Origin: Ruminococcaceae bacterium UBA2857
GTDB lineage: Bacteria; Bacillota; Clostridia; Oscillospirales; Acutalibacteraceae
Direction of reading: 5' to 3'
NCBI GenBank assembly: GCA_002350705.1
Contig: DEFH01000053.1
Location: forward strand, 127,801-191,800
Length of the DNA: 64,000 bases
Under the pieces are notes generated by a model. The model had not been told where the DNA came from, did not search any database, and saw only the letters and a program-made list of their open reading frames with translations. Shown here piece after piece: positions 1 to 64,000 of the stretch. Both the position numbers and the translations under genes were made by a program. Every line of letters begins with the position of its first letter. Positions within the stretch are counted from its first letter, which is position 1.

Positions 1-1
1 T

Positions 2-328
2 TACATGGGTTCCGCCGACTGGATGCAGAGAAATCTGGACAAAAGAGTGGAGCTTGTCTTCCCTATCGAATCGCCCGATTTGATAGAGCGGTCTTTCGGC
101 ATGATTGACACTTTACAAAAAGATGTGCTCAATACCAGAATTCAACAGCCCGATACCACATACGTCCTGCTCGACAGAAGAGGCAAAAAAATCCATAATT
201 CCCAGCGTGAATTTTCTGACAGTGCCAAAAAGGCTTTGTCTTCCAAGAAAACAATCGAGCAGGAGGAAAAACAGTTTATTCCGCTGACAGGCGAAAACTT
301 CAAAAAGAATTTTGATAAAAATTTATGA
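2..328 (+). CDS. ppk1: polyphosphate kinase 1, C-terminal fragment (5' end lies outside the window)
   Basis: The frame is open from the window edge. 'GSADWMQRNLDKRVELVFPI' matches the C-terminal PLD-like domain motif of PPK1. Confidence 0.75.
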   Translation, partial: YMGSADWMQRNLDKRVELVFPIESPDLIERSFGMIDTLQKDVLNTRIQQPDTTYVLLDRRGKKIHNSQREFSDSAKKALSSKKTIEQEEKQFIPLTGENFKKNFDKNL

Positions 329-415
329 CAAAAATTTTCCTTGTTTTCTTGTAAATCTATGAAATATAGTGTAAAATAGTTGTCAGATATATATACAGCA
401 AAGGAGTGCAATGAA

Positions 416-1498
416 ATGAAACGAGTTGGAATATTGACAAGCGGCGGTGACTGTCAGGGACTGAACTCTGCCATCAGAGGTCTTGCCAAAGGCTTGTATG
501 AGCATTACGGCAATCAGGTAGAGATTTACGGTATTATTGACGGTTACAAAGGTCTGATCGAAGGGGAATATCGTCTGATGAAACCCGAAGACTTTTCGGG
601 AATCCTCACCAGAGGCGGTACGATTCTCGGCACATCCAGACAGCCGTTCAAACTTATGCGTGTAATTGATGATGAAACAAGTGTCGATAAAGTTGCGGCT
701 ATGAAAAAACACTACAATGAAATGAAACTGGATTGTCTTGTCGTACTGGGCGGCAACGGTACCCATAAAAGTGCCAATATGCTTTCCGAAGAAGGTTTGA
801 ATGTTGTCAGTATGCCGAAAACCATTGACAATGATATCTGGGGTACAGATGTTACCTTTGGTTTCCAGAGTGCCGTTGATATTGCCACGAATGTTATCGA
901 CTGCATACACACCACAGCAACTTCTCACGGACGTGTGTTCATTGTGGAGTGTATGGGACACAAGGCGGGCTGGCTGACACTGTACGCAGGCGTGGCAGGC
1001 GGTGCGGACGTGATTCTGATTCCTGAAATCCCCTACAAAATCAAGAACGTCATCAACTGCATCAAAAACCGTACCAAAGCAGGAAAAACTTTCTCGATTC
1101 TTGCGGTTGCGGAGGGTGCCATTGAAGAAGATGTCGCCAAGCTCCCCAAGAAAAAGAGAAAAGAAGCAATGGCTAATCTGATGTATCCGTCTATTTCGTA
1201 TAAAATCGCCCATGAAATCGAAGAGGCTACCGGTCAGGAAACCCGTGTGACCGTGCCCGGACACTTCCAGAGAGGCGGCAGTCCCGATGCTTACGACAGA
1301 TTTATTACCACCCGTTTCGGTGCGGCTGCGGCACAGTTTATCATTGAGGAAAAATACGGTTTCATGACAGGCATGGTCAACAATGAAATCGTTCCCGTAC
1401 CGCTCAAGGAAGTAGCAGGCAAACTCAAGGAAGTTCCTGTTGACTGTCCTGTGATTGCTTCGGCAAAAAGCATCGGAATCAGTTTCGGTGACGAATAA
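416..1498 (+). CDS. pfkA: 6-phosphofructokinase (ATP- or PPi-dependent PFK family)
   Basis: ATG at 416 sits 9 nt after AAGGAG (401-406). 'MKRVGILTSGGDCQGLNSAIRG', 'GGNGT' and 'MPKTIDND' are PFK family signatures. The track start at 380 is a TTG extension. Confidence 0.9.
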   Translation: MKRVGILTSGGDCQGLNSAIRGLAKGLYEHYGNQVEIYGIIDGYKGLIEGEYRLMKPEDFSGILTRGGTILGTSRQPFKLMRVIDDETSVDKVAAMKKHYNEMKLDCLVVLGGNGTHKSANMLSEEGLNVVSMPKTIDNDIWGTDVTFGFQSAVDIATNVIDCIHTTATSHGRVFIVECMGHKAGWLTLYAGVAGGADVILIPEIPYKIKNVINCIKNRTKAGKTFSILAVAEGAIEEDVAKLPKKKRKEAMANLMYPSISYKIAHEIEEATGQETRVTVPGHFQRGGSPDAYDRFITTRFGAAAAQFIIEEKYGFMTGMVNNEIVPVPLKEVAGKLKEVPVDCPVIASAKSIGISFGDE

Positions 1499-1505
1499 TG
1501 AAAAA

Positions 1506-1544
1506 AGCCCTCCTTTTTTGATGAAAAAGGGGGGCTGATTTTGG
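1506..1544. terminator. bidirectional rho-independent terminator between convergent genes
   Basis: The stem AGCCCTCCTTTTT / AAAAAGGGGGGCT has a 5-nt loop, with an A-run before it and a T-run after it. Confidence 0.6.
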
Positions 1545-1817
1545 CTATCTCATTTTTCTCAGATCGTCAATGGAATAAAAACTGTATGGAAAAAAGTACA
1601 CGTTTGTGCCTGTCGGATTGCCTTGTGCATAAAAATGGTTCTGCCATTTTACGATAACATAAGTGAGTGCACGCCATTCCTGTGTGCCGCCGTCTTTATA
1701 AATATCATAACGATACGGTGCGAACAGGACAGCACAGATGATCAAAGTCACAACAGAAATAATGATGCGTTTTTTCACAGAGATTTTCTTCTTCTTAGGC
1801 AGAGTTTCGTTCGTCAT
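1545..1817 (-). CDS. hypothetical small membrane-anchored protein
   Basis: The ORF has an internal start 'MTNETLPKKKKISVKKRIIISVVTLIICAVLF', a basic N-terminus followed by one TM helix. No family was recognised. Confidence 0.45.
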   Translation of the reverse strand: MTNETLPKKKKISVKKRIIISVVTLIICAVLFAPYRYDIYKDGGTQEWRALTYVIVKWQNHFYAQGNPTGTNVYFFPYSFYSIDDLRKMR

Positions 1818-1943
1818 CACAAAACATCTCCTTTTTATTATATAATAACAAATGTTTTCTGTCAAGCGTATTGCTAAAATGCAAAATCTACGGTATAATT
1901 AGCGAAGAAAGGCTATTTTTTATTTTCGGGGAGGTTTTTTGTC

Positions 1944-2342
1944 ATGACTAAAAAACAGGGAGAATATATCATGCGGGAAAGAAAAAGATGGGGATTTTTC
2001 GGAATTCCTTGGACATTTACCGTGTATACGCTCAAAGAAAAAAAACTCGTGATTGATACGGGATTTTTTACAAGTGTCAAAAATGAAATCCTGCTGTATC
2101 GTATTGTGGATATGTCGTATTCGAGAACGCTCGGACAAAAACTGTTCGGTCTCGGTACAGTGACCGTCTACTCAAAGGATAAAACCAATCCTACGCTTTT
2201 GATTAAGAACATTAAGCACTCCAATGACTTCTATGAAAGTCTTTCCGAGGCTGTCGAAAAAGACCGTATCCGCATGAAAATGCGTCAGAGTGAACAAATC
2301 ACCATTGACGGTGATGATGACTTCTACGAGGATATGGAATGA
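1944..2342 (+). CDS. bacterial PH (bPH_2/YdbS-like) domain protein
   Basis: 'TVYTLKEKKLVIDTGFFTSVKNEILLYRIVDMSYSRTLGQKLFGLGTVTVYS' has the pattern typical of bacterial PH domain proteins. GGGGAGG lies upstream of the ATG. Confidence 0.6.
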   Translation: MTKKQGEYIMRERKRWGFFGIPWTFTVYTLKEKKLVIDTGFFTSVKNEILLYRIVDMSYSRTLGQKLFGLGTVTVYSKDKTNPTLLIKNIKHSNDFYESLSEAVEKDRIRMKMRQSEQITIDGDDDFYEDME

Positions 2343-3163
2343 AACTGACTAAAATTCGGAAACAGTATGTTCCTTTTATGAAAGCGGGTGTACAGACGCT
2401 GATTGCTTACAGAATGAATTTTTTCGGTTTTGTGATAGGCGGTCTGATATACTGCTTTGTGATGTATTATTTATGGAAAGCGGTGTTTCAGTCATCGGGC
2501 GGAAGCGATTTCATGGGCTTTTCTATGGTGGATATGACAATTTATCTGTTTTTGTCCAATATCACAACACAACTGACTTTCAGCAGTGTCAGCGGTGACA
2601 TTGCCGAAGAAATCAAAGACGGCAGTATTGCCATGCGTTTAATCAAGCCTGTCAATACGGATTTGAGTTATCTGTTCAGTGAACTGGGCGGTTTTGGAAT
2701 GAAACTGCTTGTTTTTGCCCTGCCGATGATTGTCAGCCTTGAAATTTACCGTTTCTGCACAACAGGAAACGTCATGTTTCAGCCGATGAATTTTCTGCTG
2801 TATCTGCTGAGTGTCATTCTGGCATATCTGATTGCTTTCAGAGTCAATCTTTGCTTCGGATTCATGGCGTTTTATGTAAAAAATCTCTGGGGAATGAATA
2901 TCCTGAAAAACAGTATCATCAATTTTCTTTCGGGTACGCTGATACCGCTGGCATTCATGCCGGAGGTTCTGCGGAAAATTCTCGAATATATGCCGTTTTC
3001 ATCCATGAGCTATACGCCCGTGATGATATACATGGGAAAATATGATACATACGAAATGATTTTCCGTCTTGTCATGCAGGCGGTATGGGCATTTCTGATA
3101 TATGCCCTGTCAAAGATGATATGGCTGGGAGCCATTAAACGATTAAGCGTGCAGGGAGGGTGA
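2339..3163 (+). CDS. ABC-2 family transporter permease (DUF990-like)
   Basis: A 274-aa polytopic membrane protein whose start overlaps the upstream stop (ATGA). It is paired with a second paralogous permease, as in COG4587/COG3694-type systems. Confidence 0.6.
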   Translation: MKLTKIRKQYVPFMKAGVQTLIAYRMNFFGFVIGGLIYCFVMYYLWKAVFQSSGGSDFMGFSMVDMTIYLFLSNITTQLTFSSVSGDIAEEIKDGSIAMRLIKPVNTDLSYLFSELGGFGMKLLVFALPMIVSLEIYRFCTTGNVMFQPMNFLLYLLSVILAYLIAFRVNLCFGFMAFYVKNLWGMNILKNSIINFLSGTLIPLAFMPEVLRKILEYMPFSSMSYTPVMIYMGKYDTYEMIFRLVMQAVWAFLIYALSKMIWLGAIKRLSVQGG

Positions 3164-3166
3164 CGG

Positions 3167-3957
3167 ATGCGTAGATTTTTTAAAATTTACAGAATACTGG
3201 TTGCCCAGAATCTCAAACGCCTGATGGAATATAAAGCGGATTTTTTTGCAGGTGCAGTCAGTTTTCTGATTGACCAGGCGATTGGGATTGCCTTTATTTT
3301 CATTATCTTTTCACAGATACCGCAGCTTTCGGGCTTTACCTTTGAACAGATTGTGTTCATTTACGGGTTTTCACAGATTCCGAAAGGCATAGACCATCTT
3401 CTGACAGACAATTTATGGTGTGTAGGCTATTTCATTGTCAAGAAAGGCGATTTTGACAAGTATCTGACAAGACCGATCAATCCGCTTTTTCATGTGATAG
3501 CCGAGACTTTCCAGATAGACGCTGTCGGAGAACTGGTTGTCGGAATCGGCCTGATGATTTATGTAGGGGGAAGTGTGAATCTGTACGTGACACCGCTGAG
3601 TGTGCTGTTGTTTTTTGTGGTTATACCGTTTGCCATGCTGATTTATACAGCAATTAAAATTGCCACGGGTGCACTGGCATTTTGGCTGAAAAGCAGCGGT
3701 TTTATCATTCAGATGGTGTACGGTATGAATGAGTTTGCAAAATATCCCACAACGATATATTCTCCGTTTGTGAAAATGCTGATTACCTATATCATTCCCT
3801 TTGCGTTCACAGGCTACTATCCGCGATGTATTTTCTGACAGGGGAAAATCCGTTGTTTCACATTGGCGGAACGGTGGCAATATCTGTTGTGTTTATGTCG
3901 ATTGCCTTGTTGATCTGGCACAGGGGACTTTCTGCCTATGAAAGTGCGGGAAGCTGA
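3167..3957 (+). pseudogene. second ABC-2 (DUF990-like) permease, interrupted by an apparent 1-nt frameshift near 3821-3826
   Basis: The frame from 3167 stops at 3838 ('...GYYPRCIF*'). The adjacent frame continues without stops as 'AMYFLTGENPLFHIGGTVAISVVFMSIALLIWHRGLSAYESAGS*' to 3957, a plausible final TM helix. Confidence 0.6.
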
Positions 3958-3979
3958 ACAATAATGGAGGCGTGAATGA

Positions 3980-4231
3980 ATGCTGACGGCTATTCTTATT
4001 TTTCTGATTGCGGCGATAGTGGTAGGGTGTCTTTTGTTTGGCGTTCTGATGGCAATCCTGCCGTATCTGCTGGGAGGGCTGACAATTTTGATTGGAGCAG
4101 CTTTACTGTTTGGTGAGTTCGGAGACGTGATTAAAGGTTTTCTGAAAATTGTTTTTAAAATTGCTTTAGTAATCACGATTGCAGGACTGCTGTTGTATCT
4201 GGCAGATGGAGGGGCGTTGCTGTTGGCATGA
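3980..4231 (+). CDS. hypothetical small membrane protein (about 3 TM helices)
   Basis: An 83-aa, almost entirely hydrophobic ORF followed by a strong terminator. Confidence 0.4.
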   Translation: MLTAILIFLIAAIVVGCLLFGVLMAILPYLLGGLTILIGAALLFGEFGDVIKGFLKIVFKIALVITIAGLLLYLADGGALLLA

Positions 4232-4244
4232 ATATTGTATGAAA

Positions 4245-4290
4245 TTCCCGTATATGACCGAAAAGGTCATGTACGGGAAAATTTTTTTTT
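4245..4290 (+). terminator. rho-independent terminator
   Basis: A 15-bp stem (TTCCCGTATATGACC / GGTCATGTACGGGAA) with a GAAAA loop is followed by a run of 9 T. Confidence 0.75.
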
Positions 4291-4299
4291 GCATACCTC

Positions 4300-4328
4300 T
4301 TGACAAATAATACTATGTGTAGTATAGT
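4300..4328 (+). promoter_or_regulatory. sigma-A type promoter of the padR operon with an embedded inverted repeat
   Basis: TTGACA (4300-4305), a 17-nt spacer and TATAGT (4323-4328). The inverted repeat ATACTA-tgtg-TAGTAT (4310-4325) spans the spacer and the -10 box. Confidence 0.55.
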
Positions 4329-4350
4329 ATTATACGAAAGGAGGTATTCG

Positions 4351-4671
4351 ATGGATATACAAATCAAAAGAGGTTTGCTTGATGTGTGTGTGCTTGCCGC
4401 TATCAAAGACGAGGATTCCTACGGCTATCAGATCATCAAGGATATCAGACCGTATATTGAAATTTCGGAATCAACACTCTATCCGATACTGAGGAGACTG
4501 GAAACAGCGGAAATGCTTACCGTGAACTCTGTGGAACACAACGGCAGACTTCGCAAATATTACCATATCACTCAGTCGGGGCTTGACAGACTCAAAGCCT
4601 TTTCGGAGGAATGGAAGGAAATCACCGCTATTTATAACTATGTGACAAGGGAGAATGATGAGCATGAATAA
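4351..4671 (+). CDS. PadR family transcriptional regulator
   Basis: ATG at 4351 follows AGGAGG. 'LLDVCVLAAIKDEDSYGYQIIKDI...STLYPILRRLE' is the PadR winged-helix signature. Confidence 0.85.
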   Translation: MDIQIKRGLLDVCVLAAIKDEDSYGYQIIKDIRPYIEISESTLYPILRRLETAEMLTVNSVEHNGRLRKYYHITQSGLDRLKAFSEEWKEITAIYNYVTRENDEHE

Positions 4672-5269
4672 ACAGGAATTTCTCAATGACCTGTCGGAAA
4701 AATTGCAGGGTGTGCCGAAAGAGGACAGGGAAAAATCTCTGGAATATTATTCCGAAATGATTGATGACAGAATCGAGGACGGTCTGACACAGGAACAGGC
4801 TGTCAAAGCCATGGGCGGTGTCAGTGAAATTGCCGACAGAATTATCAGCGATATGCCTGTTGAAAAGCTGCTGAAAACAAAGGTCACACCTCAAAGAAAA
4901 CTGAGTGCGTTTGAAATCGTACTGCTGACGATCGGCTTTCCGATATGGTTTTCGATAGGCATATCACTGATTGCGGTGGCATTTACATTGTACTTGGTAT
5001 TGTGGGTGCTGATACTGTGCATTTATATCATTGCACTGTCATTTGCTGTGTCGGGTATAGCTGCAATTATCGCACTGTTTATGAGCTTGTTTAACGGTCA
5101 GGTTTTATCGGGAATGTTTATATTCGGCTGCGGGATGGTACTTCTGGGATTGGCAATCCCTGTATGCATGGAGGCAGGCAGAATGACTTTCGGCTATATC
5201 AGACTGACGGGGACGGGATTGAAAAAAATCAAATCGAAACTTGCTCAGAGAAAGGGGACTGAAAAATGA
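4664..5269 (+). CDS. DUF1700-like membrane protein (partner of PadR)
   Basis: 'MNKQEFLNDLSEKLQGVPKEDREKSLEYYSEMIDDRIEDG' is the DUF1700-type N-terminus, and the C-terminal half is polytopic membrane. It overlaps the padR stop. Confidence 0.7.
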   Translation: MNKQEFLNDLSEKLQGVPKEDREKSLEYYSEMIDDRIEDGLTQEQAVKAMGGVSEIADRIISDMPVEKLLKTKVTPQRKLSAFEIVLLTIGFPIWFSIGISLIAVAFTLYLVLWVLILCIYIIALSFAVSGIAAIIALFMSLFNGQVLSGMFIFGCGMVLLGLAIPVCMEAGRMTFGYIRLTGTGLKKIKSKLAQRKGTEK

Positions 5270-6177
5270 AGAAGTCAACCAAAATCAGCCTGCTGGTATC
5301 GCTGGCACTTGTCATCATCGGTGCCGTCCTGATATTTGTTTCACTCATGGTAGTGGGATTTGATATGAGAAAGTTCTCCAACATCAGCTTTGAAAAGAAA
5401 GTCTTTGATATTACGGACAGCTTTGACGGCGTTCATGTCAGCGAAATAACGGACGATATTGAAATATATCTTTCCGATGACAAAAACTGTAAAATCATCT
5501 GCTATGACAGTGAGAAAATTTACCATGAGTGCAATGTCAACGATGACGGACAATTAATGATTTTTTGCCGTGACGACAGACCTTGGTATGAAAAAATAGG
5601 ATTTTTCTACAAGGAAATCGAAAAAATACAAATTTATCTTCCAAATGAATTGTATGAAGAAATTTATGCATACTCTACCAACGGAAATATTACCATACCG
5701 AAAGGCTTTACATTTGACGAAGCACATCTTTCCGTAGTAAACGGAAAAATTCATTGCAGTGCCGATGTACTGCAAAATCTGACAGCAGAAACAACCAACG
5801 GAGATATTGCCTTGGACGGTGAACTGAACGGAAAAATACACGCTCTTACCACTAACGGAAAAATAGTTGCAAAGAATATCAAAAATGCAGGTTCTGCGGA
5901 TTTTACAACAACCAACGGTGATATTGAACCGGACGGAGAAATTATCAAATACTTTCAGGCACACTCCGTCAACGGCAGTATCAAATTCAGAGTGTCTGTT
6001 TCCGACAGGATGCATATGAATACCGTCAACGGCAGTATTACGGGAACGGTACCTGCCAATAAAAGCTATACTGCCCAAAGCACCAACGGTTCGGTCAATG
6101 TTCCCGACAGCGTTAATGATAACGGTGATTTCTATTTCAAGACCGTCAACGGCAATATTGATATTAAAAATAAATAA
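5266..6177 (+). CDS. DUF4097-like (putative adhesin / LiaF-like beta-repeat) protein with an N-terminal TM helix
   Basis: It contains repeated 'T(T/V)NG(D/S/K/N)I' strands ('TTNGDIALDG', 'TTNGKIVAK', 'TVNGSITG', 'TVNGNIDI'). Its start overlaps the upstream stop. Confidence 0.7.
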   Translation: MKKSTKISLLVSLALVIIGAVLIFVSLMVVGFDMRKFSNISFEKKVFDITDSFDGVHVSEITDDIEIYLSDDKNCKIICYDSEKIYHECNVNDDGQLMIFCRDDRPWYEKIGFFYKEIEKIQIYLPNELYEEIYAYSTNGNITIPKGFTFDEAHLSVVNGKIHCSADVLQNLTAETTNGDIALDGELNGKIHALTTNGKIVAKNIKNAGSADFTTTNGDIEPDGEIIKYFQAHSVNGSIKFRVSVSDRMHMNTVNGSITGTVPANKSYTAQSTNGSVNVPDSVNDNGDFYFKTVNGNIDIKNK

Positions 6178-6191
6178 CGGAGGAAACAATC

Positions 6192-6782
6192 ATGACAAAA
6201 CAGGAATTTTTAACGGCCCTGGAAGAAAGACTGAACGGTGTTTCGGAAAACAGGAAAAATGAATATCTGGACTACTATCAGGAACTTCTCGCTGACAAAA
6301 TCGAGGACGGTCTGACGGAAGAAGAGGCTGTCGGACAGCTTGATGTCAATGCGATTGCTGACGGCATTATCAAAGAAGTATCTCTCGGCATTGAGGACGG
6401 TGTGACCTATGTGGAAAACCATTCTGTTATTGACTGCACCAACCGCTACAAGATGGACAACGGCAAATATAATTTTATGGTCAAGGTGCCTGAGGGTACA
6501 AAATGGGAAGATGTCAAGGTGGAAGTGACACAGGGCTTCAAGGGCGAACATCTTTTTTATACGAATCTGATGGTATTCAGTAATTCGGAGGAATGGAAGT
6601 CATCTGTTGCATTCCGTTACAATTATGCAGGCTCCGACTACTATGAACTTATCACAAACAGGCTCGCACCGAACGGCATGGGAATCAGACTCTATCTGAA
6701 ATATCAGGATCATTACTATATGGCAACAGATACCGCTATCGGCAGTACGACTCCCGGACAAAGCTACTGGTTGGGAGCATAA
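6192..6782 (+). CDS. second DUF1700-like N-terminal domain protein, soluble (no TM region)
   Basis: 'MTKQEFLTALEERLNGVSENRKNEYLDYYQELLADKIEDGLTEEEAV' parallels the N-terminus of the 4664 gene. The C-terminal 130 aa are non-hydrophobic and unrecognised. Confidence 0.5.
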   Translation: MTKQEFLTALEERLNGVSENRKNEYLDYYQELLADKIEDGLTEEEAVGQLDVNAIADGIIKEVSLGIEDGVTYVENHSVIDCTNRYKMDNGKYNFMVKVPEGTKWEDVKVEVTQGFKGEHLFYTNLMVFSNSEEWKSSVAFRYNYAGSDYYELITNRLAPNGMGIRLYLKYQDHYYMATDTAIGSTTPGQSYWLGA

Positions 6783-6920
6783 TTGATATAAAATTTGTAC
6801 AAAAATAAAAATATAATATTGTGCAATTTTTCTTGATGTAACGAAAAATGAAAAAGCTGTTGCAATTATTACAAGTTTGTTATATAATGAGTGAGGTCTA
6901 AGAAAGGAAAGATTTTACTT

Positions 6921-8606
6921 ATGAATAAAAATATTAACAAACTTTTAGCTTGTACGATGTCGGCATTGATTATTTCTGCCGTTCCTGCCCTGCCGTCTGC
7001 AACGGTAACGGCTTATGCTCCGACACCCTCAACGATCTTTGTTGCAGCAGAAAGCGTGTCTCTCAGCAAATCCGAAATTGTTATCGGCAATGGCGAAAGT
7101 TATCAGCTTGCTTCGGCAGTTGTTCCGAACAATGCTTCCAATCAGTCTGTTTTGTGGATGACAAGCAACCCGAATGTGGCCTATGTGAGCAACACAGGAA
7201 AAGTCACTGCCAAAGGTGTCGGTACGGCTACCGTTTCTGTTGTGACGCACAACGGAAAAAAAGCTGTATGCTATGTGAAAGTGCAGGAAGCACCGTCTAA
7301 AATTACCCTGAACTGTCATAACATGGAAATGGGTATCGGTGAAACTTATAAATTTTATGCGACTGTTCCCGAAAATACGACCGCCTGTGTAAGAAGTTAC
7401 TCTTCCGGTGATAACAGCATTGTTTCCTTCGACTCCAAAGGTTATATGACAGCCAAAAAAGAGGGTACGGCAACGATTACCGTCAGGATTTTCAACGGCA
7501 AGACAGATACTTGTAAAGTAACAGTCAAAAAGGCTCCGTCGAGCATTACTCTGACAAAAAAAGTCCTCACGCTGGCAGAGGGAGACAACTATCAGTTCCA
7601 TGCCTATACCCCTGAAAATACAGCTTCCCATGTCAGAAAATATGTTTCCGCTGATAACAGCATTGTTTCCTGTGATGAAAGAGGAAATATCACTGCCAAA
7701 AAGGCAGGCACGGCTGTGATTACTGTGACTTCCTACAACGGCAAGACAGATACCTGCAAAGTGACTGTCAAGAAAAATCCCGACAAAATTTCCGTCAAAC
7801 AGGATTATGCCGAGCTTGAAACAGGTGATACTTTCAGAATCGTTTATTATTTGCCGAGTAACTCCTATCCCGCTAAGGTGACATACTACAGCAATAACCC
7901 AAACGTCGCCAATGTAGACGGAAACGGTCTTGTCACTGCCAAAAATGAGGGCAATGCAAAAATCACTGTGAAAACAGCCAACGGTAAAACAGCTTTTGTC
8001 AATGTCAAGGTCACTGAGCCTGTACAGATTTATGCATGGAGTTCCGATGATGACATCCTGAATTCCGCCAAGCTGAATCCCGTCAAAACCAATTCCAAGC
8101 TTTTGGACGATAAAATTGATAGTATTTTCGGTGATATCCTCTATTCCAAAATGACCGCTGCCCATAAGCTCAAGGCTTGCTATGACTATCTGGCAACCAA
8201 TATCAATTATGCGTATATCAGTTATGATTATTCCCCCTTATATGGTATGAATTATGTCTCGGATAATGACAGAGAGATTGTTTTGTCAGCGTATTCCACA
8301 CTGGTCAAAAAACTGGGCAACTGTTATGATTATGCGTGTACGCTTGCGGCAGTCATGCAGAGAATCGGCTATGATGCCCATGTTGTGCACGGACTGGTCG
8401 GCATGAGTGCAGGCGGCTACGGCAATCACTACTGGGTTGATGCGAACATCAACGGCAGACACTATATCTTTGATGCACAGGTTGAAAACAACAATCTGGG
8501 CTGGGGCAGCACAGTGAACCATTACTTCTATTGTTTAAGCCCTGACAGCACTTCCATGTATATCTATCAGAATACCTGGAGTACTTCCAATTTCAGAATA
8601 TATTAA
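6921..8606 (+). CDS. secreted protein with four Big_2 (bacterial Ig-like) domains and a C-terminal transglutaminase-like cysteine protease domain
   Basis: ATG at 6921 opens a signal peptide ('MNKNINKLLACTMSALIISAVPALPSA'). The Big_2 pattern '...TAKK.GTA.ITV....GKT..C.VTV' is repeated. The C-terminus shows a Cys-His-Asp core: 'GNCYDYA', 'GNHYWVDA', 'IFDAQ'. Confidence 0.7.
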   Translation: MNKNINKLLACTMSALIISAVPALPSATVTAYAPTPSTIFVAAESVSLSKSEIVIGNGESYQLASAVVPNNASNQSVLWMTSNPNVAYVSNTGKVTAKGVGTATVSVVTHNGKKAVCYVKVQEAPSKITLNCHNMEMGIGETYKFYATVPENTTACVRSYSSGDNSIVSFDSKGYMTAKKEGTATITVRIFNGKTDTCKVTVKKAPSSITLTKKVLTLAEGDNYQFHAYTPENTASHVRKYVSADNSIVSCDERGNITAKKAGTAVITVTSYNGKTDTCKVTVKKNPDKISVKQDYAELETGDTFRIVYYLPSNSYPAKVTYYSNNPNVANVDGNGLVTAKNEGNAKITVKTANGKTAFVNVKVTEPVQIYAWSSDDDILNSAKLNPVKTNSKLLDDKIDSIFGDILYSKMTAAHKLKACYDYLATNINYAYISYDYSPLYGMNYVSDNDREIVLSAYSTLVKKLGNCYDYACTLAAVMQRIGYDAHVVHGLVGMSAGGYGNHYWVDANINGRHYIFDAQVENNNLGWGSTVNHYFYCLSPDSTSMYIYQNTWSTSNFRIY

Positions 8607-8611
8607 AATCA

Positions 8612-8646
8612 AAAACTCCCGTAATTGCTTACGGGAGTTTTGTTTT
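8612..8646. terminator. bidirectional terminator between convergent genes
   Basis: AAAACTCCCGTAA-ttgc-TTACGGGAGTTTT is followed by T-rich sequence. Confidence 0.7.
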
Positions 8647-9481
8647 ATTGAATGTACATGGAAATATCAAAAGCCTTGACGGAGTGTGTCAGTGCACCAA
8701 CAGAAATAATATCAACACCGCTTTCGGCAACAGCTCGGAGCGTTTCATCTGTAATACCGCCCGACGCTTCCAGAATTGCCCTGCCGTTTGTGATTTCGAC
8801 AGCCTGTTTCATGAGTTCGGGAGACATATTGTCCAGCATGATAATATCTGCTTTTGCGGCAAGAGCTTCATTCAGTTCGTCAAGATTACGTGTTTCGACT
8901 TCAATTTTGGTCATGTGGCCGATTTTCTGACGAAGTTTGGTGATAGCGTTGGTAATGCCGCCTGCTGCGTCAATGTGATTGTCTTTGAGCATGGCTGCAT
9001 CGGAAAGATTGTAGCGGTGATTTTTGGCACCGCCTGTCATGACAGCATATTTCTGTAAGGGGCGAAGTCCGGGGAGTGTCTTTCTGGTGTCAGCGATAGT
9101 GGCATTGGTGCCTGCCACAATTTTAGCATATCTGTCAGAAGCGGTGGCAATGCCGCTCATGTGCTGAATGAGATTCAATGCCGTGCGTTCACCTTTGAGA
9201 AGGACAGCCGTTTTGCCTTTCAACGTAAGAATGACATCACCCTTTTTGACTTCTTCACCGTCCTGTTTGAGAATGGCAAAAGAAATGCTTTCATCAAGAA
9301 TCTGAAACACTCTGACAGCGATTTCCGTGCCGCATACAATGCCGTCGGCTTTGGCGACAAATTTTCCGTCCCCCTCCTGTCCGGCAGGAATCAGATAGTC
9401 TGTTGTGACATCACAATAATTGATGTCCTCCAAAAGTGCGGTTTTGATAAGATTGTCCACATAGATTTTATTCAGTATCAT
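8645..9481 (-). CDS. nadC: nicotinate-nucleotide pyrophosphorylase (carboxylating)
   Basis: The 278-aa product carries 'ERTALNLIQHMSGIAT', 'TRKTLPGLR' and 'DIIMLDNM', the quinolinate phosphoribosyltransferase motifs. Confidence 0.9.
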   Translation of the reverse strand: MILNKIYVDNLIKTALLEDINYCDVTTDYLIPAGQEGDGKFVAKADGIVCGTEIAVRVFQILDESISFAILKQDGEEVKKGDVILTLKGKTAVLLKGERTALNLIQHMSGIATASDRYAKIVAGTNATIADTRKTLPGLRPLQKYAVMTGGAKNHRYNLSDAAMLKDNHIDAAGGITNAITKLRQKIGHMTKIEVETRNLDELNEALAAKADIIMLDNMSPELMKQAVEITNGRAILEASGGITDETLRAVAESGVDIISVGALTHSVKAFDISMYIQ

Positions 9482-10943
9482 GTTGATTCATAACCTCCTG
9501 CAATACAATGCAAGCCACTGTGGCAAGACTTCTTGCCTCTACAAAGTCCTGATTGACGGTATAGCCGCCGTTGTTGAGCGTGTCGAGAATTTCTTTGGAG
9601 CGTTTCAGACCGTCAGGCACTGCCTCAGGCTTGGGAATGACAAAATGACAGTCCTGCATGATTTTTCTGATTTCGGTTCTGAAACCGTGAGGAAGTTCTT
9701 TGCCGCTCAAATCTTCCTGTTCCGCAAAGTCGGGGAAAGGCGTATTGTCTTCTTTCTGAAGTCTTGCGGTGATGTCGTTGGCGGCTCTGCGGGAGAATAC
9801 CAGTGCTTCCAATAAAGAGTTGCTTGCGAGCCTGTTGGCACCGTGTACGCCCGTATGGGAACATTCGCCTGCGGCATAGAGTCTGTCAACCGTAGTACGT
9901 GCATACAGGTCTACATCAATACCGCCCATCAGATAGTGCTGACACGGGAATACCGGTATCCATTGTTTGGTAATATCAATATTTTCTTCGAGACACTTTT
10001 CATATATCATGGGGAAACGGTTTCTGACAAACTCGGGATCTTTGTGAGTAATATCCAGATAGAATTTTTCATTGCCTTTGGCACGGGATTCCAGCATAAT
10101 AGCATTGGAAACGACATCTCTCGGAGCAAGTTCTCCGCGAGAATCATATTTTTCCGCAAATCTTTCCCCGTCACAGTTGAGCAGTACGGCACCTTCTCCA
10201 CGGACAGCCTCGCTGATTAAAAATCTTTCCCTGTCATTTTCAGCGGCAAAGGCAGTCGGATGGAACTGTATCAGACTAAGGTTTTTGATTTTTGCCCCCA
10301 GCATATAGGCCAGTGTAATGCCGTCACCTGTTGCAATGGCAGAGTTGGTAGTGTATTGATAAACTCTTCCGATTCCGCCTGACGCCATAATGCAGTAATG
10401 AGCAGCGATTATTTTGGAAGAACCGTCAGAGAAAATCAAACCTGCCAGAAATCCTTTGTCTGTCTTTTCGAGCTTGTAAAGGAGCGTGTGGTCAAGAATT
10501 TCGATATTTTTGTGCGTTTGCACCTGTTCAATCAGGGTTTCCACGATAGCCTTGCCGGTGGAGTCCTTGTGATGAACGATTCTGTGACGGGAGTGACCTG
10601 CTTCCAGCGTCATCTGGAGCCGTCCACGCTCATCCAAATCAAAAGCCACGCCCATTTCTTTGAGTTTCATAACGTCATCGGGACCTTCGGATACAAGTAC
10701 CTCAATTGCCTGCAAATTATTTTTATATTTGCCTGCAATGAGCGTATCGGCAATGTGAAGCTTGAAATTGTCATTGCTTTTATCGAGAACGGCAGCCACA
10801 CCGCCCTGTGCAAGAGAAGAATTCGAGAGTGTCAGTTCCCGCTTGGAAATCATCAGTACACGCACATTTTCAGGGAACTGTAAGGCGGCATATAAGCCGG
10901 CTGCACCGGAACCGACTATCAGGACATCATACTCTTTGTTCAT
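9468..10943 (-). CDS. nadB: L-aspartate oxidase
   Basis: 'YDVLIVGSGAAGLYAAL' is an FAD fold. 'AQGGVAAV' and 'RLYAAGECSHTGVHGANRLASNSLLE' are L-aspartate oxidase / succinate dehydrogenase flavoprotein-family motifs. It overlaps nadC by 14 nt. Confidence 0.9.
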   Translation of the reverse strand: MNKEYDVLIVGSGAAGLYAALQFPENVRVLMISKRELTLSNSSLAQGGVAAVLDKSNDNFKLHIADTLIAGKYKNNLQAIEVLVSEGPDDVMKLKEMGVAFDLDERGRLQMTLEAGHSRHRIVHHKDSTGKAIVETLIEQVQTHKNIEILDHTLLYKLEKTDKGFLAGLIFSDGSSKIIAAHYCIMASGGIGRVYQYTTNSAIATGDGITLAYMLGAKIKNLSLIQFHPTAFAAENDRERFLISEAVRGEGAVLLNCDGERFAEKYDSRGELAPRDVVSNAIMLESRAKGNEKFYLDITHKDPEFVRNRFPMIYEKCLEENIDITKQWIPVFPCQHYLMGGIDVDLYARTTVDRLYAAGECSHTGVHGANRLASNSLLEALVFSRRAANDITARLQKEDNTPFPDFAEQEDLSGKELPHGFRTEIRKIMQDCHFVIPKPEAVPDGLKRSKEILDTLNNGGYTVNQDFVEARSLATVACIVLQEVMNQHDTE

Positions 10944-11021
10944 AAAAATCAGCCTCTTTTACTAATTAAAATCGTGTTAGGAGTATTATAGCACAATTTG
11001 TCATAAATTGAAACAGCATTA

Positions 11022-12434
11022 TCAAAAATCTTCTTCATCATAATCGGGATACTGTTCGGGAGCTTTTCCGACAGATTTCCAGAGAACGGCCTCGGGACAT
11101 TCTTCCTCCGTTACGGAAAGAAGTTTGCATTGAAAACGCCACTCGTCACCAAAATCAAACAAATACAAAAACGGTTTTTTCTCTTTCAGTACTTCATAAA
11201 GGGTATGTTCCTGTGTCAGGGGATAGCGGTTGTCGATACCGTCACAATAATAGGCATTGTCACTCCATGCGTGATTGTCCGTGAAAAAGGCATAGGCATG
11301 GTCATTGTCAAAATCAAAAGCCTGTTGTATGGCGTTGTGCAGTTCTTCCAGTGTGGCATTGGCGGAAATTTTGATATGTCTGTAGCAGCCCTTGTCAACG
11401 GAAACGGATATTTTGTAAGTAAGCGGTTTGTCGGAATAGACCGTTTCGGAAGAGGCAGGCTCGGTGTCGGAAGAATCCATCAGATCGAAAAACTGTGAGA
11501 AAAAGGGCATGATTTCCTGAGCAAGTGACATAAGGGTATCTTGGGTAATACATTCGGGCATATTTTGTTGAAATGTCAGAGCGACGTTGATTTTGTCACA
11601 GAAATCCTTTATCAGCGTGTAAAATACGGGATGGCGGCAGATAATGGCAGAGGGTTTTCCGAATTGTCGGGAGAGATTCAGAATCAGGTCGGCACATTTG
11701 AAAGCAAGATTATCATCTTTTTCTATCTCAAGTGTCTGAAGCAGTTCTCCGTCTGCGATATCCACAGCATAAAATGCACAGGGAAAATGTGAACCGTTTT
11801 GAATGGGCACTTCAAACGGAGAGAGAAACGTATCCACAAATATTTGTCTTTTGGTGCTGTTCATTGCCTGAAGTTCTGCAAGGCTGTCGTTCTGTCGGAA
11901 TGTGATACCGATTTTGGAATGAAATTCAAAGAAATTCATTTCAGGCTCCAATAAAAGAATCGCACCGTTGGAAGTTTTGTTGATGGTCATGCCTTTCCGA
12001 TAAAGCTGTAAATCATAGCGTTCAAAAGCCTTTACCAGTGATTCCATGACATCAAGCAATAAGGCTGTTGTTTTTTTGTCTTCCACTTCCAGAATATAGC
12101 CGTTTCTGAATTCGTCAAATGAAAATATATCCTGATCGGGATCAATTTCGTTTCCCAATTCAATGTCCCATGAGCCTACAAAGGCGTTTTGCAGAAAGGA
12201 AATGGGAATGATACATCCTTCTTCTTTATCCGCCAGTATCTCCTGTGACAAGGCGTAATATTCTGCCGTGGTATACACGCCCAGTCCGTAAATACCGGAA
12301 CATTCCCTGAAAACACGGACAAATGTTTCCTGACTGTTTGTATTTTTGACGGAAATATAGCTTTCTTCATTGAAAGAATCCCAAAAGCCGTCTTTCAGAA
12401 GTTGTGCAGCAAGTTGATTGATTTTATTTTCCAT
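11022..12434 (-). CDS. protein with a C-terminal pRiA4_ORF3 (MM3350-like) domain and an unrecognised N-terminal region
   Basis: The C-terminal 'YKISVSVDKGCYRHIKISANATLEELHNAIQQAFDFDNDHAYAFF...LYLFDFGDEWRFQCKLL' fits the plasmid pRiA4b ORF-3 family pattern. Confidence 0.55.
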   Translation of the reverse strand: MENKINQLAAQLLKDGFWDSFNEESYISVKNTNSQETFVRVFRECSGIYGLGVYTTAEYYALSQEILADKEEGCIIPISFLQNAFVGSWDIELGNEIDPDQDIFSFDEFRNGYILEVEDKKTTALLLDVMESLVKAFERYDLQLYRKGMTINKTSNGAILLLEPEMNFFEFHSKIGITFRQNDSLAELQAMNSTKRQIFVDTFLSPFEVPIQNGSHFPCAFYAVDIADGELLQTLEIEKDDNLAFKCADLILNLSRQFGKPSAIICRHPVFYTLIKDFCDKINVALTFQQNMPECITQDTLMSLAQEIMPFFSQFFDLMDSSDTEPASSETVYSDKPLTYKISVSVDKGCYRHIKISANATLEELHNAIQQAFDFDNDHAYAFFTDNHAWSDNAYYCDGIDNRYPLTQEHTLYEVLKEKKPFLYLFDFGDEWRFQCKLLSVTEEECPEAVLWKSVGKAPEQYPDYDEEDF

Positions 12435-12560
12435 TTTTTGTGACAGACATCCTTTCGATTAAAAAATATTTCTCTTTCATATTAACATATATTTAGCATA
12501 ATAACAATATTTTTATCTTTCTAAAAATAAAAAATTATGGTATAATGTTGATACTGTAAA

Positions 12561-13838
12561 TTGACGAAAAAGGACAGTGATGCTATGGAAATGCATGAAA
12601 ATGCCGAAAAAATACAAAGAGCCCTGTTAGTGGGCATTGATACGGGAGAATATGATGCGGAAAACTCCATGAAGGAACTGTATGAGCTGGTGAAAAGTGC
12701 CGGAGCAGAACCGGTGGCATCTGTCATGCAGAAGCGTGACAAGCCTGACGGAGCAACTTGTATCGGTTCGGGACGCTTGGAAGAAATCAAAGAATTTTGC
12801 GGCCGGAATGAAATTGACTTTATCGTGTTTGACACGGAACTGACTCCCACGCAAATCAGGAATATTGAAAATGAAACGGATGTCAGAACCATTGACCGTA
12901 CCATGCTGATACTGGATATTTTTGCGATTCGTGCCAAGACAAACGAGGGTAAATTACAAGTAGAACTGGCACAGTTAAAGTATCTCATGCCGAGACTGTC
13001 GGGCAAAGGCAAGGAAATGTCCCGTCTGGGCGGCGGTGTCGGTACCAGAGGTCCGGGTGAGACCAAGCTCGAAACGGATAAAAGGCACATCCGCAGAAAA
13101 ATCGAATATCTTAAAGAAGAACTTGCAAGAATGACCAACAGGCGTGAACAGCTCCGTGCAAGACGTAAAAAAGATGGGATTATTACGGTTGCGATTGTGG
13201 GCTATACCAATGCGGGAAAGTCCACTTTGATGAATACACTCACACAGGCAGGCGTTTTGTCGGAAAACAAGCTGTTTGCAACACTGGACCCGACTTCAAG
13301 GGCATTGAAACTGCCGAATGGTGTGTCTGTCATGCTGATTGATACCGTCGGCCTTGTCCGCAGACTGCCGCACCATTTGGTAGAGGCTTTCAAGTCCACA
13401 CTCGAAGAAGCGGCTTTAGCGGATATCATATTGAATGTGTGTGATGCGTCAAGTGAGGAATTTGAACTGCATCTGGAGGTCACCGGCAAACTTTTATCGG
13501 AGTTGGGATGCAGTGACAGACCGATTCTCTCTGTTTTTAATAAATGTGATTTGGTGGGAAATCCCGATGATTTGCCGATGGGCAGGGAAAGTGTCCGTAT
13601 CTGTGCCAAAACAGGCGTGGGAATGGGGGAACTTCTGAGAGCCATTGAAAGGAATCTGCCTGTCCGTCTGAGAAAATTCACGCTTTTGGTGCCGTTTGAC
13701 AAAGCCTCTGTGATAGCTGTCCTGCGAAAAGCGGGTGCTTTGCAGTCGGAAGAGTATACAAGTGACGGCATAAAAGTGGAAGCCATTGTCGAAGAACCAC
13801 TCTGGCATATGGTCGAGCATTATCAGACCGATTTTTAA
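12561..13838 (+). CDS. hflX: GTPase HflX
   Basis: It has the HflX N-terminal domain plus 'VAIVGYTNAGKSTLMN', 'DTVGL' and 'NKCD' G motifs. The start is uncertain (TTG 12561 or ATG 12585). Confidence 0.9.
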   Translation: MTKKDSDAMEMHENAEKIQRALLVGIDTGEYDAENSMKELYELVKSAGAEPVASVMQKRDKPDGATCIGSGRLEEIKEFCGRNEIDFIVFDTELTPTQIRNIENETDVRTIDRTMLILDIFAIRAKTNEGKLQVELAQLKYLMPRLSGKGKEMSRLGGGVGTRGPGETKLETDKRHIRRKIEYLKEELARMTNRREQLRARRKKDGIITVAIVGYTNAGKSTLMNTLTQAGVLSENKLFATLDPTSRALKLPNGVSVMLIDTVGLVRRLPHHLVEAFKSTLEEAALADIILNVCDASSEEFELHLEVTGKLLSELGCSDRPILSVFNKCDLVGNPDDLPMGRESVRICAKTGVGMGELLRAIERNLPVRLRKFTLLVPFDKASVIAVLRKAGALQSEEYTSDGIKVEAIVEEPLWHMVEHYQTDF

Positions 13839-13953
13839 CCGAAAACTTACTTGACACAAATCAAAGATGGTATTATAATTTTATTCGTGTTTGATGGGGA
13901 AACATACAACAAAAAATTTGAAATTTTCTTTTTACATGAGGGGTTTTGTAGTG

Positions 13954-15897
13954 ATGAAAATTTTTAATTCAAGGGAAACAGAATATCGGAGTCCTGTGGG
14001 AGCGATTCCATTCGGAACAAGTATTCATTTCCGTATCGTTTTGCCGAGAAATCTGAAATGTACGGGAGCCTTTCTGGCTGTCAAAGACGACAAGTACGGT
14101 GATACGGATAACTATGGAATGTTCTGGGCAGGCATGGTGGGGGATGACCACGAACAATGGGAATGTGATGTGAAAGTCGATGCAGTAGGTTTGTACTGGT
14201 ATCATTTCGGACTGGACACCTGTCAGGGCAGACGTTACGTCATGAAGCAGGGCTTTGGTGAGGGGTATCTTGCCATGAGTGATTGTGAACCAAGATTTCA
14301 GCTTACCTGCTATGATGCCGATTTTAAAACACCCGACTGGCTGCCGGGCGGTATCATGTATCAGATTTTTCCTGACAGATTCTGTTTTTCCGGTGAGAAA
14401 AAAGAGGGAATCTATCCCGACAAGAAAATCCAGACAGACTGGAATGTGATTCCCGACTGGAGACCAAATGAGTTTGGTATGATTACCAATTCGGATTTCT
14501 TTCAGGGCGATCTCAAAGGCATTACCATGAAGCTGCCGTATCTGAAAAGTCTGGGTGTAAGCTGTATTTATCTGAATCCCATATTTGAGGCTTATTCCAA
14601 TCACCGTTACGATACGGGTGACTATGAAAAAATTGATCCTGTACTGGGGACAGAGGAAGATTTTAAAGAGCTTTGCGAAGAAGCCAAAAAACTGGACATC
14701 AGAATTATCAATGATGGTGTGTTCAGTCATACGGGCAGTGACAGTAAATACTTCAACCGTGAGAACCGTTATCCGGGTAACGGTGCGTATAATTCCAAGG
14801 AATCCCCGTATTATACATGGTACAAATTCATTGAATGGCCCAATATCTATAATTCATGGTGGGGCTTTCATACACTTCCCGAAGTGGAGGAACTTTCCAA
14901 CTCGTTCAATGAGTATATCAACGGTGAAAACGGTATTATCCGCAAGTGGATCAGATGCGGCAACAGTGGCTGGCGGCTGGATGTAGCGGACGAATTGCCC
15001 GATGAATTCATTGAATATATCCGTGAGGCTGTCAAGGCAGAGAATCCGGATGCTTTGCTTTTGGGAGAAGTCTGGGAAGATGCCTCCAATAAAGAAAGCT
15101 ATGGCTCAAGAAGACGTTTCCTGTACGGAAAAGAACTGGACAGCGTGATGAACTATCCGTTCAGAGATGCCATTTTAGGTTTTCTGGACTGCGGAGACGG
15201 CAAGAATATGCTGGAAATTGTCATGACGGTAGTGGAAAACTATCCGAGACCGGTTCTGCGTTCTTTGATGAATCTGCTTGGTACGCATGACACCGAAAGA
15301 GTGATTACACTTTTGGCAGGGGAAAAGCAGTACGGCAGAGGCAGAGAATGGCAGGCGGCAACAAGACTTTCTCCCGAACAGAGAGAATACGGTCTCAGAC
15401 GAATGAGGCTGGCAAGCGGTATTTTGTATACATTGCCGGGTGTACCGTGTATTTACTATGGTGATGAAGTCGGTGTGGAGGGTTACAAAGATCCGTTTAA
15501 CCGTGCGACATTCCCTTGGGGACGTGAGGACAAAGGCTTGCTCCAATGGTATCAGGAACTCGGAAAAATGCGTCATGCCTGTTCATGCCTGTATGACGGT
15601 GACATTAAGGACTTTGGCTCTACCGGCAGAACGATGGGTTATATCCGTTCCGATGAAAAGGATATGCTTTTGTGCGTGTTCAATGCGGCAGATTATACGA
15701 TTACGTTTCAAGTGCCGCAGGAGTTTGCAGGCGGTGAAACGTTCATGGGAACAAAGCTGGACGGTGACGAACTGACAATTCCCCGTGACAGTTGTGCTTT
15801 TGTGAGAGTCAAAACACCCGAAAAACCTGTTGTGATTGCAGTCGAATCCGAAGAACCCACAGCAGACGACAGCGAAAAAATTTCTGAAACAGAATAA
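13954..15897 (+). CDS. GH13 alpha-amylase family enzyme (neopullulanase/cyclomaltodextrinase-like), cytoplasmic
   Basis: 'GVSCIYLNPIF...NHRYDT', 'GWRLDVADE', 'LLGEVWED' and 'LLGTHDTER' correspond to GH13 conserved regions I-IV. There is no signal peptide. The start is GTG 13951 or ATG 13954, after GAGGGG. Confidence 0.85.
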   Translation: MKIFNSRETEYRSPVGAIPFGTSIHFRIVLPRNLKCTGAFLAVKDDKYGDTDNYGMFWAGMVGDDHEQWECDVKVDAVGLYWYHFGLDTCQGRRYVMKQGFGEGYLAMSDCEPRFQLTCYDADFKTPDWLPGGIMYQIFPDRFCFSGEKKEGIYPDKKIQTDWNVIPDWRPNEFGMITNSDFFQGDLKGITMKLPYLKSLGVSCIYLNPIFEAYSNHRYDTGDYEKIDPVLGTEEDFKELCEEAKKLDIRIINDGVFSHTGSDSKYFNRENRYPGNGAYNSKESPYYTWYKFIEWPNIYNSWWGFHTLPEVEELSNSFNEYINGENGIIRKWIRCGNSGWRLDVADELPDEFIEYIREAVKAENPDALLLGEVWEDASNKESYGSRRRFLYGKELDSVMNYPFRDAILGFLDCGDGKNMLEIVMTVVENYPRPVLRSLMNLLGTHDTERVITLLAGEKQYGRGREWQAATRLSPEQREYGLRRMRLASGILYTLPGVPCIYYGDEVGVEGYKDPFNRATFPWGREDKGLLQWYQELGKMRHACSCLYDGDIKDFGSTGRTMGYIRSDEKDMLLCVFNAADYTITFQVPQEFAGGETFMGTKLDGDELTIPRDSCAFVRVKTPEKPVVIAVESEEPTADDSEKISETE

Positions 15898-15900
15898 ATT

Positions 15901-15948
15901 TTAACAGCCTGTATGACGAAAATATCATACAGGCTGTTAAAATTTTTT
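15901..15948 (+). terminator. rho-independent terminator
   Basis: A 16-bp perfect stem (TTAACAGCCTGTATGA / TCATACAGGCTGTTAA) is followed by a T-run. Confidence 0.8.
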
Positions 15949-16020
15949 GAAAGTCCTTGTATAGCCAGGCGGAAAATCGGGTATGCTATGATTGTACCAA
16001 TTCACAGGAGGGAAACAAGT

Positions 16021-16194
16021 ATGACATCAAAAGAACTGATTTATGTAGAAGATGCTCTCGGTCACGAACAGTACTTCAAAACACAGTGTTCCGAAACAGC
16101 CAGCCGTATTCAGGACAATGAACTGCGTGCCTTTGCACAGGAGATTCAGAGACAGCACCAAATAATTTTTCAGAACTTTTACGACTTGCTTTGA
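16021..16194 (+). CDS. small spore-coat-associated protein (partner of the CotF-like protein)
   Basis: ATG at 16021 follows AGGAGGG. The 57-aa product is 'MTSKELIYVEDALGHEQYF...'. The longer track ORF overlaps the upstream terminator. Confidence 0.45.
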   Translation: MTSKELIYVEDALGHEQYFKTQCSETASRIQDNELRAFAQEIQRQHQIIFQNFYDLL

Positions 16195-16208
16195 GGAGGA
16201 GAACGGAC

Positions 16209-16451
16209 ATGGACGACAGAAACTTAATGGAGAATATGCTTTTGCTGGAAAAGGGTGTATGTGACCTGTTCATGCACGGCACGATTGAGTCATCGAGTGC
16301 AGATGTGCATCAGGCATTTTCCGATTCCCTGAATACCGCCCTAAACATTCAGGAACAGATCTACAGCAAGATGGAAGCAAGAGGCTGGTACAAGTCCGAA
16401 CAGGCTGACCAGGGCAAAATGGATTCCGTCAGAATGAAATACAGCAGCTGA
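16209..16451 (+). CDS. spore coat protein, CotF-like (Coat_F domain)
   Basis: 'DRNLMENMLLLEKGVCDLFMHGTIESSSADVHQAFSDSLNTAL' fits the Coat F pattern. GAGGAGGA lies upstream of ATG 16209. Confidence 0.6.
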   Translation: MDDRNLMENMLLLEKGVCDLFMHGTIESSSADVHQAFSDSLNTALNIQEQIYSKMEARGWYKSEQADQGKMDSVRMKYSS

Positions 16452-16458
16452 ATGAAAA

Positions 16459-16501
16459 CTGCTCCGCAGGCTTTACGGAAAGTCTGCGGAGCAGAATTTT
16501 T
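16459..16501. terminator. bidirectional terminator between convergent genes
   Basis: An 11-bp stem (CTGCTCCGCAG / CTGCGGAGCAG) is followed by a T-run. Confidence 0.7.
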
Positions 16502-17550
16502 TATGCGGCAAGTTTGCTCTGAGCAGTGATTTGGTCGGGAGAGGTGATTCGGGTGACGGTCATACCCTGTTTTTCCAGAAGACTGACAATGCCGTCATCT
16601 CCGAGATAATGAGCGGCACCGACTACCAGCATGACTGTCTGACCGCTTTTGCTGTATTCGGCAGCTTTTTCAGCCATGTTTTCATTACGGTTGATTAAAA
16701 GTCCGCTGTTGTATTCTTCAAGGAGCTTTTTTTCTTCTTCTGTTAATTGGGATTCGTCAAATTCCTCAGCATCTTCTGCTGTCATGGTGCCGGATTTCCA
16801 ACGGGCATACAGCTCTTTTAATTCTTCCGCCTGTTCTTCAATGGAGGCATCCTCTACATATGCGGCAAGCATCATTTCGATTAACTCATCGGAAAAGCCA
16901 TTGAACAGATTCATCTGAAAATCCATGGATTCGACTTCCATAATCTGTTTGCCGTCCTGTTTGGCACGGTTTGTCAGTACCATATCAACACCTTTTTCCG
17001 AGTTCAGCCCTGCCTGAGAAATGACAATATTTTCAATCAGCGATTCCCATACCAAAGGCTTGTAATAATCATAGAGAGAATTATAGACGTTATTGTCCCG
17101 AAGAAGCTTCACAAGTTTTTCATAGGTGTCCTCGGAGAGATGGTCTTTGATGGTAGTACCGTCCGTATACATCATATCGCCCATCATCTGTACAGCGGTT
17201 TCCATATCGTCCATCAGATTGGACATATCAATTTCAAAGGACAAAGCGTCACATTCGGCATAAGCTTTTTCAAAGTAGTCGGGAAGATGGTTCACGGCAT
17301 CATCTGCCGCATGAATCGAGCCGAACAGATACAGATAACTGCCATCCGGGTTTTCCGCCTTCCATAGAGCAGGCGTGATTTCTTCGCTGTCATGGCTGTT
17401 TCCGGATGTCTGCACAGATACCTGTGATTTCTCGGCGGAGGATTCCACTTTAAAGAGCTCATCTTTTTCAACGTGTTTACAGCCTGACAGAATCGGGACA
17501 ATCATTGTGACAGCGGCAAGGGCAGTGCATAAGATTTTTTTAAAATTCAT
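16501..17550 (-). CDS. TraB/GumN family lipoprotein
   Basis: The start 'MNFKKILCTALAAVTMIVPILSGC' carries a lipobox. 'YLYLFGSIHAADD' and 'VGAAHYLGDDG' are TraB/GumN motifs. Confidence 0.7.
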   Translation of the reverse strand: MNFKKILCTALAAVTMIVPILSGCKHVEKDELFKVESSAEKSQVSVQTSGNSHDSEEITPALWKAENPDGSYLYLFGSIHAADDAVNHLPDYFEKAYAECDALSFEIDMSNLMDDMETAVQMMGDMMYTDGTTIKDHLSEDTYEKLVKLLRDNNVYNSLYDYYKPLVWESLIENIVISQAGLNSEKGVDMVLTNRAKQDGKQIMEVESMDFQMNLFNGFSDELIEMMLAAYVEDASIEEQAEELKELYARWKSGTMTAEDAEEFDESQLTEEEKKLLEEYNSGLLINRNENMAEKAAEYSKSGQTVMLVVGAAHYLGDDGIVSLLEKQGMTVTRITSPDQITAQSKLAA

Positions 17551-17615
17551 GGTCAGCATCCTTTCATAAAATAGTTCTGTGATGATTATAACAATTATTC
17601 GGAAAGAGTGCAACT

Positions 17616-17648
17616 AAAAAATCGGACACTGTGTCAAACAGTGTCCGA
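17616..17648 (-). terminator. rho-independent terminator of the 17656-17865 gene
   Basis: An 11-bp perfect stem (TCGGACACTGT / ACAGTGTCCGA) is flanked by A-runs on both sides, which read as T-runs on either strand. Confidence 0.7.
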
Positions 17649-17655
17649 AAAAAGA

Positions 17656-17865
17656 TTATTTTTTATTTTTCTTGTTGCCGAGCAATGTCAGCAGCACAAT
17701 GACAAGGGCAGCCACACCGATACCGACAATGGCAAGAATCAGTATCATGGAGTTATCGCCTGTAGCAAAGTTTTTTTCGGCAGCAGCATTGGCACTCACG
17801 GAAAATGCGGAAAATGCAGTTACAATCATGGACAGAACAGAAATGATTTTTGTTTTGATACTCAT
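17656..17865 (-). CDS. 69-aa protein made of a signal peptide, about 10 residues, a TGD motif, a TM helix and a basic tail
   Basis: AAGGAGG lies 9 nt upstream of the ATG at 17865. The product is 'MSIKTKIISVLSMIVTAFSAFSVSANA/AAEKNFATGDNSMILILAIVGIGVAALVIVLLTLLGNKKNKK'. Confidence 0.5.
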   Translation of the reverse strand: MSIKTKIISVLSMIVTAFSAFSVSANAAAEKNFATGDNSMILILAIVGIGVAALVIVLLTLLGNKKNKK

Positions 17866-17956
17866 CAACATAAACCTCCTTGATATAACAACGGGAGCAT
17901 TGCCGAATGACAATGCTCCCGTATGTAAAAAGCGGTTCACACAGAACGCTTTTTAA

Positions 17957-18700
17957 TTATTTGGAATATTTCTTGGACTTGGAAGCAACCAGAGCTGTAC
18001 CGAGAGCAGCAGCACCGATGATAGCGAATACGGCTGCTGTTGCAGCAGAATCACCTGTGTTTACACCGGGAGCAGCGGACTGCTGAGAAGCCTGCTGAGA
18101 CTGCTGGGGAGCAACGGACTGCTGGGACTGCTGGGGAGCAACGGACTGCTGGGACTGCTGAGATTCCTGAGAAGGCTCTTCCGGTGTACCTGTCTTGGTA
18201 AGAACATAGTAAGAGAAGTGAGGAGCTTTGCAGGAAAGCTTGTTGCCGTCAGCATCAGCGAGTTTCACGAGACCGCTTGCTTCATCAAAGATATAAAGTG
18301 TCTCATAGGCAGTAGTAGTGGTTGTAACAGTCATGTCAACGCCTACACTGTTGAAAGATACGTTATTGCCGTCTTCATCGAGGAAGAAGATGTCGAGAAT
18401 TTCAGAAGTAGCGACATCCGGAAGAGCTGCGACAGCTGCTTCGATATCAACATTTGTGATAGTAGCGGCACCGAAAGTAAGAGCTTCACCGGCTGCGATA
18501 GCATCGGCAGGAACGTCTGCATCGATAGATACATCGTTGATGTCAACGTGGAAATGGGTAACTTTACCGAGTTCGACAACAACGGTATCTTTAGCTGTAG
18601 CATCGGTTACGCCGGGGGCAATCGCACTAACAGATACTGCAGAAGCAGAAACGGCAACGGCTGCTGCAAGAGCAGCTACCAAGCATTTTTTAGTGTTCAT
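17957..18700 (-). CDS. cell-surface protein with a Q/S-rich repeat linker and a C-terminal TGD/TM/basic sorting-like signal
   Basis: AGGAGG precedes the ATG at 18700. The signal peptide is 'MNTKKCLVAALAAAVAVSASAVSVSA' and the C-terminus is '...QQSAAPGVNTGDSAATAAVFAIIGAAALGTALVASKSKKYSK'. Confidence 0.6.
   Translation of the reverse strand: MNTKKCLVAALAAAVAVSASAVSVSAIAPGVTDATAKDTVVVELGKVTHFHVDINDVSIDADVPADAIAAGEALTFGAATITNVDIEAAVAALPDVATSEILDIFFLDEDGNNVSFNSVGVDMTVTTTTTAYETLYIFDEASGLVKLADADGNKLSCKAPHFSYYVLTKTGTPEEPSQESQQSQQSVAPQQSQQSVAPQQSQQASQQSAAPGVNTGDSAATAAVFAIIGAAALGTALVASKSKKYSK
18101..18154. repeat. perfect 27-nt tandem duplication inside the surface-protein gene
   Basis: CTGCTGGGGAGCAACGGACTGCTGGGA occurs twice back-to-back, with degenerate CTGCTG-type copies flanking. 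It encodes SQQSVAPQQ x2. Confidence 0.85.
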
Positions 18701-18873
18701 GATAAACATCCTCCTAAAATTAAATATAATGATTCTGAACAACCATATCATATCACAACCGTTACAAGTTTGTCAATAATTATATCGAAAAATGTACGTT
18801 TTTTTATTTGGTAAAGACAGGAAAAAAATAAATTTAGATATTTGTGATATGAAATCGAGAATGATTATTGTTT

Positions 18874-20037
18874 TTATAGAGACAGAAACTGACGAATTTC
18901 CTTGGAACCGTCGAAACGGAGCCATATATCATAGGGAACGGCACCGTGGGCGTTTTCAAACAGACCGTAATAGAAGTGGAAATAGGACAGTATCAGAATG
19001 ACGGTCAAAAAGCCGACAGCAAGGATTTTCTTTTGTTTGTCGGAGGTCAGTTCCATCGTTTTGCCGCCAAAGGATGCCTGAATTCCTTTGGCACAGAGGG
19101 AACGGTAAATGACAGGCACCAGCAGAATCAGAAAGATGACAAAGTAATAGGAAAGTCTTTCAATAATGCTGTGTTTGGACATGGTGACCATTAAAATCGT
19201 ACAAATCAGAGAAAGATTGATAAGATACTTGTTTTCGTTTGTGACGTTGAGGGTTCCCCATTTCACAAGGAGAAATGCCGCCGCTGTCACGGCAAGCGGA
19301 ACGATGGCATAAACGAAAGACAAACCTTCTTTGATGAAAACCGTGTTGCTGTATTCCTCATGGTAAAAGGTTGTCAGAATATTGATAAAGCCCTCGGATG
19401 CCATGTAGAACCACAGAATCAAATAACCGTATACAATCAGTTCTTTGAGTTTGGGCTGCATTTTAATCAGGAAGTAAACAGGCAGCATGACCAGAACGGT
19501 CTGATGGAAAAGAGATGCGAACAGAATGGTCACTGCAAAGGCAATGAATTTATTTTTTTTGATGAACAGCCATGCCAGCATGACAAAGGAAACCGCAATC
19601 ATCTGACGCAGGAAGTTGAATTCCATAAAGAAAATAAACAGATTGATATAAAGAATCGTAGAAATCCAGGGGGTTTCGGAATTTCTTGCAATGAAGACAG
19701 CCGCAGGAATAATGGCAAGGAAACTCAGAAAACCAATATACCAGATATAGCTTGGCAGTATCAGTCCCAGCACCTTTGTCAGCAGGACAAAGCCGATTTC
19801 CCAGTCTTTGTAAGTCAGGCTGCTGAAACCCTCGGCGGAGATCTGCTGAAATCCTACCGCATACATATTGTAGTCATAGCCGATCTGATTTCGCAGCACC
19901 ATGACCAGCAGCAGTTGTGTAAAGGCAATGCAGACAAAAACAATATTTTTGGTTTTGGAGGGCTTTTTAAAACAGAACAGCCACGCCCACAGCCATAAAA
20001 GCAAATGATTCAAAGTATAAAACAGCAACAAAAACAA
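18874..20037 (-). CDS. EpsG-like polytopic membrane protein (putative Wzy-type polysaccharide polymerase)
   Basis: A 387-aa protein with about 10 or more TM helices and an EpsG-like N-terminal pattern ('GYDYNMYAVGF'). The start codon is uncertain, as only TTG codons lie next to AGGAG. Confidence 0.55.
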   Translation of the reverse strand: MFLLLFYTLNHLLLWLWAWLFCFKKPSKTKNIVFVCIAFTQLLLVMVLRNQIGYDYNMYAVGFQQISAEGFSSLTYKDWEIGFVLLTKVLGLILPSYIWYIGFLSFLAIIPAAVFIARNSETPWISTILYINLFIFFMEFNFLRQMIAVSFVMLAWLFIKKNKFIAFAVTILFASLFHQTVLVMLPVYFLIKMQPKLKELIVYGYLILWFYMASEGFINILTTFYHEEYSNTVFIKEGLSFVYAIVPLAVTAAAFLLVKWGTLNVTNENKYLINLSLICTILMVTMSKHSIIERLSYYFVIFLILLVPVIYRSLCAKGIQASFGGKTMELTSDKQKKILAVGFLTVILILSYFHFYYGLFENAHGAVPYDIWLRFDGSKEIRQFLSL

Positions 20038-20054
20038 CTCCTGTCAAAACAAAT

Positions 20055-21482
20055 CTAACGGGCATTTTTGGAAAAAATGCCTTTGGTGAGAGTCTTCAGC
20101 AAAATTTTGATGTCAAAGCCGACAGACCAGTTTTCAATGTAATATAAATCATATCGGATACGTTCTTCAATAGAGGTATCACCTCCACGCAGGTCGTTGA
20201 CCTGTGCCCAGCCGGTAATGCCGGGTTTGACATAATGTTTGACCATATAGGAAGGAATGGATTTCCGGAAATGCTCCACATAGTACGGAATTTCCGGACG
20301 GGGACCGACAAGACTCATATCGCCTTTCAGGACATTGAAAAGCTGCGGCAGTTCGTCGATACTGAATTTTCGGATAAAGGCTCCGAAACGGGTACAGCGT
20401 TCATCATTTTTTTCTGTCATGGAAAGATCTCCCTCTGTTTCGACTCTCATGGAACGGAATTTGTACATGGTAAAGGGACGGTTGGACATTCCCACACGTT
20501 CCTGCTTGAAGATGACACTTCCGGGAGAGGTAATTTTGATAATCACTGCGGTGATCAGCATGAGAGGCGACAGAAAAATCAACATCAAAAAGGAAATAAC
20601 AATGTCCAGTATCCGTTTGATGAATTTGTTGAATGTATTTTCAAGCGGCACGTTCCGTATGCTCAGCAGAGGAAGTCCGTCAAAGCTCGAAATATAGATT
20701 CTGGAAGAAAAACTTGCAAACATATTGGGCAGGATGGAAAATTTAATCCCCCAGTTTTCACATATCGCCATCAGATGGTCTAATGAAGGCTGGAGCTTGT
20801 CGGAAAGCATAATCACAGCTTCATCAGGCGGAGCTGTTTTAAAGAAAGAAGAAATCTTTTTGAAATTGCCCAGATAGGGAATTTTCAGTTGTGAGTGAGG
20901 AGCAGCGGCAAAATATCCCGAAAGTTCAAAGCCCAAATCAGGCGAAGTCTGTACTTTGTCGACGAAATTTTCCGTACAGTTATTGACACCGATAATGGCA
21001 ATATATTTTTTATTGTAGCCCCGGCTTCTCATGTACTTGAGGATACTTCTCAGCACGGCACGGTAAAACAGTGAAATGAACGTATTGATAAAATAATAAA
21101 TAATAATGATGATCTGAAATTGAAAAAGCCTTGCCGTAACAATCGCAATGAAGATTTGTGCAATGCAAAGCACGATCCCCGATTTGAGCACATTGGAAGC
21201 CTCTTCCAAAAAGCTGGTGGAACGATAGGAACGATACAGATCATACGCTCTGTTAAACAATATCTGACATACTGCTACCGCAGCGAGTACGGAAACAATG
21301 ATTCCAATGTCATAGCCGTATTCATACAGCAGATCATTTCCGAAAATATACTTATAAGCAAAATACGAGGCAGTACAGCTTGAAAAACTGATAAAAATAT
21401 CCATTGTCACATGGACAGCGTTGAGTTTTCCTTGATTTTGCTTGATCAATTCACTTTCACCTGCCTTTTCATGCGTACACAT
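20055..21482 (-). CDS. undecaprenyl-phosphate hexose-1-phosphate transferase (bacterial sugar transferase, WcaJ/EpsL-like priming enzyme)
   Basis: The C-terminal 'KRILDIVISFLMLIFLSPLMLI...KQERVG...FTMYKFRSM...FIRKFSIDELPQLFNVLKGDMSLVGPRPE' is the polyprenyl glycosylphosphotransferase signature. Confidence 0.85.
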   Translation of the reverse strand: MCTHEKAGESELIKQNQGKLNAVHVTMDIFISFSSCTASYFAYKYIFGNDLLYEYGYDIGIIVSVLAAVAVCQILFNRAYDLYRSYRSTSFLEEASNVLKSGIVLCIAQIFIAIVTARLFQFQIIIIIYYFINTFISLFYRAVLRSILKYMRSRGYNKKYIAIIGVNNCTENFVDKVQTSPDLGFELSGYFAAAPHSQLKIPYLGNFKKISSFFKTAPPDEAVIMLSDKLQPSLDHLMAICENWGIKFSILPNMFASFSSRIYISSFDGLPLLSIRNVPLENTFNKFIKRILDIVISFLMLIFLSPLMLITAVIIKITSPGSVIFKQERVGMSNRPFTMYKFRSMRVETEGDLSMTEKNDERCTRFGAFIRKFSIDELPQLFNVLKGDMSLVGPRPEIPYYVEHFRKSIPSYMVKHYVKPGITGWAQVNDLRGGDTSIEERIRYDLYYIENWSVGFDIKILLKTLTKGIFSKNAR

Positions 21483-21637
21483 TCTTATTTTAATATATCA
21501 AATTATGATAGTCAACCCTTTTTCACGACAGAGAACAGGCAATTTTTTTGTCATAAATTATGTTAAAAAATATGATAGACAAGATTGCTTGATAATGTTA
21601 TAATGAATTTGTATTATAAACTACGGGAGTTGGAAAG

Positions 21638-22417
21638 ATGTTCACAAAAGGTATCAATGAATTTATGTATTATGTTCCTTTCCTGAAAGAGATTATCAAA
21701 AGGGACTTTAAAAAGAAATATTATAAATCCGTTCTGGGTGTCGCATGGTCCATGCTTAGTCCTCTGCTGATGATGGTGGTCATTACGATTATTTTTTCAA
21801 CGCTTTTTAAGAGAGAGATTCCCTATTATCCGTCTTATTGGCTGGGAGGAAACCTGTTGTTTGCGTTTGCTATGGACGGCACCAACAGTGCGATGAACAG
21901 TATGGTCAACAATGCCTCCATGATTAAAAAAATGAAGATTCCGAATTATTTTTTCTGTATTTCCGGTGTTACACAGCATTTTATTACGGTCATTTTTTCA
22001 CTTGTACCATATTTTGTCGTGTCAATGCTGATTGGTGTACCGCTGAGCTGGAAAATGCTGTTGATTTTCTTTCCGATTATACTGGTATATATCTTCACGC
22101 TGGGACTGGGAATGTTCCTTTGTGCCTACGGTACATTTCTGAGAGACCTCAATTATCTGTATCACATTGTAAGAAGAGTCTGGCTGTATGTGACACCGAT
22201 TTTTTATCCGATTGACATTATCCCGGAACAGTTCCGCTTTTTGTTTGAGCTGAATCCTATTTATGTGTATATTTCCATTTTCCGTGATTTTGCACTCAAT
22301 GATACCATGCCTTCGGAGAGAATGATTATTGTTGCTACTTTTTACAGTATCCTGACGCTGATTCTGGGCATTACGACATTCAGGGAAAAGGAAGACCGTT
22401 TCTTCCTGTATATATGA
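21638..22417 (+). CDS. ABC-2 type polysaccharide/teichoic-acid export permease (TagG/Wzm-like)
   Basis: A 259-aa, 6-TM protein with an N-terminal 'FKKKYYKSVLGVAWSMLSPLLMM' motif typical of TagG/Wzm. It is followed by the cognate ATPase. Confidence 0.8.
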   Translation: MFTKGINEFMYYVPFLKEIIKRDFKKKYYKSVLGVAWSMLSPLLMMVVITIIFSTLFKREIPYYPSYWLGGNLLFAFAMDGTNSAMNSMVNNASMIKKMKIPNYFFCISGVTQHFITVIFSLVPYFVVSMLIGVPLSWKMLLIFFPIILVYIFTLGLGMFLCAYGTFLRDLNYLYHIVRRVWLYVTPIFYPIDIIPEQFRFLFELNPIYVYISIFRDFALNDTMPSERMIIVATFYSILTLILGITTFREKEDRFFLYI

Positions 22418-22426
22418 GGTGAAAAA

Positions 22427-23251
22427 ATGATGATAGATATTTCAAGGGAAGCGGTAGAAATTGTCAATCCTGTGATTAACAGGAGTCTGAGAACGGATGA
22501 TTTGGATGATGAGGAAATTTGTATTGATGTACGCAACGTGTCCGTACTGTTCAATCTCAGCAAAAACCGTGAAGACGGTCTGAAAGAATATTTTATTAAC
22601 AGAATTAAGGGCAAAGTGGGCTATGATGAATTCTGGGCACTGCGAAATATCAGCCTTCAGGTGCATAAAGGAGATGCCCTGGCTTTTATCGGACGCAACG
22701 GCTCAGGCAAATCCACTCTGCTGAAAACCATTGCAGGCATTATCAAGCCCACACGAGGCAGCATTACAGTCAACGGCACAATTGCACCGTTGATTGAAAT
22801 CAGCGGCGGTTTTGACCGTTCTCTTTCGGCAAGGGAAAATATCTTTCTTGTGGGAGCCATGCACGGACACACCAAAAAATATATGAAAAAGCGTTTTGAT
22901 GAAATTGTGGAATTTGCCGAAATACAGCGTTTTGTAGATGTGCCGATGAAAAACTATTCTTCGGGTATGGTGGCAAGACTGGGATTCGCACTGGCAACCT
23001 GTGTCAATGCAGATATTATCATTGCAGATGAAGTCCTGTCTGTCGGTGATGCCAAATTCCGCATGAAGTGTGAGGAACGTATTCAGCAAATGCTGAAAGC
23101 AGGAACCACGATTTTATATGTATCGCACAGTGCCGCACAGGTGAAAAAAATCTGCCGTACAGCGGTATGGCTTGACAAGGGACAAATTATTGATACGGGT
23201 ACGGCTGCGGAAATCAGTGATAAATATATGCAGTCTCTGAAAAAGGAATGA
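22427..23251 (+). CDS. ABC transporter ATP-binding protein (TagH/Wzt-like)
   Basis: Walker A 'GRNGSGKSTLL', signature 'YSSGMVARL', Walker B 'IIIADEVLSVGD'. Confidence 0.85.
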   Translation: MMIDISREAVEIVNPVINRSLRTDDLDDEEICIDVRNVSVLFNLSKNREDGLKEYFINRIKGKVGYDEFWALRNISLQVHKGDALAFIGRNGSGKSTLLKTIAGIIKPTRGSITVNGTIAPLIEISGGFDRSLSARENIFLVGAMHGHTKKYMKKRFDEIVEFAEIQRFVDVPMKNYSSGMVARLGFALATCVNADIIIADEVLSVGDAKFRMKCEERIQQMLKAGTTILYVSHSAAQVKKICRTAVWLDKGQIIDTGTAAEISDKYMQSLKKE

Positions 23252-23257
23252 TATAGT

Positions 23258-24364
23258 TTGAAAAAAATCCTGATTTGTGCATCGAGAGTGTCGCATATCC
23301 TGAATTTTCACCTGCCCTACATACAGTATTTTAAGAATAGGGGATATATCGTGGATATTGCCGTGCAGGGTATGACCGATCACCCGTTGATTGACCACTG
23401 CTATGATATGCGGTTTACCAAAAATCCTCTGTCGCCTGACAATCTCAGAACCATCCGTCAGCTCAGACAACTGATTGTTGTCAACGGATATGATATGATG
23501 TATTCCAATTCCACGCTTGCGGGAGCAGCAGCAAGGCTGGCTGTCAAGGGAATGAAACAGAGACCGTATTGTATACATATCTCACATGGGTATATGTTCA
23601 AAGAGCATGGCGGTTTAAAATCCCGTGTCTATTTGTATGCGGAAAAGCTGACAAAAAATGTTACGGATGATTTAATTGTGATGAATCGGGAAGATTGGAC
23701 ACTTGCCCGGAAATATCAGCTGGGAAAGAAGATACATTATATATATGGCATGGGATTGGATGAAGAAAAATTTCCTGTCATCTCACAGAAAGAAAAAAAA
23801 CGTATCCGACACTCTATGAATATTTCCGACAGTGACAAAATGCTCCTGTGTGTGGGAGAATTTTCCGACAGAAAAAATCAGACTGCCATTATTACAGCTT
23901 TGAATGATTTGGTGAAAATACATAAAAATATTATGCTGGTGCTGGCAGGAGAGGGAAACACGCTGGAAAGCTGCCGACAGCTTGTACATGAATATGAATT
24001 GGACAGATATGTTCGTTTTCGGGGACAGGTGCAGGACACAGCACCGCTTTACAGGTGCAGTGATTTGCTTGTTACAGCCGCAAAAATGGAAGGCTTGCCG
24101 TTCAATGTCATGGAAGCATTGTACTGTGGGGTGCCTGTTGTGGCAAGCTCCGTCAAAGGTCATGCCGACCTGATACGCAATGGCGAAAACGGCTTGCTGA
24201 CAGATCATCTTTTGCAGTCGCTTGACAGAATTCTGTCAGACAGTGCCTTGTATGAAAAACTGAAAGCCAATGCCTTTCTTGACGAAAAATATCTGCTGAA
24301 AAACGCTCAGCCTGCACTTTTGAAAATACTTGACAGGGAATACAGGGAGGAGATCACCGTATGA
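23258..24364 (+). CDS. glycosyltransferase family 4 (GT-B, group 1)
   Basis: It has a TTG start. The C-terminal 'MEGLPFNVMEALYCGVPVVAS...GENGLL' contains the E-x7-E type GT4 motif. Confidence 0.8.
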   Translation: MKKILICASRVSHILNFHLPYIQYFKNRGYIVDIAVQGMTDHPLIDHCYDMRFTKNPLSPDNLRTIRQLRQLIVVNGYDMMYSNSTLAGAAARLAVKGMKQRPYCIHISHGYMFKEHGGLKSRVYLYAEKLTKNVTDDLIVMNREDWTLARKYQLGKKIHYIYGMGLDEEKFPVISQKEKKRIRHSMNISDSDKMLLCVGEFSDRKNQTAIITALNDLVKIHKNIMLVLAGEGNTLESCRQLVHEYELDRYVRFRGQVQDTAPLYRCSDLLVTAAKMEGLPFNVMEALYCGVPVVASSVKGHADLIRNGENGLLTDHLLQSLDRILSDSALYEKLKANAFLDEKYLLKNAQPALLKILDREYREEITV

Positions 24365-25629
24365 AAAAACAGCTCATCTGCATGGTTTTGATATTGGCAG
24401 CCGTTTGCTGTATGTTTGGTATCTGTGCCCATGCGGAAGAAGATCGGCTCACCATGAATATGGAAACCGTCAATCTTTATATAAACCAAAGCTATCAGCT
24501 CTGGGCAACGGGAACTACAGAAGAAGTTCTGTTTCACTCGGAAAATACCAAAATTGCCGAAGTCAGCGGTGACGGAGTCGTGACAGCTAAGGCTCTCGGC
24601 ACCACAAAAATTATTGTACAGACCGATTCGGGAATGACAGCAGAGTGTACCGTCAATGTTCTCAACGGTGTTTCTCCGAAAGAACTGATACTCAATACAC
24701 AGGATATTACGCTCAAAGAGGGAGAAAGCTACACTCTCAAAGCGGAAATCAAACCTGCCGAAGCAAGTCAGACAATGACTTTTACAAGCTCCGACAATGC
24801 CGTGGTACGGGTGGACAAGAACGGCTATATGAAAGCCCTCAAAGCGGGTGTGGCTGTCATTACCGTGACAACCTCCAGTGATGCCGTTTCCAAAAAGTGC
24901 ATTGTCAAAGTCAATGCCGATACAGAAACCGAACAAACAGCCGTTACGGTCAAAGGTTCTCTATACAGCATTACAGGCGAAAAAAAAACGCAGATGTTTG
25001 TGGAACTCCGCAATTCAAGCGGATTCAAGCGTGTGGAAACAGATGAAAACGGTATGTTTTCCGTTCAGAAAGTCAGGCAGGGAGATTATGCTTTGCTCGT
25101 GTACAAGGGCGAAAAGGATGTCAACCCCGTTTCCAAAGCACAGATTTCCGTTGGCATCTATCATCTGAATATTTCCTGTATTATGAACGGCAGTGAACTG
25201 GTTGTTTTGTATCAGAAAAACAATACCGATTCGGAAATCAAGGAATTGATTCTCACTTCCAAAGAAGTGTCCCTGCATAAAGGGGAAACTTATGATATGA
25301 ATTACTATGCACGTCCGTCAGGTGCGGTACTTCCCACCGTGATGGGCGTATCCCAGGATGAAACCATTGCAGCGGTAGATGCCGACGGACGTATTACAGC
25401 CCTTTCCGAGGGAAAAACAAGCATTACTTTTTCTACGCTGGACGGCAGACTCTCTCAGACGTGTCAGGTAGTTGTATCGGATTCCGACGGCAACCGATAC
25501 AGCGGAGTGATAATTGCTGTGGAAAGTATACTGTTACTGGTGTTTGTGGGAGGGTTTCTGATTCGCTATCGCAAATTTATGAAACGCAGGGAAAAAGAAG
25601 AATTTGGTTTTGATGAAGGAGATGAATGA
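24361..25629 (+). CDS. Big_2-domain protein with a signal peptide and a C-terminal TM anchor
   Basis: The signal peptide is 'MKKQLICMVLILAAVCCMFGICAHA'. There are three Big_2-like modules ('VTAKALGTTKIIV', 'MKALKAGVAVITV', 'ITALSEGKTSITF'). The C-terminus is 'GVIIAVESILLLVFVGGFLIRYRKF'. The start overlaps the GT4 stop. Confidence 0.6.
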   Translation: MKKQLICMVLILAAVCCMFGICAHAEEDRLTMNMETVNLYINQSYQLWATGTTEEVLFHSENTKIAEVSGDGVVTAKALGTTKIIVQTDSGMTAECTVNVLNGVSPKELILNTQDITLKEGESYTLKAEIKPAEASQTMTFTSSDNAVVRVDKNGYMKALKAGVAVITVTTSSDAVSKKCIVKVNADTETEQTAVTVKGSLYSITGEKKTQMFVELRNSSGFKRVETDENGMFSVQKVRQGDYALLVYKGEKDVNPVSKAQISVGIYHLNISCIMNGSELVVLYQKNNTDSEIKELILTSKEVSLHKGETYDMNYYARPSGAVLPTVMGVSQDETIAAVDADGRITALSEGKTSITFSTLDGRLSQTCQVVVSDSDGNRYSGVIIAVESILLLVFVGGFLIRYRKFMKRREKEEFGFDEGDE

Positions 25630-25630
25630 C

Positions 25631-26329
25631 ATGATTCTTGCAGGAATCGTGGCAGGCGGAACAGGCTCCCGTATGGGAAACAGTGAACTGCCAAAACAGT
25701 TTTTGGAGCTTGCGGATAAGCCTGTATGGATTTATACGACCGAAAAGTTTGTGCCATATACCGATTTTATCATCATTGGCATGAATCCCGACTGGCTGGA
25801 ATATGCACAGGCACAGAGACAAAAATATTTCCCCGACAGTGCCCCAATCGCAGTAATTGCGGGGGGTTCGGACAGGAATGAAACTGTCGGCAATATGATC
25901 GCTTTTGCACAACAGAATCTGCATTGTCAAAACAACGATATTATTTTAACACATGACGCTGTCAGACCGTTTGTGACAGAAAAAATGATACGGGACAGTC
26001 TTTCTCTCATTGAACAGTGTGATATTTGTACGACAGCTATTCCTGCCACAGATACGATTGCCGTATCACATGACGGCAGTTGTGCCGACAGTTTCCCCGA
26101 CCGTTCCGAAATGTTTCTGGTGCAGACTCCTCAGACATTCCGTATCGGTGATTTCAGCCGGATTTATGATACTCTTTCCGACGACGAAAAAAAAAGTGCG
26201 ACAGATGTGTGCCGTCTGTTTCAGTCCAGAGGAAAAAAGGTCATGCTTACACAGGGAAGTCCCTCCAATATCAAACTGACCTATCCGCAGGACTATCAGA
26301 CAGCTCAACTGATCGCAAAATCTTTTTAA
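25631..26329 (+). CDS. IspD/TarI family cytidylyltransferase (the context suggests an alditol-phosphate or sugar-phosphate cytidylyltransferase)
   Basis: 'ILAGIVAGGTGSRMGNSELPKQFL' is the IspD/TarI nucleotide-binding motif. ATG 25631 sits 9 nt after GAAGGAG. Confidence 0.8.
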   Translation: MILAGIVAGGTGSRMGNSELPKQFLELADKPVWIYTTEKFVPYTDFIIIGMNPDWLEYAQAQRQKYFPDSAPIAVIAGGSDRNETVGNMIAFAQQNLHCQNNDIILTHDAVRPFVTEKMIRDSLSLIEQCDICTTAIPATDTIAVSHDGSCADSFPDRSEMFLVQTPQTFRIGDFSRIYDTLSDDEKKSATDVCRLFQSRGKKVMLTQGSPSNIKLTYPQDYQTAQLIAKSF

Positions 26330-26338
26330 TACTTCCCA

Positions 26339-26380
26339 AGCCGGTAAAACTTGTATGGAATAACAAGTTTTACCGGCTTT
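26339..26380 (+). terminator. terminator hairpin after the glycan locus
   Basis: A 16-bp perfect stem (AGCCGGTAAAACTTGT / ACAAGTTTTACCGGCT) with a short T tract. Confidence 0.6.
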
Positions 26381-26507
26381 CGTGATATGAAACAAGAATC
26401 ATGAATAATATTTTAATATTATTTTTCAGACGTTGATTTTTGTTGAAAAATATGGTTTAATATAAACGGCATATTTTTTATTATCAGAAATCAGGGGAGG
26501 GAAATGT

Positions 26508-26819
26508 ATGGCGAGTGAGCTTATCAAGGCAGTGTTGGAGGCTGAGGAGGAATGCAGAAAAAAAGAATCCGAGGCAAAAAAACAGGCTGAGATAAAAAAG
26601 CAGAATGCACAGCAAAAGGCTAAGGAAATTGTCGCTGATGCCGAAAAACAGGTGGAAAAAATGCTCAAGGATGACTACCGTGCCATTTCGGGCAGCAGTG
26701 AAAGGCAGTTGGAAAAGGAAAAGGCAAAAACTCAAAAAGAATGTGATGAGCTTTCTGAAAAAGCCGCTAAAAATCTCGACAGAGTGACCAGGCTTGTGAT
26801 AGAAATGCTGACATCATAA
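26508..26819 (+). CDS. V-type ATPase peripheral-stalk subunit (G/H-like coiled coil, in the position of E. hirae NtpF)
   Basis: A 103-aa Lys/Glu/Ala-rich coiled coil ('LEAEEECRKKESEAKKQAEIKKQNAQQKAKE') and the first gene of the V-ATPase operon. GGGGAGGG lies upstream. Confidence 0.6.
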   Translation: MASELIKAVLEAEEECRKKESEAKKQAEIKKQNAQQKAKEIVADAEKQVEKMLKDDYRAISGSSERQLEKEKAKTQKECDELSEKAAKNLDRVTRLVIEMLTS

Positions 26820-26859
26820 AACAGCAAAAATCAATGAAATAAAGTGTGGTGATTACGAT

Positions 26860-28839
26860 TTGTCAAAGCTGAAAATGAAAGCAGTCAGAATCATTGCTCT
26901 CAAACAGGACAGAAAACGTCTTCTGGAACATCTTCAGGACTCCGCTCTTGTCCATGTGAAGCATACAGAGGTACAGGACGGCTTTCAAAGAACGGATACC
27001 TCTTCACAGCTCCGACAGTTTGAAAAAAATGCGGAACTGATGGAAAAATCTCTCAAAATACTGGGCAATATTGCTCCCGAGAAAAAAGGATTTCTTTCAG
27101 GCTTTAAGGGCAGACGTGAGATTGACTCCGATGAAATCGGCAAAATTGCTCTCCAATCGGGCAGAATGATTGGAATATGCGGAAAAATCAGCAAGCTGGA
27201 TGCTCAGATAACAGACAATACGGCAGAACAGGCAAGAATCAGAACTTTGCTTGCTCAACTGGAACCTTGGAAAAAACTGGATATTCCGCTCAATACGTCA
27301 GATACGGCTTCTATGGCGGTGCTGATAGGTACGCTTCCAAAGGAATATGATGATACCTCTCTTGCGGAAGTGCTGGCGGAAAAAGATCCTGAATTGGTGT
27401 TTGAAACGGAAGTCATCTATTCTTCCTCTAACCTGACAAGCGTTGTGGTGTATACTCCTAAACAGCAGAAAGACCGTGCGGAGCTGCTTCTCAGAGGAAT
27501 CGGCTTTTCACGTCCCCTGAATCCGACTTCCAAAACGCCTCTTGACAAAGCAAAGCGTCTGACACAGAAAAGTGCGGATCTGAAAGAAAAAAATGAGGAA
27601 CTGAAAAACGAGATTGCAAAATATGCCGAATATCGTGACAGTATCCGTGATACACAGGACTATTTTGAGCTTCGTGCCGAAAAGTACAGAGTTATTGCAG
27701 AGCTTGACCAGTCAGAACATATTTTTGTACTGAACGGTTATATTCCGGAGGAAGACTGCGGAAAACTGGAAACCATCTGTCAGAAAATACCGTCATGTGT
27801 CCTGGAATTTGAGGAAGCAGATGAAAATGCTCCCGTTAAGCTCAAAAACAATAAGTTTGCGGAGCCTGCCGAGAGTATTGTGACGATGTATTCTCCTCCG
27901 TCACATGACGATATTGACCCGACTCCCGTACTGGCATTTTTCTTTTACTTTTTCTTTGGCATGATGTTTTCCGATGCAGGCTACGGACTGTTGTTAGTCA
28001 TTGCAACGGCTATCGGCATTAAAGTCTTCAAGCCTGACAAAAAAATGTATAACAATCTGAAACTGTTCCAGTATTGCGGTATTTCTACCATATTCTGGGG
28101 ACTGATTTTCGGCAGTGTGTTCGGTGATGCCCCTGTCGTATTCTACAAACTGTTCACGGGCAATGAGATTACCATGAAACAGTTGATGCCATGGATGCTC
28201 GATACACAAAAGGATGCCTTGTTCATTATGATTATGTCCATTGCCTTCGGACTGGTTCATGTACTTGTCGGAATGGGCTGTAAGTTCTATGTGTGTCTCA
28301 AACAGAAAAAATATGCGGAAGCCTTTTTTGATACAGGCTTGTGGATGATGTTGTTGGTGGGATTTGCCATTCTGGCGGCAGGCATGGCGATCGGTCAAAT
28401 ATTGGTATACATTGGTGCAGGCATTGCGATTGCCTGTGCAGTGGGACTTGTCCTGACGCAAGGCCGTGAAAAGAAAGGCATTTTCGGAAAACTGATCGGC
28501 GGTGTAGCCTCTTTGTATGACATTACCAGCTATGTCAGCGATTTGCTGAGTTATTCCAGACTGCTGGCTCTCGGTCTGACGACAGGCGTTATGGCACAGG
28601 TTTTCAATATGCTCTCTACTTTGATGGGAACAAGTGTCATCGGCATTCTCTTTATGATCGTGATTTTTATTGCAGGTCACGCTATCACCATCGGCTTGAA
28701 TGCACTCGGTTCGTATGTGCATACAATGCGTTTGCAGTATGTGGAAATGTTCAGTAAATTCTATGAGGGCGGCGGCAGGCCTTTTGAACCGTTCTCCCTC
28801 AAAAGCAAGAATTTTAAAATCAAAAATACAGATGATTAA
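26860..28839 (+). CDS. ntpI: V-type ATP synthase subunit I (a-subunit)
   Basis: A 659-aa protein with an N-terminal cytoplasmic coiled-coil half and a C-terminal polytopic half containing 'SYSRLLALGL'. The start is TTG 26860 or ATG 26875. Confidence 0.85.
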   Translation: MSKLKMKAVRIIALKQDRKRLLEHLQDSALVHVKHTEVQDGFQRTDTSSQLRQFEKNAELMEKSLKILGNIAPEKKGFLSGFKGRREIDSDEIGKIALQSGRMIGICGKISKLDAQITDNTAEQARIRTLLAQLEPWKKLDIPLNTSDTASMAVLIGTLPKEYDDTSLAEVLAEKDPELVFETEVIYSSSNLTSVVVYTPKQQKDRAELLLRGIGFSRPLNPTSKTPLDKAKRLTQKSADLKEKNEELKNEIAKYAEYRDSIRDTQDYFELRAEKYRVIAELDQSEHIFVLNGYIPEEDCGKLETICQKIPSCVLEFEEADENAPVKLKNNKFAEPAESIVTMYSPPSHDDIDPTPVLAFFFYFFFGMMFSDAGYGLLLVIATAIGIKVFKPDKKMYNNLKLFQYCGISTIFWGLIFGSVFGDAPVVFYKLFTGNEITMKQLMPWMLDTQKDALFIMIMSIAFGLVHVLVGMGCKFYVCLKQKKYAEAFFDTGLWMMLLVGFAILAAGMAIGQILVYIGAGIAIACAVGLVLTQGREKKGIFGKLIGGVASLYDITSYVSDLLSYSRLLALGLTTGVMAQVFNMLSTLMGTSVIGILFMIVIFIAGHAITIGLNALGSYVHTMRLQYVEMFSKFYEGGGRPFEPFSLKSKNFKIKNTDD

Positions 28840-28858
28840 TTATTGGAGGTAATTTATT

Positions 28859-29332
28859 ATGGGTATGATATTTACAATCGTTGGTATCGCAATCGCAACT
28901 GTTCTGGCAGGCATCGGCTCTGCCAAAGGTGTAGGAGCTGCTGCACAGGCAGCAATGGGAGTCCTTTCAGAGGATTCCTCTATGTTCGGTAAAATGCTGG
29001 TTCTGACACTTCTCCCCGGTACACAGGGACTTTACGGCTTTATCGTTGCCTTTCTGATGCTGATCGGTGCAGGCGTTCTCGGCGGGGGCGATACTGTTAC
29101 ATGGCAGCAGGGACTTGCTTATCTGGGAGCCTCTCTTTCCGTAGGTATCGGCGGTCTGGTATCGGGTATTGCACAGGGTAAAGCCGCTGTTGCAGGTATC
29201 AGTATGTGTGCAAAGGACGAAAAAAACTTCTCTAAAGCAATGGTTTCCATCACACTGGTTGAAATCTATGCACTTCTTGCTTTTATCGTTTCCCTGCTGA
29301 CCGTTATTTCCATCCCCAACATTACATTTTAA
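28859..29332 (+). CDS. ntpK: V-type ATP synthase subunit K (16-kDa proteolipid, c-ring)
   Basis: A double-hairpin proteolipid. 'GIGSAKGVG', 'LLPGTQGLYGF', 'SGIAQGK' and 'LVEIYALL' closely parallel Enterococcus hirae NtpK. Confidence 0.9.
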   Translation: MGMIFTIVGIAIATVLAGIGSAKGVGAAAQAAMGVLSEDSSMFGKMLVLTLLPGTQGLYGFIVAFLMLIGAGVLGGGDTVTWQQGLAYLGASLSVGIGGLVSGIAQGKAAVAGISMCAKDEKNFSKAMVSITLVEIYALLAFIVSLLTVISIPNITF

Positions 29333-29341
29333 TCAAAGGGT

Positions 29342-29935
29342 GTGCATGACATGAGCAACGGAGAAAAAATCCTGTCAGGAATCCGACAGGAATGTGATGA
29401 AAAAATAGCCGCTGTCAATGCCGAAACAGAAACCGCCTGTCAGGAAATTCTTGATTCGGCAAAAAAGCAGGCAAAGGAAATTACAGAAAGTGCCCGCTAT
29501 CAGCTGGAAGAACAGTCTGCGAAACTTTTGAAGGCTCACCAGAGCAAGAGTGCACTGGAAAAAAGAAATATGCTTCTCAAAACACGCAGAATGGAAATTG
29601 ACAAGGCAGTTCAGGCAATTTTGGCATATATGATCAATCTGCCGGATAAAGTGTATTTTGAACTTGTCTATCAGATGACAAAGCACATCAGTGAAAAAGA
29701 GGGCATTGTGTATTTTAATACCAAAGACCTTGCCAGAGTGCCGAAAAACTTTGAAAGCCGTCTTGCCGAAACGGGAATCCATGCGATTGTTTCCAAAGTG
29801 CCCGATGACAGCATTGAAAGCGGCTTTATCCTCAAAAACGGTGACATTGAGGAAAATATGAGCTTTGCATCCGTCATAGCAGAGAAACGTGAGGAAATGG
29901 AAGACCTGATTGGCAGAGAGCTGTTTAAAGCATAA
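29342..29935 (+). CDS. ntpE: V-type ATP synthase subunit E
   Basis: An N-terminal long helix plus a C-terminal globular domain, in the conserved operon position. The start is 29342 or 29351. Confidence 0.75.
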   Translation: MHDMSNGEKILSGIRQECDEKIAAVNAETETACQEILDSAKKQAKEITESARYQLEEQSAKLLKAHQSKSALEKRNMLLKTRRMEIDKAVQAILAYMINLPDKVYFELVYQMTKHISEKEGIVYFNTKDLARVPKNFESRLAETGIHAIVSKVPDDSIESGFILKNGDIEENMSFASVIAEKREEMEDLIGRELFKA

Positions 29936-29945
29936 GGAGGGGACT

Positions 29946-30911
29946 ATGGAATACGAATTTTCAATCGGTTCCGTAAGGGCAAAGGAAAAAAAATTGCTGT
30001 CCTCTTCGGATATAGACCAGATGCTTGCTTTTCGGAGTGAAAAAGAACTTGTGCGTTTTCTGAAGGACAAGGGGTTCGGTGACGGTGAAAGCATTGATGC
30101 ACTGCTGACAAGCAATACCGACAATATGTGGAAGTATATCAAAAGTATTGCTCCTGATATGGGCTTGTTTGAACCGTTCTGGGTGCAGAATGATATTCAT
30201 AATCTGAAAACGATCCTGAAAGGCGTGATGTCTGACAGAGATTATGCCCCTCTGCTGATTTTCCCTTGTACCATTGATACCCAAACCATGGTTCGGACAG
30301 TGGAAAACAGACGCTTTGACAAGCTTCCCGAATGGCTCGGCAGTGCCGCAGATACGGCTTACGGACTTCTGGCGGAAACCAAGGACGCAAGACTGAGTGA
30401 TGCTGTGATTGACAAAGCTGTGATGCAAAAATTGCTTACGGAAAGCAAAAAATCCAAATCTGTTTTTTTACGGCAGTATATCAAAAGACTTGTCTTTTAT
30501 GCGGATATCAAAATTGCACTGAGAGCCGCCAAAACAGGCAGTACCGAAAACTATCTCGAACAGGCATTGTGTGAAATTGACGGACTCGACAGAAAAAAAC
30601 TGATGACAAGTGCGTCTGCCGGTACGGAAACCCTCATAAAATATCTGGAAAAAATCGATTTGTACGACTGCAAAAAAGCAGTTGCCCTATATAAAAAATT
30701 CCCGTCGGAATTTGAAAAATTCGTGGACAACGGAACCATGACACTGACAAGGGAATTGTGCAGATTTTCCTGTTCGGGACCGGAACCGTTATTGGGCTAT
30801 TATATGGGCTGTGAGTGCGAACGGAAAATCATCAATATGATTGCGGGAGGCATCAAAACACAGACTCCTCCCGATAAAATAAGAGAAAGGCTGCGTGTAA
30901 CCTATGGTTAA
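29946..30911 (+). CDS. ntpC: V-type ATP synthase subunit C (d-subunit homolog)
   Basis: ATG 29946 follows AAGGAGGGG. The product is about 320 aa, helical, and in the conserved operon position. Confidence 0.8.
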   Translation: MEYEFSIGSVRAKEKKLLSSSDIDQMLAFRSEKELVRFLKDKGFGDGESIDALLTSNTDNMWKYIKSIAPDMGLFEPFWVQNDIHNLKTILKGVMSDRDYAPLLIFPCTIDTQTMVRTVENRRFDKLPEWLGSAADTAYGLLAETKDARLSDAVIDKAVMQKLLTESKKSKSVFLRQYIKRLVFYADIKIALRAAKTGSTENYLEQALCEIDGLDRKKLMTSASAGTETLIKYLEKIDLYDCKKAVALYKKFPSEFEKFVDNGTMTLTRELCRFSCSGPEPLLGYYMGCECERKIINMIAGGIKTQTPPDKIRERLRVTYG

Positions 30912-31227
30912 AAATATTGCCGTAATAGGCGACAGTGAAAGCATTAAAGGCTTCGGTGCAGTCGGAATTGATATGTATCTGTGTGACGAGCCGCAGGAAT
31001 CCGGCAATCTGCTCAAAAGAATCGCAGAGGGGGAGGACTATGCCATTATCTTTATGACAGAGGAACTCTTTGAACTCTCCGCAAAGGAAAGAAGCAAATT
31101 TGCCGAAAAGACTGTGCCTGCTGTCATTCCCATTCCCTCCGCAGGAGGCAACAGGGGGATTGGTCAAAAAAGACTGTCCCTGTTTGTAGAGCAGGCTGTC
31201 GGCTCAGATATTCTCTTTGGAAATTGA
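30904..31227 (+). CDS. V-type ATP synthase subunit F
   Basis: 'IAVIGDSESIKGFGAVGID...' over 107 aa is typical of subunit F. It overlaps the upstream gene's stop. Confidence 0.8.
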   Translation: MVKNIAVIGDSESIKGFGAVGIDMYLCDEPQESGNLLKRIAEGEDYAIIFMTEELFELSAKERSKFAEKTVPAVIPIPSAGGNRGIGQKRLSLFVEQAVGSDILFGN

Positions 31228-31237
31228 GGTGTAAATT

Positions 31238-33004
31238 TTGACAAACGGAGTTATTACAAAAGTCGCAGGACCTTTGGTCATTGCCGAGGGTATGCGTGAT
31301 GCAAATATGTTTGACGTGGTAAGAGTCAGCAAGGAAAGACTGATCGGTGAGATCATCGAAATGCACGGTGACAGAGCGTCTATCCAGGTCTATGAAGAAA
31401 CTTCCGGTCTTGGACCGGGTGAGGCGGTGGAGTCTACCGGACATCCTTTGTCGGTGGAGCTTGGTCCGGGTCTGATTGGTGCTATCTATGACGGTATCCA
31501 GAGACCGCTGAGCGAAATTATGAAAGTGGCAGGCAACACTTTGACAAGAGGTATTGAAGTACCGTCCCTTGACCATCACAAAAAATGGCATTTTGTCCCC
31601 AAAGTCAAAAAGGGTACCGAGGTGTCGGCCGGTGATGTTCTCGGTACCGTCAAGGAAACCAATGCGGTTATCCATAAAATTCTCGTGCCGAACGGCATGA
31701 AAGGCACTGTCCTCGAAATCAAAGAGGGCGACTTCACCATAGATGATACGGTTGCCGTTCTCGAAAACGATGGAAAGAAAACCAATGTACAGATGGCAGT
31801 GAAATGGCCTGTCCGTGTCGGCAGACCTTACAAAAGAAAACTCTCTCCCGATATTCTTCTGACAACCGGTCAGAGAACCATTGATACACTTTTCCCGATC
31901 GCCAAAGGCGGCGTGGCAGCCGTTCCGGGTCCTTTCGGTTCGGGAAAGACCGTTGTACAGCACCAGCTTGCAAAATGGGCAGCCGCTGATATTATCGTAT
32001 ACATTGGCTGCGGTGAGCGTGGCAACGAAATGACAGACGTTCTCAACGAGTTCCCGGAACTGAAAGATCCCCGTACAGGCAACTCTCTGATGGAGCGTAC
32101 CGTATTGATTGCCAATACATCCGATATGCCTGTTGCCGCCCGTGAAGCGTCTATTTATACAGGCATTACAATTGCAGAATATTTCCGTGATATGGGTTAT
32201 ACCGTAGCACTCATGGCAGACTCTACTTCCCGTTGGGCAGAGGCTCTGCGTGAAATGTCGGGCCGTCTGGAAGAAATGCCCGGTGAAGAAGGTTATCCGG
32301 CGTATCTGGGAAGCCGTCTGGCACAGTTCTATGAAAGAGCGGGACGTGTCATTGTCAACGGCAGTGATGATACAGAAGGTGCTTTGTCCGTTATCGGTGC
32401 GGTATCACCTCCGGGCGGTGATATTTCTGAGCCTGTTTCTCAGGCGACCCTGCGAATTGTCAAAGTATTCTGGGGACTGGATGCGGCTCTTGCCTATAAG
32501 AGACATTTCCCTGCCATTAACTGGCTGACAAGCTATTCCCTCTATACAGACCAGCTCGAAGACTGGTTTGCCGAAAACGCTTCTCCGGATTTCATGAAAC
32601 TGCGTGCAAGATTAATGTCTCTGCTGCAGGATGAGTCTGAATTGCAGGAAATTGTGAATCTGGTCGGTATGGATGCTCTTTCCGCAACCGACAGACTCAA
32701 GCTGGAAACAGCCCGTTCTATCCGTGAGGACTATCTGCACCAGAATGCATTTGATTCTGTTGATACCTATACTTCTCTGAAAAAGCAGGTTCTGATGATG
32801 AGAGCCATTCTCCTGTGCTATGATAAGTCTGTCGAGGCACTCAAAGACGGTGCCAATACAGAGCTGCTCATTGGAATGTCCGTGCGTGAGCGTGTCGGCA
32901 GATTCAAATATGAGGAAGAAACCAATATCGACAGAGAATTTGATGCGATCAGTGCCATGCTGGAAAAGGAAATCAAAGACGTTCTGGAAAGGAGTGAGGA
33001 CTGA
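31238..33004 (+). CDS. ntpA: V-type ATP synthase catalytic subunit A
   Basis: Walker A 'GPFGSGKTV', plus '[13 protein letters not shown]' and '[20 protein letters not shown]'. It has a TTG start. Confidence 0.95.
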
Positions 33005-34374
33005 TGCCAAAGGAATACCGTACCATAAGAGAGGTTGCCGGTCCTCTGATGATGGTAAGTGACGTGGAAGGCGTTACCTACAATGAACTCGGTGAAATTG
33101 AACTGCCCAACGGTGACATCCGTCGCTGTCAGGTACTGGAAATAGACGGAAAAAATGCTCTGGTACAGCTCTTTGAGTCTGCCGCAGGCATTAACCTTGC
33201 CCAGTCCAAAGTAAGATTTATCGGACGTTCGATGGAACTGCCTGTGTCATCGGATATGCTTTCACGAGTATTTGACGGTCTGGGCAACCCCATTGATGAC
33301 GGTCCCGCGATTATTCCCGAAAAAAGAATGGACATCAACGGTACGCCGATGAACCCTGCCGCCCGTGACTATCCGCAGGAGTTTATCCAGACCGGTGTCT
33401 CTGCCATAGACGGTCTGAACACTCTTGTAAGAGGCCAGAAACTGCCGATTTTCTCGGCATCCGGTCTGCCTCATGCGCAGCTTGCCGCACAGATCGCAAG
33501 ACAGGCGGCTGTGCGTGGCAAAAATGAACAGTTTGCGGTCGTTTTTGCGGCAATGGGTATCACTTATGAAGAATCCGAATATTTTGTCCGTTCGTTCCGT
33601 GAGACGGGGGCATTGGACAGAACCGTTATGTTTGTCAACCTTGCGAACGATCCGGCGATTGAGCGAATCGCTACTCCGAGAATGGCACTGACTGCCGCAG
33701 AGTATCTTGCATTTGATTTGGGAATGCACGTGCTTGTCATTATGACAGACATCACCAACTATGCAGACGCTCTTCGTGAAGTCTCCGCCGCACGAAAGGA
33801 AGTTCCCGGCAGACGTGGCTATCCGGGTTATATGTACACCAACCTTGCCACACTTTATGAACGTGCCGGCAGACAAAAAGGAAAAAATGGTTCCATTACC
33901 ATGATTCCGATTCTGACCATGCCCGAAGATGACAAGACTCATCCGATTCCCGATCTGACAGGCTATATTACGGAAGGTCAGATTATCCTGAGCCGTGAGC
34001 TTTACAGAAAAGGCATTACGCCGCCTATTGATGTATTGCCATCCCTGTCCCGTCTGAAAGATAAGGGTATCGGTGTGGGAAGAACAAGAGAAGACCATGC
34101 TGCTACTATGAATCAGCTTTTCTCAGCCTATGCGAGAGGCAAGGACGCAAGAGAACTGATGATCGTGCTTGGCGAGTCTGCTCTGACAGATATTGACAAA
34201 AAATATGCCGAGTTTGCAGAGGCTTTTGAAAAAGAGTATGTATCACAGGGCTATCAGACCAACCGTACCATTGAACAGACACTGGATATCGGCTGGAAAC
34301 TGCTGCATATTCTGCCGAGAAGTGAATTAAAGAGAATCAAAGATGATATGCTTGACAAATACTATGGAAAGTAA
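33004..34374 (+). CDS. ntpB: V-type ATP synthase subunit B
   Basis: '[15 protein letters not shown]', '[29 protein letters not shown]' and '[15 protein letters not shown]'. Confidence 0.95.
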
Positions 34375-34386
34375 GGTGTTGAGTGT

Positions 34387-35046
34387 ATGGCAGTGATGAA
34401 CGTAAACCCGACAAGAATGCAGATGACCAAGCTCAAAAAACAACTGCAAATTGCAAGGCGTGGTCATAAAATGCTGAAAGATAAGCGTGATGAACTGATG
34501 CGTCAGTTTATCGAGCTTGTCAGACAGAATAAACAGCTCCGTGAAAAAGTCGAAGCACAACTCGAAAACTGTAATCATCACTTTATCAATGCCAGTGCGG
34601 TAATGAGCAAACAGGCGATGGAATCGTCCCTGATGTCCTCCAAACATCAGACAGGCATTGATGTCGGTGAAAAAAATATCATGAGTGTTGATGTACCGCT
34701 GTTTTCACAAGTACACGGCAGTGATGATGAGGGAGAAATTTTTCCTTACGGATTTGCTTTCACATCGTTTGAACTGGATGATGCGGTGTCGTCTTTGAAC
34801 AGTGTGCTGCCTGATTTGATAAAACTGGCGGAAATTGAAAAAAGCTGTGAACTGATGGCGGCTGAAATCGAGCGTACCAGAAGACGAGTGAATTCTTTGG
34901 AACACGTGATGATTCCACGTTACGAGGAGACTATCAAATATATTGCCATGAAGCTGGAAGAAAACGACAGAAGCAGCCGTACACGCTTGATGAAAGTCAA
35001 GGATATGCTGCTGGAAAAAGCTCATAATTACTCTGAGAAATATTGA
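34387..35046 (+). CDS. ntpD: V-type ATP synthase subunit D
   Basis: 'NVNPTRMQMTKLKKQLQIARRGHKMLKDKRDEL' is the canonical subunit D N-terminus. Confidence 0.9.
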   Translation: MAVMNVNPTRMQMTKLKKQLQIARRGHKMLKDKRDELMRQFIELVRQNKQLREKVEAQLENCNHHFINASAVMSKQAMESSLMSSKHQTGIDVGEKNIMSVDVPLFSQVHGSDDEGEIFPYGFAFTSFELDDAVSSLNSVLPDLIKLAEIEKSCELMAAEIERTRRRVNSLEHVMIPRYEETIKYIAMKLEENDRSSRTRLMKVKDMLLEKAHNYSEKY

Positions 35047-35055
35047 TTTTTTATG

Positions 35056-35092
35056 GGAACGGTTTGTAACAAGACCGTTCCTTTCTTTTTTT
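35056..35092 (+). terminator. rho-independent terminator of the V-ATPase operon
   Basis: GGAACGGT / ACCGTTCC stem followed by TTTCTTTTTTT. Confidence 0.75.
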
Positions 35093-35102
35093 GCAATAAT
35101 TA

Positions 35103-35121
35103 TTTATCGTAATACGATAAA
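35103..35121. promoter_or_regulatory. perfect 19-bp palindrome (candidate operator) just upstream of the -35 box
   Basis: TTTATCGTA-A-TACGATAAA has 9-bp arms with no mismatch and ends 6 nt before TTGACA. Confidence 0.45.
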
Positions 35122-35127
35122 AATTTA

Positions 35128-35156
35128 TTGACAAACGGGATTTTGAGGTGTATAAT
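35128..35156 (+). promoter_or_regulatory. consensus sigma-A promoter of the DUF2975/HTH operon
   Basis: TTGACA (35128-35133), a 17-nt spacer ending in TG, and TATAAT (35151-35156). Confidence 0.6.
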
Positions 35157-35188
35157 ACAGGCAAATAATATTTTCGGAGGAAATTTTT

Positions 35189-35668
35189 ATGAATCAGAAA
35201 TCTTTGTCAAACCGGCTTAAAGCCATTATCATTGGTATGGGAATCATCGGACTGGTATTTTACGGACTTGTCGTGCCTGCACTCGGAAATGACCTTGTAT
35301 CGCATTATCCCGAATACATTGACGGCTGTTATTTATGGCTGGGACTTTTATGGCTGACGGCTGTACCGTGTTATATCGTGCTGTATCTGGCTTGGAAAAT
35401 ATCCGGCAATATCGGCAGGGACAATTCTTTTTCAAAAGAAAATGCCGTCAGCATGAAACATATTTCCACGCTTGTGGCAGGCGACAGTATATTCTTCTTT
35501 GCAGGGAATATCATTTATCTTGTTATCGGCTTCAATCACCCGTCCGTTGTGCTTGCGGCACTTGTCGTTGTATTTATCGGAGTGTCGGTTTCCGTTGCGG
35601 CGGCAGTACTTTCACATCTCATTCTCAAAGCCGCCGCTCTCAAAGAAGAAAATGACCTGACAATATAA
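35189..35668 (+). CDS. DUF2975-like membrane protein
   Basis: A 159-aa, 4-TM protein immediately upstream of a YozG-like HTH gene, which is the usual DUF2975/HTH pairing. Confidence 0.6.
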   Translation: MNQKSLSNRLKAIIIGMGIIGLVFYGLVVPALGNDLVSHYPEYIDGCYLWLGLLWLTAVPCYIVLYLAWKISGNIGRDNSFSKENAVSMKHISTLVAGDSIFFFAGNIIYLVIGFNHPSVVLAALVVVFIGVSVSVAAAVLSHLILKAAALKEENDLTI

Positions 35669-35680
35669 AGGAGCGTTATC

Positions 35681-35899
35681 ATGGAGGACAGAATCGTTAT
35701 TAATATAGATGTCATGCTTGCCAAGCGTAAAATGAGTGTCACGGAGCTTTCCGAAAAAGTCGGGATAACGCTTGCGAATATGTCTGTTTTAAAGAACGGC
35801 AAGGCAAAGGCAATCAAGCTTTCAACCTTGACAAAATTATGTTCCGCACTGGATTGTCAGCCGGGGGATATACTGGAATTTCAAAGAGGTGACCGGTAA
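35681..35899 (+). CDS. small XRE/Cro-type HTH transcriptional regulator (YozG-like)
   Basis: 'NIDVMLAKRKMSVTELSEKVGITLANMSVLKNGKAKAIKLSTLTKLCSALDCQPGDILEF'. Confidence 0.8.
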   Translation: MEDRIVINIDVMLAKRKMSVTELSEKVGITLANMSVLKNGKAKAIKLSTLTKLCSALDCQPGDILEFQRGDR

Positions 35900-36684
35900 T
35901 GGGCATAGCAGAAATCATAGATACTGTGATAATCAGTATTCCTTTTATCTGCTTAATGATTTTGGGGATTATATTACTGGTCTGTCTGCAAAAGCTTGTG
36001 ATGAAACTGAACGGAAAAATCTTTCATTTTGTGCCTGTCATATTTTATGCGATACAGTTTACATACGGTATTTTGAGAGCAAAAGGAATTATCATTTATT
36101 ACACAGATATGTGCGGAGGGTTTGACAGTCCGGAGTGGCAGAGTGACGGCATTATATGTTGTTCTGTGTCGATATGGGGATTGGTCGTTTCATCTGTAAT
36201 TCTTATAGCGGCATATTTCAAGCATAAAAAGTCCCCCGTTGTGACGGCAAAAAAATCCACTAAAATCTTTGCGGGAATTTTCACGGCTTTTCTCATTGCG
36301 TTTTCGGGAGTTTACTCTTACGAAATGATTGCATATCCCTACGGCACAAATCAAGATTTTCAAAATCAAAAACTGCTTGCGATAGGAAAATATATGTTTG
36401 ACGAACTCCATAACGAAAATTTTGACTTGAACAAAAATATATATCATAAAAATATTGAAGATATAAAATCCAATGCATACGATGCCTTCAGATATACTCG
36501 TTTTGAGGAAGTATATTTTTTGGATAAGCACACGGTATGTATTGTTGATGGTGCATTTTTTGACAGCATGAGAGGGTATATTGTAACTGACGGGGAAAAG
36601 GATTATTCCGACAAATATAATAAAATCAACGGTTATGACAATTTGTATTCGTGGAGCGGAGAAACACGCCCCGAATATTGGTGA
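35899..36684 (+). CDS. hypothetical membrane protein (4 N-terminal TM helices plus a soluble C-terminal domain)
   Basis: The ATG overlaps the HTH gene's TAA by 1 nt. No family was recognised. Confidence 0.45.
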   Translation: MGIAEIIDTVIISIPFICLMILGIILLVCLQKLVMKLNGKIFHFVPVIFYAIQFTYGILRAKGIIIYYTDMCGGFDSPEWQSDGIICCSVSIWGLVVSSVILIAAYFKHKKSPVVTAKKSTKIFAGIFTAFLIAFSGVYSYEMIAYPYGTNQDFQNQKLLAIGKYMFDELHNENFDLNKNIYHKNIEDIKSNAYDAFRYTRFEEVYFLDKHTVCIVDGAFFDSMRGYIVTDGEKDYSDKYNKINGYDNLYSWSGETRPEYW

Positions 36685-36701
36685 TTAGGGAGACGGGCAT
36701 T

Positions 36702-37229
36702 ATGAGCAAAAATGTAAAATCAAAAATTCTGTTTGCATTGGTGTTGGCTGTTGGTATGCCTGTAAAAATAATCGTAAGCGTTACAGCAGGCGGTTGGATT
36801 TCTATGATAGCGGTTTTATATGTATATGGTGCAGTCGATTATTATTTAAACAACACACCATCCATTGTTTTGAGCGTTGACTTTTCGGAAGGTGAGGTAA
36901 TCAACAGTTTTGATACTCATGGAGGTTTTCACGGTGACGGTGTCACATATCTTGAAATGAAAATGCCGTACTCCTTTGAAGACCAACTGGAATATAATGA
37001 GAAATGGCACAGTTTGCCCATGCCTGAAAATATACGGGAAATTTGTGATTTGAAGATAGACAAGCACAACGGCAAAAACAGTGAATCTACAGTTCCCGAT
37101 GTTCGCAGCGGATATTTTTATTATCTTGACAGAGATACCCATAACTCATTTGATTTTCCGATGAATTTTACAGTGGCAGTGTATGATTGCGATACATACA
37201 TGATATATTATTGTAAAATAGATACATAA
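36702..37229 (+). CDS. hypothetical membrane-anchored protein
   Basis: The start 'MSKNVKSKILFALVLAVGMPVKIIVSV...' gives two TM helices, then a soluble domain. No family was recognised. Confidence 0.4.
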   Translation: MSKNVKSKILFALVLAVGMPVKIIVSVTAGGWISMIAVLYVYGAVDYYLNNTPSIVLSVDFSEGEVINSFDTHGGFHGDGVTYLEMKMPYSFEDQLEYNEKWHSLPMPENIREICDLKIDKHNGKNSESTVPDVRSGYFYYLDRDTHNSFDFPMNFTVAVYDCDTYMIYYCKIDT

Positions 37230-37231
37230 AA

Positions 37232-37267
37232 AGACCGAAGTCAAAAAACTTCGGTCTGACGATTTTT
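37232..37267 (+). terminator. rho-independent terminator
   Basis: AGACCGAAGT-caaaaa-ACTTCGGTCT followed by a T-run. Confidence 0.7.
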
Positions 37268-37339
37268 AGGATTGCGAAAACCTTTTAAAAATTTGATAAT
37301 TTAATGTTAAAATATTTAAAAATATAAATGAATAAAAAA

Positions 37340-37564
37340 TCAGTAATTATCCTCATCTTCATCATTTAATCTGTCGGTATCTTGAAATTCTTTTGTGAAA
37401 TCTTTGCGATAATCACAATCATTGCAATATAATTCAGCCCGATAATTATTGGGTGAGCCATCCGGCTCACAGTTTGTATCTAATTCCAATTCACCTCCGC
37501 AAACAGGACATTGCTGTGGAACATCTAATATATATCTATCCAATTCTTCATTATAATAAGGCAT
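37340..37564 (-). CDS. small zinc-ribbon protein with an acidic tail
   Basis: A 74-aa product with 'CPVCGG' and 'CNDCDY' (CxxC...CxxC) and the C-terminus 'DTDRLNDEDEDNY'. GGAGG lies upstream of the ATG. Confidence 0.45.
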   Translation of the reverse strand: MPYYNEELDRYILDVPQQCPVCGGELELDTNCEPDGSPNNYRAELYCNDCDYRKDFTKEFQDTDRLNDEDEDNY

Positions 37565-37746
37565 GGTATGACCTCCAATTGATTATAAATTAAATCCTAA
37601 AATCGTCATTACTATTTTAGCATACGAAGTAATATTTTGTCAATATAACTTTTAGAGTAAATTTTAAATTAAAAATAATGAATTGACAAACAGGTGCAAT
37701 AGCTGATATAATTTTGTTATCGGAATAATGGAAAGGGTTGACGCAA

Positions 37747-38838
37747 ATGAAAAAGGCTGTTGCATTGTCGATTGTATTGGGAATGGTATTGTGCGGCTGT
37801 TCCGCAAGTCAAAATAATCATGATACTTCAAGCAAAACAGAGGTTTCTGTTCAATCGGAGGTGAGCGAAGTTTCCAAGGAGGAAAGCAAACTTCCCGAAC
37901 CTGAAAGCAGAGATATTTTTGCAATGGACACCTACATGGTACTCAAAGCCTACGGCAGTAATGCCAAAAAAGCATTGGAAGAGTCCGAAAAGGAAATACA
38001 GCGGCTGGAAAATCTTTTCAGCGTGAATATTGCCGACAGTGATATTGCCCGAATCAATGCCAACAGCGGTAATCCTGTCACGGTGAATGTCAGCACCAAA
38101 ACCGCCATTGCCAAAGCCATAGAAATCGGGGATATGACAGACGGTGCCTTGGATATTACGGTATATCCTCTTGTGAGAGAGTGGGGCTTTACGACAGGTG
38201 ATTACAAAATCCCTGACGAATGGCTGATAGACTGGCATCTGGGAAACGTCGGCTATCAGAAAATTGTGATTAACGGCAATATTGTCACCGTGCCGACAGA
38301 GTTTGAAATTGACTTGGGTTCCGTCGCAAAGGGCTATGCAAGCGATGCTGTCGCACAGATATTGGTTGAAAACGGCATTACATCGGGATTGATCAATCTT
38401 GGCGGCAATGTGTATGCTTTGGGCAGAAAGCCTGACGGCAGCAAATGGAAGGTTGGCATTGAGAATCCCACAGATACAAGCAAAATGATAGGCTATTTGG
38501 AAGTACAGAACAAAGCCGTTATCACTTCGGGAAACTATGAGAGATTTTTTGAAGAGGACGGTAAAAAATACTGGCATATCATTGATCCGAAAACAGGCAG
38601 TCCGGCAGATAACGGTATTATTTCGGCAACGATTGTCGGAGATAACGGTCTGGACTGTGATGCACTGTCAACGGCATTGTTTGTCATGGGTACGGACAAG
38701 GCAATCGAGTTTTGCAAGGCACATAAAGAAATAGATGCGGTTCTTGTGACCAAGGATATGAAAATTTATGCCACAGACGGTCTGGAAAAAAATCTGACCA
38801 TGACAGACGGTCTGAAATGTGAGTTTATCAAGAGATGA
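37747..38838 (+). CDS. apbE: FAD:protein FMN transferase (ApbE family) lipoprotein
   Basis: The lipobox is 'LGMVLCGC'. 'MDTYM', 'DLGSVAKGYASD', 'SGNYERFF' and 'HIIDPKTG' are ApbE motifs. Confidence 0.85.
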   Translation: MKKAVALSIVLGMVLCGCSASQNNHDTSSKTEVSVQSEVSEVSKEESKLPEPESRDIFAMDTYMVLKAYGSNAKKALEESEKEIQRLENLFSVNIADSDIARINANSGNPVTVNVSTKTAIAKAIEIGDMTDGALDITVYPLVREWGFTTGDYKIPDEWLIDWHLGNVGYQKIVINGNIVTVPTEFEIDLGSVAKGYASDAVAQILVENGITSGLINLGGNVYALGRKPDGSKWKVGIENPTDTSKMIGYLEVQNKAVITSGNYERFFEEDGKKYWHIIDPKTGSPADNGIISATIVGDNGLDCDALSTALFVMGTDKAIEFCKAHKEIDAVLVTKDMKIYATDGLEKNLTMTDGLKCEFIKR

Positions 38839-39182
38839 AAAAGAAATATATAGGAGCGGTATGCATAGCGGCAGTCCTGATTTTGTGTATAATATGGATT
38901 GTGGTGCAGAACGTGACAAAAGTACAGGGAAATATTGCTGAAATCAGGGTAGCGAATGAAGTTGTACGGACGCTTGACCTCAGCAAAGATACGAAAATCA
39001 CGGTACAGGGCAAAAATAATATTACACTGGTTGTCATAGTGAGTAACGGCAGTGTATATGTGGAAAGTTCGGAATGTCCCGATAAGATATGTGTAAATAA
39101 AGGCAGAATTTCCAATGAATATGAAACGATAGTATGTTTGCCTGCACAGACGATTGTGGAAGTGAGAGGAAGTGTATCATGA
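38835..39182 (+). CDS. NusG domain II-containing (DUF1312-like) membrane-anchored protein
   Basis: An N-terminal TM helix followed by '...VYVESSECPDKICVNKGRISNEYETIVCLPAQTIVEV', which is characteristic of NusG_II proteins. It overlaps the apbE stop. Confidence 0.7.
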   Translation: MKKKYIGAVCIAAVLILCIIWIVVQNVTKVQGNIAEIRVANEVVRTLDLSKDTKITVQGKNNITLVVIVSNGSVYVESSECPDKICVNKGRISNEYETIVCLPAQTIVEVRGSVS

Positions 39183-39622
39183 AAGACCACAGTAAATTTT
39201 ATAACTGGCTGAGATTGATGGCGGTAGTCAATATCGTGCTTGGGGGATTTTTGCTGATATGGCTGATAGCGGGCGGAGCATTTGTTCCTCATGAAAGCGA
39301 TAATCTGCCATCTGCGTTTTACGCATCACCTGCTCAAAGAAGAATGTCAGATGTGCTGATTTTAGTGGCAGGATTGTCGGAAATCGGTTTTGGTATGTGT
39401 GATTTCATGTACAGGCTGAAAGCGGTCGGTGTCTTTGCTATTGTAAAGGCTGTAAGTCTTGTGGGACTTTGCTTGGTTTATAGGTATAATCCCTTCATAC
39501 CCGTTATTGCAATAGCATATTTTGTGTGCGGAATATATGCGTTCAAATGCAGTAGAGAGGAAAAAAATAACTTGAAACTGCAAAAGGAACCATCTGAAAC
39601 GACAAATTTGATTTTGAATTAA
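39179..39622 (+). CDS. hypothetical 4-TM membrane protein
   Basis: The ATG overlaps the upstream stop (ATGA). No family was recognised. Confidence 0.4.
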   Translation: MKDHSKFYNWLRLMAVVNIVLGGFLLIWLIAGGAFVPHESDNLPSAFYASPAQRRMSDVLILVAGLSEIGFGMCDFMYRLKAVGVFAIVKAVSLVGLCLVYRYNPFIPVIAIAYFVCGIYAFKCSREEKNNLKLQKEPSETTNLILN

Positions 39623-39702
39623 AAAAAATAAACATCTCCGAGTTGTATGATTCGGGGATGCTATTATTGTACAGTGATATTTTACGGAGTCGAGTATATC
39701 AT

Positions 39703-40296
39703 TCATAGTTCCAGTCCCCTTACGGGATACCGCAAAAATGCAAGCTGTCTGCGGATGTCTTCCGCAAGCAGGGGCTTCAGAATAAATCCACAGGCACCTG
39801 TCGTCCAGGCATCATACGAATAATTCATATATGCCGTCAGATAAATGACATTGGTATGTGGATTGATTTCCAAAAGCTCTTTGCACATTTGCAGTCCATT
39901 GGTTTTTCCCATCTCAATATCCAGAAACGCAAGTGCGACTTTGTTATTTTTGGCATACTTGACGGCATTGTCAGGTTCGGTAAATCCGATGACTTCTGCA
40001 TGGGGCACGATTTCCTGTAGAATGGACAGTTCTCCGTTGAGAATAATCGGTTCGTCATCCACTATCATGACAATCGGTTTAGAACTGTCGGTCTCGGCAG
40101 AGACAAGCAAAACCGAGACGTCCACATCCAGACATTCTGCCAGACGGAGTACCATGTCAATATTCGGTACACGACGGCCGTTTTCCCAGTTGGTAACAGT
40201 GGAACGGTCAACATACAGTTGTCTGGCAAGCTGCTGCTGCGAAAGATTTTTCTTTATTCTGAGCCGACAGAGTGTCTCTGCAAAGCTTTTATTCAT
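39703..40296 (-). CDS. response regulator with an N-terminal XRE-type HTH and a C-terminal receiver domain
   Basis: The HTH is 'LRIKKNLSQQQLARQLYVDRSTVTNWENGRR'. The receiver shows 'IVDDEP', 'AFLDIEM', 'YLTAY' and 'FILKP', so the acidic pocket, phospho-acceptor Asp, Thr and Lys are all present. Confidence 0.75.
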   Translation of the reverse strand: MNKSFAETLCRLRIKKNLSQQQLARQLYVDRSTVTNWENGRRVPNIDMVLRLAECLDVDVSVLLVSAETDSSKPIVMIVDDEPIILNGELSILQEIVPHAEVIGFTEPDNAVKYAKNNKVALAFLDIEMGKTNGLQMCKELLEINPHTNVIYLTAYMNYSYDAWTTGACGFILKPLLAEDIRRQLAFLRYPVRGLEL

Positions 40297-40389
40297 GATA
40301 CTCACGCTTCTTTCTGTATATATTATAATCGATTTGCGATTATATAACAAGTGGCTATGTAAATGTATGTTTCATTCTGACACATCCCC

Positions 40390-40419
40390 TTGACATGGAA
40401 AAAGGGGAATTATTATAAT
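40390..40419 (+). promoter_or_regulatory. sigma-A type promoter for the acyl-CoA synthetase-like gene
   Basis: TTGACA (40390-40395), an 18-nt spacer and TATAAT (40414-40419). Confidence 0.5.
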
Positions 40420-40529
40420 ATAAGGTGTGTTTGGTTGATATGTACAAAATAGATATTATTTTGCGAGCAATTTTACAAAAAAGGGACCATAAAATTCTGT
40501 GAAGAAAGACAGCAAAATGATGTTTTTTT

Positions 40530-40558
40530 ACGATATGAAATATATTTCGTATCGTTTT
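40530..40558 (+). terminator. terminator-like hairpin inside the 5' leader (possible attenuator)
   Basis: An 11-bp stem (ACGATATGAAA / TTTCGTATCGT, one G-U pair) with a TATA loop is followed by TTTT, about 30 nt before the start codon. Confidence 0.35.
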
Positions 40559-40586
40559 CAACTACCAAAATAAGGAGAACAGAAAA

Positions 40587-42329
40587 ATGGAGAAGAATGA
40601 AAATAAAAATCTGACAGGTTATCCGTCTGTGGATAAGCCCTGGCTGAAATATTATTCGGAGGATCTGATCAATACCCCATTACCGTCTGCGACGATTTAT
40701 GAACATATGTATCAACAGAACCGTGATTATCCGCAGGATATTGCCATCAGTTATCTGGGACGGGAAATCAGCTATAAAAATCTGTTTCAAAATATCGAAA
40801 ATGCGGCAAAAGCATTTATCACTGCCGGAGTGAAATGCGGTGATATTGTAACGGTTGCCCTTCCAAGCGTACCGGAGGCACTGTATTCTCTGTATGCCCT
40901 GAATAAAATAGGAGCGGTTGCCAATATGATTCATCCGCTGGCAGGACAGACTGATCTGATTTTTTACTTAAGGGAATCCGGCAGCAAAGTGGTTGTGCTG
41001 TTTGATGTAACGTATGAATCTCTGCGTGATGTTCTCAGCCGAACCAATGTCCGTCTGGCAGTTGTCGTATCGGCAGGCGATTCGCTGCCTTTTGGTCTGA
41101 AGCAGCTGTATTTTCTGAAAAATCCCAGAAAGTCTCTTCCGAAAGATGGTTCGGCAGTCTTATGGCAGTCGTTTATTCAGGCGGGAGAAAAAACACCTAT
41201 TCCCCAAATACGTAAAGATCCCGAAACGATGGCGGTTATTTCACATACAGGCGGCACAACCGGAAGTCCGAAAGGTGTGATGTGTTCCGATAACAGTATC
41301 AATGCCATGATTGTAATGACGGGACAGATCCTTTCCCCTGTCAGACAGGAACGGGCAATGGCAGTTTTGCCGCCGTTCATTAACTACAGTCTGGTCAATT
41401 CTATGCTGGAGCCGATTGCCTTTGGCGTTACCTGTGTTCTGATACCGAAATATGAGCCCGAGCGATTCTTTGAATATATGAAAAAATATAAACCGAATTA
41501 TATTGTTTCGATTCCGCCCTACTGGGAAGCACTGTTACAGTTGCCGGAACCTGCTTCATTGGATTTGTCGTGCCTGAAAGTAGGGATTTATGGCGGTGAG
41601 TCCATGGCAAAGCAGAATGAGACGGCTATCAATGAATTCCTGCTTTCGCATGGTGCAAAAAACAGACTGTCAACGGGCTTGGGAATGACAGAAGTGATTT
41701 GTGCGGCTACCCTGACATCTTTTGAGCATGATATGACAGGAAGTGTGGGAATTCCTCTTCCGCAAGTGACCTGCAAAATTGTTGTTCCCGAAGAAGAAAC
41801 AGAGTGTTCCTACGGACAGGACGGAGAAATCTGTTATGGAGGACCTACCCTGATGATAGGCTACTATCACAATCAGCAGGCAACAGATGATGTTGTCAAA
41901 GTTCATAAAGACGGTATCCGCTGGATTCATTCGGGCGACCTGGGACACATTGATGAAAACGGTATCCTGTATATTACCGGACGCATCAAGCGTATTGTGA
42001 TGACAAAGGGCAAAGACGGGAATATTACCAAACTGTTTCCGGTTCGTATCGAGGAGGCTATCAATTCTCATCCGGCTGTGCGTGTAAGCTGTGTGATCGG
42101 TATCAAGGATGAGGAACGTGTGAATTATCCCAGAGCAATCATTGAACTGAATGATAATTTTACGGCATCGGAGGAGTTGTCGGAAGAGATCATGGAGCAC
42201 TGCCGAAGACATCTTCCGGATTATTCATTGCCGGATGAAATTGTGTTCAGAGAGACACTTCCCCGTACTCCGCGAGGCAAGGTTGATTACCGTGCCCTGG
42301 AAAAAGAAGTACTGCTTTCCGAAGGATAA
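40587..42329 (+). CDS. AMP-binding enzyme (acyl-CoA synthetase / fatty-acid CoA ligase-like)
   Basis: 'ISHTGGTTGSPKGV' is the AMP-binding motif. Also present are 'GESM', 'GLGMTE', 'WIHSGDLG' and 'PRTPRGKVD'. Confidence 0.85.
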   Translation: MEKNENKNLTGYPSVDKPWLKYYSEDLINTPLPSATIYEHMYQQNRDYPQDIAISYLGREISYKNLFQNIENAAKAFITAGVKCGDIVTVALPSVPEALYSLYALNKIGAVANMIHPLAGQTDLIFYLRESGSKVVVLFDVTYESLRDVLSRTNVRLAVVVSAGDSLPFGLKQLYFLKNPRKSLPKDGSAVLWQSFIQAGEKTPIPQIRKDPETMAVISHTGGTTGSPKGVMCSDNSINAMIVMTGQILSPVRQERAMAVLPPFINYSLVNSMLEPIAFGVTCVLIPKYEPERFFEYMKKYKPNYIVSIPPYWEALLQLPEPASLDLSCLKVGIYGGESMAKQNETAINEFLLSHGAKNRLSTGLGMTEVICAATLTSFEHDMTGSVGIPLPQVTCKIVVPEEETECSYGQDGEICYGGPTLMIGYYHNQQATDDVVKVHKDGIRWIHSGDLGHIDENGILYITGRIKRIVMTKGKDGNITKLFPVRIEEAINSHPAVRVSCVIGIKDEERVNYPRAIIELNDNFTASEELSEEIMEHCRRHLPDYSLPDEIVFRETLPRTPRGKVDYRALEKEVLLSEG

Positions 42330-42352
42330 GCGGATTTTATGGCAAAAAACAA

Positions 42353-42387
42353 ACAGCAGGGAGATTTTTATCTCTCTGCTGTATTTT
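42353..42387. terminator. bidirectional terminator between convergent genes
   Basis: ACAGCAGGGAGAT-tttt-ATCTCTCTGCTGT, with an A-run before and a T-run after. Confidence 0.7.
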
Positions 42388-42390
42388 AAT

Positions 42391-43776
42391 TTATGAGGCA
42401 ATATGTAGAATCATGGTAACGATTCTCAAAGCGAACAGGGCAAAAGATACCCACATAATCGGATGAATCTCTTTGATTTTTCCCATGATGATTTTGAGAA
42501 GCACCCATAAAATGATACCGAACATAATCCCTGTTGCGATAGAGCTTGTGAAAGGCATCATAATGATGGCAACAAATCCTCCCAGTGTGTCAGCCATATC
42601 CTTTTCAAAATCCATTTTGGTAATATTCTTGACCATGAGCAGACCGACAAAAACCAGTGCGGGAGCTGTGGCAAATGACGGAATCGCCAGAAATACCGGA
42701 TAAAAAGCAAGTGACAAAAGAAACAGCAATGCGGAAACCAATGCTGTCAGACCGGTTCTTCCTCCGGCGGCAACACCGGTAGTGGATTCCACATAAGAAG
42801 TGACAGTGGATGTACCCATGACGGCACCTGCTACCGTTCCTACGGCATCCGCCATGAGAGCCCGGCCTACTCTGGGCAGATTGCCGTTTTCATCCAGCAT
42901 ATCACATTCCTGAGCCACGCCGATCAGTGTTCCTACGGTATCAAAAAGGTCAAGGAACAGGAAGGCGAATACGACTACTGCAAAATTGATGGGGTTTTCG
43001 ATGACATAACCGAAATCAAATCTGAAAAATGTTTCTGTTGACATGGCTTGTATGGGGGCGAACAGATTGTAGCCGTCAAAGTTCGGGATGACAGAATATA
43101 CACCTGCTGCTGCATCAACATGATACCAGCCTGTCAGTTCAGCCACGATCCCCAGTAACCATGTGACAACAATACCGATCAGAATGGCACCCTTGACTTT
43201 ATAATGCCATAGTGCGGCAATTAGTACGATTCCGATGATAGCAAGCACTACCTGAGGAGAACCGATATCTCCAAAGCCTGTCAGATTGGCAGGATCGGCA
43301 ACAATTATATTGGCTCCCTTCAGACCGACGATCACAATAAAAAGACCGATACCGGATGAAATACCGAGTTTCAGATTGGCAGGTACTTTGTTGACAAGCG
43401 TTTCACGAAATTTCACGAATGAAAGAAGAATGAAAATGATACCTTCTGCAAGAATTGCCGTCAGGGCAACGTGCCAGGGGTTTTTGATACCCTGCTGGGC
43501 AAGCTGAGGAACAACAGAATAGGCAAAGTACGCATTCAGTCCCATGCCCGAAGCCAGAACTACAGGATAATTGGCGAAAAATGCCATGATCATAGTAGCG
43601 AAAGCGGCAGAAACAGCAGTAGCCGCAAATACGGCTTGCTGAGACATTCCCGCATCTGCCAATATTCCCGGATTGACGGCAAGGATATATGCCATTGCCA
43701 GAAATGTCGTAACACCACCGATGATTTCATTTTTGACAGTAGTGTTGTTTTCTTTCAGCTTAAAGATTTTATCCAT
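42391..43776 (-). CDS. NCS2 family permease (adenine/guanine/hypoxanthine, AzgA/PbuG-like)
   Basis: 'FKLKENNTTVKNEIIGGVTTFLAMAYILAVNPGIL' and the C-terminal 'TSYVESTTGVAAGGRTGLT' are typical of AzgA-type purine permeases. Confidence 0.85.
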   Translation of the reverse strand: MDKIFKLKENNTTVKNEIIGGVTTFLAMAYILAVNPGILADAGMSQQAVFAATAVSAAFATMIMAFFANYPVVLASGMGLNAYFAYSVVPQLAQQGIKNPWHVALTAILAEGIIFILLSFVKFRETLVNKVPANLKLGISSGIGLFIVIVGLKGANIIVADPANLTGFGDIGSPQVVLAIIGIVLIAALWHYKVKGAILIGIVVTWLLGIVAELTGWYHVDAAAGVYSVIPNFDGYNLFAPIQAMSTETFFRFDFGYVIENPINFAVVVFAFLFLDLFDTVGTLIGVAQECDMLDENGNLPRVGRALMADAVGTVAGAVMGTSTVTSYVESTTGVAAGGRTGLTALVSALLFLLSLAFYPVFLAIPSFATAPALVFVGLLMVKNITKMDFEKDMADTLGGFVAIIMMPFTSSIATGIMFGIILWVLLKIIMGKIKEIHPIMWVSFALFALRIVTMILHIAS

Positions 43777-43836
43777 TTTTTAACCTCCGTTTTGTTTGAT
43801 TGTCGGTATGTTTAAAAAAACATATCTTTGTGTATT

Positions 43837-43865
43837 ATTATAGCATAATTTGTTTAGGCATACAA
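43837..43865 (-). promoter_or_regulatory. candidate promoter of the purine permease gene
   Basis: On the minus strand: TTGTAT, a 17-nt spacer and TGcTATAAT (extended -10). Confidence 0.45.
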
Positions 43866-43916
43866 CTATGATTTGTAACGATTCTTTTGTCAATGTGCTG
43901 TAGTCCGTGCAATAGT

Positions 43917-43955
43917 CAAAATACCGATGCAGAATGATTTTTTCTGCATCGGTAT
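43917..43955 (-). terminator. terminator of the lipoprotein gene
   Basis: A 14-bp perfect stem (ATACCGATGCAGAA / TTCTGCATCGGTAT). Confidence 0.6.
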
Positions 43956-43970
43956 TTCTTTCCGCAATCA

Positions 43971-44633
43971 TTATAATCCGTTTATCAAATCGGATAAATA
44001 CTGATCCCAGTCGTATTCGGTCAATCGTTCAAAGTAGTCAACATATCCGGAAGAATTGATACATTTCAATTCCTTACTTTCGGCGATATATTCAAATATA
44101 TCTTTTCGGCTTGTTATCTCACCATATGTATAAGTAACTGTCATACCATTGATGGTATAGGTGCCTTCACTGAAAACATGACTGCCCTCATTTGAGATAC
44201 GAGCTGTTCCGTCGGAGCGGAAAATATATATCAATGAGGAGGTATCTACCTTCATATCTTGACCTTGTGAGTTAATAAAATGTGTCATCATCCATGAACC
44301 GACAATATCTGATTGAGACAGTGTTTCCTGAATAGTGGAATGTTGTTGGTAGTAATCTTCATAGTAGGAAGATGGTCTTTGATAGCCGTTAAATGATGAT
44401 TCCTGATTGTTGATTTCGGAAGTGGTTTGAGAGCTTTCCGGTTTGCTGATTTCGGAAGCAGTTTGAGAGCTTTCCGGTTTGCTGATTTCAGAATTCATTT
44501 GAGAGTTTTCTTCTATATCGGGTATGTCAGAAAAAACAGAAATTTGTTCGGAAATTTCCTTGTCATTTCCGCAGCCGGATGTCAGGGTACATGAAAGCGT
44601 ACATACCATTAAAGCAATTATTATCTTTTTCAT
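43971..44633 (-). CDS. lipoprotein with a Ser/Glu-rich tandem repeat linker and a lipocalin-like C-terminal domain
   Basis: The lipobox is 'LTSGCGN'. 'SEISKPESSQTA' repeats are present. The family of the C-terminal beta-rich domain is not certain. Confidence 0.55.
   Translation of the reverse strand: MKKIIIALMVCTLSCTLTSGCGNDKEISEQISVFSDIPDIEENSQMNSEISKPESSQTASEISKPESSQTTSEINNQESSFNGYQRPSSYYEDYYQQHSTIQETLSQSDIVGSWMMTHFINSQGQDMKVDTSSLIYIFRSDGTARISNEGSHVFSEGTYTINGMTVTYTYGEITSRKDIFEYIAESKELKCINSSGYVDYFERLTEYDWDQYLSDLINGL
44411..44510. repeat. 36-nt tandem repeat (about 2.8 copies) in the lipoprotein linker
   Basis: TGATTTCGGAAG(T/C)(G/A)GTTTGAGAGCTTTCCGGTTTGC occurs twice, followed by a degenerate third copy. 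Confidence 0.8.
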
Positions 44634-44663
44634 GATTTTGTCTCTCCTTATTATTCAGAAAAA

Positions 44664-45395
44664 TTAAATTTTTTCTAACAATACTTTCTTTTTTTCGTTG
44701 AATTCCTCTTCTGTAAGAATCCCCATTGTTTTTAACCGATCCAACTTTTCAAGCTGTGCAAATATATCATTTTCTGATGAAGTTTCCTTTTTGGTGTTTT
44801 GAAATTGTTCGGTAATATTATGCTGTCGGAGCAGTGCCATCAACTCACGGCACGTGGCGGCCTGCTGATAGATATTGATACCTGTCATCATTTCTATTCT
44901 TAAGGTAAGCTTTTGTCCTTCTGCGTCTGTATAAAAGATACAGATCACATTTTCCTGCTGCTGGTTGGCATTGTCTCCTGCACCAAGAAGAATTTCTTCT
45001 GTACTGATGGTTCTTTTTTCGATTGTCAGCTCTGAAATCTGATGGTAGGGAATATCGTAATCGTTGAACCAGTCTTTTGTTCCGATTGTTGGCCTGAAAG
45101 CGAAGTGATCAGGCATGATGTTCATACCGATAAATCCGGATTTCTTTTTAGGGTATGCCGGAATACCGCCAATATAGGCAACGGTATATCGTTTGATAGC
45201 TTCCTCTAACGGCTGTGCCAGTTCTTTTCTTGTACTGTTCCATTCCTTCATTTTAGCGGAACTTTCACCAACGGATTTTTTGACGGAATCCCTGACAGAG
45301 GAGAATTTTTCGGAAATCTGATACTGTTCTGAAAAATTGGTTGCTTTTTCCTTTGCCTTAGAAGCTGATTGTTTGATTTTGTCCATGAATCCCAT
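44664..45395 (-). CDS. SHOCT-domain protein with a PH-like middle region
   Basis: The C-terminal 'DIFAQLEKLDRLKTMGILTEEEFNEKKKVLLEKI' fits the SHOCT pattern. Confidence 0.55.
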   Translation of the reverse strand: MGFMDKIKQSASKAKEKATNFSEQYQISEKFSSVRDSVKKSVGESSAKMKEWNSTRKELAQPLEEAIKRYTVAYIGGIPAYPKKKSGFIGMNIMPDHFAFRPTIGTKDWFNDYDIPYHQISELTIEKRTISTEEILLGAGDNANQQQENVICIFYTDAEGQKLTLRIEMMTGINIYQQAATCRELMALLRQHNITEQFQNTKKETSSENDIFAQLEKLDRLKTMGILTEEEFNEKKKVLLEKI

Positions 45396-45483
45396 AGATG
45401 ATACCTCCTGAAATTTTTTTCAATTCCTATTATAGCAATCCATGCGGACATTTATATGTCCCTCTGAAATATTGTTGGCAGAT

Positions 45484-45535
45484 AAAAAATCCCCCGATGA
45501 CATACATTGCTGTATGTAAAATCGGGGGATTTTTG
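45484..45535. terminator. bidirectional terminator hairpin
   Basis: AATCCCCCGAT ... ATCGGGGGATT has an inner ACATAC/GTATGT hairpin, with an A-run before and a T-run after. Confidence 0.65.
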
Positions 45536-45569
45536 AAAGGGGGACTTGAACGGTAAAAGTCTCCCTTTC
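45535..45569 (-). terminator. second GC-rich hairpin directly downstream of the gatD-like gene
   Basis: GAAAGGGGGACTT / AAGTCTCCCTTTC, a 13-bp stem with one G-U pair. There is no clean U-run, so its function is unclear. Confidence 0.35.
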
Positions 45570-45633
45570 CGAAGTTAATTATATGAACTTTTTTCTTTGT
45601 GTGAGATGATCCTATCAAAGTGTGCCATCAATT

Positions 45634-46281
45634 TCATTGTGACAGTACAACATTTTTCAGGTCAGTGCTTTGGCTTGTCTGATAAGCTTGTTCTTCAAAG
45701 GAATAATCGGCTTGGTCGGGATTACGGGAACTTTTTGTTTTAACCAGCAGTTTTCTGATGAGATAATCGGTCAGCTTGGGATTTCTGACAAGCAGAGGTC
45801 CTATTATATAGGTAAGAAGAAAGTTATCTTCCAGAATTATTTTTTCGTCACAGTCAAGAGTGCCTCTGTGATTTTCAAAACCGATAATATTACTGTCAAA
45901 CAGGGGTGTTTTGAGGCAGACATCACAGACAGTTCTTTCTTCCGGATAAGTAACGGTATAATCAAAGATACCGAGAGCAGATTTTCCGAAAAGTTCAATA
46001 CTGTTGCCTGTTGCCACAAGAAAGCCGCCATTTGCTTTGTATGCAGCAATGTCTTTTTTGTAGGGGAGAATATCTTCCAGAGCAAGCTTCAGATTATTTT
46101 CCGTACCTGAGCCGACAAATACAATGTCGTAATCAGCAAAATTGATTTTGTCACCGAAACGGAGTTTGTCTAATGTAATTTCTTCACCGATTTCACACAA
46201 ATGATAGGCAAGTGCTTTGACATTGCCCGTATCACCGTAGAGATTCAGCAGGTCATCATAAATATTTGCAATTTTTATCAC
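45634..46281 (-). CDS. gatD: GatD-like (CobQ-type GATase) subunit of lipid II isoglutaminyl synthase, with the catalytic residues substituted
   Basis: 'NLYGDTGN', 'IGFENHRG' and its position after murT identify the family. The nucleophile region reads 'FLVATGNSIELFGK' with no Cys, and the His region reads 'TYIIGPLL' with no His. Confidence 0.7.
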   Translation of the reverse strand: MIKIANIYDDLLNLYGDTGNVKALAYHLCEIGEEITLDKLRFGDKINFADYDIVFVGSGTENNLKLALEDILPYKKDIAAYKANGGFLVATGNSIELFGKSALGIFDYTVTYPEERTVCDVCLKTPLFDSNIIGFENHRGTLDCDEKIILEDNFLLTYIIGPLLVRNPKLTDYLIRKLLVKTKSSRNPDQADYSFEEQAYQTSQSTDLKNVVLSQ

Positions 46282-46292
46282 GGAAAATCACC

Positions 46293-47624
46293 TCATTCTA
46301 TTTCATTCACAGAGTTGATGAAGGGTTCAATATAGTCAAAGTTCAGGATACCGTAAACATTTCCCTTTGTCTGTTCCTCAAAGACCTTTCCTGCATGGTC
46401 GAGATTGTCAAGGATAATGATTTTGTCTTTGGGAATCCCTGCCAGCATGATTCTTGCGGCAAAGTCAAACCGATAGGGACCGGCACAGACAACATTTTGC
46501 AGAGTATCATCATTGAGCAGTTCAAAATTGATGTCATACAGCCATGACAAATCAAAGAAAGTATATCTTCTGCTGATTTCACGCAAGCCCAGGACAATCG
46601 TTTTCGGAGACTTGTCAAGAGCCGTATGTATGACAGCCAGATTATAAGTCGCATTGTTTTCGGCTTTGCAGTTAAGGGCAATGTATTTGCGGTCTTTTTT
46701 GACGATTTCCTGATAGATTTTATTTTGGATGTGCTGGGCATTGAGGGAAGAAGCAATCTTATCTTCCGTGATTCCCGCAAGACTTAACACCGCATAAGCA
46801 GCGGCCATATTATACAGATTGAAAAGAATCAGTTCATTTGCTGTCATTTTGACTTTGTTGTTGACGGTGATTTCATTCGTATCTTTATTAACAGAGGTGA
46901 TGCAGAAATCGGGAATATTTCTTGCAAAACCGCAGTTCGGACATTTGAAATCTCCCACACTGCCGTAATGCCTGTAAGAATAGGTAAGCCTTGCATGACA
47001 TTTCGGGCAATAGTTTCTGTCACGGACATCATTCAACTCATTATCATAGCTTGCAAAAAACCTGTCAATGCCGAAATAGGTAATATGTTCCTTATGCAGA
47101 GAAAAGCTTTTTGTGACAGGATCATCCCCGTTGACAATGAGATGGGTGCTCTCAGGGATGCCTTTTAAGATTTCACCGGCTACAATATCAAAGTCGCCCT
47201 GTCTGGGAGGCTGGTCACGGGTGATATTGTTGATTACAAGATAGTCGGGTGTAATATATTTGGTAATGAGTTTCAGATAGCGTTCATCCACTTCCAGAAC
47301 AAGGGATTCCTGCTTGAGCTTGCCTGAAAAGGAGATGTGCTTAATCACGGTAGAGGCAACACCATTGAGCAGATTGGAACCCTCCAGATTATGAGCCACA
47401 CTTGTACCGTTTTCACGCAGAGCATCTGCAATAATTCTTGTGGTAGAGCCTTTTCCGCAGCTTCCCGTCACCATAACGGTGAGTTTCGGATATTGTACGG
47501 TTTTGAGATAGCCGGGGAAAACTGTCAGAACAGCTTTTCCGGGGAAACTGCTTGCATTTTTATGCAGGAGTTTTTCTGCCAGAAAGACCGCCTTTCCCAA
47601 GAGAGTGCCTAAAAATCGTTTCAC
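46293..47624 (-). CDS. murT: MurT-like Mur ligase family protein (lipid II isoglutaminyl synthase ligase subunit)
   Basis: The Mur-ligase P-loop region is 'VTGSCGKGSTT'. Also present are 'EVDE', 'TRDQ', the four-Cys ribbon 'CPKCHARLTYSYRHYGSVGDFKCPNCG' and the C-terminal 'FDLSWLYD' (DUF1727-like). Confidence 0.8.
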   Translation of the reverse strand: MKRFLGTLLGKAVFLAEKLLHKNASSFPGKAVLTVFPGYLKTVQYPKLTVMVTGSCGKGSTTRIIADALRENGTSVAHNLEGSNLLNGVASTVIKHISFSGKLKQESLVLEVDERYLKLITKYITPDYLVINNITRDQPPRQGDFDIVAGEILKGIPESTHLIVNGDDPVTKSFSLHKEHITYFGIDRFFASYDNELNDVRDRNYCPKCHARLTYSYRHYGSVGDFKCPNCGFARNIPDFCITSVNKDTNEITVNNKVKMTANELILFNLYNMAAAYAVLSLAGITEDKIASSLNAQHIQNKIYQEIVKKDRKYIALNCKAENNATYNLAVIHTALDKSPKTIVLGLREISRRYTFFDLSWLYDINFELLNDDTLQNVVCAGPYRFDFAARIMLAGIPKDKIIILDNLDHAGKVFEEQTKGNVYGILNFDYIEPFINSVNEIE

Positions 47625-47819
47625 AAAATATCCACCCTTTTTTAATCAGATAACAGATTATACTATAGCACAAAATCAGAAAAATTACAGTAACTATTCC
47701 AAAAAAAAAAGCAAAAATTTTGATACGCTGCCTGCCAAAATTTTGTTAAAAATATTTGACCGTTGCGGATTGCCGTGAGGGATTTTTGAAAGGACTGCCT
47801 GAAAAATCGCTGAACAATA

Positions 47820-47848
47820 TTGACAATAAAACTAAAATATTATACAAT
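47820..47848 (+). promoter_or_regulatory. sigma-A type promoter for the 47904-tgt transcription unit
   Basis: TTGACA, a 17-nt spacer and TACAAT. Confidence 0.5.
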
Positions 47849-47903
47849 TATTTCATATGTGCAGCATATTGTACTGTATCATTTTTAGAAAGGACGTTAT
47901 GGA

Positions 47904-49801
<1,898 letters not shown>

Positions 49802-49808
49802 TTGGCAC

Positions 49809-49837
49809 TTGCAAGAAAAAAAGAAACTTGCTATAAT
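49809..49837 (+). promoter_or_regulatory. candidate promoter of yajC
   Basis: TTGCAA, a 17-nt spacer and TGcTATAAT. Confidence 0.5.
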
Positions 49838-49869
49838 GGTGTTATTAATTTTGAAAGGAAGAGGAAAAA

Positions 49870-50283
49870 ATGTCTTTTGGTATTTTGGACACAGCCGCAG
49901 CCGCTGCTTCCACAGCAGCCCAGTCAAATCCCTGGCAGATGGTAATGATGCTCGGTATATGGGCAGCGATTTTTATAGCTGCCTATTTTCTGTTCATCCG
50001 TCCGCAGAGAACCAAGCAGAAACAAGAGGAAGAACTTCGCAACAGTATTGAAATCGGTGATGATATTACCACCATCGGCGGTATTGTGGGCAGAGTCATT
50101 GCCGTGCGTGATGATGACGAGACAATCATTATCGAAACAGGCAGTGACAAGACTCGTATGAGATTCAAGAAATGGGCAATCTCATCTGTTGACACTCCCG
50201 GCAAGCAGCCGAAAAAAGATGATGTCAAAAAGTCTGACAATGACGACAGAAAAAAGAAAAAAACAGAAAAATCAGAGGACTGA
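49870..50283 (+). CDS. yajC: preprotein translocase subunit YajC with an extended Lys/Asp-rich tail
   Basis: 'IFIAAYFLFIRPQRTKQKQEEELRNSIEIGDDITTIGGIVGRV' is the YajC signature. Confidence 0.85.
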   Translation: MSFGILDTAAAAASTAAQSNPWQMVMMLGIWAAIFIAAYFLFIRPQRTKQKQEEELRNSIEIGDDITTIGGIVGRVIAVRDDDETIIIETGSDKTRMRFKKWAISSVDTPGKQPKKDDVKKSDNDDRKKKKTEKSED

Positions 50284-50337
50284 TTTTTCTGACATCACAG
50301 AGGACTTTCCTTAAACGGTCAGTCCCGATAGTGTTTT

Positions 50338-50379
50338 AAGTAACCGCTGTCTTTGACTGAGGGGCGGTTACTTCTTTTT
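50338..50379 (+). terminator. rho-independent terminator after yajC
   Basis: AAGTAACCGC / GCGGTTACTT stem followed by CTTTTT. Confidence 0.65.
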
Positions 50380-50381
50380 GC

Positions 50382-50861
50382 ATGAAAAAGTTATATTTGC
50401 TGCCCACCGGGAATAAGTATTTAGAAAAGTTTTTGGAATGGAGAGATGATTTGATGAAAGGCGAGGGCAGTAAATCCGTACCAAATCTATCTAAAATGAT
50501 GAAATGTATCGGTTTCGGTGCAGTGGCAGGAATCATTCTGACATTGCTGTTTACATTGCTGGGAGCATTCGCAATGGTGAAAATGGAGACGGTGATGTAT
50601 CCGGCAGTCATGCCTTTGGCAGTGGCAGCAGTGTGTCTGGGAAGTTTCGGGGGCGGCTATCTGACGGCAAGACTTCATCAGAGCATGGGAATGGCTGTGG
50701 GAGCCTTATGTGCAGTGGCGGTATTTGTCATTTTTTTGGGACTGGGAGCCGTGTTTGGCAGTCAGTTGGGAGTCGTTTCGCTGCTGAGAGCAGTGCCGGC
50801 GGTGATTTCGGGAGCAATCGGCGGAATTTTGGGTGTCAACAGGCGAAAAAGAAGAAAATAA
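50382..50861 (+). CDS. TIGR04086-like small membrane protein
   Basis: Gly/Ala-rich TM helices ('GFGAVAGIILTLLFTLLGAF', 'AVPAVISGAIGGILG') end in RRKRRK. The true start is probably internal (about 50454 or later). Confidence 0.5.
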   Translation: MKKLYLLPTGNKYLEKFLEWRDDLMKGEGSKSVPNLSKMMKCIGFGAVAGIILTLLFTLLGAFAMVKMETVMYPAVMPLAVAAVCLGSFGGGYLTARLHQSMGMAVGALCAVAVFVIFLGLGAVFGSQLGVVSLLRAVPAVISGAIGGILGVNRRKRRK

Positions 50862-50956
50862 TGTTTGAATTTATCGAAAAGATATGGTATGATAAAGATG
50901 TATACTACCGGCTGCTGAAAAAATGTGTTCGGGGCTGTGAAGAAAGGGTGATTTTC

Positions 50957-51103
50957 GTGAAGGCAACAAAGCATATCAAAACTTTGAACAATGCGAATCT
51001 GAAGGAGTCCGCTGTAAAGGGCGGCTGCGGTGAATGTCAGGCTTCCTGTCAGTCAGCCTGCAAAACTTCCTGCACAGTTGCAAACCAGAAGTGCGAGAAG
51101 TGA
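50957..51103 (+). CDS. scfA: six-cysteine ranthipeptide precursor SCIFF
   Basis: GTG at 50957 sits about 7 nt after AAAGGGTG. The 48-aa product '(M)KATKHIKTLNNANLKESAVKGGCGECQASCQSACKTSCTVANQKCEK' matches the highly conserved SCIFF sequence and has exactly six Cys. In the track it is buried in the 3' end of ORF 50504..51103. Confidence 0.85.
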   Translation: MKATKHIKTLNNANLKESAVKGGCGECQASCQSACKTSCTVANQKCEK

Positions 51104-51131
51104 TTGTAAAGACAAAATGCAATCTGAATGT

Positions 51132-51160
51132 AAAAGGCGGATGGTTTTGTCCGCCTTTTA
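51132..51160 (+). terminator. hairpin between precursor and maturase genes (partial terminator/attenuator)
   Basis: AAAAGGCGGA-tggttttg-TCCGCCTTTT. Confidence 0.5.
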
Positions 51161-51188
51161 TAATTGCCGATTTAGGGGGATTTATAAA

Positions 51189-52601
51189 ATGATACACAAA
51201 TATCAACTGAACGGATATAATATATGTCTGGATGTACACAGCGGAGCCGTACACGTTCTGGATGACATAGCGTATGATGTGCTGGACTACTGCGGAGAAA
51301 ATATGACCGAAAAGGCACCTGAAATCATGTATACCGAACTTTCGGAAAAGTATGACAGGGACGAACTGACGGAAACCTATGCGGCTTTGTATGAGCTGTA
51401 TGAAATGGGACAGCTTTTCTCACCCGATGATTATGAGCAGTTTGCCGATCTGATGACAAAAGCACCTATCAAGTCCATGTGCATTAATATTTCTCATGAC
51501 TGCAACCTGAGATGTGAATACTGCTTTGCGGCAAAGGGAGATTTCGGTCAGGGAAGATGTCTGATGTCGTTTGAAACGGCTAAAAAAGCCATTGATTTTA
51601 TCATAGCCAATTCGAGTACAAGACATAATCTGGAAGTGGATTTCTTTGGCGGTGAGCCGCTGATGAATTTTGAAGTCGTGAAACAGACCGTTGAATATGC
51701 AAGGAGCATTGAAAAACAGCACAACAAGAATTTCCGTTTCACGATCACAACCAACGGACTTCTGCTGGATGATGAAAAGATTGATTATATCAACAAAGAA
51801 ATGTCCAATGTCGTGCTGTCGCTTGACGGACGAAAGGAAATCAATGATAAACTGAGAGTCACTCCGAACGGAAAAGGCTGTTATGATATTATTGTTCCGA
51901 AATATCAGAAATTGGTTTCCGAAAGAGGCGACAAAGATTATTATGTGCGTGGCACGTTCACGACTTTCAGTGAAGATTTCACGGCAGATGTTATGCACAT
52001 GAAAAGCCTTGGCTTTGACCAGATTTCCATAGAGCCTGTTGTGTCTGATCCGAAGCTTGATTATTCTATTAAATACGAGGATTTGCCGAAAGTGTTCAAT
52101 GAGTATGAAAAGCTCGCCAAAACGGTTATCGAAACAAGACAAAAAGGCGATTTCTTCAATTTCTTCCATTTCATGATAGACTTGAATCAGGGACCTTGTG
52201 CCATCAAGAGATTAAGAGGATGCGGCTGCGGCAATGAATACGTTGCAGTGACACCGCAGGGAGATATTTATCCGTGTCATCAGTTTGTCGGACAGGAAGA
52301 ATATAAAATGGGCAATCTGAATGACGGCACTTTTGACAATGATATGAAATTGCGCTTTGCGAAAGCCAATGTCTATTCCAAAGAAAACTGTAAAAACTGC
52401 TGGGCAAAATTCTATTGCAGCGGCGGCTGCAATGCCAACAACTTCCAGTATGAAGGCGATATTCTGAAATCCCATAAGGTCGGCTGTGAACTGGAGAAAA
52501 AGCGTCTGGAATGTGCTATCATGATAAAAGCGGCACTGGCTGACAGCGGCGTCGAAAATGCATCCTGCGACGGTGAAGACTGTTTTGTGGAGTGCCATTA
52601 A
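51189..52601 (+). CDS. scfB: radical SAM/SPASM thioether-forming SCIFF peptide maturase
   Basis: ATG 51189 follows GGGGGA. 'CNLRCEYCF' is the radical SAM CxxxCxxC motif, and the Cys-rich SPASM C-terminus reads 'CGCGNEY...CHQF', 'CKNCWAKFYCSGGC'. It lies directly downstream of scfA. Confidence 0.85.
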   Translation: MIHKYQLNGYNICLDVHSGAVHVLDDIAYDVLDYCGENMTEKAPEIMYTELSEKYDRDELTETYAALYELYEMGQLFSPDDYEQFADLMTKAPIKSMCINISHDCNLRCEYCFAAKGDFGQGRCLMSFETAKKAIDFIIANSSTRHNLEVDFFGGEPLMNFEVVKQTVEYARSIEKQHNKNFRFTITTNGLLLDDEKIDYINKEMSNVVLSLDGRKEINDKLRVTPNGKGCYDIIVPKYQKLVSERGDKDYYVRGTFTTFSEDFTADVMHMKSLGFDQISIEPVVSDPKLDYSIKYEDLPKVFNEYEKLAKTVIETRQKGDFFNFFHFMIDLNQGPCAIKRLRGCGCGNEYVAVTPQGDIYPCHQFVGQEEYKMGNLNDGTFDNDMKLRFAKANVYSKENCKNCWAKFYCSGGCNANNFQYEGDILKSHKVGCELEKKRLECAIMIKAALADSGVENASCDGEDCFVECH

Positions 52602-52618
52602 AAATTAACAGCAGGCTA

Positions 52619-52647
52619 TTGACAAAAATGTAAAAATATGATATAGT
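52619..52647 (+). promoter_or_regulatory. promoter of the infC-rpmI-rplT operon
   Basis: TTGACA (52619-52624), a 17-nt spacer and TATAGT (52642-52647). Confidence 0.6.
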
Positions 52648-52654
52648 AGGCAGG

Positions 52655-52800
52655 TAAAACAAAGTAAAGCTATGAGCTTTCACCTGTAGGGTGTCGTCTG
52701 TTACAGGTCAATAGTATGGGAAATATCGGCAAAGGGGTTTGCCGGTTGCTTGAAACTGTTGATAATGCACGGACGATCAAACAAAGTCCGTGCTTTTCTT
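52655..52800 (+). promoter_or_regulatory. structured leader consistent with the Firmicutes L20 leader (attenuator)
   Basis: It lies upstream of infC. Hairpins ACCTGTA/TACAGGT and GGCAAA/TTTGCC are followed by the terminator GCACGGAC...GTCCGTGC + TTTTCTTT (52767-52800). Confidence 0.55.
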
Positions 52801-52834
52801 TATATATCAAAAAATTTGTTGGAGGTGCTTTAAG

Positions 52835-53353
52835 ATTAGCAAGCAGGAAATTCAGATTAACGAGGAAATTCGTGATAAGGAGATCAGAGTCATTGATTCT
52901 GACGGCAGCCAGCTCGGCATCATGTCTGCATCACAGGCACTGGACAAGGCCGCTGCCAAAAATCTTGATCTGGTGAAAATCGCACCGCAGGCAACTCCGC
53001 CTGTATGTAAGATTATGGACTACGGCAAGTATCGCTTTGAACAGGCAAAGCGTGAAAAGGAAGCAAGGAAAAATCAGCATATTGTTGATATTAAGGAAAT
53101 CAGGCTGTCACTGAATATTGATACGCATGACTTCAACACCAAGCTCAACCATACGCAGAAGTTTATCAAAAGCGGTGACAAAGTCAAAGTGTCCATTCGT
53201 TTCAGAGGCCGTGAGATGGGACATCCCGAACTCGGTACCGAAATCATGAAGAAATTTGCCGAAGCCTGTCAGGAGTTTGCAGCAGTCGAAAAACCTGCAA
53301 AGCTGGAGGGACGCAGTATGCTGATGTTCCTCGCACCAAAGCCAAACAAATAA
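52835..53353 (+). CDS. infC: translation initiation factor IF-3, probable ATT start codon
   Basis: GGAGGTG (52821-52827) is followed 7 nt later by an in-frame ATT at 52835. The product '(M)SKQEIQINEEIRDKEIRVIDSDGSQLGIMS...' begins like canonical IF-3. Upstream in-frame codons lie within the leader terminator. Confidence 0.8.
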   Translation: MSKQEIQINEEIRDKEIRVIDSDGSQLGIMSASQALDKAAAKNLDLVKIAPQATPPVCKIMDYGKYRFEQAKREKEARKNQHIVDIKEIRLSLNIDTHDFNTKLNHTQKFIKSGDKVKVSIRFRGREMGHPELGTEIMKKFAEACQEFAAVEKPAKLEGRSMLMFLAPKPNK

Positions 53354-53383
53354 GCAACAAAAAATTCAAGGAGGTTTCTTAGT

Positions 53384-53581
53384 ATGCCTAAGATTAAGAC
53401 ACACAGCGGAGCTAAAAAACGCTTTAAGCTCTCTAAAAACGGAAAGGTAATTCGTGCACACGCAAATAAATCACATATCCTCAACAAAAAGACCACCAAG
53501 AGAAAAAGAGGTCTGAGAAAAACGGTTGCTGCCGATAAGACAAATGTAGCAGCTATCAAGAAGCTCATTCCGTACAAATAA
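53384..53581 (+). CDS. rpmI: 50S ribosomal protein L35
   Basis: '[33 protein letters not shown]'. Confidence 0.95.
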
Positions 53582-53631
53582 TGGAAGGCTTGTTCCCGCT
53601 TAAAAAATAACGATTATCGGAGGTATATACT

Positions 53632-53985
53632 ATGGCACGTGTAAAGGGTGCGTTGGCAACACGCAAAAGAAGAAAAAAGGTTTTAAAGCTCGCTAAAGGC
53701 TACTGGGGTGCTAAAAGCAAGCACTTTAAAATGGCAAAAGAAGCCGTAATGAAAAGCGGCAATTATGCATATATCGGCCGTAAGCAGAAGAAAAGAGATT
53801 TCAGAAGACTCTGGATCACTCGTATTTCTGCAGGCTGCAAGGCTAACGGTGTGAACTACTCCACCTTCATGAACGGTCTGAAAAAGGCAGGCATTACTCT
53901 TAACAGAAAGATGCTTTCCGAAATTGCGATCGCAGATCCCGCTGCTTTCACAGCTCTTGTTGAACAGGCAAAGGCTGCTCTCTAA
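53632..53985 (+). CDS. rplT: 50S ribosomal protein L20
   Basis: '[29 protein letters not shown]...FRRLWITRI'. Confidence 0.95.
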
Positions 53986-53996
53986 TTAAACCGACA

Positions 53997-54029
53997 AATG
54001 CACCTGAGTGAAAGCTTGGGTGCATTTTT
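53997..54029 (+). terminator. terminator after rplT
   Basis: AATGCACC... / ...GGTGCATT stem followed by TTTTT. Confidence 0.6.
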
Positions 54030-54069
54030 ATTGAGAGTGAAAAATGGAAAATGGAAAGTGGAGAGTGCA

Positions 54070-54585
54070 GTGAAAAAAGAAAATATTGTTTTGATAGGAA
54101 TGCCCGGCTGCGGCAAAAGTACGGTTGGCGTGGTGCTGGCGAAAATGCTGGGCTATCGGTTTATGGATTCCGACTTGCTGATACAGGAAAGTGAAAACAG
54201 GCTTTTAAGCGAGATTATCGAGCAGGATGGTCTGAACGGTTTCAATGCCATTGAAAACAAAATCAATGCGTCTATCAATGTCAAAAGGAGTGTCATTGCA
54301 ACAGGCGGAAGTGTTGTCTATGGACAGGAAGCGATGGAGCATTTAAAGGAAATCGGTGTGATCGTCTATATCAGGCTTCCGTATGAGAAAATCAGGAAGC
54401 GTCTCGGCAACCTTGCCAAAAGAGGGGTTGCCATTCAGAAAAATCAGACATTAAAGGATTTATATAACGAGCGTGTACCGCTGTACGAAAAATATGCAGA
54501 TGTAATCATTGATGAAAGCAGCATGGATATTTCACAGACGGCATCGCTCATAAAGGAAAAATATGATGATTACAAGCAAAGATAA
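54070..54585 (+). CDS. aroK: shikimate kinase
   Basis: 'NIVLIGMPGCGKSTVG' (P-loop), 'FMDSD' and 'IATGGS'. GTG 54070 follows GGAG. The track's ATG 53998 lies inside the rplT terminator. Confidence 0.8.
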   Translation: MKKENIVLIGMPGCGKSTVGVVLAKMLGYRFMDSDLLIQESENRLLSEIIEQDGLNGFNAIENKINASINVKRSVIATGGSVVYGQEAMEHLKEIGVIVYIRLPYEKIRKRLGNLAKRGVAIQKNQTLKDLYNERVPLYEKYADVIIDESSMDISQTASLIKEKYDDYKQR

Positions 54586-55345
54586 CGACATGATCAAACA
54601 GGTATCAAAACTGTTGTCGAGTGCCTCTTACAGACGGGAAACAGGAAATTTTGTGGCAGAGGGAGCAAGACTTTGCAGTGACGGCGTTTTGTCGGGAGCA
54701 AAAACGGATCTGTTTCTGTATACCCAAAGGGCAAAGGAAAAATATCCCGAAGAATTTGCACAAGTGATGGCGGCTGCCAAAAAAAGCTGTGAAATCAGTG
54801 AACCGCTTCTGAAAAAAATTTCCGATACCAATTCCCCTCAAGGATTTTTGTGTGTTTTTCGGACACTTGACAAAAAAAGTTTATCGTATAAAATAAAGAA
54901 GAAAGAACGCTATGCAGGACTGGAAAATATACAGGATCCCTCGAATATGGGAACCATTCTGCGAACAGCCGAAGCACTGGGCATAAACGGTGTGATTGTG
55001 TCAAAGGACTGCTGTGATATATACTCTCCAAAAGTCGTGAGAGGAAGTATGGGAGCGGTGTTCAGGGTTTCTGTCATCACAGCGGAGAATTTCACGGACT
55101 ATATCGCACAGCTTACAAAAGAGGGAATCCTTACATACGCCTCTACACCGAGAAATGCTGAAAATATCGAAACGGTTGATTTTTCGGAGGGAGGTGTGAT
55201 GCTGATCGGCAATGAGGGAAACGGTTTGAAAGAGGAAACGATCCGTGTATGTTCCGGGCGTGTCGGAATAGAAATGAAAGGCAGAGCAGAATCTCTCAAT
55301 GCAGCGGCAGCAGCAGCAATTTTGCTGTACAGGTTTCAGGGATAG
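54563..55345 (+). CDS. TrmH/SpoU family RNA 2'-O-methyltransferase
   Basis: 'ITSKDNDMIKQVSKL', 'LENIQDPSNMGTILRTAEALG', 'IGNEGNGL' and 'ESLNAAAAAAILLY'. Confidence 0.85.
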   Translation: MMITSKDNDMIKQVSKLLSSASYRRETGNFVAEGARLCSDGVLSGAKTDLFLYTQRAKEKYPEEFAQVMAAAKKSCEISEPLLKKISDTNSPQGFLCVFRTLDKKSLSYKIKKKERYAGLENIQDPSNMGTILRTAEALGINGVIVSKDCCDIYSPKVVRGSMGAVFRVSVITAENFTDYIAQLTKEGILTYASTPRNAENIETVDFSEGGVMLIGNEGNGLKEETIRVCSGRVGIEMKGRAESLNAAAAAAILLYRFQG

Positions 55346-55366
55346 GACGGAAAGAGGTGTCGTCTG

Positions 55367-56566
55367 ATGAATGAACGGTTGAATGAACGGTTGATTGTAT
55401 GGATATGGCTTCAGGAATGTCTGGGATACGGCAGGACAGGAATTCAAAAAATTTTCAGTGTTTTTGAAAAGCCTGAGGATATCCTGACGGCAAGTGAAGC
55501 AACTTTGCGTGAAACAAATCTTTTTAATGAGCATACACTGTTAAAAATCCTGTATAAAGATTTACGGTATGCCAAAAAGGTTTATGATGACTGTCAGCGT
55601 TTGGGCTATGACATCATTTCCGTACTGGATGAACGCTACCCCGAAAATCTCAGAAAATTGGATGATTTACCGCTTTTGCTGTATGTAGAGGGAACTCTCC
55701 CCAAAACCGGCGGAATTCTTTGCACAGCGGTTGTCGGCTCAAGAAAGGCAACGGATGAAAGTAAAAAAATAGCTTTGGATATTGGTGCGGGGCTGGCAAT
55801 GAACGGAGCAGTTGTGGTCAGCGGCGGAGCAGACGGCGTTGATACGCAGGCTCACAGAGGTGCTTTGAGTGCCAACGCTCAGACAGTCTGTGTGTTGGGC
55901 TGCGGACTGAATTACAACTCTCTCGTCAAAGATGTGCAGCTCAGAAAAGATATATCCCGTTCGGGAGCGGTCATTTCGGAATACCCTCCCCATGTGACAT
56001 CCCAGAAGCATACATTTTTACAGCGTGACAGGATTATTGCCGGAATGTGTGAGTGTACGGTGGTCGTGCAGGCAGGAATCGGAAGCGGTTCGCTTGCTAC
56101 CGCTGATTTGGCGATGAAATACCGGAGAAAAGTGTTTGTTATGAAAGATACACCGGATACCCCTGCCTTTGCGGGACTGAAATATCTGATTCGTCATGGT
56201 GCCGATACCATTCAGACACACACCGACCTTTTGCGTTGGTATCGGAAAACAGAGGATATGCCGGCTGTCGAGGAAGCTGTTTCCGATCAGGCACAGCAGG
56301 AAAAAGAACTGCATTTTGAATATCGTACCCGCAAAAGGAAGTCTCAGCCGTGTACAATGGAGCAGACGGAAAAGAAATTTTTGTCTGAACAGTTGACAGA
56401 AAACGCAGTTATGGTGTATCATACAATTTCAGAGATACCTGTTGACACGGACGACATCAGCAATGCCGTTGATTTGGATATTCCGTCTGTCACAGCGGCA
56501 CTGACGGAGCTTGAAATGATGGGCTTTGTTGTTCAGATAGCAGGAAAAAGATATATCAGAAAATAA
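55367..56566 (+). CDS. dprA: DNA-processing protein DprA (Smf)
   Basis: 'VVGSRKATDESKKIA...VVSGGADGVDTQAHRGAL' is the Rossmann-like DprA core. Codons 2-9 contain a 12-nt tandem duplication (AATGAACGGTTG x2, 55370-55393). Confidence 0.85.
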   Translation: MNERLNERLIVWIWLQECLGYGRTGIQKIFSVFEKPEDILTASEATLRETNLFNEHTLLKILYKDLRYAKKVYDDCQRLGYDIISVLDERYPENLRKLDDLPLLLYVEGTLPKTGGILCTAVVGSRKATDESKKIALDIGAGLAMNGAVVVSGGADGVDTQAHRGALSANAQTVCVLGCGLNYNSLVKDVQLRKDISRSGAVISEYPPHVTSQKHTFLQRDRIIAGMCECTVVVQAGIGSGSLATADLAMKYRRKVFVMKDTPDTPAFAGLKYLIRHGADTIQTHTDLLRWYRKTEDMPAVEEAVSDQAQQEKELHFEYRTRKRKSQPCTMEQTEKKFLSEQLTENAVMVYHTISEIPVDTDDISNAVDLDIPSVTAALTELEMMGFVVQIAGKRYIRK

Positions 56567-56583
56567 TTTTGTCGGAGGAAATT

Positions 56584-58758
56584 ATGTCGAAACTTGTGAT
56601 TGTGGAGTCGCCTGCCAAGGCGAAAACCATAAAAAAATACCTTGGTTCGGGTTATGAAGTAGTGGCATCCATGGGACATATCAGAGATCTCAATCCCAAC
56701 AGGCTGAGTGTGGATATTAAAAAGAAGTTTGCACCGAAATATGAGATTATCCCGGGAAAAGAAAAGCTGGCAGATGAACTGGTGAAGCTTGCCCAAAAAA
56801 GCGAATATGTTTATCTGGCAACGGACCCTGACCGTGAGGGAGAGGCGATTTCATGGCATCTTGCCTATCTGCTGGGACTTGATTTGGATGATACCAACAG
56901 AGTGACTTTTAACGAAATTACGAAAACGGGTGTCAATACAGGAATGAGTGCCCCCCGTAAAATTGATTTGGATTTGGTCAATGCTCAGCAGGCAAGAAGA
57001 ATTCTGGACAGACTGGTGGGCTATAAACTCAGCCCGTTTCTCTCCAAGAAAATCAGAAAAGGTCTTTCGGCAGGTCGTGTGCAGTCTGTTGCCGTGAGAA
57101 TCGTGGTTGACCGTGAGAAAAAAATCAGAGCTTTCAAACCCGAGGAATACTGGAGTATTGATGCCAAATTTGTTCCCAAGGGAAGCCGCAAAGCCTTTTC
57201 GGCGTCTTTCTACGGAAACGCTCAGGGCAAAATGAAAATCGGAAATCAACATCAGGCACAGGAAATTCTGGACGCTGTGAAAGATGCACAGCCGTTTGTG
57301 GAAAAGGTTAAGCACGGTACCAGAAAACGTCAGCCTGCCCCACCCTTCATCACCTCCACGCTCCAGCAGGAAGCTTCACGCAAGCTGGGTTTTCAGTCAA
57401 AGCGTACCATGAAAGTAGCTCAGGAACTGTATGAAGGTATCGACATTCAGGGAATGGGGGCGGTCGGTCTGATTACCTATATGAGAACAGATTCTCTGCG
57501 TCTGTCGGAGGATGCCCTGAATGCCGCAGAAGAATATATTAAAAAAACATGGGGCAGCGATTATCTGCCCAAGGACGGTCACCGTCATTTTAAATCCCGT
57601 TCCAATGCACAGGATGGTCACGAGGCGATTCGTCCTACAACCGTAGACCTGGATCCTGCCGGTATCAAGGACAGCCTTACCGGTGACCAGTATAAGCTGT
57701 ATAAACTGATATGGGAGCGTTTTATTGCCTGTCAGATGGCGGAATGTATTCAAAAGACAACACAGGCTGATATTCATGTAAATGACTATATTTTCAAGGC
57801 ATCGGGCTATGTAGTGGATTTTGACGGCTACACGGTGCTGTATGTGGAAAGCAGGGACACCGCTGATGAAGAAAAAGAATCGGAACTTCCCGAACTCAAA
57901 AAGGATATGCCTTTGAAAGTAAAAGAAATGATTCCGAATCAGCATTTTACACAGCCGCCTGCCCGTTATACGGAAGCATCTCTCATCAAGGCAATGGAAG
58001 AATATGGTATTGGTCGTCCGTCTACGTATGCCTCTACGATTTCCACCATCACTTCCAGAGAATATGTCAAGCGTGAAAATAAAACCCTCTATCCGACAGA
58101 ATTGGGAGAAGTTACTACTCGACTTATGGAAGAGCGTTTTCCGAAAATCGTCAATGTCAAATTCACTGCCCAGATGGAACAGGAACTGGATACCGTAGAA
58201 GAAGGCGAATGCAGTTGGGTACAGCTGCTGACGGATTTTTACGGAGACTTTATCACAACGCTGAAACAGGCAAAGGAAGAAATGAAAGATGTCAAAATCG
58301 AACTGGAAGAGGATAAGACCGATTTGATTTGTGATAAATGCGGCAAACCGATGGTTGTCAAATTCGGCAGATACGGCAAATTTATTGCCTGTTCGGGCTA
58401 TCCCGACTGTAAAAACATTGTCAAGCTGGCGGACACGCTCAAAGACATTCCCTGTCCGAAATGCGGCGGCAATGTGATTGTCAGAACCACCAAAAAGGGA
58501 AGAACCTTCTATGGCTGTTCCAATTATCCGGACTGCAATTTTATTTCATGGTATCAGCCGACAACCGAGAAATGCCCTCAGTGCGGCAGTACGCTCTTTA
58601 AGAAAAAGGGCAAAAAACCCCTTCTGTTCTGTACAGCAGAGGGCTGCGGCTATACTGCGGCAGATGAATCGGAAGATACAACGGAGATCATCCGAATGAT
58701 TGTCCCTCAAAAAACGGAATCCGAAGAACCGATCCGGACTTCGGAAGTCAATGAATAA
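56584..58758 (+). CDS. topA: DNA topoisomerase I
   Basis: 'KLVIVESPAKAKTIKKYLG' is the TOPRIM start. 'YMRTDS' holds the catalytic Tyr region. There are three C-terminal CxxC...CxxC zinc ribbons. ATG 56584 follows GGAGGAA. Confidence 0.95.
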   Translation: MSKLVIVESPAKAKTIKKYLGSGYEVVASMGHIRDLNPNRLSVDIKKKFAPKYEIIPGKEKLADELVKLAQKSEYVYLATDPDREGEAISWHLAYLLGLDLDDTNRVTFNEITKTGVNTGMSAPRKIDLDLVNAQQARRILDRLVGYKLSPFLSKKIRKGLSAGRVQSVAVRIVVDREKKIRAFKPEEYWSIDAKFVPKGSRKAFSASFYGNAQGKMKIGNQHQAQEILDAVKDAQPFVEKVKHGTRKRQPAPPFITSTLQQEASRKLGFQSKRTMKVAQELYEGIDIQGMGAVGLITYMRTDSLRLSEDALNAAEEYIKKTWGSDYLPKDGHRHFKSRSNAQDGHEAIRPTTVDLDPAGIKDSLTGDQYKLYKLIWERFIACQMAECIQKTTQADIHVNDYIFKASGYVVDFDGYTVLYVESRDTADEEKESELPELKKDMPLKVKEMIPNQHFTQPPARYTEASLIKAMEEYGIGRPSTYASTISTITSREYVKRENKTLYPTELGEVTTRLMEERFPKIVNVKFTAQMEQELDTVEEGECSWVQLLTDFYGDFITTLKQAKEEMKDVKIELEEDKTDLICDKCGKPMVVKFGRYGKFIACSGYPDCKNIVKLADTLKDIPCPKCGGNVIVRTTKKGRTFYGCSNYPDCNFISWYQPTTEKCPQCGSTLFKKKGKKPLLFCTAEGCGYTAADESEDTTEIIRMIVPQKTESEEPIRTSEVNE

Positions 58759-58809
58759 TCACGATGAAAAAATAAAAATGAAATTTCGGTTTGGGAGTAA
58801 TATCATACA

Positions 58810-59976
58810 ATGTATCTGAAATCAAAATGGATATCGGTTTTAAAAATCAAGAATATTTTGTTTCTTTTATTAGGACTGTTTTTCACAATCATGTCGGTAT
58901 GGGATATCGTATCTCTTATCATCTATTATTGGGGGGACTGGGATACGGTTCTGCACGCCCGCTCCACGCCGGAATCTGTCTGCTTATTTTTCATTGGCTG
59001 TATGATGCTGATTTGTATGAAGGTATCAGCAAACGCAATCAAAAAATCCAACTTCTATTCAAGCTATTTTGAAACAGAGCTTTACAGTGATGTGGGATAT
59101 GATGAACTGTCACAAGTGACAGGCTATACGGCGAAAAAAGTAAAATATGATTTGCATATTTTCAGAAAACTTTATATGAAACGTTTTTCGTTTGTGCAGG
59201 ATCATGACGGAGAACACGTTGAATTGTACAGCAAAACGGTTGAGTGCAGCTGCAAAAACTGCGGTGCGGTCATAGATAAGAAAATATATTTTGCGGGTAT
59301 CTGCCCTTATTGCAAAACATCCGATGTATTTGCTGCGGTCATAACTGACAATAAAGTGTACAGTATTACAAAAGATACGTCTGAAAATAAAAAAAATTCT
59401 GGATATTACCTGCAAAAAACTTTTTGGATAAAAATGGCGGCAGGTATCATAGCCTTATCGTTGTCAATCGTTACTTTTTTCATTTTGTTTGGTGCGACGA
59501 TTGATCATACCGTCAAATATAATGACCATGCATATCTTTTGGATCTGGTACTGTCCGGAGAGGGCTATTCATCAATAGAACGAAATCAAAAACAAATACT
59601 GAATTTTATCATATTTGATATATTCTTTGCATTGTTTTTTTTGGCAATTGTATTTATCTGTATCAAAAAACTTTCCCTGATGAAACAATCGGGAAGTTTT
59701 GCGTGTATTTTTGCACATTCCGACAAACCGTTCTTGAATTTCAGCATTCTCAAAACGAGAAAACCTGCGGCATCTTTGCGAAAAGCGATTCAGAACGGAT
59801 ATATCAGACACTGTACGATAGAAAATCATGAAGGCAAAATGAAAATAGCCCTTGCAAAGAAAATCGTCAAAGACAGCTGTCCGTCATGCGGAGCCTCTGT
59901 TACGGGAGTCGTCAATGAAGATTATATATGTCAGTTCTGCAAAAACAGAATTATCAAAGTGATTGAGAAAAAATAA
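58810..59976 (+). CDS. hypothetical membrane protein with an internally duplicated module (2 TM, linker, zinc ribbon) x2
   Basis: The two ribbons 'CKNCGAVIDKKIYFAGICPYCK' and 'CPSCGASVTGVVNEDYICQFCK' each follow a pair of TM helices. No family was recognised. Confidence 0.45.
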   Translation: MYLKSKWISVLKIKNILFLLLGLFFTIMSVWDIVSLIIYYWGDWDTVLHARSTPESVCLFFIGCMMLICMKVSANAIKKSNFYSSYFETELYSDVGYDELSQVTGYTAKKVKYDLHIFRKLYMKRFSFVQDHDGEHVELYSKTVECSCKNCGAVIDKKIYFAGICPYCKTSDVFAAVITDNKVYSITKDTSENKKNSGYYLQKTFWIKMAAGIIALSLSIVTFFILFGATIDHTVKYNDHAYLLDLVLSGEGYSSIERNQKQILNFIIFDIFFALFFLAIVFICIKKLSLMKQSGSFACIFAHSDKPFLNFSILKTRKPAASLRKAIQNGYIRHCTIENHEGKMKIALAKKIVKDSCPSCGASVTGVVNEDYICQFCKNRIIKVIEKK

Positions 59977-60020
59977 TGAAAATCAATGTATTTGATTTTC
60001 ATTGAGCCGAAATGAATCAA

Positions 60021-60062
60021 AAACGCTGTGCTGAAATCAGATTCGGCACAGCGTTTCTTTTT
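60021..60062. terminator. bidirectional terminator between convergent genes
   Basis: AAACGCTGTGC / GCACAGCGTTT stem, with an A-run before and a T-run after. Confidence 0.65.
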
Positions 60063-60072
60063 GGTGTGTTGG

Positions 60073-60291
60073 TCAGGTTGAAGAGAGGGTGGGTGTTGTG
60101 TCCTTTTCTCTGAACAGCAGAGAAATACACCAGATGGCTGACAACGCAACCAGTGTATAAATAATTCTGCTGACGATGCCTGTCTGTCCACCGCACAGCC
60201 ATGCAACAAGGTCAAACTGGAAAATGCCTACAGAACCCCAGTTAAGTCCGCCTATAATCAGCAGAATCAATGAAAGTTTATCCAGCATCAT
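60073..60291 (-). CDS. DUF378 (YuzA-like) small membrane protein
   Basis: 'LILLIIGGLNWGSVGIFQFDLVAWL' carries the GGLNWG motif typical of DUF378. Confidence 0.75.
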   Translation of the reverse strand: MMLDKLSLILLIIGGLNWGSVGIFQFDLVAWLCGGQTGIVSRIIYTLVALSAIWCISLLFREKDTTPTLSST

Positions 60292-60348
60292 TCATTACCT
60301 CCTTTTCAATCGGGATAATCATAGTTTGGACAGAATTTTTGATTTTAT

Positions 60349-60639
60349 TCAAAGATACTGACTGCATTTTTGCAAAGTACGGACTGCCTTTTTAAGATGT
60401 TTATAGACAGTTGTAGGCTGAATTCCCATTCTGAGTGCAATTTCCCTGACGGAAAGATTTTCCAGATAACGCATGGAAATACAGTCATGCTGGCGTTGTG
60501 TCAGTTCGTTTTTCAGAGCAATGCGGACAATTTTTTTCATCCGCTGTACTCTCGGATCAGATATATCCTGCTGATATAGAAAATGATTCCAGGATAATTT
60601 TTCAAGCGATGTCGGTTCCATTGAAATTTCTCTTTTCAA
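60349..60639 (-). CDS. sigma-70 region 4-only HTH protein (sigma-factor-like regulator)
   Basis: 'LTQRQHDCISMRYLENLSVREIALRMGIQPTTVYKHLKKAVRTL' is a region 4.2-type HTH without regions 2 or 3. Confidence 0.6.
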   Translation of the reverse strand: MKREISMEPTSLEKLSWNHFLYQQDISDPRVQRMKKIVRIALKNELTQRQHDCISMRYLENLSVREIALRMGIQPTTVYKHLKKAVRTLQKCSQYL

Positions 60640-60842
60640 AATGCGATCCCCTTTCTTTTTTTGAGAGTGTTGCCGATGTTTACACAGTCCAGATACATCT
60701 GATACAAAACGGATATGCGGAAATTCATTTCTTTCAGCTCTCCGACAGGAGCGGTTGGAAGCTGTTGTTTGATGGCGTTAATGTTGCCTTTGATACGGTC
60801 GGCATTGTCAAAATATTCCTGTGCCCACTGAGAATAGGTCAT
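60636..60842 (-). CDS. hypothetical 68-aa protein co-transcribed with the sigma-r4-like gene
   Basis: The ATG at 60842 follows AAGGAG, and the product begins 'MTYSQWAQEYFDNADRIKG...'. The longer track ORF would run through the operator-like palindromes. Confidence 0.4.
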   Translation of the reverse strand: MTYSQWAQEYFDNADRIKGNINAIKQQLPTAPVGELKEMNFRISVLYQMYLDCVNIGNTLKKRKGIAF

Positions 60843-60858
60843 GTCCGGTCTCCTTTCT

Positions 60859-60871
60859 ACACATAATGTGT
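60859..60871. promoter_or_regulatory. operator-like palindrome, copy 1
   Basis: ACACA-TAA-TGTGT, preceded by CT. It lies 17 nt upstream of the minus-strand ATG at 60842. Confidence 0.4.
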
Positions 60872-60903
60872 ATTCAACGATTAAAAATATAAGGCACATT
60901 ATC

Positions 60904-60916
60904 ACACGATTCGTGT
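60904..60916. promoter_or_regulatory. operator-like palindrome, copy 2
   Basis: ACACG-ATT-CGTGT, 45 bp from copy 1. Confidence 0.35.
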
Positions 60917-61042
60917 ATGATTTGCCTGTAATTAACAGTATAGCTCATTTTTTCAAAAAATCAAGAGGAAATCGAAAATTTGTTTGATTGACTAAAAGAG
61001 AATCTCCAAATTCGTTAAAACGCTGAAAATGCATCATACCTC

Positions 61043-61071
61043 TTGAAACTACACAATATGTGTGCTATAAT
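61043..61071 (+). promoter_or_regulatory. sigma-A promoter of the XRE-ImmA operon
   Basis: TTGAAA (61043-61048), a 17-nt spacer and TGcTATAAT (-10 at 61066-61071). Confidence 0.55.
61051..61063. promoter_or_regulatory. operator-like palindrome, copy 3, inside the XRE promoter spacer
   Basis: ACACA-ATA-TGTGT, preceded by CT. It lies between the -35 and -10 boxes. Confidence 0.4.
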
Positions 61072-61109
61072 GGCTGGAAAGTATTGTAAGAAAAGACGGA
61101 GGCATACTT

Positions 61110-61508
61110 ATGAAAATTTATCTGGGACAAAAAATCAAAGAACTGAGAAAAAAAGCCAATATCAGTCAGGCAAACCTGGCACGCAAAATCGGTGTTTCAC
61201 CGTCTGCTATCGGAATGTATGAACAAAACAGACGAACTCCCGATAATGAGACTATGCTGAAACTGTGCAGTTTCTTTGATGTCAGTCTGGACTATCTGGT
61301 CGGATCGGCGGTCAATTATGAAAGCTTTTCCGAGTATAATGATGTTGCGGATATGCTGGATGAATTTGCAAAAAAACTCTGTGAGCAGGAGGGACTGATG
61401 TTTGACGGCAGTCCTTTGAACAGGGAAGAACGGATACAGATTTTGCAGGCTATCCGTTATGTTTCCAAAGTGGCGGAAAAAATGAAATATGAAGACGGAG
61501 GAATTTGA
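61110..61508 (+). CDS. XRE family HTH transcriptional regulator (ImmR-like)
   Basis: 'LGQKIKELRKKANISQANLARKIGVSPSAIGMYEQNRRTPDNETMLKLCSFFDVSLDYLVG'. Confidence 0.8.
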   Translation: MKIYLGQKIKELRKKANISQANLARKIGVSPSAIGMYEQNRRTPDNETMLKLCSFFDVSLDYLVGSAVNYESFSEYNDVADMLDEFAKKLCEQEGLMFDGSPLNREERIQILQAIRYVSKVAEKMKYEDGGI

Positions 61509-61939
61509 TGAACAAAATTCAAAAAACAGTGAATGAATTGATTGCAGAGTATAAAACAGCCAACCCTGAGGATATTTGCGAAAATATGGGAATAATAATT
61601 TTAGATTGGGACTTGCCTAAAAGAGTCAACGGGTTTACAATAAGAAGAGAAGGTATTTGGTTTATTGTATTGAATAACTGTCTGGATGACAACAAGAGAT
61701 CTTTTACCACGGCACACGAACTGGGACATATTTTGCTGCACAAGGGAACCAACTCGATCAATCTCAGCTGTAATACCGCATGGAGTGTTTCCCGATATGA
61801 GCAGGAAGCGGATCGTTTTGCTGTGTGCCTGCTGCTGAGAGCCGCAGAGGATCTTGCAGCATACGAAACATTGACTGTCAGGGAAATCTCTCGTCTGACA
61901 CATATCCCGGAATCAAAGGCGGAACAATTATTTTTTTAG
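61505..61939 (+). CDS. ImmA/IrrE family metallo-endopeptidase (COG2856)
   Basis: The HEXXH motif is in 'TTAHELGHILLH'. The start overlaps the XRE stop (ATG 61508 / TGA 61506-61508). Confidence 0.8.
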   Translation: MMNKIQKTVNELIAEYKTANPEDICENMGIIILDWDLPKRVNGFTIRREGIWFIVLNNCLDDNKRSFTTAHELGHILLHKGTNSINLSCNTAWSVSRYEQEADRFAVCLLLRAAEDLAAYETLTVREISRLTHIPESKAEQLFF

Positions 61940-61942
61940 GCG

Positions 61943-62443
61943 GTGATGATGATGAAGCTCTTTCTGAAATATAATGGCGGCTACGGTGATGCAGGCTTTG
62001 ATGTTCTGGACGAAACAGCCTGTCTGAAATACAGCGTCTCCGTGCAAACCGAAAAAAACAGGCAGAAAATCATCATAAAAAACCTCAATCAACAGATTGT
62101 TGCCGAAATTTTTAACAAAAATCTGGTTATCCGTTATTTTTCGGTGCGGTGCAGCGGACATTTGTATGTATTGGTTCCTATTATCAAAGAATGTTTTGCA
62201 TTTATTATCTATGGAAGTACTTACCGCTTTTTAGGGGATATTTCCGCAGGCAGTTTTTCACTGATAGACGTGGACAAAAGTCCTGTTATGACACAGAAAA
62301 AATGCTGGAGCTCTTTTGGTGATGGCTTTGAACTTCATATTTTTAATGCCGAACAGGAATTGTTTGCTGTTTCGTGTGCGATTTGTGCCGCCATGTATTT
62401 ATCAGCCGCTGACAGCAAGCCGCAGATGGTAGGCGAAGGATAA
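61943..62443 (+). CDS. hypothetical protein resembling the LURP-one-related / YxjI (tubby C-terminal-like) family
   Basis: 'SFSLIDVDKSPVMTQKKCWSSFGDGFELHIFNAEQELFAVSCAICAAMYL' parallels the C-terminal strand-helix pattern of B. subtilis YxjI-type proteins, recalled from memory. It starts 3 nt after the ImmA stop. Confidence 0.4.
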   Translation: MMMMKLFLKYNGGYGDAGFDVLDETACLKYSVSVQTEKNRQKIIIKNLNQQIVAEIFNKNLVIRYFSVRCSGHLYVLVPIIKECFAFIIYGSTYRFLGDISAGSFSLIDVDKSPVMTQKKCWSSFGDGFELHIFNAEQELFAVSCAICAAMYLSAADSKPQMVGEG

Positions 62444-62536
62444 TACAATGCATCATTCCTCATGTTCCGTACAGCATGAATTTTTTGGATTTTTCCTTGA
62501 CATTATTGGCAATCTATGACAAAATAGAGGTGGTGG

Positions 62537-63403
62537 GTGGATTTGAAGAACATCAGGCTGTTGTCAGTCGTTTTTAAAAGTACGGCTGAACCCTATCGGA
62601 ACATCATTTTTCCTGTGTCGGCAGGTGCCAAGCTCTATAATAAAGACAGCGTTGTTCTGCCCCTGCGTGATGATACAGGCCAAAATATTTCCGATAAAAA
62701 TGCAAGCTATTGTGAATTGACTGTGCAGTACTGGGCATGGAAAAATTTACAGTGCGATGTCTGCGGCATTTTTCATCAAAGGCGTTATCTTGACTTTTCG
62801 GGGAAAAACTGTAAGCGTCCCTACAGAATTTTTGATGTTCCCGATGAAAGAACCATGCAGGAAATTGGTATGAAGTATCAAAATATTTCGTCATGGACGG
62901 ACAAGTATCTGATTATTGCCAATCAACGTGAAAATCTCTATGAAAGTGTCGAAGATTTTTATAACAGAAATGACCGTCAGTCATTTGATGATATTGGTTT
63001 GCTGAAAGAAATTATTGCGGAAAAATATCCGGAATATGCTGCCTCTGCGGAAAGCTATTTCAAGGGTACATACTCTTATTTCTGCAATGTCTTTGCCATG
63101 GAGAAAAAACAGTTTGACCGTTACAGTCAGTGGCTGTTTGATATTCTTTTTGAATATGAACAACGCAAGCCGGAAGCACTGTTTTATCTCAGAGAAATGG
63201 GAAAATTAGGCGAAAGACTTTTCGGTGTGTACATGACATATATCATCCATGAAACGCAGATACCATGGACAGAACTTCCGCGGGCACATTTTGCCGGTGT
63301 CAACGGTGCGACTTTGAAAAATCTTTCCTTTAACCGATATTTATATCCTATCTGCCCTCCGGGTACAAAAAGGAGAGCATTTCTGCGTAAACTCAAAAAG
63401 TAA
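62537..63403 (+). CDS. DUF4422 domain protein (glycosyltransferase-like, polysaccharide biosynthesis)
   Basis: 'DDTGQNISDKNASYCELTVQYWAWKN...GIFHQRRYL' matches the DUF4422 core pattern. It has a GTG start. Confidence 0.7.
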   Translation: MDLKNIRLLSVVFKSTAEPYRNIIFPVSAGAKLYNKDSVVLPLRDDTGQNISDKNASYCELTVQYWAWKNLQCDVCGIFHQRRYLDFSGKNCKRPYRIFDVPDERTMQEIGMKYQNISSWTDKYLIIANQRENLYESVEDFYNRNDRQSFDDIGLLKEIIAEKYPEYAASAESYFKGTYSYFCNVFAMEKKQFDRYSQWLFDILFEYEQRKPEALFYLREMGKLGERLFGVYMTYIIHETQIPWTELPRAHFAGVNGATLKNLSFNRYLYPICPPGTKRRAFLRKLKK

Positions 63404-63469
63404 GAAAGCACGTTTCATTCTGCATGGTGTATGATGAATCGTGCATTATATAGAAAGGGTTGTTGAAAT

Positions 63470-64000
63470 ATGTATGATTATTTGGTAGTTGGAGCAGGTT
63501 TGTTTGGTGCGATTTTCGCACACGAAGCAAACAAAAGAGGTAAAAAAGTGCTTGTCATTGACAAGAGAAATCACATTGGCGGCAATATTTACTGTGAGAA
63601 AATCGAGGGTATCAATGTACATAAGTACGGTGCCCATATCTTCCACACCAATGACAAAAAAGTATGGGAGTATATCAATCAGTTTGCCGAGTTCAATAAT
63701 TATATCAATTCACCTGTTGCAGTTTACAAGAATGAATTGTATAATCTGCCGTTCAATATGAATACGTTCAGCCGTCTCTGGAATATCAAAACACCTGCCG
63801 AGGCTAAAAAAATCATTGCCGATCAGATCGCAGACCTTGATATTGAAGAGCCGAAAAATCTGGAAGAACAGGCTTTGAGCCTTGTCGGAAAGGATGTCTA
63901 TCAAAAGCTTATCAAAGGTTATACCGAAAAGCAGTGGGGACGTTCCTGCACAGAGCTTCCTGCCTTTATCATCAAGAGACTGCCTTTGAGATTTACTTTT
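63470..64000 (+). CDS. glf: UDP-galactopyranose mutase, N-terminal 177 codons (3' end lies outside the window)
   Basis: ATG 63470 follows GAAAGGG. 'MYDYLVVGAGLFGAIFAHEANKRGKKVLVIDKRNHIGGNIYCE...GAHIFHTNDKKVW' is the Glf signature. It is absent from the ORF track because it runs off the window. Confidence 0.9.
   Translation, partial: MYDYLVVGAGLFGAIFAHEANKRGKKVLVIDKRNHIGGNIYCEKIEGINVHKYGAHIFHTNDKKVWEYINQFAEFNNYINSPVAVYKNELYNLPFNMNTFSRLWNIKTPAEAKKIIADQIADLDIEEPKNLEEQALSLVGKDVYQKLIKGYTEKQWGRSCTELPAFIIKRLPLRFTF

What the first reader, a model, noticed from the sequence alone, without database searches (positions are those of the whole stretch)
17656..17865. A 69-aa gene that is essentially only a signal peptide plus a C-terminal sorting-type signal
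With the RBS-supported start, the product is 'MSIKTKIISVLSMIVTAFSAFSVSANA|AAEKNFATGDNS|MILILAIVGIGVAALVIVLLTLL|GNKKNKK'. That is a cleavable signal peptide, about 10 residues, a TGD motif, a TM helix and a Lys-rich tail. It has the tripartite architecture of sortase or exosortase-type sorting signals but almost no passenger domain. It has its own Shine-Dalgarno sequence and a clean terminator, so it looks like a real gene. Such a cargo-less substrate could be a decoy or regulator of the sorting enzyme, a short anchored peptide, or a remnant. The neighbouring gene carries the same C-terminal signal.
Basis: partly seen in the sequence, partly recalled or inferred. Interest (0 to 1): 0.62.

Follow-up and report, generated by a model that had tools for sequence, protein, structure and literature searches.

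The report
Passenger-less sortase-signal mini-protein
A real, conserved 69-codon gene of a rumen Ruminococcus-like bacterium encodes only an export signal, about eight residues and a cell-wall sorting-type tail, and it belongs to a wider, apparently unstudied family of such cargo-less peptides in gut and rumen Firmicutes.

Summary
Window 17656-17865 (minus strand) encodes the stated 69-aa protein, with AGGAGG 9 nt before the ATG and a strong terminator after it.

It is a real gene. Ten related rumen species keep it full length at dN/dS 0.10-0.31. A metatranscriptome contig covers it, though weakly. It is the second cistron behind the 264-aa TGD-anchored protein, reached through a conserved leaky hairpin.

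TGD followed by a membrane helix and a basic tail is a genuine C-terminal signal in this genome: 13 cases against 0.27 expected. Three of those proteins sit beside sortase genes. No exosortase is present, and TIGR04145 does not match.

The mini-protein scores below the curated LPXTG cut-off (8.9-11.8 against 15.9 bits). Its profile nevertheless retrieves only small proteins of the same build elsewhere, carrying NPxTGDNS. These pass the cut-off and NCBI labels them LPXTG anchor proteins.

In sister species a second cargo-less family has replaced the 264-aa protein itself.

Best reading (about 0.55): a passenger-less substrate of the genus-wide class-B-like sortase, in which the sorting signal itself is the functional part. 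Cleavage is untested. The main rival is an uncleaved small membrane protein. The remnant reading is rejected.

The parts
17656..17865 (-). mini1 gene, 69 aa plus stop: signal peptide, 7 residues, TGDNS, membrane helix, GNKKNKK
   Evidence: Full-length orthologues in 10 species. dN/dS 0.10-0.31. RNA contig 17709-17952 in run X10.
17785..17865 (-). signal peptide, aa 1-27 (MSIKTK / hydrophobic core / SANA|A)
   Evidence: Read directly from the sequence. The (A/V)-x-A box is kept in 8 of 9 orthologues. No SignalP run was possible.
17764..17784 (-). the whole 'passenger', aa 28-34 (AAEKNFA); variable between species
   Evidence: Alignment A1 has no invariant column here.
17749..17763 (-). TGDNS motif, aa 35-39; invariant. 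With the preceding residues it reads N-F-A-T-G, collinear with NPxTG.
   Evidence: Invariant in 9 of 9 sequences. Aligned with NP(S/V/P)TGDNS of the wider family.
17659..17748 (-). membrane helix (aa 40-62) and Lys-rich tail (aa 63-69)
   Evidence: All remaining invariant columns lie here: L42, A45, I49, A52-V55, V57, L59, G63, K65, K66.
17875..17880 (-). Shine-Dalgarno AGGAGG, 9 nt before the ATG
   Evidence: AGGAG is kept in all orthologues.
17891..17922 (-). conserved hairpin between the 264-aa gene and mini1; terminator-like with a weak T tract, probably leaky
   Evidence: 14 pairs. Kept in 10 species with core CATTGTC...GGCAATG; 6 pairs show compensatory change. RNA depth drops from 39-85 to 3 across it.
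17622..17648 (-). intrinsic terminator that ends the two-gene unit
   Evidence: 11-bp stem, 6 G-C pairs, then TTTTTT.
17957..18751 (-). upstream TGD-anchored surface protein (likely start at 18700-18709): signal peptide, beta-sandwich domain, Q/S-rich linker, NTGDS anchor
   Evidence: AlphaFold pLDDT is about 90 for residues 30-172, with no convincing PDB match. Well transcribed in three rumen metatranscriptomes.
18747..18776 (-). promoter-like site (TTGACA, 18 nt, TG-TATGAT) for the two-gene unit
   Evidence: 11 of 12 matches. This is a consensus match only.
16501..17553 (-). downstream TraB/PrgY/GumN-family lipoprotein; conserved neighbour, here with promoter-like hexamers of its own
   Evidence: PF01963, E 3.8e-63. 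Present in 35 of 36 genus genomes searched. Lipobox LSGC. TTGCAC-17-TATAAT seen by eye in the 102-nt spacer; not listed by the promoter scan.

Best explanation
mini1 is a genuine small gene. It is transcribed at a low level by read-through of the leaky hairpin behind the 264-aa TGD-anchored protein gene.

Proposed pathway:
1. The 69-aa precursor inserts into the membrane as a helical hairpin.
2. Signal peptidase I cuts after SANA. This leaves a 42-residue peptide with 12 residues outside (AAEKNFATGDNS), one membrane helix and a Lys-rich cytoplasmic tail.
3. The outside stretch carries the same juxtamembrane TGD signal as about a dozen large surface proteins of this genome.
4. The most likely next step is cleavage between T35 and G36 by the genus-wide class-B-like sortase (the 845-aa protein on contig C39).
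5. That cleavage would put an 8-residue stub (AAEKNFAT) on lipid II or peptidoglycan and leave a 34-residue C-peptide in the membrane.

Selection acts on the sorting signal (TGDNS, helix, tail) and not on the passenger. The functional part is therefore the signal itself. It could act as a membrane C-peptide that engages the sortase or another membrane partner, or as a device that caps wall amino groups with a minimal peptide.

Shown: the gene, its conservation, its operon position, the genome-wide TGD signal, and the wider family.
Inferred: signal-peptidase cleavage, sortase cleavage, the identity of the enzyme, and the role.
For: Reality of the gene:
- Full-length orthologues occur in 10 species at 55-90% identity.
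- dN/dS is 0.10-0.31, like the neighbouring TraB enzyme (0.06-0.18) and lower than the 264-aa neighbour (0.20-0.46).
- An RNA contig with no mismatches covers 17709-17952.

The signal:
- TGD at the junction with a membrane helix and basic tail occurs 13 times against 0.27 expected.
- TGD proteins lie directly beside sortase genes on C66, C48 and C61.
- Several TGD tails reach the LPXTG_anchor cut-off (22.2 and 16.4 bits) or come close (15.6 and 15.5).
- No exosortase is present.

The enzyme:
- The C39 class-B-like sortase is in 40 of 41 genus genomes.
- The class-D-like sortase is in 28 of 41 and is missing from genomes that keep TGD proteins at this locus.

The wider family:
- The mini1 profile, searched against 1.8 billion representatives, returned 10 hits. 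Eight are 43-81-aa proteins of the same build, and six of those lie outside the mini1 group with P-x-TGD(N/H)S motifs, four of them NPxTGD.
- hhalign gives probability 98.8% and E 1e-16 over 63 columns.
- These relatives score 16.3-26.3 bits on LPXTG_anchor, and NCBI and JGI name them LPXTG anchor proteins.

Selection on the signal:
- All 17 invariant columns lie in TGDNS, the helix and the tail.
- The G029 variant has lost the signal peptide in frame but keeps the rest.
- In five sister species searched (about 20 sequence clusters in the public protein collection) the 264-aa protein itself is reduced to signal peptide, 17-40 residues and anchor. This form is 70-92% identical between species whose TraB is only 41-62% identical.

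Precedent for a functional C-peptide after sortase cleavage: PMC11502775, citing the S. gordonii work.
Against: - The window's own copy scores only 8.9 bits (full protein) and 11.8 bits (tail alone) on LPXTG_anchor, cut-off 15.9.
- It scores 10.1 bits on a profile built from this genome's 14 cargo-bearing TGD tails. Leave-one-out scores of true tails are 3.8-45.9 and TGD-less controls reach 10.2, so that test has little power.
- Position -2 is Phe, Tyr or Val rather than Pro.
- C. difficile SrtB does not cut NVQTG in vitro (PMC4155245). SPSTG and SPQTG proteins are not processed in vivo (PMC5569036). Motif plus helix plus tail therefore does not prove cleavage.
- No sortase gene lies on the 204-kb contig that holds the window.
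- RNA support is one assembled contig at depth 3 in one run, and DNA carry-over cannot be excluded.
- Anchors of the large TGD proteins are also unusually conserved, so a conserved anchor is not specific evidence for a C-peptide role.
Confidence: 0.55

Rival explanations
1. A small single-pass membrane protein that is never cut by a sortase. After signal-peptide removal the 42-residue peptide stays in the membrane. There it acts through its conserved helix and tail on a partner, in the manner of small membrane regulators. TGDNS would be a juxtamembrane contact motif.
For: - All invariant residues lie in TGDNS, the helix and the tail.
- The leaderless 43-aa G029 variant would give nearly the same mature peptide.
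- LPXTG_anchor scores are below threshold.
- Clostridial precedent exists for motif-bearing proteins that sortase does not process (PMC4155245, PMC5569036).
- Small membrane proteins that modulate sortase exist, for example SafA (PMC9282373).
Against: - TGD at this exact position is a 48-fold enriched signal shared with large secreted proteins, three of which lie next to sortase genes.
- The wider family carries the class-B-type NPxTG motif and passes the curated anchor model.
Confidence: 0.3
2. A precursor of a short exported peptide signal. Signal peptidase and sortase (acting by hydrolysis), or another protease, would release a 7-9-residue peptide or a hydrophobic fragment. The adjacent TraB/PrgY-like lipoprotein would degrade or control it, as PrgY is thought to control cCF10.
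For: - A PF01963 lipoprotein lies directly downstream of mini1 and mini2 through much of the genus.
- In G029 the two genes are 5 nt apart.
- PrgY is described as a Tiki-like peptidase acting on a signal-peptide-derived pheromone (PMC7117660).
- The passenger varies between species, as pherotypes do.
Against: - No receptor, regulator or peptide permease was identified nearby.
- TraB is in 35 of 36 genus genomes searched, but mini1 is in only about 10.
- In G000 TraB has a terminator in front of it and promoter-like hexamers of its own.
- The distant relatives have no TraB neighbour.
Confidence: 0.06
3. A decaying remnant of a duplicated surface-protein gene with no function of its own.
For: - It has no passenger.
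- Loss of cargo has happened at this locus (mini2).
- It is present in only one subclade.
Against: - dN/dS is 0.10-0.31 with dS 0.4 to above 2.
- The frame is intact in 10 species, with no frameshifts.
- RBS and terminators are kept.
- mini2 is more conserved than the adjacent enzyme.
Confidence: 0.03
4. A major coat protein of a filamentous (inovirus-like) prophage, which has the same build: leader, short N-terminus, helix, basic tail.
For: The architecture is the same as M13 procoat or, for the leaderless variant, Pf3 coat (my own knowledge).
Against: - No PHROG match.
- Stable chromosomal synteny between a surface-protein gene and TraB in 10 species.
- No phage genes nearby.
Confidence: 0.01

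Closest known systems
LPXTG-type cell-wall sorting signals and their sortase substrates (TIGR01167 / PF00746)
   Same: N-terminal signal peptide. C-terminal T-G motif followed by an acidic residue, a hydrophobic helix and a basic tail. Sortases are present in the genome. Relatives of the mini-protein pass the curated model.
   Different: There is no passenger: 7 residues between the two signals. L and P of the pentapeptide are absent (NFATG). The window's copy is below the model's cut-off.
Class B sortase signals: NPxTG / NPQTN (Bacillus, Staphylococcus) and (S/P)PxTG of C. difficile SrtB (PMC4155245, PMC11987632)
   Same: The genome's core sortase is class-B-like. The wider mini family carries NP(S/V/P)TGD. 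mini1's N-F-A-T-G is collinear with N-P-x-T-G.
   Different: Pro at -2 is replaced by Phe, Tyr or Val in mini1 and by Val in most large TGD proteins here. C. difficile SrtB did not cut NVQTG in vitro.
C-peptide signalling after sortase cleavage in Streptococcus gordonii (as cited in PMC11502775)
   Same: The membrane remnant of a sorting signal is the active molecule. A passenger-less substrate would be a cheap source of such a peptide.
   Different: No histidine kinase or other partner is identified here. In S. gordonii the C-peptide comes from full-size adhesins.
EF2685/EF0750 family sortase-dependent surface proteins (NF053819, about 105 aa)
   Same: Very small sortase substrates. Weak collinear matches of the tails.
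   Different: These still have a passenger of about 40-50 residues. All scores here are far below its cut-off of 47 bits.
SafA, small membrane protein that protects actinobacterial housekeeping sortase (PMC9282373)
   Same: A small membrane protein functionally tied to the sortase pathway.
   Different: SafA is not a substrate mimic, has an FPW motif, and is encoded next to srtA in Actinobacteria.
M13 procoat / Pf3 coat (membrane insertion model proteins; my own knowledge)
   Same: Same size and topology, so the likely insertion route is a helical hairpin followed by leader peptidase. The leaderless variant resembles Pf3 coat.
   Different: No phage context, and no PHROG match.

Membership tests
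LPXTG-type sortase substrate (TIGR01167 LPXTG_anchor) | N-terminal Sec signal peptide | tested here: met
   Judged by inspection only: K-rich n-region, 15-residue h-region, A-x-A box, kept in 8 of 9 orthologues. No SignalP was available.
LPXTG-type sortase substrate (TIGR01167 LPXTG_anchor) | LPXTG-like pentapeptide 17-45 residues from the C-terminus | tested here: inconclusive
   T-G-D is present and invariant, 35 residues from the end. L and P are absent (N-F-A-T-G).
LPXTG-type sortase substrate (TIGR01167 LPXTG_anchor) | hydrophobic segment plus positively charged tail after the motif | tested here: met
   23 hydrophobic residues, then GNKKNKK.
LPXTG-type sortase substrate (TIGR01167 LPXTG_anchor) | score at or above the curated cut-off (15.9 bits) | tested here: not met
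   8.9 bits (full protein) and 11.8 bits (tail alone). Orthologues score 8.7-15.2. The distant NPxTGDNS relatives score 16.3-26.3 and do pass.
LPXTG-type sortase substrate (TIGR01167 LPXTG_anchor) | a sortase encoded in the genome | tested here: met
   Five sortase-domain genes: one class C, one class-D-like, three class-B-like. None is on the window's contig.
LPXTG-type sortase substrate (TIGR01167 LPXTG_anchor) | cleavage between T and G and amide linkage to peptidoglycan | not testable with these tools
   Needs biochemistry or muropeptide mass spectrometry.
Firmicu-CTERM (TIGR04145) | match to the family model | tested here: not met
   The model has 191 positions. No match in the whole genome at E up to 10, and it is not listed for the protein.
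Rumino_NPXTG anchor (NF033846) | score at or above 23.5 bits | tested here: not met
   Not listed for the window's protein. Orthologues score 11.7-12.7. The best in the genome is 21.6.
Sortase B QVPTGV-class signal (TIGR03065) | match to the family model | tested here: not met
   No match in the genome at E up to 10.
Exosortase / PEP-CTERM-type sorting | an exosortase or archaeosortase (PF09721) in the genome | tested here: not met
   No match at E up to 1. The genome is 87% complete.
Class B sortase substrate (NPxTG or (S/P)PxTG) | Pro at position -2 relative to the cleaved Thr | tested here: not met
   Phe in the window; Phe, Tyr or Val in orthologues. Pro is present in the distant relatives and in 4 of the genome's large TGD proteins.
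Enterococcal pheromone or inhibitor precursor with PrgY/TraB control | adjacent TraB/PrgY-family protein | tested here: met
   PF01963, E 3.8e-63, directly downstream.
Enterococcal pheromone or inhibitor precursor with PrgY/TraB control | cognate peptide receptor or regulator and peptide uptake genes | not tested
   No targeted search was run. The ORFs of window 10000-26000 listed gave no obvious candidate.
Inovirus major coat protein | phage context or a match to a phage protein family | tested here: not met
   No PHROG match. Chromosomal synteny is conserved.

The most novel reading that the evidence does not exclude
Gut and rumen Oscillospirales may use a sortase as the maturation enzyme for ribosomally made oligopeptides, not only to display folded proteins.

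Signal peptidase and sortase together would excise a 7-10-residue peptide (AAEKNFAT here, GVPNPST in Angelakisella-type relatives). The peptide would then either be grafted in bulk onto peptidoglycan amino groups, as a genetically encoded wall cap, or be released by hydrolysis as a signal. The adjacent TraB/PrgY-like lipoprotein would trim or degrade it.

The repeated, selected loss of the passenger at this locus (mini2) would then be a switch from protein display to peptide decoration.
Probability: 0.1. Interest if true: 0.85.

Novelty: new variant of a known kind. Interest (0 to 1): 0.55.

Why it matters
Sortases are understood as enzymes that display folded proteins or build pili. A conserved, selected family of substrates with no passenger does not fit that picture. 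This genus alone has two independent lineages of it, and there are at least 31 sequence clusters elsewhere, some very common in gut metagenomes.

The family implies that the sorting signal itself, or a 7-10-residue wall-linked stub, has a function. Either would be a new use of the sortase pathway in abundant gut and rumen Firmicutes.

It also matters for annotation. Pipelines either miss these genes or call them 'LPXTG cell wall anchor domain-containing protein', as if a cargo existed.

The case is directly testable with peptide cleavage assays and muropeptide mass spectrometry.

Tried and rejected
Family and model searches:
- TIGR03065 QVPTGV class: no hit.
- NF033846 Rumino_NPXTG: only sub-threshold hits to large proteins.
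- Exosortase PF09721: absent.
- Rfam on 17500-18900 for a riboswitch or attenuator around the conserved hairpin: nothing.
- PHROGs, for an inovirus coat reading: nothing.

Neighbour structure:
- Fold search of the neighbour's beta-sandwich domain against the PDB gave no convincing match. The best was E 4e-3 with TM 0.32.

Genome-specific anchor profile:
- The leave-one-out test turned out too weak to decide.

RNA evidence:
- Two larger metatranscriptomes of the same study held nothing from this locus.
- Two runs of unknown type gave only short pieces.

Glycan linkage:
- mini1 and mini2 lie beside a glycan locus, and one distant relative lies beside a priming transferase and a GT4.
- Four other distant relatives lie beside unrelated genes.
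- I therefore did not adopt a peptide-primed polysaccharide reading.

Literature:
- Searches for passenger-less LPXTG proteins found no description. The library is incomplete.

Full report
**1. What is there**

- Residues 1-27 form a textbook Sec signal peptide: MSIKTK, 15 hydrophobic residues, then SANA|A.
- Residues 28-34 (AAEKNFA) are the only 'passenger'.
- Residues 35-39 are TGDNS.
- Residues 40-62 are hydrophobic.
- Residues 63-69 are GNKKNKK.

AGGAGG sits 9 nt before the ATG (17875-17880). A strong intrinsic terminator follows the stop (17648-17622). The upstream gene on the same strand (17957-18700/18751) ends in NTGDS, a helix and KSKKYSK.

The window is C6:127801-191800 of a 2.12-Mb, 43% G+C, 87%-complete MAG. 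Its relatives are 'uncultured Ruminococcus sp.' rumen MAGs, and bovine gut metagenomes hold the sequence.

**2. It is a real gene**

Full-length orthologues with intact frames, RBS and terminators occur in ten species of one subclade of the genus. Identity is 55-90%.

Nei-Gojobori dN/dS is 0.10-0.31, with dS from 0.4 to above 2. That is about the same as the neighbouring TraB-family enzyme (0.06-0.18) and lower than the 264-aa neighbour (0.20-0.46). This rejects the 'remnant' reading.

All 17 invariant columns lie in TGDNS, the helix and the tail. None lies in the signal peptide or the 7-residue spacer. One species (G029) has an in-frame loss of the signal peptide, giving the 43-aa MMSSLAVATGDNS.... 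Its mature product would be almost the same as the processed form in the other species.

**3. Expression and operon structure**

There is no room for a promoter in front of mini1. Its RBS starts 10 nt (its ATG 25 nt) after a 14-bp hairpin (17922-17891) with a weak T tract.

The hairpin is conserved in all ten species. It has a sequence-conserved core (CATTGTC...GGCAATG), and six pairs show compensatory changes. Rfam has nothing there.

A near-consensus promoter lies before the 264-aa gene (18776-18747).

In three rumen metatranscriptomes the 264-aa gene is well covered, at contig depths 5-85. In one of them a 244-nt contig with no mismatches runs from 17952 through the hairpin to 17709 at depth 3. 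I infer a two-gene unit in which mini1 is made by read-through at a few per cent of the upstream level.

This rests on assembled contigs of one run, so it is weak evidence. Other runs added nothing.

**4. Is TGD plus helix plus tail a sorting signal?**

Among 77 six-frame ORFs of the genome that end in a hydrophobic run and a basic tail, 13 carry TGD at the junction, against 0.27 expected. With close variants (TSD, TGE) there are about 15 such proteins of 230-2170 aa.

The genome has five sortase-domain genes: one class C, one class-D-like and three class-B-like. It has no exosortase.

Three TGD proteins lie directly next to sortase genes:
- VLTGD lies after a class-B-like gene on C66.
- VDTGD lies before one on C48.
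- VWTGD lies after the class C sortase of an LPATG pilin operon on C61.

Four TGD tails reach or nearly reach the curated LPXTG_anchor cut-off: 22.2, 16.4, 15.6 and 15.5 bits against 15.9. The consensus is x-(V/P)-x-T-G-D.

The 845-aa class-B-like protein (C39) occurs in 40 of 41 genomes of the genus at 55-88% identity. The class-D-like sortase occurs in 28 of 41 and is missing from genomes that keep TGD proteins at this locus. C39 is therefore the best candidate enzyme, but this is an inference.

**5. Does mini1 carry that signal?**

At motif level it does: TGD is invariant and in the right place.

By profile the answer is only weak.
- LPXTG_anchor gives 8.9 bits for the protein and 11.8 for the tail.
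- A profile of this genome's 14 cargo-bearing tails gives 10.1 bits for the window's copy and 16.0 and 21.3 for two orthologues.
- On that same profile, leave-one-out scores of true tails range 3.8-45.9, and TGD-less controls reach 10.2.

**6. The wider family**

A profile of mini1 searched against 1.8 billion representative proteins returned ten hits. Eight are 43-81-aa proteins with the same build. Six of these come from outside the mini1 group and carry P-x-TGD(N/H)S, which reads NP(S/V/P)TGD in four of them. The other two hits were a 946-aa repeat protein and a 298-aa anchored protein.

Profile-profile comparison gives 98.8% probability and E 1e-16 over 63 columns. Helix-rich composition inflates such scores.

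A search seeded with these hits found at least 31 clusters of 54-83 aa. One, of 61 aa, was seen on 568 contigs, and NCBI names it 'LPXTG cell wall anchor domain-containing protein [Angelakisella sp.]'. These relatives score 16.3-26.3 bits on LPXTG_anchor.

NPxTG is a class-B sortase motif (PMC11987632). mini1's N-F-A-T-G is collinear with it, with Pro replaced.

In the four loci inspected these genes stand alone behind consensus TTGACA-17-TATAAT promoters. Their contexts vary:
- opposite a BlaI/BlaR1-like pair in two cases;
- before a methyltransferase, a priming transferase and a GT4 in one case;
- next to TauE, MgsA or glyoxalase genes in others.

**7. A second cargo-less family at the same locus**

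In five sister species the place of the 264-aa protein, upstream of TraB, is taken by a 74-97-aa protein. Its signal peptide (MKLKKTFFVALTT...) and anchor (...GVAALGTAVVATKMKKASK) are nearly those of the 250-aa proteins of a third clade. Only 17-40 low-complexity residues and x-(V/P/I)-x-TGDNS lie between them.

About 20 clusters of this family exist. It is 70-92% identical between species whose TraB is only 41-62% identical.

So loss of the passenger has been fixed and then maintained by selection, independently of mini1.

**8. How it most likely works**

The proposed pathway runs in four steps:
1. The precursor inserts as a helical hairpin.
2. Signal peptidase cuts after SANA.
3. The class-B-like sortase cuts the exposed TGD signal between T35 and G36.
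4. An 8-residue stub goes to the wall precursor, and a 34-residue C-peptide stays in the membrane.

Because selection acts on the signal and not on the passenger, the signal is the functional part. I see two versions and cannot separate them. In one, the membrane C-peptide or uncleaved tail acts on a partner; the S. gordonii C-peptide circuit cited in PMC11502775 and the sortase-protecting SafA (PMC9282373) are precedents. In the other, bulk grafting of a minimal peptide onto wall amino groups is the point.

I give the sortase-substrate reading 0.55.

The main caution comes from C. difficile. SrtB cuts (S/P)PxTG but not NVQTG in vitro (PMC4155245), and SPSTG and SPQTG proteins are not processed in vivo (PMC5569036). 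A small membrane protein that is never cleaved therefore remains a serious rival, at 0.30.

**9. The TraB/PrgY neighbour**

A PF01963 lipoprotein follows mini1, mini2 or the large TGD protein in much of the genus. In G029 it starts 5 nt after mini1.

PrgY is thought to degrade a signal-peptide-derived pheromone (PMC7117660). That invites a reading of mini1 as a peptide-signal precursor paired with its control peptidase.

Several points argue against it:
- TraB is nearly universal in the genus, while mini1 is not.
- In G000 a terminator precedes TraB and promoter-like hexamers lie in the spacer.
- The distant relatives lack a TraB neighbour.
- No receptor was found.

I keep this reading at about 0.06.

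**10. Novelty**

Sortase signals are well known, and annotation pipelines already label some of these mini-proteins. I found no paper describing passenger-less sortase substrates, in a library that is incomplete.

Earlier notes of this scan report analogous mini-substrates in Saccharibacteria and other CPR bacteria. Those are unchecked leads, not support.

I class this as a new variant of a known kind, of moderate interest. The anatomy and conservation are solid. The biochemistry and function are open and directly testable.

Noticed in passing
window 17891-17922 (minus strand): The hairpin between the 264-aa gene and mini1 is conserved in sequence (CATTGTC...GGCAATG) as well as in structure. 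It is always preceded by TTTACATA, in ten species whose flanking proteins are only about 60% identical. It may be more than a terminator, for example a protein-binding or RNA-processing site.
   Followed up: partly
L057 6912-7160, L058 2995-3231, L059 2455-2703, L060 6333-6572, L061 1364-1600: 'mini2': in five sister species the orthologue of the 264-aa TGD protein is reduced to signal peptide, 17-40 residues and anchor (74-97 aa, about 20 clusters). It is far more conserved than the adjacent TraB enzyme, signal peptide included.
   Followed up: yes
G000 contig C39, about 96000-98600 (L004): The genus-wide core sortase is an unusual 845-aa protein. An N-terminal region of about 210 residues precedes the membrane helix. 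Then come a class-B-like catalytic domain and about 370 residues of Glu/Ala/Lys-rich, coiled-coil-like C-terminal extension. It is present in 40 of 41 genus genomes. Pfam sees only the sortase domain.
   Followed up: partly
L081-L085 around 5001-5186; L074 3582-3827: The 61-81-aa NPSTGDNS relatives (Angelakisella type) sit divergently from a BlaI-like repressor and a BlaR1-like M56+M23 membrane protease. They have consensus sigma-70 promoters, which hints at control by envelope stress.
   Followed up: no
One metatranscriptome contig has a 9-nt insertion behind 18164, so linker length varies between strains.
   Followed up: partly
window 17960-18610 (minus strand): The passenger of the 264-aa protein (residues 30-172) is predicted with pLDDT about 90 as a beta-sandwich. 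It has no convincing relative in the PDB (best E 4e-3, TM 0.32) or in Pfam.
   Followed up: partly
L048 3980-4111 (G029): This mini1 orthologue has lost its signal peptide in frame (43 aa) and ends 5 nt before the TraB gene, with no terminator between the two. The mature peptide would still be placed N-out by the positive-inside rule.
   Followed up: partly
window 16501-17553 (minus strand): A TraB/PrgY/GumN (Tiki-like) lipoprotein has GSIH and GAAH motifs and a lipobox. It is conserved downstream of a TGD-anchored or mini protein in much of the genus. Its substrate is unknown. The arrangement recalls the PPEP-1 protease gene next to its sortase-anchored substrate in C. difficile.
   Followed up: partly
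window 18874-26329 and L057-L061: mini1, mini2 and the 264-aa gene border the same surface-glycan locus: priming transferase, EpsG-like protein, TagG/TagH, GT4, Big_2 membrane protein and cytidylyltransferase. One distant relative (L071) precedes a methyltransferase, a priming transferase and a GT4. Other relatives do not, so a glycan link is unproven.
   Followed up: partly
G000 contigs C47 (1-6516) and C53: The same PTTGD anchor and preceding sequence end two contigs. This is probably one large (over 2000 aa) surface protein gene split or duplicated by assembly.
   Followed up: no

Follow-up and report, generated by a model that had tools for sequence, protein, structure and literature searches.

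A MurT/GatD subfamily in which the glutaminase cysteine and histidine are replaced

The murT-like/gatD-like gene pair of the window (the whole 64-kb stretch of DNA that was analysed) belongs to a large, old, monophyletic and widespread subfamily of MurT/GatD, the TGN-type pairs, whose defining trait is replacement of both the catalytic Cys and the catalytic His of GatD. The first-pass annotation of this DNA had described the two substitutions in this pair. They are no peculiarity of one genome: a survey of homologues showed them to be common to the subfamily, with Thr at the nucleophile position in 118 of 120 sequences and Ile at the position of the base in 115 of 120. A large natural clade has thus replaced the glutaminase nucleophile and base and kept the complex. 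In staphylococci, streptococci and mycobacteria MurT/GatD is essential and a candidate drug target, and D-Glu amidation controls both transpeptidation and the sensing of peptidoglycan fragments by host NOD. Firmicutes of gut and rumen, abundant but for the most part uncultured, may therefore have cell walls that differ from those of model organisms in how they are made and in how the host senses them.

Architecture of the locus

The first-pass annotation had recognized the order, size and motifs of a two-gene MurT/GatD system, and this reading holds: the two co-directional open reading frames are present, and all the motifs it quoted were found (Table 1). Each gene has a GTG start and its own ribosome-binding site. 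That of the gatD-like gene overlaps the TGA stop codon of the murT-like gene (46293-46295), with an intergenic gap of 11 nt, so the two genes are translationally coupled. A murT gene lies immediately upstream of the gatD-like gene in all 85 loci compared, which include five copies of the window's own locus; the scan of genome contigs covered the best 80 of 577 relatives. A natural single-chain MurT-GatD fusion (P0247) was also found. Domain fusions were examined for a functional hint, and only MurT-GatD fusions, with no additional domain, were obtained. In one MAG (L065), two TGN-type pairs are arranged head to head. Within the 64-kb window, tblastn searches with canonical and own queries found no second canonical murT/gatD. 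Clustering of the neighbours of 84 loci revealed no functionally linked gene and only lineage-specific synteny with housekeeping or sporulation genes (era, psd, pssA, spoVA, pheST, ybeY).

Table 1. Positions of genes, ribosome-binding sites (RBS) and key residues in the window
Feature	Position	Strand	Description or basis
murT-like gene, 443 aa	46293..47624	-	Mur-ligase middle domain and MurT C-terminal domain, without the N-terminal UDP-binding domain
gatD-like gene, 215 aa	45634..46281	-	GATase_3 fold without catalytic Cys and His
RBS GGGTGG of murT-like gene	47632..47637	-	7 nt 5' of the GTG start; direct sequence reading
RBS GAGGTG of gatD-like gene	46289..46294	-	Direct sequence reading
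MurT-like P-loop, G54-S-C-G-K-G-S-T61	47442..47465	-	FolC-type GxxGKGS; group comparison
MurT-like Cys4 zinc ribbon, C206, C209, C228, C231	46932..47009	-	Aligns with the S. aureus MurT ribbon; conserved in both clades
MurT-like S351-R-R-Y354	46563..46574	-	Subfamily-specific, replaces DNAAD of canonical MurT; group consensus comparison
MurT-like D358	46551..46553	-	Equivalent of S. aureus MurT Asp349, in the context D-L-S-W-L-Y-D; counted from the HMMER alignment; D-x-S-W in both clades
GatD-like T91-G-N-S-I-E-L-F-G99	45985..46011	-	Former nucleophile elbow, Thr replaces catalytic Cys; alignments and model
GatD-like T157-Y-I-I160-G-P162	45796..45813	-	Ile160 replaces catalytic His; alignments; G-P and the following L-x-R-N-P form the MurT-contact loop
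GatD-like R116	45934..45936	-	Equivalent of S. aureus GatD Arg128 (glutamine-capturing Arg), retained; position counted from alignment

A GatD-like subunit without the catalytic Cys and His

The gatD-like product matches Pfam GATase_3 (PF07685) with 34.5 bits (cut-off 27), and its scores of 74.3 and 69.7 bits against the NCBIfam GatD equivalogs (NF045636/NF052463) fall below the cut-offs of 400 and 450. The GatD motifs N13-LYGDTGN, L88-VATGNSIELFGK, G134-FENHRG and T157-YIIGPLL are present. An AlphaFold2 model of the protein (pLDDT 93.9), with predicted C-terminal helices at residues 194-210, found its best PDB match in S. aureus GatD (6gs2_A, TM 0.84), and the subunit accordingly has the GatD fold with the extra C-terminal helix. 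The pair shares this fold, as well as the two-gene operon order, with the canonical MurT/GatD of S. aureus (6gs2/6h5e), S. pneumoniae (6fqb) and S. pyogenes (9sq9). CobQ/CobB-type GATase_3 domains belong to the same Pfam family and have the HGP-type dyad architecture seen in GatD (PMC5871853), but they are fused to another ATPase domain and retain Cys and His.

Both catalytic residues of canonical GatD, Cys94 and His189 in S. aureus, are replaced. In phmmer searches against the PDB, A-T91-G-N pairs with I-C-G-G of the S. pyogenes (9sq9_C) and S. pneumoniae (6fqb_E) GatD chains, and TYI-I160-GP pairs with TYLHGP of S. aureus GatD. Both equivalences were repeated when 45 relatives were compared with 20 canonical GatDs using hhalign (Prob 100, E 7.6e-51); the T, G and N of the TGN motif are invariant in these relatives. 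In the model, Thr91 lies where strand 87-90 passes into helix 92-98, at the nucleophile elbow. In place of the His, members of the subfamily carry I, L, T or V, and no Cys is conserved at any position of the protein in the gatD-like alignments. The claims of the first-pass annotation that the nucleophile position lacks Cys and the HGP position lacks His are thus corroborated by pairwise, multiple and profile-profile alignment and by the structure model.

Class I (triad/dyad) GATases have a Cys at the elbow and a His base, and the gatD-like protein has neither. In S. aureus GatD, activity is abolished by C94A, by C94S, by C94G and by H189A (PMC5871853, PMC6113224, PMC3266927). We infer, in agreement with the first-pass annotation, that the GatD-like subunit would be unable to hydrolyse glutamine through a Cys-His mechanism. 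If so, automatic labels such as "glutamine amidotransferase" or "glutamine-hydrolysing" synthase would misstate the mechanism in the carrier genomes.

The loss of the two residues is accompanied by a strongly conserved motif at the former nucleophile site, T-G-N-[SA]-x-[ED], together with R116. Of the 126 representatives that carry Thr at the nucleophile position, 124 retain G92, 109 retain N93, 100 retain E/D96 and 107 retain R116; R116 is invariant in one alignment (A1), and the lid residue Tyr15 is also conserved. Some glutaminase-specific elements have disappeared: the canonical GGG has become GSG, and the GKV..G.GN loop has been cut short or lost, with 18 residues missing in this protein. 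The MurT-facing elements nevertheless persist, including G19, G161, P162, R166 and A199, which match the S. aureus interface list; in S. aureus GatD, G190, P191 and K195 have roles at the MurT interface (PMC6113224). A resemblance of A-T-G-N-S-I to the T-G-G-T-I motif of asparaginase was considered and set aside as coincidence, as only a few residues match and the two folds are not known to be related.

The MurT-like subunit

The murT-like product matches Pfam MurT_C (PF08353) and Mur_ligase_M (PF08245) with 57.9 and 36.4 bits, and aligns with S. aureus MurT in the PDB over residues 6-440 (E 1e-44). Against the NCBIfam MurT equivalogs (NF052464/NF045635) it scores 186.9 and 169.7 bits, below the cut-off of 800; the scores of the pair thus amount to about one quarter (MurT) and less than one fifth (GatD) of the NCBIfam cut-offs. 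EVDE (E111) and R136-D-Q are present, and K58, E111 and N84 align with the P-loop Lys, Glu108 and the acceptor-carboxylate Asn (Asn85 in S. pneumoniae). Across 57 MurTs of the subfamily, the G-x-N acceptor Asn, the D-E Mg ligand, RDQ, the four Cys and D-x-S-W-[IL]-Y-D are all kept. The GatD-contact residues S360, L362 and Y363 are retained and match the S. aureus interface list. The pair thus has its core interface residues, like the equivalent of Asp349, in common with canonical MurT/GatD.

Two elements differ from canonical MurT. The first is the P-loop, which the first-pass annotation had called atypical. It does differ from the GTNGKT found in 21 canonical MurTs, but it is no peculiarity of this protein: TGSxGKGS is conserved in the 57 TGN-partner MurTs and is of the FolC-type GxxGKGS, as in L. 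casei FPGS (1fgs_A), which was found with an FPGS-like probe and reads GTNGKGS (a search of the PDB with the P-loop fragment did not retrieve FolC). Because it is conserved in the subfamily and is the type used by an active ligase, FolC/FPGS, this P-loop is not a sign of decay. Identity of the murT-like protein with FolC/FPGS, another member of the Mur-ligase superfamily, was rejected since no folC model matches the whole protein. The NCBIfam folC model TIGR01499 scores 15.9 bits (cut-off 162.65) over residues 49-77 only, which is the P-loop, and the PgsB model likewise matches at this segment alone; FolC moreover lacks both a zinc ribbon and a partner of the GatD type. The second element is the basic SRRY that stands in place of DNAAD. 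In canonical MurT, roles are described for the DNAAD motif and for a D342-R235 salt bridge at the interface, and the DNAAD position is where MurE reads the incoming amino acid (PMC6113224).

Extent of the subfamily and selection

Of the 150 nearest representatives of clusters at 50% identity, 126 have Thr in the nucleophile column, and the Thr and Ile changes recur in at least 58 further loci from species-representative genomes, mostly MAGs of gut and rumen Firmicutes. Several carriers are labelled Erysipelotrichaceae, and some carrier MAGs are labelled Tenericutes or Mollicutes. The MurT partners form a deep clade of their own, separate from canonical MurT. The subfamily has apparently not been described before: full-text searches on MurT/GatD, together with structural and phylogenetic papers on the system, yielded no mention of a Cys-less GatD clade. 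An archaeal "MurT-like" clade is distinct from it because it has no GatD at all (PMC11915815).

Both genes are under purifying selection (dN/dS 0.10 for the gatD-like and 0.06 for the murT-like gene). Relative to its own MurT, canonical GatD is conserved 1.04-1.35-fold, whereas the subfamily GatD reaches only 0.82-1.09-fold. We conclude that the constraint on the GatD-like subunit relative to MurT is relaxed compared with canonical GatD, yet real.

A proposed ammonia-fed amidation complex

With moderate confidence, we propose that the two proteins form a heterodimer, a MurT/GatD-type ligase driven by ATP, that amidates the D-Glu alpha-carboxyl of lipid II with free ammonia, the non-catalytic GatD serving as an obligatory structural partner. 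The MurT-like subunit would form the acyl-phosphate, which ammonia would attack. The GatD-like subunit would be a pseudo-glutaminase, retained because MurT probably needs it to fold into, or to reach, its active state; its former active site, T-G-N-[SA]-x-[ED], might latch onto the retained MurT Asp or form an entry point for NH3/NH4+. The first-pass annotation had made a similar suggestion, a structural partner for a MurT that uses ammonia, and it stands here as a candidate mechanism, the best supported of those considered.

The precedent comes from S. aureus. Paired with GatD-C94G, MurT no longer amidates lipid II at the expense of glutamine but keeps the NH3-dependent reaction at pH 8.5; on its own, MurT shows no activity, whatever the donor (Munch et al. 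2012, PMC3266927). This complex, in which the glutaminase is dead and the subunit still required, is a laboratory counterpart of what the subfamily looks like. It is, however, an engineered single substitution, whereas in the subfamily the whole site has been remodelled and MurT has co-evolved. Human CPS1 offers a natural parallel. This ammonia-specific synthetase retains, as a structural part, a glutaminase-like domain of the class I GATase type that is inactive and has Ser for the catalytic Cys (PMC4655335). CPS1 differs in being an ATP-grasp synthetase rather than a Mur ligase, in having the domain fused and in keeping the His. Should the proposal be right, the CPS1 solution of a dead glutaminase on an ammonia-fed synthetase would have been repeated in cell-wall synthesis; otherwise the scaffold may have been recruited for new chemistry. 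The subfamily can also be viewed as a natural experiment on why MurT requires GatD.

Several observations support the ammonia-fed complex. The Cys and His are replaced according to every alignment method and the model, and the catalytic inventory of MurT is retained. The heterodimer, too, has been maintained, as shown by gene adjacency, translational coupling, the fusion and the interface residues. The relaxed but real constraint on the GatD-like subunit, with glutaminase elements lost and MurT-facing ones kept, points in the same direction. Other observations count against it. The former active site is not decayed, and a dead scaffold alone is an insufficient description because a scaffold-only role does not need such strong conservation of T-G-N-[SA]-x-[ED] and R116. 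The conserved basic SRRY in place of DNAAD may point to another substrate. The NH3-dependent activity of the S. aureus complex was observed at pH 8.5 only (PMC3266927). Finally, genomes from the same habitats, gut and rumen, also carry canonical Cys/His pairs, so an ammonia-rich habitat, which the first-pass annotation had invoked, does not explain the loss of Cys and His; that argument is weak.

Alternative explanations

The strictly conserved motif and the substrate-capturing Arg at the former glutamine site would favour a different ligation chemistry, which we regard as possible but rather unlikely. The MurT-like subunit would activate a carboxylate of a peptidoglycan precursor (the D-Glu alpha-COOH or another) and couple it not to ammonia but to some other amine, for instance an amino acid or a diamine, which the GatD-like subunit would bind or present, unless it only scaffolds. 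The basic SRRY at the position where MurE reads the incoming amino acid (PMC6113224), the separate deep clade of the MurT partners and the two head-to-head pairs in one MAG, which hint at sub-functionalization, are consistent with this chemistry. So is the labelling of several carriers as Erysipelotrichaceae. This family includes B-type peptidoglycans, cross-linked via the D-Glu alpha-carboxyl, a reaction for which we know of no assigned ligase. In a more specific form, which we likewise hold only tentatively, the TGN subfamily would be a distinct peptidoglycan-tailoring ligase: the co-evolved MurT (GKGS, SRRY) would add a non-ammonia amine to the D-Glu alpha-carboxyl or another stem-peptide carboxyl, and the T-G-N-x-x-E/R116 pocket would bind or present the amine or sense glutamine. 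If true, this would make the family, in many uncultured Firmicutes of the gut, a candidate for peptidoglycan modifications to which, to our knowledge, no enzyme has been assigned, such as B-type cross-bridges or substituted D-Glu alpha-amides. Arguing against such chemistry, constraint relative to MurT is weaker on the GatD-like subunit than on catalytic GatD, and the loops of the old site are shortened or deleted. The neighbours, lineage-specific housekeeping genes, include no linked amino-acid supply, racemase or Fem-type gene, and sequence identified no alternative substrate.

It is quite improbable that the GatD-like subunit is still a hydrolase, with Thr91 as a nucleophile activated by a residue such as E96, D17 or the MurT Asp and freeing ammonia from glutamine or another amide. 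The model does put Thr91 right at the nucleophile elbow, 118 of 120 close homologues share this Thr, and conserved with it are G92, N93, E/D96, Tyr15 of the lid, Arg116 and the Asp of MurT. However, the known hydrolases of the class I GATase fold whose nucleophile is a hydroxyl (Ser, in peptidases of S51 and S66) keep their His, whereas here no conserved general base takes its place in the I, L, T or V column, and the relative constraint on the subunit is relaxed. In S. aureus, even the conservative C94S abolishes activity (PMC6113224).

We consider it similarly improbable that the pair acts off peptidoglycan, as a regulatory or sensor complex (for example binding glutamine without hydrolysing it) or as a ligase for an unrelated carboxylate. 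Scores far under the NCBIfam equivalog cut-offs, the occurrence in MAGs labelled Tenericutes or Mollicutes and the retention of R116 without a nucleophile would fit such a role. Against it, MurT retains its catalytic and lipid II-type architecture in full (no UDP domain, acceptor Asn, zinc ribbon), the informative neighbours include the sporulation genes spoVA and yqfD, and those hosts therefore make peptidoglycan; the window's host also carries genes for cell-envelope polymers.

An artefact, whether an error of sequencing or assembly or a pseudogene in decay, is extremely improbable and is refuted by the data. Nothing was found in its favour: the identical protein occurs on 12 contigs from independent samples and the changes are shared by 118 of 120 homologues and the further species-representative loci, while the reading frames are intact, have ribosome-binding sites and show the low dN/dS values given above.

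Catalytic residues of the GatD-like subunit

The first-pass annotation had proposed that the GatD-like protein lost its catalytic Cys and His, and three comparisons confirm this. In phmmer searches of the PDB, A-T91-G-N of the query aligned with I-C-G-G in GatD of S. pyogenes (chain 9sq9_C) and of S. pneumoniae (chain 6fqb_E), and T-Y-I-I160-G-P lay opposite T-Y-L-H-G-P of S. aureus GatD. Profile–profile alignment of 45 GatD-like relatives with 20 canonical (Cys/His) GatDs gave the same equivalences (probability 100%, E 7.6e-51), Thr91 at the Cys position and Ile160 at the His position. The AlphaFold2 model (mean pLDDT 93.9) places Thr91 between strand 87–90 and helix 92–98, the nucleophile elbow, and its top structural matches are the GatD subunits in the complexes from S. 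aureus, S. pyogenes and S. pneumoniae (TM 0.78–0.84, normalised to the query). Because S. aureus GatD with C94A/S/G or H189A loses glutaminase activity or no longer supports glutamine-dependent amidation (PMC5871853, PMC6113224, PMC3266927), we conclude that glutamine hydrolysis by the canonical Cys–His mechanism is excluded.

The murT-like and gatD-like genes are separated by 11 nt. Both start with GTG behind a good ribosome-binding site, GGGTGG for murT-like and GAGGTG for gatD-like, the latter overlapping the murT-like stop codon; they form a translationally coupled two-gene operon. All motifs previously quoted for the two proteins were found in place. In Pfam, the MurT-like protein matches Mur_ligase_M and MurT_C, and the GatD-like protein matches GATase_3 at 34.5 bits, little above the cut-off of 27. 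The best NCBIfam matches are the MurT equivalog models (187 and 170 bits; curated cut-off 800) and the GatD equivalog models (74 and 70 bits; cut-offs 400 and 450). The pair is clearly homologous to MurT/GatD and, we infer, works like that enzyme. Since it lacks the Cys and the His and falls short of the curated equivalog scores, three defining marks of the glutamine-hydrolysing enzyme, it should not be filed as such.

Spread and conservation of the substitutions

Replacement of Cys and His is a family trait. The identical GatD-like protein occurs on 12 contigs from independent samples, and among its 120 best homologues (identity down to 40%) Thr91 is found in 118, G92 and N93 each in 119, E96 in 118 and Ile160 in 115. 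Assembly error, considered earlier as a possible refutation, is thus not borne out, and we regard the chance of an artefact as negligible. Of the 150 nearest 50%-identity clusters in a library with 1.84 billion representatives, 126 show Thr in the nucleophile column and only a handful are canonical. Among GatD ORFs from the best 80 of 577 relatives in species-representative genomes plus five copies of the window's own locus, 63 carry [AS]TGN[SA]xELFG and a Y-x-[ILVT]-G-P loop without His (58, in other genomes, once the own-locus copies are removed), and the remaining 22 have the canonical A[VI]CGGYQLLG together with TYLHGP. Measured against the closest relative, the GatD-like gene has a dN/dS of 0.10 and the MurT-like gene one of 0.06.

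Most carriers are MAGs from gut and rumen, with the labels Clostridiales, Ruminococcus, Acutalibacteraceae, Oscillospiraceae/Faecalibacterium, Erysipelotrichaceae, 'Bacilli', 'Tenericutes' and 'Mollicutes'. The first-pass annotation's argument from an ammonia-rich habitat is weak, because canonical Cys/His pairs also occur in gut and rumen genomes. MAGs labelled 'uncultured Muribaculaceae' (Bacteroidota; loci L021, L024, L026, L042, L047 and L048) carry this Firmicutes-type pair, in L042 and L047 within Bacilli-like synteny (era, ybeY, pheS); these labels look doubtful.

Full-text searches on MurT/GatD, and the family's structural and phylogenetic papers, turned up no mention of a Cys-less GatD clade. 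Its size and conservation would surprise a specialist, and it makes the question of why MurT needs GatD directly testable.

Retained features of both subunits

The GatD-like protein retains its interface with MurT: the N-terminal L-Y-x-D-L-L-N-L-Y-G-[DE]-x-G-N loop and helix, with the small G19 required at the S. aureus interface; G161-P162-L-L-x-R166-N-P, corresponding to S. aureus G190, P191 and K195; and A199 of the extra C-terminal helix (S. aureus A228). R116, equivalent to the glutamine-capturing Arg128, is also kept. Across the subfamily, Cys is changed to Thr, His to Ile, Leu, Thr or Val, and G-G-G of the oxyanion strand to G-S-G; the G-K-V..G-x-G-N loop is weakly conserved and, in the window protein, deleted (18 residues). 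Within 126 Thr-type representatives, G92 is conserved in 124, N93 in 109, E/D96 in 100, R116 in 107 and Tyr15 in 117, and the old His column is freely hydrophobic. The old active site has not decayed, and such conservation goes beyond the needs of a pure scaffold. The GatD/MurT identity ratio is 1.04–1.35 across divergence bins in canonical pairs, where GatD is more conserved than its own MurT, and 0.82–1.09 in Thr-type pairs, where it is as conserved or less; constraint is therefore weaker than on catalytic GatD, yet far from neutral. MurT and Thr-type GatD also occur naturally fused in a single chain (P0247, a 793-aa protein from outside the window; Mur_ligase_M, MurT_C, GATase_3), which supports continued physical coupling. 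Canonical fusions also occur (protein P0240; loci L066, L068 and L083).

The MurT partner, encoded directly upstream of gatD in every locus, has co-evolved yet looks catalytically complete. In a neighbour-joining tree of 78 sequences, 57/57 Thr-type partners and 0/21 canonical ones fall on one side of a bipartition, the two groups being equally deep (mean internal distance 0.585 versus 0.581 in the canonical sample). Group consensus sequences of both clades share the G-x-N acceptor asparagine (S. pneumoniae Asn85, which is essential; PMC6085368), the D-E magnesium ligand (S. aureus E108 equivalent), R-D-Q, the Cys4 ribbon and D-x-S-W-[IL]-Y-D, which holds the Asp349 equivalent (D358 in the window protein) and covers the S. 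aureus interface residues S351, I353 and Y354. Specific to the subfamily are a conserved S-R-R-Y in place of DNAAD and the P-loop T-G-S-x-G-K-G-S. The first-pass annotation called this P-loop atypical, as it differs from the canonical G-T-N-G-K-T, but it is subfamily-wide and no defect: the active L. casei folylpolyglutamate synthetase of the same superfamily (1fgs_A) has G-T-N-G-K-G-S. The folC and PgsB models recognise only the P-loop of the MurT-like protein.

One uncultured Bacilli gut MAG (L065, 2188–6663) holds two Thr-type pairs, head to head. Their placement in the MurT tree, where they are not sisters, points to an old duplication or transfer, and the two pairs possibly divide the labour.

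Candidate mechanisms

The most probable mechanism, in which we place middling confidence, has clear precedents: the pair would amidate D-Glu of lipid II with ATP and free ammonia, the GatD-like subunit acting as an obligatory, non-catalytic partner. Its laboratory analogue is S. aureus MurT with GatD-C94G, which has no glutamine-dependent activity but keeps NH3-dependent lipid II amidation at pH 8.5; neither donor gives activity with MurT by itself, which makes GatD a structural requirement (PMC3266927). The classical natural parallel is human CPS1, an ammonia-specific enzyme in which an inactive glutaminase-like domain, with Ser for Cys, has been retained (PMC4655335). These two precedents lead us to favour an ammonia-fed complex. 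Loss of the catalytic residues, persistence of the MurT inventory and of the interface, and the selection pattern are observed; lipid II D-Glu as substrate, ammonia as nitrogen donor and the scaffold role are inferred from them and from the precedents. Thr91 and Asn93 may stand in for His in hydrogen-bonding to the MurT Asp that is kept, or may form an NH4+ entry site.

Use of another amine, with the pocket of the GatD-like subunit and the new, basic SRRY motif taking part in its binding, is rather unlikely: motif conservation, the separate clade and the doubled pairs of L065 speak for it, whereas the relaxed constraint and uninformative neighbour genes weaken it. A Thr-based hydrolase is improbable, given that S. 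aureus C94S is dead and the general base is not conserved. We hold a sensor, or a role outside peptidoglycan, to be equally doubtful.

Neighbouring genes

Features of the window and of the L065 locus
Feature	Position	Strand	Basis
Cell-envelope glycopolymer-like cluster	18874–26329		ORF sizes and N-terminal sequences only
V-type ATPase operon	26860–35046	+	
Predicted lipoprotein, signal peptide with lipobox Cys	43971–44633	−	
243-aa protein, C-terminal SHOCT domain	44664–45395	−	
gatD-like ORF, 215 aa	45634–46281	−	read from sequence
murT-like ORF, 443 aa	46293–47624	−	read from sequence
Imm33-like protein (PF24719), 255 aa, Ala/Glu/Lys-rich C-terminal tail	47904–48671	+	
SCIFF (six-Cys-in-forty-five) peptide gene, then its radical-SAM/SPASM maturase	50861–52601	+	
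L065, pair one	~2188–4251	−	
L065, pair two	~4597–6663	+	

The SHOCT protein gene follows gatD-like in the same direction at a distance of 238 nt and is not conserved beside the pair in other lineages. The predicted lipoprotein has tandem Ser/Thr/Gln-rich repeats (…SEISKPESSQTASEISKPESSQTTSEI…) and no Pfam match. Divergent from murT-like, the Imm33-like gene overlaps the tgt ATG with its stop codon (48671), an arrangement kept in 5/5 contigs of the species shown. SCIFF and its maturase, a Clostridia marker, support the host's taxonomic placement. The glycopolymer-like cluster, as far as ORF sizes and N-terminal sequences indicate, comprises a putative ABC-2 export pair, glycosyltransferases and a cytidylyltransferase-like gene; together with the V-type ATPase operon it hints at a Gram-positive-type envelope.
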